Shown here: positions 1 to 32,000 of the stretch, in pieces
Layout of the letters: each line of letters opens with the position of its first letter
How positions within the stretch are numbered: position 1 is the first letter of the stretch
DNA from: Microcystis aeruginosa NIES-2549
GTDB lineage: Bacteria; Cyanobacteriota; Cyanobacteriia; Cyanobacteriales; Microcystaceae
DNA length: 32,000 bases
Assembly (NCBI RefSeq): GCF_000981785.2
Contig: NZ_CP011304.1
Coordinates: 2,940,001-2,972,000 of the forward strand
Reading direction: 5' to 3'
Notes under the pieces: generated by a model
Database searches by the model: none
What the model was told of the DNA's origin: nothing
What the model saw: the letters and a program-made list of their open reading frames with translations, nothing else
Position numbers and translations under genes: made by a program

Positions 1-605
1 AGTCTATTTATCCCACTCCCGTGATTGGGATGGTGGGATTAGTGCCGGATATCGGGCAAATTTGCGGCCAAGGTTGGCAAAAAGCGGGGGATTTAATCTA
101 TATTTTGGGTTTTTCCTTGCCAACTATCGGCGCATCGGAATATTTAGCCGTTATTCACGGTTTGGTGACGGGAAAACCGCCAGTAATTGATTTTGAATTA
201 GAAAGAAAGGTACAAGCGGCCTGTCGTCGGGGAATTCGCGCCGGTTGGGTGAAATCTGCCCACGATTGCGCCGAGGGAGGTTTAGCCACTGCTCTGGCAG
301 AATGCTCTATTAGTGGGCAGTTAGGGGCGGAAATTGACCTTTCTTGGCAGCATCAGGGCCGTTTTGACGCGGTGTTATTCGGAGAGTTAGCTAGTTGCAT
401 TATTGTCTCCGTTTCCCCCGAAAATCGGCAAGATTGGGAAGAATATCTAAAGACACAATTGGGAGACTATTGGCAAATAACCGGCAAAGTTAGCGAAAAA
501 AGCGATAATCTTCTGATTTTTGACCGGGATAAACAACCGGCGATCGATGTTAGTCTAGAAACTATACAGCAAGTTTGGTCAAAAGCGATCGAAAGAAGGC
601 TGTAA
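1..605 (+). CDS. purL: phosphoribosylformylglycinamidine synthase subunit PurL, C-terminal part (5' end lies upstream of the window)
   Basis: The frame is open from the window edge (codon phase of nt 3) to TAA at 603-605. The translation (..KSAHDCAEGGLATALAECS.., ..FGELASCIIVSV..) looks like the C-terminal AIR-synthase-like domain of PurL. purF follows directly. Confidence 0.85.
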   Translation, partial: SIYPTPVIGMVGLVPDIGQICGQGWQKAGDLIYILGFSLPTIGASEYLAVIHGLVTGKPPVIDFELERKVQAACRRGIRAGWVKSAHDCAEGGLATALAECSISGQLGAEIDLSWQHQGRFDAVLFGELASCIIVSVSPENRQDWEEYLKTQLGDYWQITGKVSEKSDNLLIFDRDKQPAIDVSLETIQQVWSKAIERRL

Positions 606-742
606 TCTTGAGGCCGTCAGCTAGATAAGATGGCCGATTATATCGGTAAATAAAGGCTGATAGCTGATCAATAAATCGTTAAAAGAAGATTAAGATCGGT
701 TAAGATTTTGTTACCAAAGTATTCTGCAGCCCCAACCCTCCC

Positions 743-2206
743 ATGTCTAGCCATCTCGACTCATATCTATCCCTGAACCGTATCGATAAGCCTGAAGAAG
801 CCTGTGGAGTTTTTGGACTCTATGCCCCCGAGGAAGAAGTAGCAAAACTGACCTATTTTGGACTCTATGCCCTGCAACACCGAGGACAGGAATCGGCAGG
901 TATTGCCACCTACGACGGGGAAACGGTGCATTGTTACAAAGAAATGGGCTTAGTTTCCCAAGTTTTTAGCGAAACTGTCCTTAAAACCTTGCCCGGTACT
1001 CACGCCGTCGGTCATACTCGTTACTCTACCACCGGTTCTAGCCGTCGCGCCAATGCCCAACCTGCTGTGATCGAAACCCGTTTGGGTAAACTTTCCTTAG
1101 CACATAACGGCAATTTAGTCAATACTTTTGAGTTAAGAAATGTATTAGAAAAGCGCGGTTGTGATTTCGTCACCACCACCGACTCGGAAATGATCGCCGT
1201 CGCTATCGGTCAGGAGGTGGATAGTGGCAAGGATTGGATACAAGCGGCGATCGATGCCTTTAGCTATTGTAGCGGGGCTTATAGCCTTGTTATCGGCACA
1301 CCGACGGGAATTATCGGGGCGCGGGATCCCAATGGTGTCAGACCGTTAGTAATTGGGGTTTTGCAAGAAGAAGGCAATCCCTCCCGTTATGTTTTGGCTT
1401 CGGAAACCTGCGGATTAGATATTATTGGGGCCGATTATCTGCGGGATGTGCAGCCGGGGGAATTAGTTTGGATTAGTGAAGATGGCTTATCTTCGGTGGA
1501 TTGGGCCATGAAACCGGAGAAAAAATTATGCGTTTTCGAGATGATTTATTTTGCCCGTCCCGATAGCATTGTTCACGAGGAATCTTTATATACTTATCGG
1601 GTACGTTTGGGGGAACAATTAGCCAAAGAGTCGCCGGTAGAAGCAGATATGGTGATGGGAGTTCCCGATTCGGGTATTCCGGCTGCGATCGGATTTTCGC
1701 GCATTTCTGATATTCCCTACGCGGAAGGATTGATTAAAAATCGTTATGTGGGACGAACTTTTATTCAACCAACCCAACACATGAGAGAGTCGGGAATTAA
1801 GATGAAATTGAATCCTTTAAAGGATGTTTTACAGGGGAAAAGAGTTATTATTGTTGATGATTCGATCGTGCGGGGAACCACTAGCCGGAAATTAGTTAAA
1901 GCTTTACGCGATGCTGGAGCAAGAGAAGTTCACATGAGAATATCTTCGCCTCCGGTGACTCATCCCTGTTTTTATGGCATTGATACGGACAATCAAGAGC
2001 AGTTAATTGCGGCAACTAAATCGGTGGCGGAAATTCAGGCACAAATCGGGGTGGAGAGTTTAGCTTATCTCAGTCAAGATGGAATGTTAACAGCAACGAA
2101 GGAAGATCCGAAAACCTTCTGTACTGCCTGTTTTAATGGCGATTATCCGATTCCTGTACCTGATAATGTTAAGCGATCGAAGTTGATCTTAGAAAAAGTT
2201 AAATAA
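743..2206 (+). CDS. purF: amidophosphoribosyltransferase (glutamine PRPP amidotransferase)
   Basis: 487 aa. It has a short propeptide followed by the catalytic Cys (..EEACGVFGLY..), the class-II Ntn amidotransferase motifs HTRYST and LAHNGNL, the PRPP-binding loop RVIIVDDSIVRGTTS, and Fe-S cluster cysteines near the C-terminus (CFYGID, CTACF). Confidence 0.95.
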   Translation: MSSHLDSYLSLNRIDKPEEACGVFGLYAPEEEVAKLTYFGLYALQHRGQESAGIATYDGETVHCYKEMGLVSQVFSETVLKTLPGTHAVGHTRYSTTGSSRRANAQPAVIETRLGKLSLAHNGNLVNTFELRNVLEKRGCDFVTTTDSEMIAVAIGQEVDSGKDWIQAAIDAFSYCSGAYSLVIGTPTGIIGARDPNGVRPLVIGVLQEEGNPSRYVLASETCGLDIIGADYLRDVQPGELVWISEDGLSSVDWAMKPEKKLCVFEMIYFARPDSIVHEESLYTYRVRLGEQLAKESPVEADMVMGVPDSGIPAAIGFSRISDIPYAEGLIKNRYVGRTFIQPTQHMRESGIKMKLNPLKDVLQGKRVIIVDDSIVRGTTSRKLVKALRDAGAREVHMRISSPPVTHPCFYGIDTDNQEQLIAATKSVAEIQAQIGVESLAYLSQDGMLTATKEDPKTFCTACFNGDYPIPVPDNVKRSKLILEKVK

Positions 2207-2222
2207 GGGTTGCTGAATAAAT

Positions 2223-2260
2223 CTAAAAACCTTGCTGGGTAAGGTTTTTAGGCTTTTTTT
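2223..2260 (+). terminator. Rho-independent terminator downstream of purF
   Basis: Perfect 11-bp stem ctaaaaacctt / aaggtttttag (2223-2233 and 2241-2251) with a 7-nt loop, followed by gcttttttt (T-run 2254-2260). It starts 17 nt after the purF stop. Confidence 0.7.
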
Positions 2261-2342
2261 CCCTCGAAAAGTGCCGACCATTGGAGTGATTGGAGGGAAA
2301 ATTCCGGGACTTTTTCCATGAAAATTAGGTAATTGACCACCT

Positions 2343-2405
2343 GAAAATGGGTAAAACCCCACACCCCACACCCTGTCCCCACGAAAAACTTTTTGCCGCA
2401 AACCC
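2343..2405. repeat. G/C-rich dispersed repeat, copy A (inverted relative to copy B at 14052-14120)
   Basis: The reverse complement of aaaatgggtaaaaccccacaccccacaccctgtccccacgaaaaactttttgccgcaaa matches 14052-14120, apart from a 7-nt indel and about 2 substitutions. The G-strand carries four G-runs (GGGG..GGG..GGGG..GGGG). Confidence 0.8.
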
Positions 2406-2420
2406 TAGATAACCTCAAGG

Positions 2421-4136
2421 CTAAATCCTCTGAAAACAATCGGCAATTTCTTGGGGGGTTAAAAGAGAATTAGGATAACCAGAAAGTTGTCCTAATTTTT
2501 GTGCTAATAAAACTGCTTGGGGTGGAGTTAGATAGGTTTTGGCTAAGAGATCGGTTTGATGATAAGCTTGCCGGATTGGGGCATCTAAAAGGATAGTTCC
2601 TTGACCCATAATAATTACTCTTTCGGCGTATTCTGGCATTAAATAGAGATGATGGGTGATCACAATCACGGTTTTGCCCATCTGGTGTAATTGACGACTC
2701 ACCTCTAAAATTGCCTTAGCCCCTTGGTAATCTTGGCCGGTGGTGGGTTCATCGAAAACAACTATACGCGGTTCCATGGCTAAAATTGCCGCAATCACTA
2801 CCCGCGCTCGATCGCCTTTCGGTAAGGAGAGAGGATGATAGGAGCGATATTCTAGCAATCCCATGGCTTCTAGACTTGCTTCCGTGCGTTGGGTGACGAT
2901 TTCTGGAGAATAACCGAGATTAGTCAGGGCAAATGATACTTCTTTCTCGACAGTGGTGTTAAAAATCTGATTATCGGGATTTTGGGCTACATAACCGATC
3001 GATCGGGCTAAATCACTAACAGAAAAGCTATTGATAGAACGTCCATCAATCATAACTTGACCGGTGGTCGCCGAGAGAAGATTGAGAAAATGCTTGACTA
3101 AAGTGCTTTTTCCCGCGCCATTTTGACCGATAATCAGCAGATATTCCCCTTCAGCAATATCGAGGGACACATCCCGCAAAGCGGTAGTACCATCAGGATA
3201 GGTATGGCAGAGATTTTTTACCCTCAGTAGGGGGTTTAAGGGGTCAGAAACCGATGATAAGGGAGGGTGTGGGGTAAGATGATGATAAAAGGATTTAAGC
3301 TCGTTTAAACGGGCAAAACTGCGGTCTAGGGTGACAGGAATGGACTCGACCGCCCCGATTTTTTGATTGATCAAGGCAAAAGTAGTGGCCACTTGCGGGG
3401 GACGCAGGGCATTTTCCTGTAAACGTTGTACTTGGGAGTAGATCTCTGCTGGGGTTCCCATGGCTTCGATCGCACCCTCCCGTAATAGTACCAGGCGATC
3501 GGCATATTCGGCCATTTCCTCGGCCGCGTGGGAGACCATCACAATCGTGACACCGAGATGGCGATTTAATTCCTTAATGGTGGCGAAAACTTCCTGAGAT
3601 CCCACCGGATCCAGTTGGGAGGTGGGTTCATCGAGAATTAACAAAGCGGGCTGAACTGCGAGAGCAGCGGCGATCGCTAATCGTTGTTTTTGTCCTCCTG
3701 ATAATTCCCCTGGCGATTTTTTTTCCATTCCCTCTAACCGGACTGCCGCTAAAACTTTGGGAATACGCGCTTTAATTTCCTCTCGCGGTAGCCGTAAATT
3801 TTCTAGGGTAAAAGCGATTTCATTTTCTATGGAAGTGGCTAAAAGTTGCGTTTCGGGATCTTCAAATACTGCCCCCACATAGCGGGCCAAGGTGCTAACG
3901 GGATGGGTTAAAGTATCTAAACCGGCTACCGTTGCATAACCAAAAAAACGCCCTCCGTAGAATTGGGGGACAATACCGTTAAGAGTTAAACAGAGAGTAG
4001 TTTTTCCCGCACCTGTGGGCCCGATAATACCTAAAAATTCTCCTCGATGAATTGCTAAAGAGATATTTTTAAGCACTAGATTGGAGGATTCGGGATAAAT
4101 ATAGGAAACTTTCTCTAATTGGGCGATGATTTCCAT
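2421..4136 (-). CDS. ABC transporter ATP-binding protein with two fused nucleotide-binding domains (ECF/CbiO-like energy-coupling ATPase)
   Basis: 571 aa. NBD1 has Walker A GPTGAGKTT, signature LSGGQKQR and Walker B LLILDEPTSQLD. NBD2 has Walker A GQNGAGKST, Walker B IVVFDEPTTGQD and a degenerate signature. There are no transmembrane segments. Confidence 0.9.
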   Translation of the reverse strand: MEIIAQLEKVSYIYPESSNLVLKNISLAIHRGEFLGIIGPTGAGKTTLCLTLNGIVPQFYGGRFFGYATVAGLDTLTHPVSTLARYVGAVFEDPETQLLATSIENEIAFTLENLRLPREEIKARIPKVLAAVRLEGMEKKSPGELSGGQKQRLAIAAALAVQPALLILDEPTSQLDPVGSQEVFATIKELNRHLGVTIVMVSHAAEEMAEYADRLVLLREGAIEAMGTPAEIYSQVQRLQENALRPPQVATTFALINQKIGAVESIPVTLDRSFARLNELKSFYHHLTPHPPLSSVSDPLNPLLRVKNLCHTYPDGTTALRDVSLDIAEGEYLLIIGQNGAGKSTLVKHFLNLLSATTGQVMIDGRSINSFSVSDLARSIGYVAQNPDNQIFNTTVEKEVSFALTNLGYSPEIVTQRTEASLEAMGLLEYRSYHPLSLPKGDRARVVIAAILAMEPRIVVFDEPTTGQDYQGAKAILEVSRQLHQMGKTVIVITHHLYLMPEYAERVIIMGQGTILLDAPIRQAYHQTDLLAKTYLTPPQAVLLAQKLGQLSGYPNSLLTPQEIADCFQRI

Positions 4137-4331
4137 TATCGGTGGGGAATAGAAGACGAGAGAGGGGTAGATAGGGAGATATTTTTCAGGGAAATGCGAG
4201 TTAGGGACGCTTCTATTTTCCGCTATTTCGATCGATGAACTCGATTATCACACAGGTGGCCCACTACTCTGTGATTTATCCTGCAATTGTACCAGTTACT
4301 CCTCGCCCACTCGCAGAAAAACTTAATATTT

Positions 4332-5672
4332 TCACTCTTGACAAATTTGCTGTAAGGTGCTAACAAAATCGGGGTAGGAAATGCCGGCCGCTTCAGCGCG
4401 ATGGATAGTGGTGGGTTGACGGGAATTGAGGGCAGCGATCGCTAGACTCATGGCAATGCGATGATCGGTAAAACTGTCCACTTCCGTGCCGAATAGGCCC
4501 GTACCGCCGGTAATCTCTAAACCATCGGGTAATTCCCTTACTTTTGCCCCTAGGCGATCGAGTTGGGTGGCCATCACCGTCAGGCGATCGCTTTCTTTCA
4601 CCCGTAATTCCTCAGCATCCTTGATAATTGTCGTTCCTTGGGCAAAAACCGCCGCTACTGCCAAAATCGGAATTTCATCGATCAGACGGGGTATAATCTC
4701 ACCGGCGATCGTGGTTGCCTGTAGTTGACTGGATTTCACTCGCAGATCCGCCACTGGTTCCCCCGTCACCACCCGTTGATTTTCGAGGGTGATATCTGCC
4801 CCCATTGCCTGTAAAACCTGTAAAACTCCGGTTCTAGTCGGGTTTATTCCCACATTTTCGATTAATAACTCGGAATTAGGCACGATTGCCCCCGCTACCA
4901 ACCAAAAGGCCGCCGAACTGATATCCCCGGGTACAATCACCGTTTGTCCAGTTAAAGTGGGATAACCCGTCACCGTGACGCTATTAGTCTCCCCATCCAC
5001 CTCAATATTTGCCCCAAAAGCGCGCAGCATCCGTTCACTGTGATCGCGAGATAAAGCGGGTTCCGTGATCGTGGTTTTCCCCTCCGTTAACAGTCCTGCG
5101 AGGAGAAGACAGGATTTCACCTGTGCAGAAGCAACGGGAGAATAGTAGTGGATCGGTTGCAGAGATTCCCCAGAAACGGCCAAAGGAGCCAAAGAATTGG
5201 CTTTTCTGCCCCAAATTTGCGCCCCCATTTCCTTGAGGGGTTTCACCACCCTGGACATGGGACGCGATCGCAGGGAAGCATCACCGGTAACGACAAAAAA
5301 ACGGTCCTGATGACCCGCCAATAATCCTAACATCAAGCGGATCGTCGTGCCGGAATTGCCCGCGTCGAGGATTTCTAAAGGTTCCTCAAGATTGCCTAAA
5401 CCCCTACCTTTGACGATTACTTTCTCGCTGTTGAGTTGGGAAATTTCCACACCCATGGCACGAAAACAACTAGCGGTACTGCGGGGATCTTCGCCTAATA
5501 ATAACCCATGAATAACGGTTTCTCCTTCGGCGATCGCTCCTAACATCAGGGAGCGATGGGATATGGATTTATCGCCGGGGATAGTGATTTTTCCGCGTAA
5601 TCCCGTGATTTTGGCTGGATCGATGACTAAATCTTGATGGGATTGAAGGGGGTTAAGGGTGACAATAGACAT
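4332..5672 (-). CDS. aroA: 3-phosphoshikimate 1-carboxyvinyltransferase (EPSP synthase)
   Basis: 446 aa. Motifs include ..[18 protein letters not shown].., [15 protein letters not shown], ..LRVKESDRL.. and ..DHRIAMS.., which are typical EPSP synthase signatures. Confidence 0.95.
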
Positions 5673-5788
5673 GATCGTTAGGCAGATGAAGACAAGCTCG
5701 ATCTATTTTCCCCCTTTACCTCGTCCTTTCCTTGTCAAGTTATGTAAAGAATATTAAGCTAGAAGCATTCAGTCATCAGTTTTTTGTT

Positions 5789-6007
5789 ATGCCCACTACT
5801 GCCCAAGAAGTTTATAATCAAGTGGTTTGTCACTTATCATCCGGGGAACGTTTGCGATTGGCCACAATCATTCTCAATGAACTTGTCGGACAACAACAAC
5901 CATCGCTAGATCAAAGTGATACCTGGACTGAGGAGGATCAGATCGATCTTGTCAATTTTTCCCTAAACTATGCGGCCAAAACTTGCTCTGATGTGGAGGG
6001 GATTTAA
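5789..6007 (+). CDS. putative antitoxin partner of the PemK/MazF-like toxin (small hypothetical protein)
   Basis: I prefer the ATG at 5789 (MPTTAQEVYNQ..) to the TTG at 5732 in the ORF track. The product is 72 aa. Its stop codon (6005-6007) abuts the toxin start, as expected for translationally coupled type II TA pairs. No family was recognised from the sequence itself. Confidence 0.5.
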   Translation: MPTTAQEVYNQVVCHLSSGERLRLATIILNELVGQQQPSLDQSDTWTEEDQIDLVNFSLNYAAKTCSDVEGI

Positions 6008-6358
6008 TTGGTGACGTTTTCTTCTGGAGATGTGGTGACAGTTGATTTTCCCGGTGTGACAGGAATTAAGCGCCGTCCTGCTGTGGTTTTGTCATCAGAG
6101 ACTTACCACTCTCTTCGACCTGATGTAATAGTTGGACTGATCACAACTCAGTCAAAAGTTCTAGGAATTACTGATTATGCGCTTCAGGATTGGGTCTCGG
6201 CCGGGTTACGGGTCGCTTCGATATTTCGTTGTTTTATCGTAACTTTGCCACCATCTGCAAATTTAGCTGTGATTGGACATTTATCAGAGCGTGACTGGCA
6301 GGGAATCAAGGCTCGTGTTAGAATTTCCCTCGCAAGTTTAGATGAAACAAAACCATAG
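6008..6358 (+). CDS. PemK/MazF-family toxin (type II toxin-antitoxin endoribonuclease fold)
   Basis: The N-terminus ..GDVVTVDFPGVTGIKRRPAVVLSS....DVIVGLITTQ.. is the classic PemK/MazF SH3-like barrel signature. The start is probably GTG at 6011, with the SD-like ggagggg at 5995-6001; TTG at 6008 is the alternative. Confidence 0.75.
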   Translation: MVTFSSGDVVTVDFPGVTGIKRRPAVVLSSETYHSLRPDVIVGLITTQSKVLGITDYALQDWVSAGLRVASIFRCFIVTLPPSANLAVIGHLSERDWQGIKARVRISLASLDETKP

Positions 6359-6399
6359 AGGCAAGTCGCCTCATCTAACCCACCCGACAACTTAAATTT

Positions 6400-6942
6400 A
6401 TGTCTCGTCGTCAACTGTTGAGTTTTTTAAGCGTAGTAATTCTGGCATTTTTTGCCCTTATTCCCGATGCTAACGCTTTAGGTGGTTCCCAACCCCCTTT
6501 AAATCAACCGGCACCCGATTTTAGCCTACCGACTAACACGGGAGAAGGAAATATTTCCCTATCGGACTATCGGGGTAAATGGGTAGTTTTGTATTTTTAT
6601 CCCAAGGATTTTACCCCCGGCTGTACCCTAGAAGCGCGGCGTTTTCAGCAGGATTTGCCAAAATATATGGCTAAAAATACGCAAGTTTTAGGGGTAAGTG
6701 CCGATGATGTCGATTCTCATGCGGAATTTTGTGACTCGGAGGGGTTAAAATTTCCCTTACTGGCAGATACTACCGGAGATGTTAGTAAAGCTTATGGTTC
6801 TTGGATGGGTTATGTTTCCCTGCGTCATACCTATCTTATCGATCCCGATGGGATTTTAAAAGAGATTTATTTAGGGGTAAATCCTGCCATTCACAGTGCC
6901 GAAGTTTTAGCACGTTTAGAGGAATTACAGGCGAGTTCTTGA
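6400..6942 (+). CDS. bcp: peroxiredoxin, PrxQ/Bcp subfamily (AhpC/TSA fold), with an N-terminal export signal
   Basis: 180 aa. The active-site context YFYPKDFTPGCTLEA is the Bcp/PrxQ hallmark. The N-terminus MSRRQLLSFLSVVILAFFALIPDANA-LG resembles a twin-arginine signal peptide with an AxA cleavage site. Confidence 0.9.
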   Translation: MSRRQLLSFLSVVILAFFALIPDANALGGSQPPLNQPAPDFSLPTNTGEGNISLSDYRGKWVVLYFYPKDFTPGCTLEARRFQQDLPKYMAKNTQVLGVSADDVDSHAEFCDSEGLKFPLLADTTGDVSKAYGSWMGYVSLRHTYLIDPDGILKEIYLGVNPAIHSAEVLARLEELQASS

Positions 6943-6991
6943 GATAATTGGTCTTGAATCTAGAAATTATCTTGATAAAAGCTATCTGCAG

Positions 6992-7033
6992 CCGATGAGA
7001 TAAAAAAAATCCCGACCACGATTTTTTCATCGG
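6992..7033. terminator. A/T-rich imperfect hairpin between convergent genes (possible bidirectional terminator)
   Basis: ccgatg..aaaaaatc (6992-7011) pairs with gatttttt..catcgg (7020-7033), with a 6-nt bulge and an 8-nt loop. The A-run and T-run form part of the stem. It lies between the prxQ stop (6942) and the stop of the minus-strand small ORF (7075). Confidence 0.3.
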
Positions 7034-7074
7034 TGGGGGATATAGACTAACAACCTTAACCGAGATAATCAGGA

Positions 7075-7239
7075 CTAATTGCAATTATCGTCCTTGTCAC
7101 CCTTACAGTCACGGTTTTGTAAAATTAGCGGCGAAGAGGAACGGTCAAAATGGTTATCTTGACTATTAACCGCTAAAGTGTGAGGAAGAGAACCCAACAG
7201 CAAGGAGACCACAACAAACAAGGTTAATGAGATTTTCAT
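7075..7239 (-). CDS. small secreted hypothetical protein (signal peptide plus a roughly 30-aa mature peptide with two Cys)
   Basis: I prefer the ATG at 7239 (MKISLTLFVVVSLLLGSLPHTLA-VNSQ..), which is preceded by the SD-like aagggag about 8 nt upstream. It has a hydrophobic signal sequence with an AxA-like site. The mature part ends ..NRDCKGDKDDNCN. No family was recognised. Confidence 0.4.
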   Translation of the reverse strand: MKISLTLFVVVSLLLGSLPHTLAVNSQDNHFDRSSSPLILQNRDCKGDKDDNCN

Positions 7240-7384
7240 GGCTTTTACTCCCTTAGACACCATCAGGTAATTGACCTATTTTTACCATAGGGCTTTTTCT
7301 CTCGGATGTCAGTCCCATTGCCAAGAGGGAAAAAGGGGTTAACATGGAAAAAAAGGGAATATAAGTAGAACAAAGTAGAACCGG

Positions 7385-8725
7385 ATGAAACCACAGGGAT
7401 GGGACGAGTTTCTTAAACATCTAGCTAGAGAATACGGTGTTCAGGGTAAATTAAAGGAGATTTTTTTGGTTCGTTTTGCCTACGAAAATTGGCGCAAACC
7501 AGATGAGGAAATTTGGGAAATGGCCGAGGCCGCCAGCCATGAAACCTATAAAAAACAAATGACTAAAATCTATAGCTATTTCTCGGCAGATAAAGATAAT
7601 GGCTGTCCGGAACTAGAATTAGGTAGTAAAGGGCCGGGTAAGTTCCAAATCCTCCGAGAATGGTTCAAAGATATCAAATATCCTGAATGGAGAAATCAAC
7701 CCGTCCCGATACTAGCAGAAAAATCAGTTATAGATAGTTATATTAGCCGCCCTCCCGTCGAAAGCGACTGTTATCAAGAAATTAATCGTCCGGGGTCACT
7801 CATTCGCATTAAATCCCCCGAAAAGACTGGTAAAACTTCTCTCCTTAAACATCTGCTCGCTCAGGCAGATAGTTGGGGACATAGCACAGTTTATATTAAT
7901 TGTCAAGTGGCAGAAAAGGCGATGTTTGCCAGTTTAGACCGATTTTGTCGCTGGTTTTCGGCAAATGTTAGCCGAGAATTGGGTTTAAAGCCGCAATTAG
8001 ATGAATATTGGGATGAGGAACTATTTGGCAGTTTAATCAGTTGTCAAACCTATTTTCAGTCCTATCTTTTGGAACAGATTAACGGGCCGCTCTTTTTGGC
8101 CCTAGATAATTTAGACAGAATTTTCGAGTATCCGGACATCGCTAGGGATTTTCTGCCGCTTTTGCGCTGTTGGCACGAAGAAGCTAATAATTTGGAAATC
8201 TGGCAGAATTTGCGGTTAGCGATTGCTAATTCCACGGAAATCTATATTCAATTGGACGCTAATCAATCTCCCTTTAATGTCGGTCGTGCGATTAAATTAC
8301 CCGGTTTTAGCCTCGAACAACTGGAAAACTTGGCTAGTAGCTACGGATTGCCCAAAAATGAGGATAATCAGCGTTTTCTTAGGGATTTAATTGCTCTAGT
8401 TGCTGGTCATCCCTATCTTAGCCGTTTGGCCTTGGAAGCGCAGGTGCGCGGGGAAAAAAATATTCTCCCTAATGCTGCTACCCAAGGGGGAATTTATGCG
8501 GCACACCTGCGTCATCACTGGGATAATCTGCAAAAACAGCCGGAATTATTGACAGCGATGGGGGAAGTGGTTAATTCTCCCGATAAGGGAGCGCGATTAG
8601 AACCGATTACTGCCTATAAACTGGAAAGTATGGGTTTAATTCAGTTAAAAGGCGACCTAGCCCAGCCTAGCTGTCAATTATATCAGCTTTACTTCCGAGA
8701 GGAACAGACCGGCAGCGATCTCTAG
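7385..8725 (+). CDS. AAA-like / STAND-type P-loop ATPase with an N-terminal helical (sigma-70 region-4-like HTH?) domain; no repeat or sensor domain
   Basis: 446 aa. Walker A-like IKSPEKTGKTSLLKHL and Walker B-like LFLALDNLDRIF are present. The overall pattern resembles the cyanobacterial AAA-like domain family (Pfam AAA_35-type). The N-terminal roughly 100 aa (..GKLKEIFLVRFAYE....ETYKKQMTKIYSYF) looks like a small HTH module. Confidence 0.7.
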   Translation: MKPQGWDEFLKHLAREYGVQGKLKEIFLVRFAYENWRKPDEEIWEMAEAASHETYKKQMTKIYSYFSADKDNGCPELELGSKGPGKFQILREWFKDIKYPEWRNQPVPILAEKSVIDSYISRPPVESDCYQEINRPGSLIRIKSPEKTGKTSLLKHLLAQADSWGHSTVYINCQVAEKAMFASLDRFCRWFSANVSRELGLKPQLDEYWDEELFGSLISCQTYFQSYLLEQINGPLFLALDNLDRIFEYPDIARDFLPLLRCWHEEANNLEIWQNLRLAIANSTEIYIQLDANQSPFNVGRAIKLPGFSLEQLENLASSYGLPKNEDNQRFLRDLIALVAGHPYLSRLALEAQVRGEKNILPNAATQGGIYAAHLRHHWDNLQKQPELLTAMGEVVNSPDKGARLEPITAYKLESMGLIQLKGDLAQPSCQLYQLYFREEQTGSDL

Positions 8726-8734
8726 TAGATAATT

Positions 8735-8826
8735 ATACTAAATCCGTTGAGTACAGGCTACATATCAGGACAGGCACTCATGCAAAGGGGAATAAATAAT
8801 CAGTTTTTAATAACCGGATTTAGTAT
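8735..8826 (+). mobile_element. MITE, copy 1 (about 92 bp) with 12-bp terminal inverted repeats
   Basis: The ends are atactaaatccg ... cggatttagtat. It shares the 5' 19 nt (atactaaatccgttgagta) and the 3' roughly 40 nt (ggggaataaataatcagtttttaataaccggatttag) with the copies at 12882-12999 and 16961-17087. It starts 10 nt after the stop of the upstream gene. Confidence 0.8.
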
Positions 8827-8942
8827 CACATTTGCAGAAATATCGACAATCAGCAATTATTAGTGACTCTTAAATTATTACAAATATATCAGCAGCCGCG
8901 TGTAAGCATCCCACCGAAAAGCTCATGCGCTCCGGGGTTTGG

Positions 8943-9080
8943 GTAGGGTTGATTCATGAATCAACCCTACTATGAATCAACCCTACTATGAATCAACCCT
9001 ACTATGAATCAACCCTACTATGAATCAACCCTACTATGAATCAACCCTACTATGAATCAACCCTACTATGAATCAACCCT
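8943..9080. repeat. 28-bp perfect palindrome followed by a 16-bp tandem array (about 7.75 copies)
   Basis: The palindrome gtagggttgattca|tgaatcaaccctac spans 8943-8970. Its right arm plus ta (tgaatcaaccctacta) is then repeated head-to-tail from 8957 to 9080 with no mismatches. Confidence 0.95.
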
Positions 9081-9085
9081 AGGAG

Positions 9086-9109
9086 TTTGGGGGGTTCTAC
9101 CCCCCAAAA
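9086..9109. other. GC-rich stem-loop between convergent genes
   Basis: tttgggggg-ttcta-ccccccaaa forms a 9-bp stem. No T-run follows on either strand, so a terminator role is uncertain. Confidence 0.3.
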
Positions 9110-9223
9110 GCTTGGATTGAGTAATAAAATCGGAAGTAACGATCAATTTTGGCAGATAGTTTCCCTTTAAAAATCCCAACTTAGTAGATTTACAAAAATG
9201 AGATGCACCCGCTCAAAGATTGC

Positions 9224-10162
9224 TCAACTTGCTAAAGATTGTAGTTCGGAAGTGCCATAAACTCTCACGATTTTGTCTTGGCAGGCCGTGGCGATATAAT
9301 TACCATCGGGACTAAAACAAACCGCATAGATTTTCTGAGGATGGGGAATAGAAATAATCGCTTTTCCTGCTTTTAAATCCCATAATTTTAAGCTTTTATC
9401 ATCACCACCACTGGCTAATAGTTGATTATTAGGACTAACACTAACTGAATTGATATGATCACTATGTTCGCTGAGAGTTTTTACCTCTGTACCTCTTTGA
9501 ATATCCCAGATTTTAATGGTTTTGTCTTTGCTGCCACTGGCTAAAAATTTGTTATTACTGCCGAAATCTACAGATAAAATACCTCCAAACCAATCGGAAT
9601 GACCTTTTAAGGTAATACTGCTTTTTTCTCCCAGATTCCAGATAATTACCGTTTTGTCATTTTCGCCGCCACCACTGGCTAAAAGTTGACCATTTTGACT
9701 AAATTTAACTGTTAGAACTTTATCGCTATGACCTTGTAAAGTAGAAAGAATTTCTCCAGTTTTTACTGACCATATTTTCACCGTTTTATCTTCACTACCA
9801 CTAGCAATAATTTCCCCATCGGGATGAACAGCTACTGCTGTAACTTTATCTTGGTGTCCCGTTAAGGTAGAGATTAGTTCTTTAGTTTCCAGTGACCAAA
9901 TTCTTACGGTTTTATCATCTCCTCCACTAACCAAATATCCTTGACAGGGACTAAAAGCAACAGAGTTAACTCCCTGATCCCACCAACCAGCTTTTTCATG
10001 TCCTTGTAAACTAAATTTTTGATTCTTTTGCCAATCCCAAACAATAATAGTTAACTCGTTATCTCCACTAGCCAAAAATTGACCATCTTGGGAAAAAGTT
10101 AGACATTTAACCTCACCTTCATGGCCTTCTAAAGATTTAAAAGATACTAAACGATTAAACAT
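9224..10162 (-). CDS. WD40 repeat protein (seven-bladed beta-propeller only, no N-terminal domain)
   Basis: 312 aa. It contains seven GH...WD-type repeats (..LQGHEKAG.., ..LTGHQDKVTAVAVHPDG..ASGSEDKTVKIWS.., ..LKGHSD.., ..LSEHSDHINSV..GGDDKSLKLWD..). The ORF begins directly inside repeat 1. Confidence 0.9.
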   Translation of the reverse strand: MFNRLVSFKSLEGHEGEVKCLTFSQDGQFLASGDNELTIIVWDWQKNQKFSLQGHEKAGWWDQGVNSVAFSPCQGYLVSGGDDKTVRIWSLETKELISTLTGHQDKVTAVAVHPDGEIIASGSEDKTVKIWSVKTGEILSTLQGHSDKVLTVKFSQNGQLLASGGGENDKTVIIWNLGEKSSITLKGHSDWFGGILSVDFGSNNKFLASGSKDKTIKIWDIQRGTEVKTLSEHSDHINSVSVSPNNQLLASGGDDKSLKLWDLKAGKAIISIPHPQKIYAVCFSPDGNYIATACQDKIVRVYGTSELQSLAS

Positions 10163-10335
10163 AGTGAAGACATTAGTTAATCAGTATTTTTCGGCATTAC
10201 CCGATGTTGGTTGTTCTGTAGGGGACTAAGCCATCCCTGAGATAACCTTTGAGAAATCTCCGCTGACCACAAGCACGGGGAAGCTATTCTTCCGTAATTA
10301 TAACTAATTACAGCGTTTCTCGTCAAGGAGATGCA

Positions 10336-10377
10336 GCTAATCTAAGGATAGGCGATTAAAATAGGTCTTAGCTTATA
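10336..10377 (+). repeat. 42-bp dispersed repeat, copy 1 (second copy at 25459-25500)
   Basis: gctaatctaaggataggcgattaaaataggtcttagcttata versus gctaatctaagaataagcgatttaaatacatcttagcttact gives about 35/42 identical positions with no gaps. Both copies lie about 250-300 bp upstream of the first gene of a plus-strand gene pair. Confidence 0.7.
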
Positions 10378-10621
10378 AGTACCCGTTGACAATCATAGTA
10401 ATAGGGTGGGTGAGGGGACAATAATCGAAAAAATTGCCCGATAAATTAAGTATTGGCTGTAACCTAGCCAAAAAAGGCTGCCATTTAGGATCGCTATAGG
10501 GTAAGATTAACTATTAGGGTGGAGTTTATTGCCGATTTTAATCTTGTCCTAACCGCGCAAAATTGACAATTGAATCTGTAATTTTAAAAATATCTATCCC
10601 GTCAATCTCATCTAACCACAA

Positions 10622-11752
10622 ATGCTTAAAATTTTAGTTGATGGTACACCGATAAGACAAAATCCTAGTGGAATTGGATTATATGCTTATCACCTGATTG
10701 CCGAATTAGCTAAATTACAAAACCAAGAAAACTTTTCCCTGTCCCTCTGTTTTCAACCATCGGTAAAAAACTGGCTGCGGGGTAATCTTTCTATACCAGA
10801 AAAACTGCAATCCTATCCAGAGGTTAAATGTTTACCAATTCCCGTCAGTCTTAGCAATATCTTAACCCGATTTCCTAATCCTCTAATTCCCTATCTAGAA
10901 AACTTTCTTGATTCTCCCGATATTCTCCACGGATTGGATCATGTGGTGTATCCTTGTCGTCAGAGTCGTCAAGTTATGACTATTCATGATGTTACTTTTA
11001 TAAAATATCCTGAGTTTGTCACGGGGATTGTCAAAACCTACACCCAACGCATTAAACAATCTCTACAATGGACAGATTTAGTTATTGCTAACTCCGCAAG
11101 TACCAAACGAGATATTATTGAATATTTAGATGTGAACCCAGAGAAAATTTTTGTTACTCCCCTTGCAAGTCGTTATTATTCCCTCCCCAATCCTCCCTCA
11201 TCTCTAACTATCACTAAACCCTATTTACTCTTTGTTAGTACCCTAGAACCACGAAAAAATATTATTAATCTTATCACCGCTTTTAACTATCTCAAGGACA
11301 GGTATAAATTAGACCATAATCTGATTCTGATTGGCAAAAAAGGATGGAAGTATCAACCAATTTTTGAGAAAATATCTCAGTCTCCCTTTCGAGATAGTAT
11401 CCAACATCTTGATTATCTTGCCGATGACTTAGTTGCAGATTATTATCAAAAAGCCGATGTTTTTATCTATCCTTCCTTTTATGAAGGTTTTGGATTACCA
11501 GTTTTAGAAGCGATGACTTTAGGTTGTCCCGTGGTAACTGCTAATACTGCATCCTTACCCGAAGTCACTGGGGATTCGGCCATATTAATTAATCCCGATA
11601 ATCCCCTAGAAATTGCTGCGGCAATCTATCAGGTGATTAGTGATACCTCTCTCCGTCAAGAATTAATCACTAAAGGAAAAAAACAAGCAGCAAAATTCTC
11701 TTGGCAAAAAACTGCACAAGCTACTATAAAAGCTTATCGTTCTCTTTTATAA
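10622..11752 (+). CDS. glycosyltransferase, GT4 family (group 1 glycosyl transferase)
   Basis: 376 aa. The C-terminal GT-B domain carries the E-x7-E motif (..[33 protein letters not shown]..). Confidence 0.85.
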   Translation: MLKILVDGTPIRQNPSGIGLYAYHLIAELAKLQNQENFSLSLCFQPSVKNWLRGNLSIPEKLQSYPEVKCLPIPVSLSNILTRFPNPLIPYLENFLDSPDILHGLDHVVYPCRQSRQVMTIHDVTFIKYPEFVTGIVKTYTQRIKQSLQWTDLVIANSASTKRDIIEYLDVNPEKIFVTPLASRYYSLPNPPSSLTITKPYLLFVSTLEPRKNIINLITAFNYLKDRYKLDHNLILIGKKGWKYQPIFEKISQSPFRDSIQHLDYLADDLVADYYQKADVFIYPSFYEGFGLPVLEAMTLGCPVVTANTASLPEVTGDSAILINPDNPLEIAAAIYQVISDTSLRQELITKGKKQAAKFSWQKTAQATIKAYRSLL

Positions 11753-11768
11753 TAACTAGCCAATATCT

Positions 11769-12839
11769 ATGAATAGGAATCATCAATTATTAATCAATCT
11801 CGCTTTTCTAGGTACTAAATATACTGGGTTGACTACCTATACTAAAAATCTCATTCCCCAATTAGCTAACTTAAATCCTACCCTAATCACTTCTAATAGT
11901 TACCCAGATTTTAACACCTATCCTGTGTCGGCAAACCTCACCCAGGAACAGGGAACTAAAGGCAATATTAAGCGCTTAATTTGGACAGAAACCCAACTCT
12001 ATCAAACCTATCAACAATTGAAGTCTTCCCTGCTATTTACCCCCATTCCCGAAGCACCTATTTATGGAAATTGCCGCTATATTGTCACAGTTCATGATTT
12101 AATTCCCCTGCGATTTCCGAAATTTTCTCCCCTAACTTTTTATAATAAATACTATTTACCCCAAGTCCTGAAAAAAGCCACACATATTATCGCTGTTTCC
12201 CAAGCAACGGCCGCCGATATTAATAAGTTTTTTAACATACCTCTTGACAAAATAACCGTGATTCTTTCTGGATATGATTCTGATAATTTTCGTCCTCTAA
12301 ATCTGGCGACTCGTCCCTATTTTCTCTATCTTGGTCGTTATGATCCTCATAAAAATCTCGCTCGTTTAATTACTGCTTTTTCCCAAATCGATCCCGAATA
12401 TCAATTATTAATTGTCGGTCAATTTGACCCCCGTTTTACGCCGGCTCTACAGCAACAGGTAGAAGCATTATCAATCTCTCAAAGAGTGCAATTTTTAAAC
12501 TATGTTTCCTATGAAGAATTGCCGCAACTTTTAAACCAAGCAACTGCTTTAATTTATCCCTCCCTTTGGGAAGGTTTCGGATTACCTGTACTAGAAGCGA
12601 TCGCCTGTGGAACTCCTGTAATTACTTCTAATCTTTCCTCTCTCCCGGAAGTCACAGGAGAGGCGGCAATTTTAATTAATCCCTATAGTATTGATGAGAT
12701 GAGAGAGGCAATGCAGCAAATCGCTACCGATGAACAATTACGCCTAAAATTAAAGTCCCTCAGTCGTCAACGCGCCGAGCTTTTTAGTTGGGAAAAAACT
12801 GGTCAAGAAACCGCCACAATTCTGCAAAGTTTTCTCTAA
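11769..12839 (+). CDS. glycosyltransferase, GT4 family (paralogue of the preceding gene)
   Basis: 356 aa. It has the same motif block (..[33 protein letters not shown]..). A 16-nt gap to the upstream GT suggests an operon. Confidence 0.85.
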
Positions 12840-12881
12840 AAATGGTGATAAAAAAACTTATCAATCATTTTAGGATGAGTT

Positions 12882-12999
12882 ATACTAAATCCGTTGAGTA
12901 ACGCACAGAAAACGGGTTTCTCCGAGAAACCCGTTTTCTACTCATGCAAAAGGCAACAGGGGGAATAAATAATCAGTTTTTAATAACCGGATTTAGCAT
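12882..12999 (+). mobile_element. MITE, copy 2 (about 118 bp), with a nested hairpin insert
   Basis: It has the same ends as copy 1 (atactaaatccgttgagta ... ggggaataaataatcagtttttaataaccggatttagcat). The centre carries a near-perfect 16-bp-stem palindrome, agaaaacgggtttctc-c-gagaaacccgttttct, which is absent from copies 1 and 3. Confidence 0.8.
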
Positions 13000-13008
13000 C
13001 AACTCGTA

Positions 13009-13034
13009 GTAGGTGGATTCATGAATCCACCTAC
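13009..13034. repeat. 26-bp perfect palindrome related to the 8943-8970 palindrome
   Basis: gtaggtggattca|tgaatccacctac shares the core gattcatgaatc and the outer gtagg..cctac with gtagggttgattcatgaatcaaccctac. It lies 10 nt downstream of MITE copy 2. Confidence 0.85.
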
Positions 13035-13063
13035 CTGGGGTGGGGGAGATTGAGTGTTACTTC

Positions 13064-14017
13064 CTATATATTACTATACCATTCTTCGGGAATTTGAGCG
13101 ACTTTTTCTTGGCCAGTAGGCTGATGAATAGGTTTTCCTAAAGGACGAATTTTGAGATTTCCTTGCAAATAAGCGGCGATTCTTTCCCTGGCAATTTTCA
13201 CATATTCTGCTTCTTTTTCACTCCCCATCACTCGACGATTGTGCATAATACTAGCAATCAGAGAAGTTCCAACCCCGGCAAAAGGATCAAAAACCCAATC
13301 CCCCTCATTTGTCAAGGCTAAAACACATCTTTCTACTAATTCGATTGGATATTGACAAGGATGGATAGTTTTCTCTGGATGATTAGATTTAACGTTAGGA
13401 ATATCCCATAGTAACTCATCCCATTCTTGTGCTAAAAACTCCCAAACATCGCTGGGATTTTTCCCTAAAGGATTACCAGAGGGTTTACCGATATTTTTAC
13501 CTTTAAAATGGCGCTTACCAGGGTATTTAGCGGGGATTCTCACCGGATCAAGATTAAAGATATATTTATCGGTTTTTGTCAACCATAAAATAGTTTCATA
13601 TCTGCCAGAAAATCTTTTAGAGGTATGTAATCCATGGCCAAAATGCCAGACAATTCTATTTCTTAAAAAGAAACCCATTTGTTTAAATAGCTGATAATAA
13701 AAAATATCTAAAGGATAAACTTCTCCCTCTTGAACGAAATTTCCCACCTGCCAGCAAATACTGCCATTATCTTGCAAGATTCTAGGGAATTCTCGCATAA
13801 TTTTGGTTTGGGTTTCCAGATAAGTATCCAAAGAGATTTTTTTTTCGTAGTCTTTTCCTAAATTGTAGGGAGGAGAAGTAATAATCAAGCTCACAGAATT
13901 ATCTGGTATAGTCTTGATAAAATTATTGGTATCTCCTTGATAAAGAATTATTTCGGCATCAGGTTGATAAAAGTCTCGCACTGATTTTGATTGAGAAAAT
14001 AAGGGCAATTGATTCAT
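13064..14017 (-). CDS. site-specific DNA methyltransferase, N6_N4_Mtase family, beta-class (SPPY: N4-cytosine or N6-adenine)
   Basis: 317 aa. The catalytic motif IV, LIITSPPYNLGKDY, is near the N-terminus. The AdoMet motif I, VFDPFAGVGTSLIAS, is near the C-terminus, giving the beta-class order IV-TRD-I. No adjacent endonuclease ORF is present. Confidence 0.85.
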   Translation of the reverse strand: MNQLPLFSQSKSVRDFYQPDAEIILYQGDTNNFIKTIPDNSVSLIITSPPYNLGKDYEKKISLDTYLETQTKIMREFPRILQDNGSICWQVGNFVQEGEVYPLDIFYYQLFKQMGFFLRNRIVWHFGHGLHTSKRFSGRYETILWLTKTDKYIFNLDPVRIPAKYPGKRHFKGKNIGKPSGNPLGKNPSDVWEFLAQEWDELLWDIPNVKSNHPEKTIHPCQYPIELVERCVLALTNEGDWVFDPFAGVGTSLIASIMHNRRVMGSEKEAEYVKIARERIAAYLQGNLKIRPLGKPIHQPTGQEKVAQIPEEWYSNI

Positions 14018-14051
14018 AGAAAATTTAGCAGAGAAGAGCCACTTTTAATTA

Positions 14052-14120
14052 GGTTTTGCGGCAAAAAGTTTTTCCTGGGGGCAGGGTGTGCGGTGTGGGG
14101 TGTGGGGTTTTACCCATTTT
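14052..14120. repeat. G/C-rich dispersed repeat, copy B
   Basis: ggttttgcggcaaaaagtttttcctgggggcagggtgtgcggtgtggggtgtggggttttacccatttt is the inverted match of 2343-2405, with an extra gtgcggt heptamer. Confidence 0.8.
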
Positions 14121-14210
14121 ACATCCAATATTCAAGAGAGCCAGTTTTTTCAAACAATTAATGTCATCTGTAGCCAGCAAAGATATAACAAGAATTCTAC
14201 TTTTTTAGAT

Positions 14211-14251
14211 AAAAATCGGGAAGAAAGTTTTAACTTTTTTCTATTCTTCCC
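14211..14251 (-). terminator. Rho-independent terminator downstream of the MBL-fold gene
   Basis: On the minus strand, gggaagaa / ttcttccc forms an 8-bp stem (14218-14225 and 14244-14251) with an 18-nt loop, followed by gattttt. Confidence 0.45.
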
Positions 14252-14261
14252 TTAACTCAGA

Positions 14262-15044
14262 TTAGCTCAAACCAGAAACGCACTCGCCTAATTCCACTGT
14301 AAAAGGTTGCCAAGGACGAGGATCAATTACTTTTGTCGGTAAGGCATGGGATGTTAATAATTCTTGAAAAGATTCGGGACTACCCTCGGCACTTAACACC
14401 GCCATCAATAAACCTTTAAACTCGATATCACCACCGGCAGCCGTAGAAATAATATATTCGGGCCGCAAGCGTTGACAGACTGCCAAGGCGCTTTCTTGTC
14501 CTTTGATTACCGGTCCGAGGAAAGGTATTTTTAAGTCAATCAAAGGAGTGATAATCACGGAGATTTTACCGAGAGAATCGAGGCTAGGAGAATGATAACC
14601 GTGGGGTTCGTAGTAGATACTCTGATTTGTCGCTAATTCCTTGATAACATAACCATTTTCCACCAGAGTCGGCCCGACTGGAGAACCGGGGACGGCAGTA
14701 ATTTCGATCGCATTGTCAAAGATATAACTAGAGCCGTGGGTTAAAGAAATGCGATGGGTATAATTAAGCGCTCGAACTACTTTCTCGGCATTTGGAGAAG
14801 CTACCACGGGAATTTGGCGATCAAGTACCTGTAAAGTAGGAGGATGGGCGTGATCTTCCAAACCTTGGGAGAGAAGAATCAGATCGATATTTTGGGGAAT
14901 GGCATGATTAGCGGTTTTTTTGCCCTCAAATAGCCAAGTTAAATTACCAAAAGTCAGGGAACCTACCAACCAAGGGTCGAGAAGCAGGCGTTTTCCCCCG
15001 ATTTCGATTAACCAAGAATTACTATCAAGCCAAGTTAACTGCAT
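14262..15044 (-). CDS. MBL-fold metallo-hydrolase
   Basis: 260 aa. It has the N-terminal beta-lactamase-fold pattern (..WLDSNSWLIEIGGKRLLLDPW..) and a variant metal-binding motif, LLSQGLEDHAHPPTL. Confidence 0.7.
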   Translation of the reverse strand: MQLTWLDSNSWLIEIGGKRLLLDPWLVGSLTFGNLTWLFEGKKTANHAIPQNIDLILLSQGLEDHAHPPTLQVLDRQIPVVASPNAEKVVRALNYTHRISLTHGSSYIFDNAIEITAVPGSPVGPTLVENGYVIKELATNQSIYYEPHGYHSPSLDSLGKISVIITPLIDLKIPFLGPVIKGQESALAVCQRLRPEYIISTAAGGDIEFKGLLMAVLSAEGSPESFQELLTSHALPTKVIDPRPWQPFTVELGECVSGLS

Positions 15045-15317
15045 ATAAGCCGAGGAATAATGGAGATTTTCTTAATTTAATTTAACATTAGCATTAACTT
15101 TTCTGCGCTTGGGGGTTTTTCAGTCATCAGTGAAAACACAGCACTGTTAATGCCATTTATAGCAGTTATCTTAATGGTGAGGTAGGAAGTCTCTGGTTTT
15201 AGGGAACGGGCAACAGTAGCCAGTCGTCAGGGGGTGATACCAAATTAGGTTACACTTCATCTTGAGGAGAAACGCTGTCACACTCCTCACTCAATGCCGG
15301 TCACTGAAAACCCAAAT

Positions 15318-15359
15318 CTGATCACTGATTACTGATTACTGATCACTGATCACTGATTA
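15318..15359. repeat. heptanucleotide tandem repeat (STRR-like), CTGAT(C/T)A x6
   Basis: The units read ctgatca ctgatta ctgatta ctgatca ctgatca ctgatta. The array lies in the gnd upstream region. Confidence 0.9.
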
Positions 15360-15452
15360 GTCAAGGCTTAAGAAATAGGGAAAGTTTAGCTATCTTAGGG
15401 AAAGTAGGCGCTAAAAGGGGAGGAAGAACGCATCAGCCGAGACTGAATTTCT

Positions 15453-16874
15453 ATGACTAAACGTACCTTCGGTGTTATCGGACTAGCTGTCATGGGAGAA
15501 AATCTCGCTCTCAATGTGGAGAGTCGGGGTTTTCCCATCGCTGTTTACAATCGCACCGCCAGCAAAACTCAAGAATTTATGGAAACTCGCGCCGTCGGCA
15601 AAGATGTCAAGGCGGCCTATAGTTTAGAAGAATTCGTCCAAATTTTAGAGCGTCCCCGCAAAATTCTGGTCATGGTAAAAGCTGGCCCGCCGGTGGATGC
15701 CGTGATTGAACAATTAAAACCCCTTCTCGAAGAAGGAGATATGATTATCGATGGCGGTAACTCCCTCTACGAGGACACGGAAAGACGCACCCGCGACCTA
15801 GAATCGACCACTAAACTGGGTTTTGTCGGGATGGGGGTCAGTGGTGGCGAAGAAGGCGCTCTGCACGGTCCTTCCCTGATGCCGGGGGGTACAGAGTTCG
15901 CCTATCGGGAATTAGAGCCGATTTTAACCAAAATTGCCGCCCAAGTCGATGATGGTCCCTGTGTCACTTATGTGGGGTCCGGGGGTGCAGGCCATTATGT
16001 GAAAATGGTTCACAATGGCATCGAGTACGGCGATATGCAGTTAATTGCGGAAGCCTACGATGTGCTGAAAAATGGTCTAGGACTAAGCAATCAGCAGTTA
16101 CAGGAAACTTTCGCCGAGTGGAACCGCACCGATGAGCTTAATTCTTATTTAATTGAAATTACCGCCGATATCTTTAAGTGTGTTGACCCAGAAACCGGCC
16201 ATCATCTGGTAGATTTAATCTTGGATTCGGCGGGACAAAAGGGAACAGGACGCTGGACAGTGTTAAGTTCCTTGGAGTTGGGGGTGCCAATTCCGACCAT
16301 TTATGCTGCGGTTAATGCTCGCGTTATGTCCGCTTATAAGGATGAACGGGTGGCCGCCGCAAAAGAGTTACCCGGACCGGGAGAAACCTATCCGGGGGAT
16401 GCGGCACTATTTGTGGATAAGGTGCGTGATGCTCTTTACTGCTCGAAAATGTGTTCCTATGCCCAGGGTATGGCTTTAATCGCTAAAGCTTCTCAGGAGT
16501 TTAACTATAATATCAGTCTGCCGGAATCGGCCCGCATCTGGAAGGGCGGCTGTATTATTCGGGCCGGTTTCTTGGATAAAATTCGCAAGGCTTTTGCGGA
16601 AAATCCGGGCCTGCCGAATTTGTTGTTAGCACCGGAATTTAAGCAAAGTATCCTCGATCGCCAAGAAGCATGGCGTGAGGTGTTAGTCTTGGCTAATAAG
16701 TTGGGAATTCCCGTCCCGGCTTTTAGTTCTTCTTTGGACTATTTTGATAGTTATCGTCGGGCCAATTTACCGCAAAATCTCACCCAAGCACAACGAGATT
16801 ATTTTGGCGCTCATACCTATGAACGTACCGATAAACCCAGAGGTGAGTTTTTCCATACGGAATGGATGGCCTAA
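15453..16874 (+). CDS. gnd: 6-phosphogluconate dehydrogenase (NADP+-dependent, decarboxylating)
   Basis: 473 aa. The N-terminal Rossmann motif is GVIGLAVMGENLALN. Other matches are ..IIDGGNS.., ..GMGVSGGEEGA.., ..HNGIEYGDMQLI.. and the C-terminal ..QRDYFGAHTYER... Confidence 0.95.
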   Translation: MTKRTFGVIGLAVMGENLALNVESRGFPIAVYNRTASKTQEFMETRAVGKDVKAAYSLEEFVQILERPRKILVMVKAGPPVDAVIEQLKPLLEEGDMIIDGGNSLYEDTERRTRDLESTTKLGFVGMGVSGGEEGALHGPSLMPGGTEFAYRELEPILTKIAAQVDDGPCVTYVGSGGAGHYVKMVHNGIEYGDMQLIAEAYDVLKNGLGLSNQQLQETFAEWNRTDELNSYLIEITADIFKCVDPETGHHLVDLILDSAGQKGTGRWTVLSSLELGVPIPTIYAAVNARVMSAYKDERVAAAKELPGPGETYPGDAALFVDKVRDALYCSKMCSYAQGMALIAKASQEFNYNISLPESARIWKGGCIIRAGFLDKIRKAFAENPGLPNLLLAPEFKQSILDRQEAWREVLVLANKLGIPVPAFSSSLDYFDSYRRANLPQNLTQAQRDYFGAHTYERTDKPRGEFFHTEWMA

Positions 16875-16898
16875 ACGGCAAGGGACTTAAGAGCTTTT

Positions 16899-16935
16899 TC
16901 CCTCCTTTTCTTCGTGATCAAAGGGGGGATTTTTT
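16899..16935 (+). terminator. Rho-independent terminator downstream of gnd
   Basis: The stem tccctccttt / aaagggggga (10 bp, one G-U pair) has an 11-nt loop and is followed by tttttt (16930-16935). Confidence 0.6.
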
Positions 16936-16960
16936 GGCGATATTTTTCTGATTAAGAGTT

Positions 16961-17087
16961 ATACTAAATCCGTTGAGTAATACTAAATCCGTTAAGTATA
17001 TGCTACATATCAGGAGAGGCAAGAGGCAGAAGGCAAGAGGCAAAAGGGGGAATAAATAATCAGTTTTTAATAACCAGATTTAGTCTG
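16961..17087 (+). mobile_element. MITE, copy 3 (about 127 bp): duplicated 5' end, internal AGGCAAN heptamers, degenerate 3' TIR
   Basis: The sequence reads atactaaatccgttgagta|atactaaatccgttaagtat, then ctacatatcagga (shared with copy 1), then aggcaag aggcaga aggcaag aggcaaa (17017-17044), then ggggaataaataatcagtttttaataaccagatttagtct. Confidence 0.75.
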
Positions 17088-17119
17088 ATAGCAAATCAGT
17101 TTTTAATGGGATCATGGCT

Positions 17120-18808
17120 TTAAAAGTCAGACAGAGGAATAATTCCACAGGCTTGAATTTTGCTGAAAACGAGGTGAAGTTGCCACAATAACCAATTGCC
17201 AACTCTCCAGAAAGCCACGGAGTTTTGATGGTCAGCCACCTCGGCAGATGGATAACAAAGATTTTCCTCAAAAATCAACCAATGAACCGGTAAATGACCG
17301 AGGGGAGAATTCGGCTCTAATTGAAAGTTTAGTTGCTCATAATTGAGCCATTGACCTTCCTTCCGCCAACCTAGGCGATCGCCTAGTTTCTTTTGGGTTT
17401 CATAATCCACTAAACCACCGAGACTAGAGAAAATAGCCTGCTGAATACTAAACCCGAAATGACCATTACTATAATGCAGCCAAAGTTGATCAATTTTTTT
17501 CAGTTCCGAACAAGGTAATTGAGCAATATCTTGAGGATAAACCTCATTCCAGTAGGTCCTACCCAAAATTTTCAATAGTAGTTTAGTCGTTTGGCGATCG
17601 GCCGCTTGCCACTGTTGCTGTCTTAGCAAATCTTGTAATTGATTATAATCAAGATCCGCCGATTCTTGAGTTAAGATATTTGGGGAAGTCTGGGGATTTT
17701 TGGAAGTAGAAGATTTGTCAATATTGTTTTGAGTGAATTGAGAAACAACTATTGCCGGGGGATTTTTTGACCTAGTGTCTTTTTGACAAGCCTCTTGTTC
17801 TGCTAAATGATCAGATAATTTATTGATGGTTTTTTCTAGGGAAATAAATTGTGCTGACCATTCACTTTCAGTGAATAAGTAATCATTAAATTGATCAGAA
17901 GAAAAAGCATCTTTTAACCTTGCTTCTTTCTCGTAACCAGTCGCCAGAAAATTCAGCAAAAACTCAGAATTTATTGCTGAATCTGAGGTTTCTAACAGAT
18001 CAGGCTGAGGTATAAAAATATTATCTACCAAATACTTAATTTCTCCAACTGTTGCATAAAATTCTTCATCCACCTTAATGACTTCTTCTATTAATAATTG
18101 AAAAGGAGCAAAATAGTCCTGTAAGTAGTTTTCAAAATTAATCGCATTTTGGGCAAGATCAGCAATTTCTTGGCGAACTCGTTGAGATTTGAGTTGATAA
18201 TGATTTAATTCCTCATAAATTTTGAGTTCTTGAATAATTGCTTGCACAATTTTTTTCTGCTTTTGAGTATCCTCGGCTAATTTCTGAACTCCTTCCCCTA
18301 GTAATTTAGTTTTTCTCAACATCAAAAAAGATGTTTTTCCCAGTAGCAAAATTGCCCGAAAATTTTCCTGTTTTTCCAACTTGAGTTGATCGAGAATATT
18401 TTGATTATTATTATTTTTAATTTCTAACTTTATTCTCTCGTAGTCTAAGATTTTTAATTCTTGATATTTTTGGGAAAATAAAATTTTGAGATTGTCACTG
18501 AGTTGGAGTAAAAAACGATAATATCCGTCTTGATAGATTTCTAGTCCATTAATTAATAAATTATAGTCTTTAATTAATAACTGAGTCTCGATCAAGATTT
18601 CTTGTTGAGTAATTTTTTCTTTTCGTTTAATAATCTTACCAAAATAGTAATGGTAGCGAACTCCTTCTTGAATTAATTTCCGACGTTCCTTGATGATTTT
18701 CTGAAAATTTTTTAAGTATCTATTTTTAAAAACAGGAAGTTGATAGCTTTGCTCATAAATGGCAATTTTTTTATAGGTCATCAGATGTTGAGAGTTCCTA
18801 TTTAGCAT
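17120..18808 (-). CDS. coiled-coil protein with a C-terminal GUN4-like (tetrapyrrole-binding) domain
   Basis: 562 aa. The N-terminal roughly 370 aa are K/E/Q/L/I-rich with heptad-like periodicity. The C-terminal block ..DYNQLQDLLRQQQWQAADRQTTKLLLKILGR....LPCSELKKIDQLWLHYSNGHFGFSIQQAIF..LGDRLGWRKEGQWLNYEQLNFQLEPNSPLGHLP.. is the GUN4 domain signature (about nt 17230-17660). Confidence 0.8.
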   Translation of the reverse strand: MLNRNSQHLMTYKKIAIYEQSYQLPVFKNRYLKNFQKIIKERRKLIQEGVRYHYYFGKIIKRKEKITQQEILIETQLLIKDYNLLINGLEIYQDGYYRFLLQLSDNLKILFSQKYQELKILDYERIKLEIKNNNNQNILDQLKLEKQENFRAILLLGKTSFLMLRKTKLLGEGVQKLAEDTQKQKKIVQAIIQELKIYEELNHYQLKSQRVRQEIADLAQNAINFENYLQDYFAPFQLLIEEVIKVDEEFYATVGEIKYLVDNIFIPQPDLLETSDSAINSEFLLNFLATGYEKEARLKDAFSSDQFNDYLFTESEWSAQFISLEKTINKLSDHLAEQEACQKDTRSKNPPAIVVSQFTQNNIDKSSTSKNPQTSPNILTQESADLDYNQLQDLLRQQQWQAADRQTTKLLLKILGRTYWNEVYPQDIAQLPCSELKKIDQLWLHYSNGHFGFSIQQAIFSSLGGLVDYETQKKLGDRLGWRKEGQWLNYEQLNFQLEPNSPLGHLPVHWLIFEENLCYPSAEVADHQNSVAFWRVGNWLLWQLHLVFSKIQACGIIPLSDF

Positions 18809-18892
18809 AGCTATCTTAGACCAAAAAATTCCTCATTACTTAGCAATAATCATTCGCTGCTCCCATCTCTTGCAAGAGGGAGCAATACCTAA

Positions 18893-19396
18893 TTAAACAT
18901 TTTCAACTTCAACAATAACTGGTTCATTTTCAATAACTGGTTCATTTTCAATAACTGGTTCATTTTCAATAACTGGTTCATTTTCAATAACTGGTTCATT
19001 TTCAATAACTGGTTCATTTTCAATAACAACTGTTTGAGGACTTTCAGGAGTTGGCTCAGTTACCGTTTCTTGCTGCTTTACTGTCTGTTCTTGATGGTCA
19101 GTCAAGTATTTTTTAGTTTTTAATTTCAGGTCATCAGTCAGAGGTAAAGCATCAATTTCAGACAAAAGTGTTTCCAGGGATTCTTGTTTACTTCGCTCGG
19201 CGTAAAAAGCATTCAGAACCGCTTCAATTCCGTACTGAGCAATCGCATCTCCTAGGACAGTAACCAACCCCATCGCTCCAATACCCAGAAAAACTACAAA
19301 GGGTTGTCCGAGGGTCAGAATTAGCACGATGACAGCAATAATAGCCGAAGCTAAATAAGTACCTGCCACTTTTTTGATAATGTTATCGAGTTCCAT
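18893..19396 (-). CDS. small membrane protein (two predicted TM helices) with a C-terminal acidic (I)ENEPV x6 tandem repeat
   Basis: I prefer the ATG at 19396 (MELDNIIKK..), preceded by the SD gaggtga, to the GTG at 19405. The hydrophobic stretches are TYLASAIIAVIVLILTLG and FVVFLGIGAMGLVTVLG. The C-terminus reads TVV(IENEPV)x6 IVEVENV. Confidence 0.6.
   Translation of the reverse strand: MELDNIIKKVAGTYLASAIIAVIVLILTLGQPFVVFLGIGAMGLVTVLGDAIAQYGIEAVLNAFYAERSKQESLETLLSEIDALPLTDDLKLKTKKYLTDHQEQTVKQQETVTEPTPESPQTVVIENEPVIENEPVIENEPVIENEPVIENEPVIENEPVIVEVENV
18914..19021. repeat. perfect 18-bp tandem repeat x6 inside the coding sequence
   Basis: aataactggttcattttc is repeated six times without a mismatch, plus a partial seventh unit. 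It encodes IENEPV in-frame on the minus strand. Confidence 0.95.
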
Positions 19397-19447
19397 AAAA
19401 ATCACCTCAAATTTCTAGCGAAGGATTAGTTTAATTCTAAAGCAAGG

Positions 19448-21472
19448 TTAATCTGTCTGTTGATCGCCGTCAAGTAAAGCTTGAAGAAAAGGTTCAAGAC
19501 TTTTAGGACGATAATCGGAAAAAGCCTTTAATCGTTTTACCACACTGTGATGAACAGTGACAACTTTGGCATTGAAATATCGCCATTGCTCACCTCCCAA
19601 GGCCGACAATCCTTTAACAGTATTATCGAACTTGATGGTCGGGTCTAGTTTAATTGGGAATTCCTCAAATTCAGAGGTGGTTGAGTCAAACTCTAATCCC
19701 AATTTTTTGGCTTGATTAATCATCCATTGTAACGGGTAATCGGAAAGTCCTTGATATTCTTTTTTGCCACCACCTAGACAGGTATGTTCACCCACAAATA
19801 AAACTTCTTTGACAACTTGTTCGGGATTTTCTGGATTGGCTTTTATCGGAGTGGAAGGGAAGTTTTTCCGTTTTTCATCAATGGCAACAGCATGAAAAGC
19901 ATTCTGGATAATCGGACTTAATTTTGTGTTACTAAATTCATATTTTTTATGATAAAACTTAGCCAGGGGAAACCAAGGAGTTAAATCAGGAATACCAAAA
20001 TTGCCAACTGTATCCCAACAACCTAACATCTTAACTGGAATACGATCTTGAAAATCTTCCTTTTCTGTCTCAATTTTTTTAGCATTAGCGGCACGGAATT
20101 GTTGAGCTTTGGCACTATCGGAACTAACGGTGTGGTCTCGATATAGTTGATAAGCTAGGGGAATTTCTTTAATCTTAGAGCGTTTTAGGATTCCACATTT
20201 ATCGATAAAACTAGCCAAACAACGAACGATATATGCGCCTCGACTAAAACCTAACAAATAAATTTCATCCTCGGTTGTGGGATTGTAGTTAAGGACAAGA
20301 AAACGATAGGCATCTTGAATCATTCGATCAAGGCCCCAGCCAAAAGTTTCATTCCCTAAACTTTTAATAAATTCGTTATCTTCGGGGGTGCCAGAACCTG
20401 ACAAAAAGACGATTTGTGGGGTTTGATCCTCGGCAATATACTTAATAGATTCGGCGAATTTAACCACATTGGTGGGGTAAGCACTGGTAGAGTCTTCCCA
20501 AGAACCATCACAGCAAATAATTAACCGTTTTTTCTGGTTTGAATAAGTGAGGATATCCGGTTCAGAAATTGCAGTTTCAGTAATCTCCTCAATTTCATTT
20601 TTGGGAAGAGCAGCTTCTTCAGGGATTATAATTGATTCTGGATTCTCTTCCTGGGAAGGTTCTTGATTTTCAGCTTGAACAGCCTGTTCAACCACTTCGG
20701 TTTCTTCCAGGGAATTAAAAATTGCGTTGACCATTGTTATCCTTCTGGCATTCTTTCTAGCTTTACTGCTAGTCTGAATTTTTGATTTAGGGATCGAGGT
20801 CGGTTTAGAGGGAAGACTATCTAGTTGCCAGGTTGTCCCATAAAGAATACCATGATTGCTATAACTTGTTTGATCCTCGGCACTGCCATTGAGTGATAAA
20901 TAAGTAACTAAGCCAAGGTCATCAACCCGGGGAGATTGATACATCGCTTTTTGGATTTCTTCTTGGCTACGCGCTTGATTCCAAAGAGAAAGTTCTGCAA
21001 GACAACCTTGCCAATAATGGGAGAGATTAACAGAGGCTCCCAAGATGATTTTTTCAACCCCCGTTAAGGCACGGTTATGACCGTTGCCACGATGCCAAAT
21101 GATACCATTGCGATAGATCAGCATTCGGCCCGTGGTCGCATTTTTGACAAAAGCCCAATGAGTCCAATTATTATAATCTTTAAGCTTGACTTTTTTTTCA
21201 ATTCGATCGAAACCTTCTTCATTACCCGCATCCCAAAAAATCGCAGGTTTAACGGAATCGCCCCAGGGCAAGGTAATATGTAGAACGCGGTTATTTTCCT
21301 GATTAACAGCTTCTAAAAGAGTGGTTTCTGTAGCTAAATTATTTTCCCCTTTTGCCCAAAATGTAATGGTAATACTCTGATCGATGTCAAGAAATCCGTG
21401 GGATAAATCAATATGATCATCAATGCCATTAAATTTTAGTACAGAGCGTTGTTCAGCCATTGGTTTTGTCAT
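19448..21472 (-). CDS. LamG/concanavalin-A-like lectin domain fused to a DUF2235 (T6SS Tle1-like) alpha/beta-hydrolase domain
   Basis: 674 aa. The N-terminal roughly 215 aa (..LKFNGIDDHIDL....ITITFWAK....WTHWAFV....IYRNG....LGAS......WQGCLAELSLWN.) fit the Laminin_G_3 pattern. An acidic E/Q/P/S-rich linker follows. The C-terminal domain carries the three DUF2235 hallmarks: RLIICCDGSW, the nucleophile elbow LLGFSRGAYIV, and GCWDTVGNFG. Confidence 0.8.
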   Translation of the reverse strand: MTKPMAEQRSVLKFNGIDDHIDLSHGFLDIDQSITITFWAKGENNLATETTLLEAVNQENNRVLHITLPWGDSVKPAIFWDAGNEEGFDRIEKKVKLKDYNNWTHWAFVKNATTGRMLIYRNGIIWHRGNGHNRALTGVEKIILGASVNLSHYWQGCLAELSLWNQARSQEEIQKAMYQSPRVDDLGLVTYLSLNGSAEDQTSYSNHGILYGTTWQLDSLPSKPTSIPKSKIQTSSKARKNARRITMVNAIFNSLEETEVVEQAVQAENQEPSQEENPESIIIPEEAALPKNEIEEITETAISEPDILTYSNQKKRLIICCDGSWEDSTSAYPTNVVKFAESIKYIAEDQTPQIVFLSGSGTPEDNEFIKSLGNETFGWGLDRMIQDAYRFLVLNYNPTTEDEIYLLGFSRGAYIVRCLASFIDKCGILKRSKIKEIPLAYQLYRDHTVSSDSAKAQQFRAANAKKIETEKEDFQDRIPVKMLGCWDTVGNFGIPDLTPWFPLAKFYHKKYEFSNTKLSPIIQNAFHAVAIDEKRKNFPSTPIKANPENPEQVVKEVLFVGEHTCLGGGKKEYQGLSDYPLQWMINQAKKLGLEFDSTTSEFEEFPIKLDPTIKFDNTVKGLSALGGEQWRYFNAKVVTVHHSVVKRLKAFSDYRPKSLEPFLQALLDGDQQTD

Positions 21473-21599
21473 CGACTGGGGAAAAAGAGGGAATGCTACC
21501 GCCTAGCTTAACACATTTTAGTTATCTAGCGATATATATAAATAAATGTGTAAGTAGATGGGCGTAAAAAACTCTAAGATACCCCCGCCTGTCGGCACT

Positions 21600-21628
21600 C
21601 CCCTTATTAAGGGGGGCAGGGGGGATCG
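21600..21628. repeat. GC-rich hairpin repeat, intergenic copy
   Basis: ccccttattaaggggggcaggggggatcg (stem cccctta/taagggg) nearly matches 31768-31797, which lies inside the NRPS coding sequence. Confidence 0.75.
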
Positions 21629-21825
21629 AGTGCAAAACCTATCTTCTATTTAATTGCAAACAGCTACTTAGGAGTCAACGACTAATATTCCAGAGCCGGC
21701 ACTTGCTGGGGCCAGAAACTCAGAGTAGTTGACCCCAATCCCTATCGCCATCAATAGGCTTTGGTGGGATGCTCATGGCTGATTAACATCCCTCCCGGGG
21801 CCTGTTAACAGCAAACCCTAGGTAC

Positions 21826-22995
21826 TTATTGTAACTCTGACCAAATTCCGCGGCATCGCTCTACAATTAGTCCCTGAAAAATTAATTGGGTTGCGGGATG
21901 AATCTCTACTTTATACAGAGCAAAAAGACCTGTTGGACTATTTAGATTCAACTCCCTTCGCGTTAGAGATAAAGCTTTTGTTCGGTGTATTTCCACCGCT
22001 TTTAGTAAGCCTGGATAACTAATATTACGCAGGGACAATTGACCATTTTTTGTGAGATAAATAGCATCATTCTGCAAGAGATATTCCAAGCTGATCAAAC
22101 TAGCGTGGACATCCACATCTTTTTCTAAACCCCCTAAACGGTGAGCATCTAAACCAAAGCGAATGCAGAAATTAACAGCGACTAATTTTCCCGCTTCTTC
22201 GGCAGGTAAAGCACAATCGGCAAATTCAAAGCCTAAACTATCTGAGCGCCACTCCTCGACTCCGGCATAGGTATAGTTTTGAAACAGTTTATTTTTGAGT
22301 TTCAAGTCAAATCCCAACCCACTAGCATGACCCGCTTCATGGAATTGGGTATCGAGATGACGATAGCGTTCACCATTAATTTGATCCTCTAGGGGTCCTA
22401 ATAGTAAATCGGCCGTTTCTGGCTCAAAAATTTTTCGGATACATTCGTAGCTAGAGCCAGAAAAGCGTCTTTTTTGCTCACTGGCATTATTTAAAGCTGG
22501 CCCTTGAACACTATTGGGAAAAGTCCACCTATGGGGAACGATAAAAGCCTCCCCCTTTTCACCTTTAATCGTGCCACAACTGGCAATTTCAGTAAAGGAT
22601 AAATTTCTGGGAATCGGTTGTCTTAGACTGCCAAATTTTTCACGAGTTAAGCTTTCTAGTTGTTCGATAGAAGGTTGACTATTTTGGTGAATTTTTCCGT
22701 AAATCGCACTCAAAGTGAGTTGTCGTTCTCCCTGACGATTGATGCGATAGGGAGCAATCATCAGAAAATAACCATTTTTGCCGATAAAATTCAGATTAAT
22801 GAAATCTTCTGATAAAATGCTCCAGTCGTTGGTTTCTAAAGCCTCTGCTGTTTTCCACAGCCACTGAGCCGGAATTTCACAGCTATCTGCTTCCTGTTGA
22901 CGCAGTTTTTTCGCCGCAATCGCAATTTTATTTTGTTCGATATCTTGGACGATTTCTTGGAAGAACTGTTGTTGATTGACCAGAGTTTGATTCAT
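21826..22995 (-). CDS. hypothetical protein with zinc-metallopeptidase-like HExxH and downstream EExR motifs
   Basis: 389 aa. ..DTQFHEAGHASGLG.. is followed about 25 aa later by ..GVEEWRSDS... This pattern is reminiscent of the HExx(x)H / EExR(A/S)(E/D) motif pair of M49 (DPP III-like) peptidases. The family assignment is inference only. Confidence 0.45.
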   Translation of the reverse strand: MNQTLVNQQQFFQEIVQDIEQNKIAIAAKKLRQQEADSCEIPAQWLWKTAEALETNDWSILSEDFINLNFIGKNGYFLMIAPYRINRQGERQLTLSAIYGKIHQNSQPSIEQLESLTREKFGSLRQPIPRNLSFTEIASCGTIKGEKGEAFIVPHRWTFPNSVQGPALNNASEQKRRFSGSSYECIRKIFEPETADLLLGPLEDQINGERYRHLDTQFHEAGHASGLGFDLKLKNKLFQNYTYAGVEEWRSDSLGFEFADCALPAEEAGKLVAVNFCIRFGLDAHRLGGLEKDVDVHASLISLEYLLQNDAIYLTKNGQLSLRNISYPGLLKAVEIHRTKALSLTRRELNLNSPTGLFALYKVEIHPATQLIFQGLIVERCRGIWSELQ

Positions 22996-23223
22996 TTTTT
23001 TGGTAGCTAAGTTGGTGTAATGGTTTAACGTTGTTTTTTGACCCGTCTCTCATCGGCTAAACTCTTAGCCATTTTAAGATTTTAGGGTCTTTGTCATAGC
23101 GATAGGTCAGTCCATCTTTCGCCGTAATTGATTTTCCCTGACTGGCTTTGTTTCTAATGCTACTGAGGGAATAGTCGCTTAATTCCTTCATTTGTGCATG
23201 GGAAAGTCCCTCTTCGACTTCTG

Positions 23224-25125
23224 TTAAGATTGTTGTCGTTGGCGATTCGGGGGGGGTTCCCCGGCAGAATTGATTTTAGGATTGACCTCGGTTTCCTGAT
23301 TCGCTAAATCTTCGAGCCTATCTTGAGAATTATCGACAGAAATATTAATAATTTCTTTCACTTTTTGTCGGCGATATTCCTCCACTGTAAGCAGTTGCCA
23401 ATGGGAATTACTAGAGAGTTCTAAAACCCATTGATGATAGTTAAAGAGACTTTCACGATGTCCGACACTAATAAAAGTTGTGTGAGTTTTCTGCAATTGC
23501 CGATATAAATTTTCCTCATTGTTTAAGTCCAAAGCACTTGTGGCTTCATCGAGGATAGTAAAACTGGGACGGGTAATTAAGACCCTGGCAAAAGCCAAAC
23601 GTTGTTGTTCTCCCAGGGACAAAATGTTTTCCCAAGGCTCTTCTGTATCAAAGCTATCGACTCGATTTAGTAAATTTTGGAGATTGACTTCTTGCAAAAC
23701 TTCCCTTAATTTTATCTCATTGGTTTCTTGATTGCGATTGGGATAAAGTAACTGTTCTCGCAAGGTTCCTAATATTATGTAGGGACGTTGGGGCAGAAAC
23801 AATACTTCTTCTAGGGGGGGACGCACTAATCGGCCGGTTCCTGCATTCCATAAACCGGCGATAGCGCGTAGCAAAGAACTTTTACCCCGACCACTCGGAC
23901 CGACAATTAATAAACCTTGTCCAGGCTGAACAGAAAGGGAGAGGTTTTCGACAATTACCTGTTCATAATCGGGAGTTTGCAAGGTGACATCTTCAAAGGA
24001 AAATTGGGTTTCTTCGATAGTTGTAATCGTGCTTAAATTTTCCGGTTGTTTAATGACTTCTTCTAAGGCTTGGGAAAATTGCGATAGACGTTCAACATAA
24101 CTGCTAAATTGTGCCGAAGTGCCAAATTCACTAATTAATTCCGCCAGCGCCGTAGCAAACAAATTAGCCGCTAAACAGGCTTGCCCGACCTGTCCGAAAC
24201 TAATGCCCTCACTATTGATATACAAGGGACCCAAAATGACAAAAGTAAATACTTGAATTGCCGCCTGATAGCCTCGACTAAAAATTTCTGTGCCTCTCTC
24301 CCAATCAATTTTACGTTTAGCGCTGTCTAAGAGTTTATTAAATCGCCGCTGAATAATATTTAATTCCTGATTTTCTCCCTCAAAGAAAGCGATCGACTCC
24401 GCATGATTACGAATATGAGTTAGAGCATAATTATAGTTAGCCTTAAGTTCTAATTCTTCTTGAGTAATTTTATTTAAAGCTTGGTTAAAATAGATAGCAA
24501 TGACGTTACCGAGAATTGTCCAAACGACTAAAATAATGGCGACAGAGGAAGAAATTGACCAGAGAATCACTAAAAAAGTGATCATATCTAGGACATTTTC
24601 TAGGGCAACTGCAAAAAAGGAGAGAGCTTTACTGGTAATCGGCTCAATTTCCTGGGATAAACGCTGATCTGGGTTGTCGATATCGGATTTAAAATTAATT
24701 CTGTAATAGGCGCGATTATGCAAATATTTGTTGAGAATCCAGTCGTTGAGCCAAGCATACCAATCCAGGGCGATTCTTTTCCTGAGAAATTTAAGCAAGC
24801 CAACCAAAAGGGTGACAAAGAGCAGTCCAACCGCAAAAACTACCAAAGTTTTGACAAATTTATCAAAATCACTTTTTTCAAGAATGACATCAACTAAGTA
24901 ATTACTAACAAAGCTATTGAAGGCATTTAATCCTACAACTCCTAGTATTACCCCGATTAGTAGGATGAGCATTGCCCAAGCTTGAATCACATCGGCAAAA
25001 GTCCTTCCCCCCGACTCGGTAGGATACCAATAGGGAGCAGCGATCAGCTTGACACTGTGCCAAAATTTGCTGACATCGGAGATAATATTAGTCGTCGATC
25101 GATCTTGAGGGACTTTGGCGGACAT
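23224..25125 (-). CDS. ABC transporter, fused permease/ATPase (ABCD / SbmA-BacA-like membrane domain type), likely peptide exporter
   Basis: 633 aa. The N-terminal half is multi-TM. The C-terminal NBD has Walker A GPSGRGKSSLLRAIAGLW, signature LSLGEQQRLAFARV and Walker B FTILDEATSALD. It is transcribed divergently from the sulfotransferase/NRPS genes. Confidence 0.85.
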   Translation of the reverse strand: MSAKVPQDRSTTNIISDVSKFWHSVKLIAAPYWYPTESGGRTFADVIQAWAMLILLIGVILGVVGLNAFNSFVSNYLVDVILEKSDFDKFVKTLVVFAVGLLFVTLLVGLLKFLRKRIALDWYAWLNDWILNKYLHNRAYYRINFKSDIDNPDQRLSQEIEPITSKALSFFAVALENVLDMITFLVILWSISSSVAIILVVWTILGNVIAIYFNQALNKITQEELELKANYNYALTHIRNHAESIAFFEGENQELNIIQRRFNKLLDSAKRKIDWERGTEIFSRGYQAAIQVFTFVILGPLYINSEGISFGQVGQACLAANLFATALAELISEFGTSAQFSSYVERLSQFSQALEEVIKQPENLSTITTIEETQFSFEDVTLQTPDYEQVIVENLSLSVQPGQGLLIVGPSGRGKSSLLRAIAGLWNAGTGRLVRPPLEEVLFLPQRPYIILGTLREQLLYPNRNQETNEIKLREVLQEVNLQNLLNRVDSFDTEEPWENILSLGEQQRLAFARVLITRPSFTILDEATSALDLNNEENLYRQLQKTHTTFISVGHRESLFNYHQWVLELSSNSHWQLLTVEEYRRQKVKEIINISVDNSQDRLEDLANQETEVNPKINSAGEPPPNRQRQQS

Positions 25126-25406
25126 ATAGCATTTATATTTGAGTTGTGGACATTTTGCCGGAATGATTTTAGATTTTGGCTGGATTGGCGGAGTTGATCC
25201 TGAGGTTGTCTGTGTGGGCTAGTTTCAGGAGAAACCCTCCCCTGTGTAGAAGGCAATTGGCGAAAATATAATGCTCCCCGACAATTTTAAGGTTATTGTG
25301 TTTGAGTTGTGTTAACATACCCCAGTCGCTTTATCTGTCAGTATAAAGAAATGGCTTTCTCATCGCCCTGCTAAGCTATTTGTAATTTAAATTGCCTGTT
25401 CAGATG

Positions 25407-25436
25407 AGGCAAGAGGCAAGAGGCAACAGGCAACAG
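25407..25436. repeat. heptanucleotide tandem repeat AGGCAA(G/C) x4
   Basis: The units read aggcaag aggcaag aggcaac aggcaac ag. The same heptamer family occurs inside MITE copy 3 (17017-17044). Confidence 0.85.
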
Positions 25437-25458
25437 TAAAGGGATTGGGGGAGATTCG

Positions 25459-25500
25459 GCTAATCTAAGAATAAGCGATTTAAATACATCTTAGCTTACT
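25459..25500 (+). repeat. 42-bp dispersed repeat, copy 2
   Basis: See 10336-10377 for the alignment. Confidence 0.7.
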
Positions 25501-25765
25501 GCTTTTTTAACCCTCGTTATCTTACTACAAGTAACCGTTGTTTGGATAGCTAGAGCTAGTGAGCGCTTCTCAGACTACCACATATTACCGAATTTCGTTG
25601 ACCATGACAAATTGTTTTCTGTGACAAGTTTTTTTTCTCTGTGATCTGTGATATGATTTCAGGGGACGAGGGTCGGCTATGCTCCTCCTGTGCTGCTTGC
25701 TACCCTTAGCTTCTTGTTTTGCTTTTCTCAACTTTGTCTTTCTGTCGCCTTTAACAGACTAACTC

Positions 25766-26419
25766 ATGCCAGTAATGCCAGCCTTTGCTAATCAGAAAAT
25801 AGAGTTTACAGATATACTATATATTCACTATTATGTCGGTGAACAAGTTAAACTTTTGCGTCAACGCTATTTTGGCAATGTTGTCTTTATTCATATTAAT
25901 AAGACAGGTGGCAGAAGTATTGAGAAATCTCTAAATTTACCTTTTGAGCATAAAACTGCTTTAGAAAAAATTGACGAAATGGGCAAACAAAGGTGGGAGC
26001 GAGTATATAAATTTACAAGTGTTAGAAATCCTTGGGACAAAGTTATTTCTCACTTTCATTATCGTGTTGAAACCAATCAGACAAATTTAAGGACAAAACC
26101 AATAAAATTTAAAGAGTGGGTTAAGTTGACCTACGGGAATAAAGATCCTTTCTATTATGACAGCCCTAAAATGTTTATGCCTCAGTTGGATTGGATTACA
26201 GATCATGAAGGTAAAATTTTAGTAGATTTTATTTGCCGTTTTGAAAATCTTAATAACGACTTCAGTGTCCTATGTGAAAAACTTGGTAAAAATGCGACTT
26301 TACCTCATATTAATTCCTCAAAACATGGCAACTACCGTGAATATTACGATGATGATACTATTGAGATTATCGCAAAATCCTTTAGCAGAGATATAGAGAA
26401 ATTTGGCTATAAATTTTGA
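25766..26419 (+). CDS. free-standing sulfotransferase (PAPS-dependent, family-2-like)
   Basis: 217 aa. The 5'-phosphosulfate-binding loop is VVFIHINKTGGRSIEKSL, and a 3'-phosphate-binding-like motif, FTSVRNPWDKVISHFHY, is present. Confidence 0.75.
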   Translation: MPVMPAFANQKIEFTDILYIHYYVGEQVKLLRQRYFGNVVFIHINKTGGRSIEKSLNLPFEHKTALEKIDEMGKQRWERVYKFTSVRNPWDKVISHFHYRVETNQTNLRTKPIKFKEWVKLTYGNKDPFYYDSPKMFMPQLDWITDHEGKILVDFICRFENLNNDFSVLCEKLGKNATLPHINSSKHGNYREYYDDDTIEIIAKSFSRDIEKFGYKF

Positions 26420-26497
26420 TATATTGGATTAACTAGGAAAACCGTTTGAAGATAAAATCAGATAGACTTCGTATTGTCGCTGCCAACAGAGTAACCC

Positions 26498-28100
26498 ATG
26501 CCAATAATGAAAGCCCTTGCTAATCATAAAATCGTTATTACAGCTACATTTACCAGTGAACCAGTGGAGGATTCCCTGTCATATTGGCTCAAAAAAATAG
26601 GATTTCCTTATTCAATAGAATTTGCTCAGTACAATCAAGTCTTTCAAGAATTACTCAATCCTGCTAGTCTTTTAGCGACTAATCAAAATGGGGTTAATGT
26701 GATTCTGGTTAGGTTTGAAGACTGGGAAGGAAGTAAAAACAAGGCCGAATTGACCTTAGAGCAAACCCTTAGAGACTTTGGTAATGCCTTGAAAACGGCG
26801 ACAATGCGCTCACCAATTCCCTATTTAGTCTGTGTCTGTCCCCCCTCTCCAACCCATGATACAACGTTCAATAGTTTACATGAGAAATTACAAGAACAAT
26901 TAGACCGTGATCTCCAGAATATCCCTAGCATATATCTAATTAAAAGTCAAGCATTACTCAAGACTTATCCTGTACAAGAGTATTATGATCCTTATGGAGA
27001 AGAACTAGGAAATATTCCCTATACCTTGGCTTTTTTTGCGGCTTTGGGGACAATATTAGCGCGAAAAATCTTAGCCTTGATAAACTCTCCTTACAAAGTG
27101 ATTGTCCTTGACTGCGACAATACATTATGGCATGGGGTTTGTGGAGAAGATGGAGTTAAGGGAGTGAAAATTGATGCTCCATTTCGAGCTTTACAAGAAT
27201 TTATCATCGCACAGCAAGCAGCAGGAAAGTTAATCTGTTTATGTAGTAAGAATCAACCAGAGGATGTCTTTGCCGTTTTTGAAGGACATCCCGATATGTT
27301 GCTTAAGGAAAATCATTTAGTAAATTGGCGCATTAACTGGCAAGAAAAATCTCAGAATTTGCAGTCCTTAGCGGAGGAATTACAACTAGGATTAGATAGC
27401 TTTATTTTTATTGATGATAATCCGGTTGAGTGTGCGGAAGTTAGAGCAAACTGTCCAGAAGTTTTGACATTACAACTTCCTGAAAATTGCGATCATATTC
27501 CAAAATTTTTAGAACATATTTGGGCTTTTGATCAACTCAAAACCACTCAAGAAGACCGACAAAGAACTAATCTTTATCAACAGAATATTCAGCGTCAGAA
27601 TTTACAAAAATATTCCCTTTCTTTTGAGGATTTTCTCGGCCAACTCAACTTAGAAATAGAGATTTCCCCGATGCAAACGGAGGAATTGACGCGAGTTGCC
27701 CAACTTACTCAACGTACTAACCAATTTAACTTAACAACTATCCGACGCTCAGAATCCCAAATTCAAAAACTTTGTGGTCTAGGGGAATTAGACTGTCGAG
27801 TGGTTAAAGTAAAAGATCGTTTTGGGGATTATGGTTTAGTTGGTTTGCTATTATTTACTGCTCAAGAAAAATCCCTGATTGTCGATACATTTTTGCTCAG
27901 TTGTCGAGTATTGGGTCGCGGTGTAGAACATAAAATGTTAGCTTATTTGGGTACAATTGCTCAACAAAAAGGGTTAGAACAACTCAAACTTATTTATAAA
28001 CCTACCCCCAAAAATCAACCAATTTGGGATTTTTTAAGGACTGTTGGTCAAGAATTTCAGCAGGAAAAAGAGGAGAGATATTTATTTAATTTTCCTAGTT
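26498..28100 (+). other. NRPS domain: FkbH-like (HAD-phosphatase subfamily IIIC plus GNAT-like tail) glyceryl-loading domain
   Basis: The HAD motif I, KVIVLDCDNTLWHGVCGEDG, sits near aa 201. Further matches are ..LCSKNQPEDV.., ..FIFIDDNPVECAEV.. and then the GNAT-like ..VKVKDRFGDYGLVGLLLF....VDTFLLSCRVLGRGVEHKML... Confidence 0.7.
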
Positions 28101-31100
28101 ATATTGCGTCTAAAGTTAATTTCACTCCTCTCGGTGATGAACATAAAATAGCTACTAAAAATTCATCTAAAACAGTTAAGAGAATTATCCGATCAGAGTT
28201 TTTTGAAGAGATTGGAAATAACTTATATGATGCTCAACTAATTCTGCGAAAAATTAATTCTCAAAACCAGCGTCAACGGACTCAGTTAGACACAGAATTT
28301 ATTGCTTCTCGTACTCCTCTAGAAAAAGTGATTGCTTCTCTATTCGCAGAAGTCCTTAAACTTGACAGAGTGGGGAGAGATGACGATTTTTTTGAGCTTG
28401 GTGGTGATTCAATTCGGGGAGCAATTCTAATTAATAAACTGCAAGCACAACTAAACGAAATTATTCACTTTATTGTTTTATTTGACAGAAAGACTGTTAA
28501 GGAATTAGCCAGATATATAGAGGAACATTATCCAAAAGCAGTTACCAAAATACTAGGTAAAGAAAGAACCGAAATTAACAACCTACCACAAGAGCGCATT
28601 GCTGAAGCTAAAGTGTTACAAATGCGCTCCCTAATTCCTGCTCTTAGCAGCCCAATAGATGATGACAATAGCAAAAATCCACCAGCTATATTTATCCTTT
28701 CTCCTTATCGTAGCGGTTCCACCTTACTCCGCGTTATCTTAGGAGGAAATCCACAGCTTTTTGCACCTCCAGAATTGGAACTACTAGGGTTTAATACCCT
28801 TGGGGAAAGAAAGGCGAAATTTTCTGGCCGTTACAACTTCTGGATGGAAGGAACAATTCGCACCATCATGGAAATTAAGGGGTGTAATGCTGAAAAAGCG
28901 ATCGCAATTATGGAAGAATTAGAAGAGAAAAATCTGACTAGCAAACAGTTTTACCGTCTTCTACAGGGATGGTTGGGAGATAAAATCTTAGTGGATAAAA
29001 CTCCATCCTATTCTCTAGATTTAGAAACTCTAAAACGAGCAGAAATAAATTTTGATAACCCTCTATATATTCATCTGGTGCGTCATCCTTTAGGAATGAT
29101 TAACTCTTATGAAGAAGCTAAAATTGAGCAAATATTTCCCTATCAAAATCCTTTCAATAATCGAGAACTTGCCGAACTCGTTTGGCTGATTAGCCATCAA
29201 AATATCTGCGAATTTTTACAACAAGTTTCTCCCCAACGTCAGTATCAAGTTAAATTTGAAGACATCGTTAAGCAGCCACAAAAAACCCTAGAGAGTTTAT
29301 GTCAGTTTTTAGGAGTAGAATTTAATCCTGATATGCTGCAACCCTACCAAGAGAAAAAGCAGCGCATGACTGACGGTATTTATGCCGAATCTAGAATGCT
29401 AGGAGATGTAAAATTTCATCAACATCAAAGCATTAATCCTAACACCATTGAGCAATGGAAAGATTACTACAACACTGACTTTTTAGGTAATGTAACTTGG
29501 CAACTAGCAGAGTCTTTTGGCTATCCGAAAAATAACAATAATATCCCCCAAATTAGTCGAGAAAATCCCGCCGAACCTCAGACTTTTCCAGTTTCTTTTG
29601 CTCAACAGAGACTATGGATTTTAGCGCAATTAGAACCAGACAGCCCTTTTTACAATATGTTTAAAGCGGTTCATCTTCAGGGACGTATAAATATAGAAAT
29701 TTTAGAACGCAGCCTCAACGAAATTGTCCATCGTCACGAAATTCTACGCACTAATTTTAAGGAAGTAACAGAAACTCCAGTACAGGTAATTGCTCCCCGC
29801 GCAACTCTGAAAATTTCGGTTGTGGACCTACAAGGATTATCAGGACAAGAACAGTCACAACAATTACAACTTTTAGCAACTGAGGATCAATTACAACCTT
29901 TTGACCTGACTACGGGAATATTGCTAAGAGTCACCTTAGTGCAACTTAAATCAGAATCATCAGCTTTGTTATTGACCATGCACCACATTATTAGTGATGG
30001 TTGGTCAATGGGAGTATTGCTCAAAGAATTGTCAAGTTTATATCAAGGATTTTTGCTTGATGATGGTTCTGTTCTCTCAGAATTGCCGATTCAATATGCC
30101 GATTTTACAATTTGGCAACGGCAATGGTTACAAGGAGAAACTCAAGGTTTTATCACCATCCAAAACCAAATTAATTACTGGAAACAACAGTTAGCCGCAG
30201 CCCCTCCTTTGCTAGAATTACCTACGGACAGACCCCGTCCCTCTGTGCAAACTTTCCGAGGTGGATGTTTTTCCTTCCAGTTAGATGCCAAACTGACAGC
30301 ATCTCTAAAAGAACTCAGCCACAAATCAGCAACTACCCTATTTATGACGTTGATGGCGGCTTATGTTACTCTATTATTCCGCTATAGTGGTCAAGATGAT
30401 ATTCTGGTAGGAACACCGATTGCTAATCGCAACTATCAAGAATTAGAAGGATTAATTGGCTTTTTTGTCAATACCCTAGTGATGCGAACTCGCTTAGAAG
30501 GTAATCCCAGTTTTGAAGAATTATTAAGACAAGTGCGTTCTGTTTGTACGAATGCTTATGCTAACCAAGACGTTCCTTTTGAGCAGATTATCGAAACTTT
30601 GCAAATAGAGCGCAGTCTTAGTCACAGTCCTTTGTTTCAGGTGATGTTTGTTTTACAAAATGTGGCAATGGAGGAATTAGAAAATCCTGAGTTAAAAATA
30701 TCGCATCTACCTCTAGATAATGTTAACGCCAAGTTTGATATCACCTTACAAATGTGGGAAACAAATACAGAAGAAGGCAACTCTCTCCAAGGATTTTGGC
30801 AATATAATACAGATTTATTTGATCAAAACACAATTGCTCGCATGACTGGTCATTTTCAGACATTATTAGAGACAATTGTTACTAATCCGCAAGAGTCGGT
30901 AGGAACCTTGCCATTACTAACAAAAAAAGAGCGTTATCAACTGTTATTAGAATGGAATAATACTGATACACCATACAGTTATACTCAGTGTATTCATCAG
31001 TTATTTGAAGAGCAGGTAAAACGGACTCCTGATGCTGTAGCTGTAGTATTTAAAGGTGAAAAATTAACCTATAATGAGTTAAATCATCGAGCTAATCAGT

Positions 31101-32000
31101 TAGCGCATTATTTGCAATCTTTGGGAGTAAAACCTGATCAATTAGTGGGGATTTGTCTTGAGCGTTCTTTAGAGATGATTGTGGGGTTATTGGGGATATT
31201 AAAAGCGGGTGCTGCTTATGTTCCTCTTGACCCAGAATATCCGATTGAACGGTTAAGCTTCATGTTAGAAGATGCTCAATTATCAGTGCTGTTAACGCAA
31301 CAAAAGCTAGGAGAAACTCTACCTCAACATCAAGCGCAGATTATTTATTTAGATACCGACTGGGAAAAAATTGCCGAAAACAGCCATTCCAATCTAGAAA
31401 ACAGGGTCACTCCAGATAACTTAGCTTATGTTATTTACACTTCCGGTTCCACAGGTAAACCGAAAGGGGTGTTAGTCAATCACTCCAATGTCGTGCGATT
31501 ATTTGCCGCTACAGATGCTTGGTATAATTTTAGTAGTCAAGATGTCTGGACTCTATTTCATTCCTACGCTTTTGACTTTTCGGTGTGGGAAATGTGGGGA
31601 GCTTTGTTATATGGTGGACGCTTGGTAGTTGTCCCCTACTTAATAACTCGTTCCCCCGAAGCATTTTATCAGCTATTATGTCAAGAAAAAGTAACAATTC
31701 TTAATCAAACTCCTACCGCTTTCCGTCAGTTAATTCAAGCTGAAGAATCCTTAAAAGGAAGTTTTCCCCCCTTATCAAGGGGGGTTAGGGGGGATCGTTC
31801 ATCGACAACAGATAACGATTTAAGCTTACGTTTAGTTATTTTTGGAGGAGAAGCTTTAGAAATTAACAGCTTACAACCTTGGTTTCAGCGCCATGGCGAC
31901 CAATGCCCCCAATTAGTTAATATGTACGGAATTACAGAAACTACCGTTCATGTCACCTATCGACCATTAAGTATGACCGACTTGGATAGTACAGCTAGTG
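26498..32000 (+). CDS. non-ribosomal peptide synthetase, N-terminal >=1834 aa (3' end beyond the window): FkbH-like / PCP / sulfotransferase / C / A...
   Basis: My own translation in the frame of ATG 26498 is uninterrupted to nt 32000. The ORF track shows no closed ORF here except one 66-aa out-of-frame ORF. I checked frame continuity at the PCP (28379), the C-domain His motif (29981) and the A3 motif (31421). Domain motifs are listed in the sub-features. Confidence 0.9.
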   Translation, partial: MPIMKALANHKIVITATFTSEPVEDSLSYWLKKIGFPYSIEFAQYNQVFQELLNPASLLATNQNGVNVILVRFEDWEGSKNKAELTLEQTLRDFGNALKTATMRSPIPYLVCVCPPSPTHDTTFNSLHEKLQEQLDRDLQNIPSIYLIKSQALLKTYPVQEYYDPYGEELGNIPYTLAFFAALGTILARKILALINSPYKVIVLDCDNTLWHGVCGEDGVKGVKIDAPFRALQEFIIAQQAAGKLICLCSKNQPEDVFAVFEGHPDMLLKENHLVNWRINWQEKSQNLQSLAEELQLGLDSFIFIDDNPVECAEVRANCPEVLTLQLPENCDHIPKFLEHIWAFDQLKTTQEDRQRTNLYQQNIQRQNLQKYSLSFEDFLGQLNLEIEISPMQTEELTRVAQLTQRTNQFNLTTIRRSESQIQKLCGLGELDCRVVKVKDRFGDYGLVGLLLFTAQEKSLIVDTFLLSCRVLGRGVEHKMLAYLGTIAQQKGLEQLKLIYKPTPKNQPIWDFLRTVGQEFQQEKEERYLFNFPSYIASKVNFTPLGDEHKIATKNSSKTVKRIIRSEFFEEIGNNLYDAQLILRKINSQNQRQRTQLDTEFIASRTPLEKVIASLFAEVLKLDRVGRDDDFFELGGDSIRGAILINKLQAQLNEIIHFIVLFDRKTVKELARYIEEHYPKAVTKILGKERTEINNLPQERIAEAKVLQMRSLIPALSSPIDDDNSKNPPAIFILSPYRSGSTLLRVILGGNPQLFAPPELELLGFNTLGERKAKFSGRYNFWMEGTIRTIMEIKGCNAEKAIAIMEELEEKNLTSKQFYRLLQGWLGDKILVDKTPSYSLDLETLKRAEINFDNPLYIHLVRHPLGMINSYEEAKIEQIFPYQNPFNNRELAELVWLISHQNICEFLQQVSPQRQYQVKFEDIVKQPQKTLESLCQFLGVEFNPDMLQPYQEKKQRMTDGIYAESRMLGDVKFHQHQSINPNTIEQWKDYYNTDFLGNVTWQLAESFGYPKNNNNIPQISRENPAEPQTFPVSFAQQRLWILAQLEPDSPFYNMFKAVHLQGRINIEILERSLNEIVHRHEILRTNFKEVTETPVQVIAPRATLKISVVDLQGLSGQEQSQQLQLLATEDQLQPFDLTTGILLRVTLVQLKSESSALLLTMHHIISDGWSMGVLLKELSSLYQGFLLDDGSVLSELPIQYADFTIWQRQWLQGETQGFITIQNQINYWKQQLAAAPPLLELPTDRPRPSVQTFRGGCFSFQLDAKLTASLKELSHKSATTLFMTLMAAYVTLLFRYSGQDDILVGTPIANRNYQELEGLIGFFVNTLVMRTRLEGNPSFEELLRQVRSVCTNAYANQDVPFEQIIETLQIERSLSHSPLFQVMFVLQNVAMEELENPELKISHLPLDNVNAKFDITLQMWETNTEEGNSLQGFWQYNTDLFDQNTIARMTGHFQTLLETIVTNPQESVGTLPLLTKKERYQLLLEWNNTDTPYSYTQCIHQLFEEQVKRTPDAVAVVFKGEKLTYNELNHRANQLAHYLQSLGVKPDQLVGICLERSLEMIVGLLGILKAGAAYVPLDPEYPIERLSFMLEDAQLSVLLTQQKLGETLPQHQAQIIYLDTDWEKIAENSHSNLENRVTPDNLAYVIYTSGSTGKPKGVLVNHSNVVRLFAATDAWYNFSSQDVWTLFHSYAFDFSVWEMWGALLYGGRLVVVPYLITRSPEAFYQLLCQEKVTILNQTPTAFRQLIQAEESLKGSFPPLSRGVRGDRSSTTDNDLSLRLVIFGGEALEINSLQPWFQRHGDQCPQLVNMYGITETTVHVTYRPLSMTDLDSTAS
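28300..28530 (+). other. NRPS domain: peptidyl/acyl carrier protein
   Basis: ..TPLEKVIASLFAEVLKLDRVGRDDDFFELGGDSIRGAILINKL... The phosphopantetheine Ser codon is at 28409-28411. Confidence 0.85.
28675..29525 (+). other. NRPS domain: in-line sulfotransferase
   Basis: The PAPS 5'-phosphosulfate loop is PAIFILSPYRSGSTLLRVILGGNP. Further matches are ..KTPSYS.. and ..LVRHPLGMINS... The domain is about 280 aa and sits between the PCP and the C domain. Confidence 0.75.
29581..30962 (+). other. NRPS domain: condensation (C) domain
   Basis: C1 is FPVSFAQQRLWILAQLEPDSPFYNM. C3 is MHHIISDGWSMGVL (His motif at 29981-30001). Also present are ..YADFTIWQRQWLQGE.., ..IGFFVNTLVMR.. and ..NAKFDITLQMWE... Confidence 0.9.
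30963..32000 (+). other. NRPS domain: adenylation (A) domain, motifs A1-A5 visible, truncated by the window end
   Basis: A1 LTYNELNHRANQLA; A2 LKAGAAYVPLDPEYP; A3 LAYVIYTSGSTGKPKGV; A4 FDFSVWE; A5 NMYGITETTVH. The first three specificity-code positions read D-F-W. Confidence 0.9.
31768..31797. repeat. GC-rich hairpin repeat embedded in-frame in the A domain
   Basis: ccccttatcaaggggggttaggggggatcg matches 21600-21628. It is translated as ..FPPLSRGVRGDR.. between motifs A4 and A5. Confidence 0.75.

What the first reader, a model, noticed from the sequence alone, without database searches (positions are those of the whole stretch)
17120..21472. Candidate three-gene operon: LamG + DUF2235 (Tle1-like lipase) fusion, 2-TM repeat protein, coiled-coil + GUN4 protein
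Seen in sequence: three co-directional minus-strand ORFs are separated by only 42 and 84 nt. They are:
1. A 674-aa protein with an N-terminal LamG/ConA-like lectin fold, an acidic linker and a C-terminal DUF2235 hydrolase with all three hallmark motifs intact (CCDGSW, GFSRGA, WDTVG).
2. A roughly 167-aa protein with two TM helices and an acidic repeat tail.
3. A 562-aa protein with a long coiled-coil and a C-terminal GUN4 domain.

Established knowledge: DUF2235 is the catalytic domain of T6SS Tle1 phospholipase effectors. GUN4 domains bind tetrapyrroles (Mg-chelatase regulation).

Inference: this combination of a membrane-attacking lipase, a small membrane protein (immunity or anchor?) and a porphyrin-binding coiled-coil scaffold does not match any system I know. 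It could be a conflict or programmed-lysis module gated by a tetrapyrrole or photo-oxidative signal, or an envelope or thylakoid lipid-remodelling module. The block is visibly more A+T-rich than the flanking core genes.
Basis: partly seen in the sequence, partly recalled or inferred. Interest (0 to 1): 0.7.

Follow-up and report, generated by a model that had tools for sequence, protein, structure and literature searches.

The report
Lipase–membrane–GUN4 cassette beside cyanopeptide cluster
Three neighbouring Microcystis genes (a lectin-fused lipase, a small membrane protein and a helical protein ending in a GUN4-like domain) form a real, conserved and undescribed gene cassette that travels with the ABC transporter of protease-inhibitor peptide gene clusters; what it does is still unknown.

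Summary
All three minus-strand ORFs exist, and Laminin_G_3, DUF2235/Tle1-like and GUN4 are all called by Pfam above its cut-offs.

The trio is conserved outside Microcystis, in Snowella and in two metagenomic lineages, where ORF1 is 56–71% identical and the flanking genes differ. So it moves as a unit.

- It sits at the transporter end of a cyanopeptolin-type NRPS cluster: ABC transporter (McnF-like) and DUF6014, with a divergent FkbH–PCP–sulfotransferase–C–A synthetase.
- Across 21 non-redundant loci of the ORF3 family, an ABCD-like ABC transporter is within 7 kb in 15, the 2-TM protein in 9, a second small protein ('P142') in 11, and a LamG–lipase in 6.
- In two of those six, and on a Nostoc plasmid, the lipase is patatin (CBASS-effector-like) instead of DUF2235.

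ORF3's GUN4 domain is a paralog without the LxNxLR motif. Its 340-residue N-domain is a new mobile module also fused to FGE-sulfatase (a DGR target), WD40, TPR, HEAT and LamG.

Best reading, confidence about 0.4: a ligand-sensing, membrane-associated lipase cassette coupled to the cyanopeptide-cluster ABC transporter. It is not a T6SS effector pair and not Mg-chelatase regulation. The cassette is not described in the papers I could search, and its function is untested.

The parts
19448..21472 (-). ORF1, 674 aa: LamG/ConA-like domain, acidic linker, DUF2235 (Tle1-like alpha/beta-hydrolase). No signal peptide.
20951..21427 (-). ORF1 Laminin_G_3 domain (residues 16-174). Homologous (28% identity, E 1e-12, same boundaries) to the LamG of the LamG-patatin proteins in sister cassettes.
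19712..20530 (-). ORF1 DUF2235 catalytic domain (residues 315-587). GFS410RG serine motif; D487 and H563 conserved.
18893..19396 (-). ORF2, 167 aa from the ATG: two-helix membrane hairpin, then the conserved GDAIAxYGIEAVLNAxYAERSK...LPIT..LKLK segment, then an acidic repeat tail. New family, here called 'TM2'.
18913..19027 (-). 18-nt perfect tandem repeat, 6.4 copies, encoding (ENEPVI)n in the ORF2 tail. Copy number differs between Microcystis strains.
18857..18885 (-). Imperfect 12-bp hairpin in the ORF2-ORF3 spacer. No U-tract, not statistically significant; probably not a terminator.
17120..18808 (-). ORF3, 562 aa: conserved N-domain, variable linker, GUN4-paralog domain.
17789..18808 (-). 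ORF3 N-domain (residues ~1-340): four-stranded beta unit plus a long helical hairpin. No Pfam or PDB match. Found elsewhere fused to FGE-sulfatase, WD40, TPR, HEAT/LRV, beta-helix and LamG/NPCBM.
17285..17662 (-). ORF3 GUN4-like domain (residues 383-508). The LxNxLR motif positions read VHWLIF.
21826..22995 (-). DUF6014 protein, 389 aa, between the ABC transporter and ORF1. Present in most Microcystis copies of the locus; probably the 'McnG' of the literature (not verified).
23224..25125 (-). ABC transporter (ABC_membrane_2 + ABC_tran), ABCD-like, McnF-type. This is the most frequent neighbour of the ORF3 family.
25766..26419 (+). Stand-alone sulfotransferase (Sulfotransfer_2) of the divergent NRPS cluster.
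26498..32000 (+). NRPS running off the window end: FkbH (glyceric-acid loading), PCP, sulfotransferase, C, A. This is the ociA/mcnA-type cyanopeptolin loading architecture.

Best explanation
The three genes are the distal half of a conserved cassette built around the ABCD-like ABC transporter that accompanies cyanobacterial protease-inhibitor peptide clusters (cyanopeptolin here; anabaenopeptin-like and microviridin clusters elsewhere).

Proposed mechanism; every step below is inferred and none was tested:
1. ORF3 is a soluble sensor or scaffold. Its C-terminal GUN4-fold pocket binds a macrocyclic ligand, either the cluster's own cyclic peptide or a tetrapyrrole.
2. ORF3's N-terminal helical-hairpin domain is the constant output or assembly module.
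3. ORF2 is a two-helix membrane hairpin that docks the assembly at the membrane, next to the transporter.
4. ORF1 is the effector: a lipid acyl-hydrolase held by its LamG domain. When engaged, it hydrolyses membrane lipids.
5. The net effect is regulated membrane damage or remodelling coupled to the handling or release of stored defensive peptides. In other words, a conflict-type 'sensor plus phospholipase' module attached to a chemical-defence gene cluster.

What is shown: gene content, domain identities, conservation of the linkage, lipase-family displacement, and loss of the Gun4 motif.
For: 1. The trio is conserved with changed flanks in Microcystis (L001, L002, L091-L116), Snowella (L083), L081/L082 and L086, and in divergent orientation in L115.
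2. Across 21 non-redundant ORF3-family loci, an ABC transporter lies within 7 kb in 15. It is upstream on the same strand in 12, and within about 400 nt in 11. TM2 is present in 9, P142 in 11, a LamG-lipase in 6 and NRPS genes in 12.
3. Non-homologous lipase displacement: LamG-DUF2235 is replaced by LamG-patatin in L117, L138 and L173, with the same LamG module and the same TM2 gene downstream. That patatin matches the CBASS phospholipase-effector models at E 7.5e-64. Lipid hydrolysis is therefore the selected activity.
4. ORF1 keeps the catalytic Ser/Asp/His columns.
5. ORF3's N-domain occurs with interchangeable C-terminal binding domains: FGE-sulfatase in 31 of 79, GUN4 in 13 of 79, plus TPR, HEAT, WD40, beta-helix and LamG/NPCBM. 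This includes a target of a diversity-generating retroelement (DGR) that is followed by the Avd gene. That is the domain pattern described for cyanobacterial conflict proteins (PMC7159879).
6. A GUN4-like domain is also part of the PADLOC defence model PD-T4-6 (E 5e-35).
7. The cassette sits in or next to both NRPS and RiPP protease-inhibitor clusters. GUN4-superfamily genes in microviridin clusters have been reported as unexplained (PMC4558948).
Against: - No experimental datum bears on any of these proteins.
- ABC transporters are not typical parts of sensor-effector defence systems.
- PADLOC has no model matching ORF1 or ORF2.
- No signal-generating enzyme (cyclase, NTPase) is present in the cassette.
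- LamG-DUF2235 exists without TM2 or ORF3 in Planktothrix and Phormidium.
- ORF3-family and N-domain genes can stand alone (L121, L171, L172).
- The ligand of the GUN4 paralog is unknown.
- The N-domain has no structural relative that would reveal its output.
- Co-transcription is not shown. A 353-nt gap separates ORF1 from DUF6014, and the promoter and terminator scans were uninformative.
Confidence: 0.4

Rival explanations
1. Non-lethal biosynthesis or export accessory. The proteins help the ABC transporter act as a membrane platform for maturation, trafficking or export of the cluster's peptide. ORF3's GUN4-fold pocket would chaperone the macrocyclic product. ORF2 would anchor it. The lipase would locally remodel lipids or remove an acyl or ester group.
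For: In 11 of 21 non-redundant loci the ABC gene lies within about 400 nt upstream of the ORF3 homologue on the same strand, with gaps of 16-381 nt. NRPS genes are within 7 kb in 12 of 21, and microviridin ATP-grasp genes lie directly upstream in L173 and adjacent in L081/L083. The microviridin transporter MdnE is reported to act as a membrane scaffold for the biosynthetic enzymes rather than as a proven exporter (review PMC7823629). The closest relatives of ORF1's hydrolase domain sit inside NRPS operons (L005-L007).
Against: The cassette accompanies chemically unrelated products (NRPS depsipeptides, ureido peptides, RiPPs). At least one copy (L117) has no biosynthetic genes within the 4.5 kb upstream and 10 kb downstream examined. 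Characterised cyanopeptolin, anabaenopeptin and microviridin pathways are, to my knowledge, described without these genes. The N-domain family's other members (DGR targets, plasmid-borne stand-alone genes) have no link to biosynthetic clusters.
Confidence: 0.25
2. One reading: a tetrapyrrole- or photo-oxidative-stress-gated lipase module that remodels or attacks thylakoid or envelope lipids, with GUN4 acting as a porphyrin sensor.
For: The domain is a confident GUN4 fold (Pfam E 4.7e-37; Foldseek to 4xkc and 1z3x with probability 1.0). Kaur et al. propose that GUN4 fusions sense tetrapyrrole status (PMC7159879).
Against: The residues at the LxNxLR motif, which true Gun4 keeps, are replaced: N to W510 (invariant in the family) and R to F/Y. 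Rockwell et al. report that GUN4 paralogs lack the motif needed for bilin binding (PMC10156173). The genomic context is peptide clusters and an ABC transporter, not pigment or lipid metabolism.
Confidence: 0.1
3. A Tle1/Tli-like toxin-immunity pair for interbacterial antagonism. ORF1 would be a secreted phospholipase toxin and ORF2 its immunity protein; ORF3 would be unrelated.
For: ORF1 carries the Tle1-like catalytic domain. A small membrane protein is encoded directly downstream in every cassette that has a LamG-lipase.
Against: No T6SS genes occur in the window or in the related loci examined. T6SS is, to my knowledge, not known in cyanobacteria. ORF1 has no signal peptide. ORF2 homologues occur with ORF3 homologues where there is no lipase (L089, L110, L124). 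ORF3 co-varies with the pair.
Confidence: 0.05
4. No joint function. The adjacency reflects shared descent and hitch-hiking in a recombination-prone secondary-metabolite island.
For: The full trio is confined to a few Chroococcales-type lineages. Each gene family also occurs without the others. Microcystis islands are rich in mobile elements (PMC2779907).
Against: The linkage survives changes of flanks, gene order and orientation (L081, L086, L115, L173), and survives replacement of the lipase family while LamG and TM2 are kept.
Confidence: 0.15

Closest known systems
T6SS Tle1 phospholipase effector with Tli1 immunity protein
   Same: ORF1's catalytic domain belongs to the same Pfam family (PF09994) with the GxSxG serine motif. 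A small protein is encoded immediately downstream.
   Different: There is no T6SS and no PAAR/VgrG/Hcp linkage. The N-terminal domain is LamG. The downstream protein is a cytoplasmic-membrane hairpin, not a periplasmic immunity protein, and it also occurs without any lipase. The pair is linked to an ABC transporter and a GUN4-paralog protein.
CBASS with a patatin (CapV) phospholipase effector, and sensor-plus-lipase abortive-infection logic in general
   Same: Sister cassettes carry a patatin domain that matches the CBASS effector models (E 7.5e-64). The architecture suggests a ligand-binding sensor plus a membrane-lytic effector.
   Different: There is no CD-NTase or other signal synthase. 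In the window the effector is DUF2235, not patatin. An ABC transporter and two new small-protein families are part of the cassette. No phage-defence phenotype is known.
Gun4, the Mg-chelatase cofactor (Synechocystis Sll0558; PDB 1y6i, 1z3x)
   Same: The C-terminal 130 residues have the GUN4 core fold (33% identical to Nostoc Gun4 by tblastn).
   Different: ORF3 is 562 aa with an unrelated 340-residue N-domain. The LxNxLR motif is replaced. It belongs to the paralog group for which loss of Gun4 function and bilin binding has been proposed.
Cyanobacterial conflict-system and DGR-target proteins with a variable N-terminal output domain and a C-terminal FGS or GUN4 domain (Kaur et al. 2020; Vallota-Eastman et al. 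2020)
   Same: ORF3 obeys the same syntax: one N-domain combined with GUN4, FGE-sulfatase, TPR, WD40 or HEAT at the C-terminus. A Microcystis paralog is followed by the DGR Avd gene.
   Different: In the passages I read, the N-terminal domains named are kinases, caspases, trypsin, TIR, vWA, EADs and similar. No MoxR-vWA, STAND or GTPase partner is nearby. Instead the partners are an ABC transporter, TM2 or P142, and a LamG-lipase.
Transporter and accessory end of cyanopeptide gene clusters (McnF/McnG of mcn, the ABC transporter of oci, MdnE/MvdA of microviridin)
   Same: Same position and orientation: an ABC transporter divergent from an FkbH-PCP-sulfotransferase-C-A synthetase. 'GUN4 superfamily protein plus hypothetical protein' has been noted in Fischerella and Nodularia microviridin clusters.
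   Different: The published cluster descriptions I read do not include the lipase, TM2 or ORF3 genes, and none assigns them a function.

Membership tests
T6SS Tle1-Tli effector-immunity pair | DUF2235/Tle1 catalytic domain with the GxSxG nucleophile | tested here: met
   PF09994 E 1.7e-75; GFS410RG; S410 and H563 invariant, D487 nearly invariant
T6SS Tle1-Tli effector-immunity pair | Genetic linkage to T6SS components (VgrG, Hcp, PAAR, TssA-M) | tested here: not met
   None among the window ORFs scanned with Pfam, nor among the precomputed Pfam annotations of genes in the look-up loci L081-L090
T6SS Tle1-Tli effector-immunity pair | Cognate periplasmic or lipoprotein immunity protein that neutralises the lipase | tested here: inconclusive
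   ORF2 is a two-helix membrane hairpin with no known family. It also occurs without a lipase. Neutralisation cannot be tested with these tools.
Gun4 (Mg-chelatase cofactor) | GUN4 core fold | tested here: met
   PF05419 E 4.7e-37; phmmer to 1z3x E 2.5e-16; Foldseek to 4xkc and 1z3x with probability 1.0
Gun4 (Mg-chelatase cofactor) | Conserved LxNxLR motif after GHLP (Asn211 and Leu213 as numbered in PMC10156173; Arg214 numbering from my own recollection of Synechocystis Gun4) | tested here: not met
   ORF3 reads GHLP-VHWLIF. W510 and L511 are invariant in the family. A true Nostoc Gun4 reads GHLP-LSNQLR. The alignment to 1y6i ends at residue 209.
Gun4 (Mg-chelatase cofactor) | Protein of ~230 aa that stimulates Mg-chelatase | not testable with these tools
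   ORF3 is 562 aa with an unrelated N-domain. Activity needs biochemistry.
CBASS | CD-NTase signal synthase encoded next to the effector | tested here: not met
   The neighbourhood screens found only the cassette families, NRPS and ATP-grasp genes around the cassettes. Pfam of the larger flanking ORFs of L173 and L117 found no nucleotidyltransferase, and PADLOC of the cassette proteins gave no cyclase model.
CBASS | Patatin (CapV-like) phospholipase effector | tested here: not met
   The window effector is DUF2235 with no PADLOC hit. Only the sister-cassette protein tested (L117 LamG-patatin) matches PDLC00758, at E 7.5e-64.
Cyanopeptolin-type (mcn/oci) biosynthetic gene cluster | NRPS with the GA(FkbH)-T-S-C-A loading region and a divergently transcribed ABC transporter | tested here: met
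   FkbH TIGR01686 E 2e-94; PP-binding, Sulfotransfer_3, Condensation, AMP-binding. The orientation is as described for oci and mcn (PMC2533009).
Cyanopeptolin-type (mcn/oci) biosynthetic gene cluster | The three genes are required for making or exporting the peptide | not testable with these tools
   Needs knock-outs or heterologous expression. The published cluster description read here names only mcnA-C and mcnE-G (PMC2779907).
Conflict-system or DGR-target protein with constant N-terminal module and variable C-terminal binding domain | The same N-terminal domain combined with alternative C-terminal FGS, GUN4 or repeat domains | tested here: met
   132 representative clusters. Of 79 long ones: FGE-sulfatase 31, GUN4 13, TPR 4, HEAT 3, WD40 2, plus beta-helix and LamG/NPCBM.
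Conflict-system or DGR-target protein with constant N-terminal module and variable C-terminal binding domain | Linkage to NTPase, vWA-MoxR, STAND or DGR machinery | tested here: not met
   None next to ORF3 or its orthologues. Only the FGE-sulfatase paralog on plasmid p1FD4 is followed by Avd.

The most novel reading that the evidence does not exclude
A widespread, previously unrecognised cyanobacterial system made of an ABCD-like transporter, an N-domain-GUN4 sensor, a 2-TM and/or P142 adaptor, and a LamG-tethered phospholipase. In it the GUN4 fold has been repurposed to sense the cell's own cyclic protease-inhibitor peptide, or a damage-linked tetrapyrrole. On attack by phage, chytrid or grazer it triggers lipase-driven membrane rupture, which releases the stored peptides as an altruistic chemical defence of the colony.
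Probability: 0.12. Interest if true: 0.85.

Novelty: new variant of a known kind. Interest (0 to 1): 0.62.

Why it matters
Cyanopeptolins, anabaenopeptins and microviridins are among the most abundant bloom metabolites of Microcystis, Planktothrix and Nostoc. How they are stored, exported or released, and what the cluster-encoded ABC transporters actually do, is still unresolved.

A conserved cassette attached to exactly those transporters gives concrete candidates for that missing step. The cassette combines a lipid hydrolase (from two interchangeable enzyme families), a membrane hairpin protein and a ligand-binding GUN4 paralog.

The work also does three other things:
- It defines a new mobile N-terminal domain shared with DGR-diversified proteins.
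- It gives a testable function for one group of the enigmatic GUN4 paralogs.
- It shows that the Tle1-type DUF2235 fold has T6SS-independent roles in cyanobacteria, including a frequent pairing with COX-like haem peroxidases.

Tried and rejected
- Exact-sequence look-up of ORF1 found nothing on record.
- Promoter and terminator scans were at background level.
- The ORF2-ORF3 hairpin is not significant.
- NCBIfam has no model for ORF1, ORF3 or DUF6014, and only a chance-level hit (E 0.059) for ORF2. PADLOC has none for ORF1, ORF2, DUF6014 or P142.
- The full-length AF2 model of ORF3 was poor (pLDDT 50.7), and Foldseek recovered only GUN4.
- The better N-domain model (pLDDT 71.5) gave no PDB match with E < 0.01. 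Weak hits to the GyrA coiled coil, HlyD/EmrA hairpins and AhlB were treated as generic helical-hairpin similarity.
- A periplasmic-adaptor (HlyD-like) role for ORF3 was considered and rejected, because ORF3 has no signal peptide or TM segment.
- phmmer of ORF1 against PDB sequences found nothing.
- The GUN4 hits about 5 kb from DUF2235 in five Nostoc loci were checked. They are the housekeeping Gun4 with an intact LSNQLR motif, on the opposite strand. I judged this incidental.
- ORF2 and the ~140-aa gene downstream of ORF3 homologues ('P142') turned out to be unrelated families.
- Neighbourhoods of N-domain paralogs (L170, L171, L172) showed no cassette genes.
- Literature searches linking DUF2235 or patatin with GUN4, or DUF2235 with cyanobacteria, returned nothing relevant.

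Full report
**1. Observation**

ORF1 is 19448-21472 (674 aa). ORF2 is 18893-19405 from a GTG; homologues begin at MELD, so the likely start is the ATG at 19396, giving 167 aa. ORF3 is 17120-18808 (562 aa).

Pfam calls Laminin_G_3 (E 6e-18) and T6SS_Tle1-like_cat/DUF2235 (E 1.7e-75) in ORF1 and GUN4 (E 4.7e-37) in ORF3. It calls nothing in ORF2. The three hydrolase motifs are present. Ser410 and His563 are invariant and Asp487 nearly so in a 17-sequence alignment.

ORF2 has two adjacent hydrophobic helices and a perfect 18-nt repeat of 6.4 copies encoding (ENEPVI)n.

The A+T-richness claim is only partly right. The ORF2/ORF3 region is at 30-35% GC, but the NRPS side of the locus is similarly A+T-rich. 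Consensus promoter and terminator scans are at background. The spacer hairpin between ORF2 and ORF3 is not significant.

**2. Organism and local context**

Best hits are Microcystis, at 94-97% identity.

Upstream on the same strand lie a DUF6014 protein and an ABC transporter with ABC_membrane_2 and ABC_tran domains. The transporter's best NCBIfam match is the ABCD-type fatty-acyl transporter subfamily, though below that model's cut-off.

Divergent from the transporter are a sulfotransferase and an NRPS that runs off the window end. It was therefore absent from the ORF list. Its domain order is FkbH, PCP, sulfotransferase, C, A. That is the glyceric-acid/sulfotransferase loading architecture described for the Planktothrix cyanopeptolin synthetase OciA. 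An oppositely transcribed ABC transporter is described for both oci and mcn (PMC2533009).

The NIES-843 genome paper lists the Microcystis cluster as mcnA-C, mcnE, McnF (ABC transporter) and McnG (unknown) (PMC2779907). So the block lies just beyond the transporter end of a cyanopeptolin-type cluster. Equating DUF6014 with McnG is my inference.

**3. Is the trio conserved?**

Yes. I scanned one genome per species with a DUF2235 alignment and ran tblastn on the resulting loci. The full trio appeared only in Microcystis (L001, L002). A related MAG (L003) has LamG-DUF2235 flanked by two ORF2-like genes.

Exact-protein look-ups then found the same order (LamG-DUF2235, a ~130-aa ORF2 homologue, a ~550-aa GUN4 protein) in three more places:
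- a Snowella MAG (L083);
- an unnamed lineage (L081/L082), with ORF1 71% identical;
- a metagenome contig (L086), with ORF1 56% and ORF3 65% identical.

In these loci the flanks differ. The ABC transporter is divergent. Microviridin genes (Inhibitor_I10 and two ATP-grasp ligases) lie beyond it in L081 and L083, and a TubC_N-C-A-T-C NRPS lies downstream in L081/L082 and L086. In L115 the lipase-TM2 pair is divergent from the GUN4 gene. The block therefore moves as a unit.

**4. The trio is part of a bigger cassette**

ORF3's family (~560 aa, ~50% identical over its full length) is widespread in Nostocales and Planktothrix. I scanned metagenomes with an ORF3 alignment and screened all neighbours with phmmer. 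This gave 21 non-redundant loci (clusters at 85% identity). Within 7 kb of the ORF3-family gene:

| Neighbour | Loci out of 21 |
|---|---|
| ABCD-like ABC transporter | 15 (upstream on the same strand in 12; within ~400 nt in 11) |
| ORF2 family ('TM2') | 9 |
| An unrelated ~140-aa protein ('P142'), directly downstream | 11 |
| LamG-lipase | 6 |
| NRPS genes | 12 |

Examples:
- Nostoc punctiforme: NRPS(TE), HMGL-like, ABC, GUN4 protein, P142.
- Planktothrix: a divergent TM2 gene, the GUN4 protein, then P142, with no ABC transporter and no lipase.

Most telling are L117, L138 and the Nostoc UHCC 0926 megaplasmid (L173). There the order is LamG-patatin, TM2, ABC, GUN4 protein, P142. The LamG module is homologous to ORF1's, with the same boundaries (28% identity, E 1e-12). 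TM2 is conserved. But the lipase belongs to a different fold family, one that matches the CBASS phospholipase-effector models at E 7.5e-64.

Replacement of one lipase family by another, with the partners kept, argues that lipid hydrolysis is the selected activity and that LamG is the adaptor. In L173 two microviridin-type ATP-grasp genes lie directly upstream. L117 has no biosynthetic genes within the flanks examined.

The literature already notes, without explanation, a 'GUN4 superfamily protein and a hypothetical protein' in the microviridin clusters of Fischerella and Nodularia (PMC4558948).

**5. What ORF3 is**

*GUN4 domain.* It aligns to Gun4 structures up to GHLP. The following LxNxLR motif reads VHWLIF, and W510 and L511 are invariant in the family. 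A true Nostoc Gun4 in one of my loci reads LSNQLR. Rockwell et al. report that GUN4 paralogs lack this motif, which is needed for bilin binding (PMC10156173).

*N-terminal domain.* The first ~340 residues are strongly conserved, with no Pfam match. A search of 1.84 billion representative proteins found 132 clusters. Among 79 long members the C-terminal partner is:
- FGE-sulfatase in 31;
- GUN4 in 13;
- TPR, HEAT/LRV, WD40, pentapeptide or beta-helix in the others;
- NPCBM plus two LamG domains in one 2157-aa protein.

Microcystis itself has an N-domain-FGE-sulfatase paralog in many sequence variants. It stands alone in NIES-843. On plasmid p1FD4 it is followed by the Avd gene of a diversity-generating retroelement (DGR). 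A divergent N-domain-GUN4 gene stands alone on a Gloeothece plasmid.

This 'constant N-terminus, interchangeable C-terminal binding domain' syntax is what Kaur et al. describe for cyanobacterial conflict proteins carrying FGS or GUN4 (PMC7159879). Vallota-Eastman et al. describe the same for DGR targets (PMC7517822).

*Structure.* An AF2 model of the N-domain (pLDDT 71.5; 78-95 for residues 10-230) shows a small beta-sheet followed by a very long helical hairpin. Foldseek finds no significant PDB relative. The PADLOC model of the defence gene PD-T4-6 contains a GUN4-like segment that ORF3 matches at E 5e-35. That PD-T4-6 is an experimentally validated anti-phage gene is from my own knowledge.

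**6. What ORF1's family does elsewhere**

Of 80 species-level DUF2235 loci, 28 have an animal-haem-peroxidase-family gene directly downstream. This suggests a lipase plus fatty-acid dioxygenase pair.

The closest relatives of ORF1's hydrolase domain lie between NRPS genes in Nostoc, Floridaenema and Phormidium. Planktothrix LamG-DUF2235 has neither TM2 nor ORF3 next to it.

So DUF2235-GUN4 linkage is specific to this cassette. It is not a general rule.

**7. Mechanism**

*Shown:* gene content, domain identities, conserved linkage, lipase displacement and loss of the Gun4 motif.

*Inferred (confidence about 0.4):* ORF3 is a ligand-binding sensor or scaffold. ORF2 is a membrane dock beside the ABC transporter. 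ORF1 is a LamG-tethered lipid hydrolase effector. Together they give regulated membrane hydrolysis coupled to the handling or release of the cluster's peptides.

*Main rival (0.25):* a non-lethal maturation or export platform. This is in line with the reported scaffold role of MdnE (PMC7823629).

*Less likely:* tetrapyrrole gating (0.1), a Tle1-Tli toxin-immunity pair (0.05), and pure hitch-hiking (0.15).

**8. Comparison and novelty**

The cassette shares parts with T6SS Tle1 effectors, CBASS patatin effectors, Gun4 and FGS/GUN4 conflict proteins. It fails a defining feature of each:
- no T6SS;
- no cyclase;
- no LxNxLR motif;
- no NTPase or vWA partner.

I found no paper that describes the cassette, the N-domain, TM2 or P142.

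I rate it a new variant of a known kind: a sensor-plus-lipase module attached to a biosynthetic-cluster transporter. There is a minority chance that it is a distinct system.

**9. Verdict**

The finding is real and conserved. It is more interesting than a stand-alone operon because of the cassette and its tie to bloom-metabolite clusters. Its function is entirely untested.

Noticed in passing
L016-L076 (e.g. L063 9998-11005 + 11088-12716; L026 9998-11011 + 11053-12741): 28 of 80 species-level cyanobacterial DUF2235 loci have an animal-haem-peroxidase-family (COX-like) gene directly downstream on the same strand, with gaps of -3 to 483 nt. This is a candidate lipase plus fatty-acid dioxygenase (oxylipin) operon. 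No paper in the library links DUF2235 with cyanobacteria.
   Followed up: partly
L005, L006, L007 (e.g. L007 6689-9922, 10007-12610, 12734-20548): The closest relatives of ORF1's hydrolase domain (L007 also has the LamG domain) are inserted between a C-A-T NRPS gene and a 2100-2600-aa NRPS, with no TM2 or GUN4 genes nearby.
   Followed up: partly
L174 6983-9468 (Microcystis aeruginosa FD4 plasmid p1FD4): A paralog with ORF3's N-domain fused to FGE-sulfatase is followed by the Avd gene of a diversity-generating retroelement. Many length and sequence variants of this paralog exist across Microcystis strains, which suggests the C-terminal domain is being diversified.
   Followed up: partly
window 18913-19027: The perfect 18-nt tandem repeat in the ORF2 tail, (ENEPVI)n, varies in copy number and sequence between Microcystis strains (L001 and L002 have fewer, degenerate copies). 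It is absent from Snowella and other homologues.
   Followed up: partly
L173 1314-11132 (Nostoc sp. UHCC 0926 megaplasmid pn1): An unannotated stretch carries, all on one strand: two microviridin-type ATP-grasp ligase genes, LamG-patatin, TM2, the ABC transporter, the N-domain-GUN4 gene and P142. This is the most complete version of the cassette.
   Followed up: yes
L001 14612-16501; L099 11838-13901: Some Microcystis genomes carry a second ABC transporter paralog (56% identical to the McnF-like one in L001) between the ORF3 homologue and gnd. The window lacks it: only 245 nt separate ORF3 from gnd, and that spacer holds short tandem repeats at 16956-17047.
   Followed up: no
L063 ~5150-5800 (-), likewise L023, L029, L046, L066: The bona fide Gun4 gene (GHLPLSNQLRG motif) lies about 5 kb from the DUF2235-peroxidase pair in five Nostoc genomes, on the opposite strand. 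Probably coincidental, but it could mislead a naive co-occurrence count.
   Followed up: yes
protein P0283 (2157 aa, from the representative library): One distant protein fuses the ORF3-type N-domain with NPCBM and two LamG domains. This puts in a single polypeptide two domain types that are encoded by separate genes (ORF3 and ORF1) in the window.
   Followed up: no
window 6008-6358, 7385-8725, 9224-10162, 10622-12839, 13064-14017: Elsewhere in the window there are a PemK/MazF toxin gene, an AAA_35 ATPase next to a WD40 protein, two GT4 glycosyltransferases that also hit the 'GT4-conflict' model, and a DNA methylase. The neighbourhood has a defence or accessory flavour, interleaved with housekeeping genes (purF, aroA, gnd).
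   Followed up: no
PADLOC model PDLC04062 (PD-T4-6), positions 295-429: The profile of this defence gene contains a GUN4-like C-terminal segment that ORF3 matches at E 5e-35. GUN4-like domains therefore occur in defence proteins outside cyanobacterial pigment metabolism.
   Followed up: no

What the first reader, a model, noticed from the sequence alone, without database searches (positions are those of the whole stretch)
26498..32000. NRPS with an FkbH-like / PCP / in-line sulfotransferase loading region: predicted sulfated glyceryl starter unit
Seen in sequence: one uninterrupted ORF of at least 1834 codons runs off the window edge. Its N-terminus is not a normal A or starter-C domain. It reads, in order:
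- a HAD-type FkbH-like domain (VIVLDCDNTLWHG...);
- a carrier protein (FFELGGDSI);
- a PAPS-type sulfotransferase (ILSPYRSGSTLLR);
- a C domain (MHHIISDGWS);
- an A domain.

Established knowledge: FkbH-family domains convert a glycolytic C3 intermediate into glyceryl-S-carrier protein. From memory, a glyceric-acid-activating domain plus a sulfotransferase domain was reported at the N-terminus of the Planktothrix cyanopeptolin synthetase OciA. O-sulfated glyceric acid side chains are known in cyanopeptolin/micropeptin-type depsipeptides.

Inference: this is the start of a BGC for a peptide N-capped with sulfoglycerate. The visible A-domain code positions (D-F-x-x-W from FDFSVWE) fit Thr-type codes. 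That would place the cap directly on the first residue, as in ring-Thr-capped cyanopeptolins. The remaining code residues and all later modules lie outside the window, so the product class is open and could be new.
Basis: partly seen in the sequence, partly recalled or inferred. Interest (0 to 1): 0.72.

Follow-up and report, generated by a model that had tools for sequence, protein, structure and literature searches.

The report
Sulfoglycerate-loading cyanopeptolin synthetase of Microcystis
This is the first gene of a Microcystis aeruginosa cyanopeptolin (protease-inhibitor peptide) assembly line; its unusual front end very probably loads a sulfated glyceric acid directly onto the ring threonine, which is a correct reading but a known kind of system.

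Summary
The ORF from 26498 to the window edge is open for 1834 codons and reads FkbH (TIGR01686, E 1e-93), carrier protein, CurM-type sulfotransferase (PF13469; PDB 4GBM, E 2e-67), C domain and A domain.

The window is Microcystis aeruginosa NIES-2549/NIES-2481. The ORF is AKE65336.1 (2132 aa), annotated only as a hypothetical protein. They read DFWNIGMVH, the threonine code, identical to OciA-A2.

Strains 99% identical over this gene show the rest:
- Gene 1 is complete at 2135 aa.
- A four-module, 4721-aa NRPS follows, carrying the Ahp signature DVENAGVVTK and an N-methyltransferase.
- McnE (C-A-PCP-TE) closes the line.
- McnF (ABC transporter) and McnG (DUF6014) lie upstream, inside the window.

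So the product class is not open. This is an mcn-type cyanopeptolin synthetase with the glycerate/sulfotransferase loading region described for Planktothrix oci in 2007. It differs from oci in three ways: no exocyclic amino-acid module, no O-methyltransferase domain in gene 1, and a second, stand-alone sulfotransferase.

Sulfoglycerate-capped cyanopeptolins S and SS are known from Microcystis blooms. I found no paper describing this Microcystis gene variant. Verdict: new member of a known kind, moderate interest.

The parts
26498..32000 (+). First NRPS gene of the mcn-type cyanopeptolin cluster (McnA variant; AKE65336.1 / MYAER_2996). It is cut by the window edge at codon 1834 of 2135. Architecture: FkbH-PCP-ST-C-A(Thr)-[PCP beyond the edge].
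   Evidence: Open frame. Domains. The window ORF from aa 4 is identical to the first 1831 residues of the 2132-aa NIES-2549 protein. The ortholog is complete at 2135 aa in L083/L089.
26498..27094 (+). N-terminal region of the FkbH-like unit (aa 1-199), in front of the TIGR01686 core.
   Evidence: It aligns along its length with all 15 FkbH-PCP-ST relatives. No Pfam domain matches it. No methyltransferase is inserted here, unlike the Nostoc and Symploca relatives, which carry an FkbM domain at aa ~150-345.
27095..28060 (+). FkbH core (aa 200-521): HAD motif D205-x-D207-x-T209 and conserved S468-C469-R470.
   Evidence: TIGR01686, 313.5 bits against a cut-off of 146.65. These residues are invariant in a 16-sequence alignment. 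The HAD part matches PDB 3SLR, E 8e-25.
28328..28519 (+). Carrier protein 1 (aa 611-674), with the phosphopantetheine serine in GGDS638.
   Evidence: PF00550, E 3.6e-13. S638 is invariant among relatives.
28667..29515 (+). In-line PAPS-type sulfotransferase domain (aa 724-1006), of the CurM/OLS type.
   Evidence: PF13469, 98.1 bits. PDB 4GBM CurM ST, E 2.2e-67, and 4GOX, E 2.3e-58, aligned end to end. The RSGSTLL loop and the PPEL motif are conserved.
29579..30946 (+). Condensation domain (aa 1028-1483) with an intact HHxxxDG motif (MHHIISDGWS).
   Evidence: PF00668, E 1e-114. Motif located at aa 1162.
31004..32000 (+). Adenylation domain (aa 1503 onward, cut at the edge). Its specificity code is DFWNIGMVH(K), which is threonine.
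   Evidence: PF00501, E 1.4e-84. The code was extracted by alignment to GrsA, and a self-check reproduced DAWTIAAICK. It is identical to OciA-A2 in PMC2533009 Table 1.
25766..26419 (+). Stand-alone sulfotransferase (217 aa, Sulfotransfer_2), 78 nt upstream of the NRPS on the same strand. Candidate second sulfation enzyme.
   Evidence: PF03567, 39.7 bits against a cut-off of 22. It has a HINKTGGRS motif and an RNPWDKVIS motif. It lies next to gene 1 in every Microcystis locus fetched. No terminator-like site on the + strand separates it from the NRPS.
23224..25125 (-). Divergently transcribed ABC transporter (McnF-like). It is 633 aa here and 689 aa in other strains.
   Evidence: ABC_membrane_2 plus ABC_tran. 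Exact match to AKE65334.1. A 53-bp insertion near its 5' end, relative to strain KW, explains the shorter ORF. oci and mcn also have a divergent ABC transporter (PMC2533009).
21826..22995 (-). McnG (DUF6014), a conserved companion of the transporter.
   Evidence: PF19477, E 2e-92. UniProt names the identical protein 'McnG protein'. The same ABC + DUF6014 pair precedes the FkbH-PCP-ST NRPS of a Crocosphaera MAG (L003).
31766..31796 (+). G/C-rich palindromic small repeat inserted in frame in the A domain (encodes PPLSRGVRGD).
   Evidence: Sequence. It occurs once in the window, with none expected by chance. Its 19-nt core recurs in gene 2 and in intergenic DNA of other Microcystis loci.

Best explanation
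The ORF is the first subunit of a six-module cyanopeptolin (Ahp-cyclodepsipeptide) synthetase of Microcystis aeruginosa. It is a variant of McnA in which the usual exocyclic amino-acid module is replaced by a glycerate-loading, sulfating starter unit.

Proposed steps:
1. The FkbH domain takes a phosphorylated C3 glycolytic intermediate (1,3-bisphosphoglycerate in characterised FkbH enzymes), removes the phosphate with its HAD half, and passes a glyceryl unit through a cysteine thioester to carrier protein 1.
2. The in-line CurM-type sulfotransferase uses PAPS to sulfate a hydroxyl of the tethered glycerate. Known products suggest the 3-OH.
3. The C domain joins sulfoglyceryl-S-PCP to threonine loaded by the A domain.
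4. A four-module NRPS follows: a variable residue, the Ahp precursor, an Ile/Val-type residue, and an N-methylated aromatic residue.
5. McnE adds a final Ile/Val-type residue. Its thioesterase closes the ring on the threonine hydroxyl.
6. The stand-alone sulfotransferase encoded just upstream may add a second sulfate.

Shown here: the domain identities and their order, the conserved catalytic motifs, the Thr code, the downstream module order and codes in near-identical strains, and the gene neighbourhood.

Inferred: the substrate of the FkbH domain, the site and timing of sulfation, retention of the sulfate in the product, the identity of residue 2, and the role of the second sulfotransferase.
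For: Domains and order.

Catalytic motifs:
- DxDxT, SCR and the carrier serine are invariant across 16 FkbH-PCP-ST proteins.
- The ST domain aligns end to end with CurM ST (4GBM), E 2e-67.

Thr code: DFWNIGMVH lies in the window and the closing K in the ortholog. This equals OciA-A2.

Downstream genes, in strains 99.2% identical in nucleotides over 25497-32000:
- Gene 1 is complete and overlaps a 4721-aa NRPS.
- Its A-domain codes are DAEGVGAIAK (OciB-A3 of NIES 205 is DAEGMGAIIK), DVENAGVVTK (identical to OciB-A4, the Ahp position), DAFFLGVFSK (OciB-A5 is DAFFLGVTFK, Ile) and DAWTIAGVCK with an N-methyltransferase (identical to OciB-A6).
- McnE, with a TubC-type docking domain then C-A-PCP-TE, follows.
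- In TF09 and DF17 the protein accessions of gene 1 and McnE are two apart, so there are three NRPS genes.

Flanks: McnF and McnG lie in the window.

Selection: pN/pS is 0.15 between strains, which fits purifying selection.

Precedents:
- The same loading logic is published for OciA, whose side chain is HO3SO-CH2-CH(OMe)-CO (PMC2533009).
- It is also published for DysB (PMC6520454) and for AerB/BslA (PMC10143770, PMC13122637).

Matching chemistry from Microcystis blooms:
- Glyceric acid linked directly to Thr, optionally sulfated (PMC6070996).
- Cyanopeptolins S and SS, with one and two sulfates, isolated from one bloom (PMC4413215).
- A disulfated glyceric acid in cyanopeptolin SS (PMC12116083).
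Against: - No step has been tested biochemically for this protein, and no metabolite data exist here for NIES-2549.
- The nearest solved relatives of the ST domain (CurM and OLS) install sulfate as a leaving group, not as a retained decoration.
- The downstream genes were read in other strains. For NIES-2549 itself their presence rests on the complete 2132-aa gene 1 and on accession spacing: AKE65336 is gene 1, and AKE65342 is the methyltransferase that lies beyond McnE in TF09.
- The code of residue 2 (DAEGVGAIAK) has no exact characterised match, so the precise compound cannot be named.
- I could not retrieve OciA itself, so sequence identity to the one characterised homologous loading region was not measured. 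The closest loading regions found, from Nostoc, Symploca and Crocosphaera, are 68-74% identical.
Confidence: 0.8

Rival explanations
1. The in-line sulfotransferase is an 'activating' enzyme, as in CurM. It would sulfate the glyceryl 3-OH only to make a leaving group. Elimination would then give a 2-hydroxyacryloyl/pyruvoyl-type cap, and the final peptide would carry no sulfate.
For: The only solved homologs are CurM ST and OLS ST (4GBM, 4GOX; E 2e-67 and 2e-58). From my own knowledge, those enzymes work in sulfate-leaving-group chemistry.
Against: - In CurM the ST works with an adjacent thioesterase at the end of the line. Here it sits in a loading module followed by a C domain.
- All three published FkbH-PCP-ST loading modules (OciA, DysB, AerB/BslA) are linked to products that keep the sulfate.
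- Sulfoglycerate-capped cyanopeptolins are known from Microcystis.
Confidence: 0.06
2. The cluster is a decaying or silent remnant. The loading region is intact by chance, and no sulfoglycerate peptide is made.
For: - One genome (CP086723, L085) shows gene 1 split into four ORFs.
- A metagenome contig (L002) holds a clearly decayed PCP-ST-C remnant.
- In TF09 the mcnD-like halogenase is split.
- In this window the transporter gene carries a 53-bp insertion at its 5' end.
Against: - Gene 1 is full length in NIES-2549 and in most of the 39 members of its 90% cluster, across many strains and MAGs.
- pN/pS is 0.15.
- All catalytic motifs are intact.
- The L085 breaks come with 13 gap openings in an otherwise 99% identical sequence, which looks like indel sequencing error.
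Confidence: 0.07
3. The gene starts an aeruginosin-family (suomilide, dysinosin or varlaxin-like) pathway rather than a cyanopeptolin pathway. Those are the other known users of FkbH-PCP-ST loading modules.
For: The loading region is most similar (71-74% in the best segment) to Nostoc and Symploca proteins of the OMT-FkbH-PCP-ST type. One of these, in Nostoc sp. C117, has the aeruginosin-like layout C-A-PCP-E with Rieske oxygenase and APS kinase genes nearby.
Against: - The first A domain is Thr-specific, not Ile/Leu, and has no E domain.
- The downstream modules carry the Ahp-position code, an N-methyltransferase and a TE.
- The flanks are McnF/McnG and McnE.
- No Choi/Abn genes appear in any of the Microcystis loci.
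Confidence: 0.02

Closest known systems
OciA and the oci cyanopeptolin cluster of Planktothrix agardhii NIVA-CYA 116 / NIES 205 (DQ837301, EU109504; Rounge et al. 2007/2008, PMC2533009)
   Same: - A 'GA' (glyceric acid loading) domain, T domain and sulfotransferase domain at the N-terminus of the first NRPS, followed by C.
- The same Thr code, DFWNIGMVHK.
- The same Ahp-position code, DVENAGVVTK.
- The same N-Me-aromatic code, DAWTIAGVCK, with an N-methyltransferase.
- A terminal TE.
- A divergent ABC transporter.
   Different: - oci has seven modules, with an Hty module (DLGFTGAVCK) between the loading region and the Thr module. Here the loading region feeds the Thr module directly, giving six modules.
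- The oci product carries 2-O-methyl-3-O-sulfoglycerate. Gene 1 here has no methyltransferase domain.
- oci has no stand-alone sulfotransferase gene.
- Sequence identity to OciA could not be measured, because OciA was not retrievable.
Classical Microcystis mcn cluster (NIVA-CYA 172/5, DQ075244; Tooming-Klunderud et al. 2007) and micropeptin clusters
   Same: - Same genus and same locus type, with McnE, McnF and McnG named as such in UniProt.
- An optional McnD halogenase sits between the large NRPS and McnE.
   Different: - The literature states that the sulfotransferase and GA domains are 'absent in mcn' (PMC2533009).
- The classical McnA carries an amino-acid module, and the side chain is an amino acid plus a fatty acid.
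- Here there are three NRPS genes, whereas the literature reports four for Microcystis (PMC2515870).
AerB/BslA (suomilide, varlaxin, banyaside-like) and DysB (dysinosin) loading modules
   Same: FkbH-PCP-ST followed by C-A. Published proposals have glycerate loaded from 1,3-bisphosphoglycerate and sulfated on the carrier protein. The Nostoc relatives are 71-74% identical in the best segment.
   Different: - Those proteins carry an FkbM-type O-methyltransferase in front, an Ile/Leu-type A domain and an E domain.
- They feed a linear aeruginosin-type tetrapeptide.
- None of this is found here.
CurM / OLS sulfotransferase domains (PDB 4GBM, 4GOX)
   Same: Same fold family (PF13469). E 2e-67 over the whole domain, with the PAPS-loop and PPEL motifs conserved. 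Both act on a carrier-protein-bound hydroxyl.
   Different: From my own knowledge, in CurM/OLS the sulfate is a leaving group for decarboxylative chain release next to a TE. Here the domain sits in a starter module and the sulfate is expected to stay.
Cyanopeptolins S and SS (Jakobi et al. 1995, 1996), compounds from Microcystis blooms
   Same: They are Ahp-depsipeptides capped with mono- or disulfated glyceric acid. This matches the predicted cap and the presence of two sulfotransferases.
   Different: - No gene cluster has been assigned to them in the literature I could search.
- The residue-2 code here resembles an Hty/Leu-type pocket, so the product of this strain may be a congener rather than S or SS themselves.

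Membership tests
FkbH-like glyceryl-loading domain (TIGR01686, HAD-IIIC) | Profile match above the curated cut-off over the whole model | tested here: met
   313.5 bits against a cut-off of 146.65, model positions 4-322 of 323, aa 200-521.
FkbH-like glyceryl-loading domain (TIGR01686, HAD-IIIC) | HAD motif I, DxDx(T/V), for phosphoryl transfer | tested here: met
   D205-C-D207-N-T209. All three residues are invariant in the 16-sequence alignment.
FkbH-like glyceryl-loading domain (TIGR01686, HAD-IIIC) | Conserved cysteine in the C-terminal half that carries the glyceryl thioester (role known from OzmB, from memory) | tested here: inconclusive
   S468-C469-R470 is invariant among relatives. No characterised FkbH sequence was available here to confirm that this is the catalytic cysteine.
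FkbH-like glyceryl-loading domain (TIGR01686, HAD-IIIC) | Dedicated carrier protein with a phosphopantetheine serine directly downstream | tested here: met
   PF00550 at aa 611-674, with GGDS638 invariant.
FkbH-like glyceryl-loading domain (TIGR01686, HAD-IIIC) | Converts 1,3-bisphosphoglycerate to glyceryl-S-carrier protein | not testable with these tools
   Needs an enzyme assay with intact-protein MS.
CurM-type PAPS sulfotransferase domain (PF13469) | Profile and structure-family match over the full domain | tested here: met
   PF13469, 98.1 bits against a cut-off of 27. 4GBM, E 2.2e-67, with aa 724-1006 aligned to chain residues 28-305.
CurM-type PAPS sulfotransferase domain (PF13469) | PAPS phosphate-binding loop and the conserved acidic residue of the PPEL motif | tested here: met
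   SPYRSGSTLL aligns with SSPRSGSTLL of CurM, and APPELELL with SPPELHLL. R738, G740, T742, P757, P758 and E759 are invariant among relatives. The catalytic role of the Glu is from memory.
CurM-type PAPS sulfotransferase domain (PF13469) | Sulfates a carrier-bound hydroxyl; regiochemistry | not testable with these tools
   Inferred from published products of OciA, DysB and AerB.
Cyanopeptolin (Ahp-cyclodepsipeptide) synthetase, oci/mcn/apd type | Thr module whose side-chain OH closes the ring; code DFWNIGMVHK | tested here: met
   Nine of ten residues are in the window and the tenth is in the ortholog. Identical to OciA-A2.
Cyanopeptolin (Ahp-cyclodepsipeptide) synthetase, oci/mcn/apd type | Ahp-precursor module two positions after Thr, with signature DVENAGVVTK | tested here: met
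   Second module of gene 2 in L089. Read in strain FBCC-A68, which is 99.2% identical over gene 1, not in the window itself.
Cyanopeptolin (Ahp-cyclodepsipeptide) synthetase, oci/mcn/apd type | N-methyltransferase in the penultimate module and a terminal thioesterase | tested here: met
   Methyltransf_12/25 inside the last module of gene 2, and PF00975 at the end of McnE in L093. Read in TF09, which carries a gene 1 of the same 90% cluster.
Cyanopeptolin (Ahp-cyclodepsipeptide) synthetase, oci/mcn/apd type | Divergent ABC transporter (McnF/OciD) beside the first NRPS gene | tested here: met
   23224-25125 on the minus strand. Cluster layout per PMC2533009.
Cyanopeptolin (Ahp-cyclodepsipeptide) synthetase, oci/mcn/apd type | The strain produces an Ahp-containing depsipeptide | not testable with these tools
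   No metabolite data for NIES-2549 were found in the searchable library.
oci-type architecture specifically (seven modules) | Exocyclic amino-acid module between the GA-T-S region and the Thr module | tested here: not met
   The C domain after the ST is followed directly by the Thr A domain. So this works like oci but is not the same architecture.

The most novel reading that the evidence does not exclude
This Microcystis mcn variant would be the so far unassigned genetic basis of the sulfoglycerate-capped cyanopeptolins S and SS. The stand-alone Sulfotransfer_2 enzyme at 25766-26419 would put a second sulfate on the free 2-OH of the glycerate cap. That hydroxyl is free because gene 1 has no O-methyltransferase domain. 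The result would be a 2,3-disulfoglycerate cap made by one in-line and one trans-acting sulfotransferase. Isolation of S and SS from one bloom would then reflect incomplete trans sulfation.
Probability: 0.35. Interest if true: 0.45.

Novelty: new member of a known kind. Interest (0 to 1): 0.35.

Why it matters
- Cyanopeptolins are among the most abundant protease inhibitors released by Microcystis blooms. Their side chain strongly affects which proteases they inhibit.
- Public records annotate this gene only as 'hypothetical protein' or 'non-ribosomal peptide synthetase'. The adjacent sulfotransferase is mislabelled 'pullulanase PulA'.
- The 2008 literature says GA and sulfotransferase domains are absent from mcn.
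- Recognising that many Microcystis strains carry a GA-T-S-loaded, six-module mcn variant gives a gene marker for sulfated cyanopeptolin chemotypes. There are 39 sequences in the 90% cluster of gene 1.
- It also gives a concrete candidate cluster for cyanopeptolins S and SS.
- It offers a compact three-domain unit (FkbH-PCP-ST) plus a trans-acting sulfotransferase that could be tested in vitro.
- It does not reveal a new kind of chemistry.

Tried and rejected
Searches that fell short:
- The search for homologous proteins with the loading region returned nothing closer than 68% and no Microcystis protein. Every hit in both searches was under about 1750 aa, so long NRPSs appear to be outside that index.
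- One further search failed internally, and the third returned only sub-1750-aa proteins.
It returned neither the source genome nor Planktothrix OciA.

Failed attempts to fetch the NIES-2549 contig itself:
- Its 2132-aa protein is not on record as a gene call.
- Its 633-aa transporter is not on record either.

As a result, the downstream genes were read in KW, FBCC-A68, TF09 and LEGE 00239.

Relatives that turned out not to be informative:
- P0004 (54% identical, Microcoleaceae MAG) was checked as a possible oci stand-in. It is an unrelated small FkbH-PCP-ST-C plus C-A-PCP-TE cluster.
- The P0001 contig ends right after the ST domain.
- P0016 is a decayed remnant.

Genes excluded from the cluster:
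- The methyltransferase and SDR genes downstream of McnE were considered as tailoring enzymes, for example for 2-O-methylation.
- They sit in roughly ten-fold larger clusters than gene 1 (440 and 378 members against 39). The SDR and the neighbouring 159-aa gene also lie beside McnE in NIES-843.
- One source names the methyltransferase an MPBQ/MSBQ methyltransferase. I therefore treat both genes as flanking genes.

Other negative results:
- The stand-alone sulfotransferase has no meaningful sequence match in the PDB; the few weak hits (best E 0.005, PTAC18) are not sulfotransferases.
- The aeruginosin-type reading was rejected on downstream gene content.
- Eight literature searches found no description of FkbH or ST domains in a Microcystis mcn cluster. 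Subscription-journal papers are not covered, so prior description cannot be excluded.

Full report
**1. Observation**

The frame starting at 26498 on the plus strand is open for 1834 codons to the end of the window.
- FkbH (TIGR01686), aa 200-521, 313.5 bits against a curated cut-off of 146.65
- PP-binding, aa 611-674
- Sulfotransfer_3, aa 729-943, 98.1 bits against a cut-off of 27, with a weaker Sulfotransfer_1 match at aa 848-990
- Condensation, aa 1028-1483
- AMP-binding, aa 1503-1827

The quoted motifs are at aa 205 (DCDNT), 635 (GGDSI), 735 (SPYRSGST) and 1162 (HHIISDG).

**2. Source and completeness**

Exact-sequence look-ups place the window in Microcystis aeruginosa NIES-2549 (also NIES-2481). 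These proteins are identical to window ORFs:
- gnd, AKE65328.1
- the 633-aa ABC transporter, AKE65334.1
- the small sulfotransferase, AKE65335.1

The NRPS is AKE65336.1, 'hypothetical protein MYAER_2996', 2132 aa. Its first 1831 residues equal the window ORF from aa 4. The gene is therefore complete in the source genome. NCBI simply uses the ATG at 26507 instead of 26498.

Loci from strains KW and FBCC-A68 and from genome CP086723 are 99.0-99.2% identical in nucleotides over 25497-32000. In KW and FBCC-A68 the gene is 2132-2135 aa (depending on the start codon called), FkbH-PCP-ST-C-A-PCP. Between the window and KW, pN/pS is 0.15. The 90% cluster of this protein has 39 members from many Microcystis strains and MAGs.

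**3. A-domain specificity**

I aligned the A domains to GrsA-PheA. My reference fragment reproduced the published code DAWTIAAICK as a self-check. The gene 1 A domain reads DFWNIGMVHK. Nine of those positions are inside the window and read DFWNIGMVH. This is the canonical Thr code and is identical to OciA-A2 of Planktothrix (PMC2533009 Table 1).

**4. The rest of the assembly line**

In FBCC-A68 (L089), gene 1 overlaps the start of a 4721-aa NRPS. Its first three A domains compare with oci as follows:

| Gene 2 A domain | Code | oci counterpart |
|---|---|---|
| 1 | DAEGVGAIAK | OciB-A3 of NIES 205, DAEGMGAIIK |
| 2 | DVENAGVVTK | identical to OciB-A4, the Ahp position |
| 3 | DAFFLGVFSK | OciB-A5, DAFFLGVTFK, Ile |

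M. flos-aquae TF09 carries a gene 1 of the same 90% cluster, and its gene 1 and McnE accessions are two apart. Its locus (L093) shows the tail of the cluster:
- The tail of gene 2 has DAWTIAGVCK (identical to OciB-A6) with an embedded N-methyltransferase.
- A split McnD-type halogenase follows.
- Then comes McnE: docking domain, C, A (DAFFLGVFSK), PCP and TE.

Upstream, inside the window, are the divergent ABC transporter and a DUF6014 protein that UniProt names McnG.

The window therefore holds the left end of an mcn-type cyanopeptolin cluster with six amino-acid modules. For NIES-2549 itself the downstream genes were not read. The methyltransferase that lies beyond McnE in TF09 is AKE65342 in NIES-2549, six accessions after gene 1. 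That spacing fits the same gene order.

**5. Mechanism**

- The FkbH core has the HAD DxDxT motif and a conserved SCR cysteine. Both are invariant across 16 FkbH-PCP-ST proteins.
- The ST domain aligns end to end with CurM ST (4GBM, E 2e-67) and OLS ST (4GOX). The PAPS loop and the PPEL motif are conserved.
- Published proposals for the same tridomain have glycerate loaded by FkbH, probably from 1,3-bisphosphoglycerate, and sulfated on the carrier protein. These cover OciA, DysB and AerB/BslA.
- By analogy, sulfoglyceryl-S-PCP is condensed with Thr, the chain is extended by five more residues, and the TE cyclises onto the Thr hydroxyl.
- These steps are inferred. Only the domain identities, motifs, order and codes are shown.

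**6. What differs from the known systems**

Compared with oci:
- The exocyclic Hty module is absent, so the cap goes straight onto the ring Thr.
- Gene 1 has no O-methyltransferase domain. The Nostoc and Symploca relatives carry an FkbM domain.
- A 217-aa Sulfotransfer_2 gene sits 78 nt upstream on the same strand. It has recognisable PAPS-binding motifs and is adjacent to gene 1 in every Microcystis locus fetched.

A Crocosphaera MAG has the same ABC-DUF6014-NRPS layout without the methyltransferase. However, it has a non-Thr first A domain and no extra sulfotransferase.

The 2008 literature explicitly says sulfotransferase and GA domains are absent from mcn. I found no later paper in the searchable library that describes them in Microcystis.

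**7. Fit to known chemistry**

- Cyanopeptolins with glyceric acid linked directly to Thr, optionally sulfated, are documented (PMC6070996).
- Cyanopeptolin S (one sulfate) and SS (disulfated glyceric acid) come from Microcystis blooms and were isolated from the same bloom material (PMC4413215, PMC12116083).
- Two sulfotransferases and a free 2-OH make a disulfated cap a natural prediction. This is only a hypothesis.
- The residue-2 pocket resembles an Hty/Leu-type pocket, so the strain's product may be a congener of S and SS.

**8. Rivals**

- A leaving-group role for the ST, as in CurM, is unlikely because there is no partner TE and because of the three retained-sulfate precedents.
- A dead cluster is unlikely given intact ORFs, intact motifs and purifying selection. 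The fragmented copy in CP086723 carries 13 gap openings in otherwise 99% identical DNA, which suggests sequencing error.
- An aeruginosin-type pathway is excluded by the downstream genes.

**9. Verdict**

The system is a member of a known kind: a cyanopeptolin synthetase with FkbH-PCP-ST loading. It occurs in a genus where this loading region has apparently not been described. It shows a modest architectural change and carries an extra sulfotransferase worth testing. Interest is moderate.

Noticed in passing
window 31766-31796: A G/C-rich palindromic small repeat (CCCCCCTTATCAAGGGGGGTTAGGGGGGATC) lies in frame inside the Thr A domain. It encodes PPLSRGVRGD, between specificity positions 278 and 299. 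Its 19-nt core recurs inside gene 2 and in intergenic DNA of other Microcystis loci.
   Followed up: partly
window ~25195-25247 and ~25375-25497: Relative to strain KW, this strain has a 53-bp insertion inside the 5' end of the mcnF-like ABC transporter gene, so the ORF is 633 aa instead of 689. It also has about 125 bp of extra DNA in the intergenic region shared by the transporter and the sulfotransferase/NRPS operon.
   Followed up: partly
window 25766-26419: In NIES-2549 (AKE65335.1) the stand-alone sulfotransferase is annotated 'Type II secretory pathway, pullulanase PulA'. Given the Pfam match and the PAPS-binding motifs, this is a misannotation.
   Followed up: yes
window 21826-22995; L003 8732-9901: DUF6014 (McnG) is paired with the ABC transporter next to FkbH-PCP-ST NRPSs in both Microcystis and a Crocosphaera MAG. 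This conserved association has no assigned function.
   Followed up: partly
L093 7987-10004: In M. flos-aquae TF09 the McnD-type halogenase between gene 2 and mcnE, which starts with a TubC-type docking domain, is split into ORFs of 224 and 390 aa. This is a possible pseudogene or assembly error. LEGE 00239 (L091) has no halogenase at this position.
   Followed up: no
L091 versus L089 (gene 2): Gene 2 is mosaic between strains. In LEGE 00239 the third module carries a Thr code (DFWNIGMVHK), whereas FBCC-A68 has DAFFLGVFSK. The FBCC-A68 segment is 94% identical in nucleotides to the McnE A domain, which suggests A-domain exchange by recombination.
   Followed up: partly
L085 10734-17133: In genome CP086723, gene 1 is broken into four ORFs. 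There are 13 gap openings against the window in otherwise 99% identical DNA, so these are most likely indel sequencing errors.
   Followed up: partly
L090 15179-15337; L091 and L093 equivalent: A 52-aa ORF of the PF12559 (Inhibitor_I10) family lies about 0.9 kb downstream of mcnE on the opposite strand. From my own knowledge this family includes microviridin-type protease-inhibitor precursors.
   Followed up: no
L002 10001-12752: A metagenome contig with the same upstream neighbours as L001 (homocitrate-synthase-like gene and O-methyltransferase) carries a decayed version. It has a PCP, a weak ST match, a C domain, and then only a 98-aa A-domain fragment.
   Followed up: no
L011 10001-12898; L099: The FkbH-PCP-ST tridomain also occurs outside peptide-protease-inhibitor clusters. 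One is in the purple sulfur bacterium Thiohalocapsa sp. PB-PSB1 (41% identity over residues 14-1009). Another is in a small Microcoleaceae cluster with only one C-A-PCP-TE partner and a halogenase.
   Followed up: no
window 5732-6358, 13064-14017, 19448-21472: Unrelated neighbours in the window: a MazF-like toxin with a small upstream ORF, an N4/N6 DNA methylase, and a Laminin-G plus Tle1-like lipase protein next to McnG.
   Followed up: no
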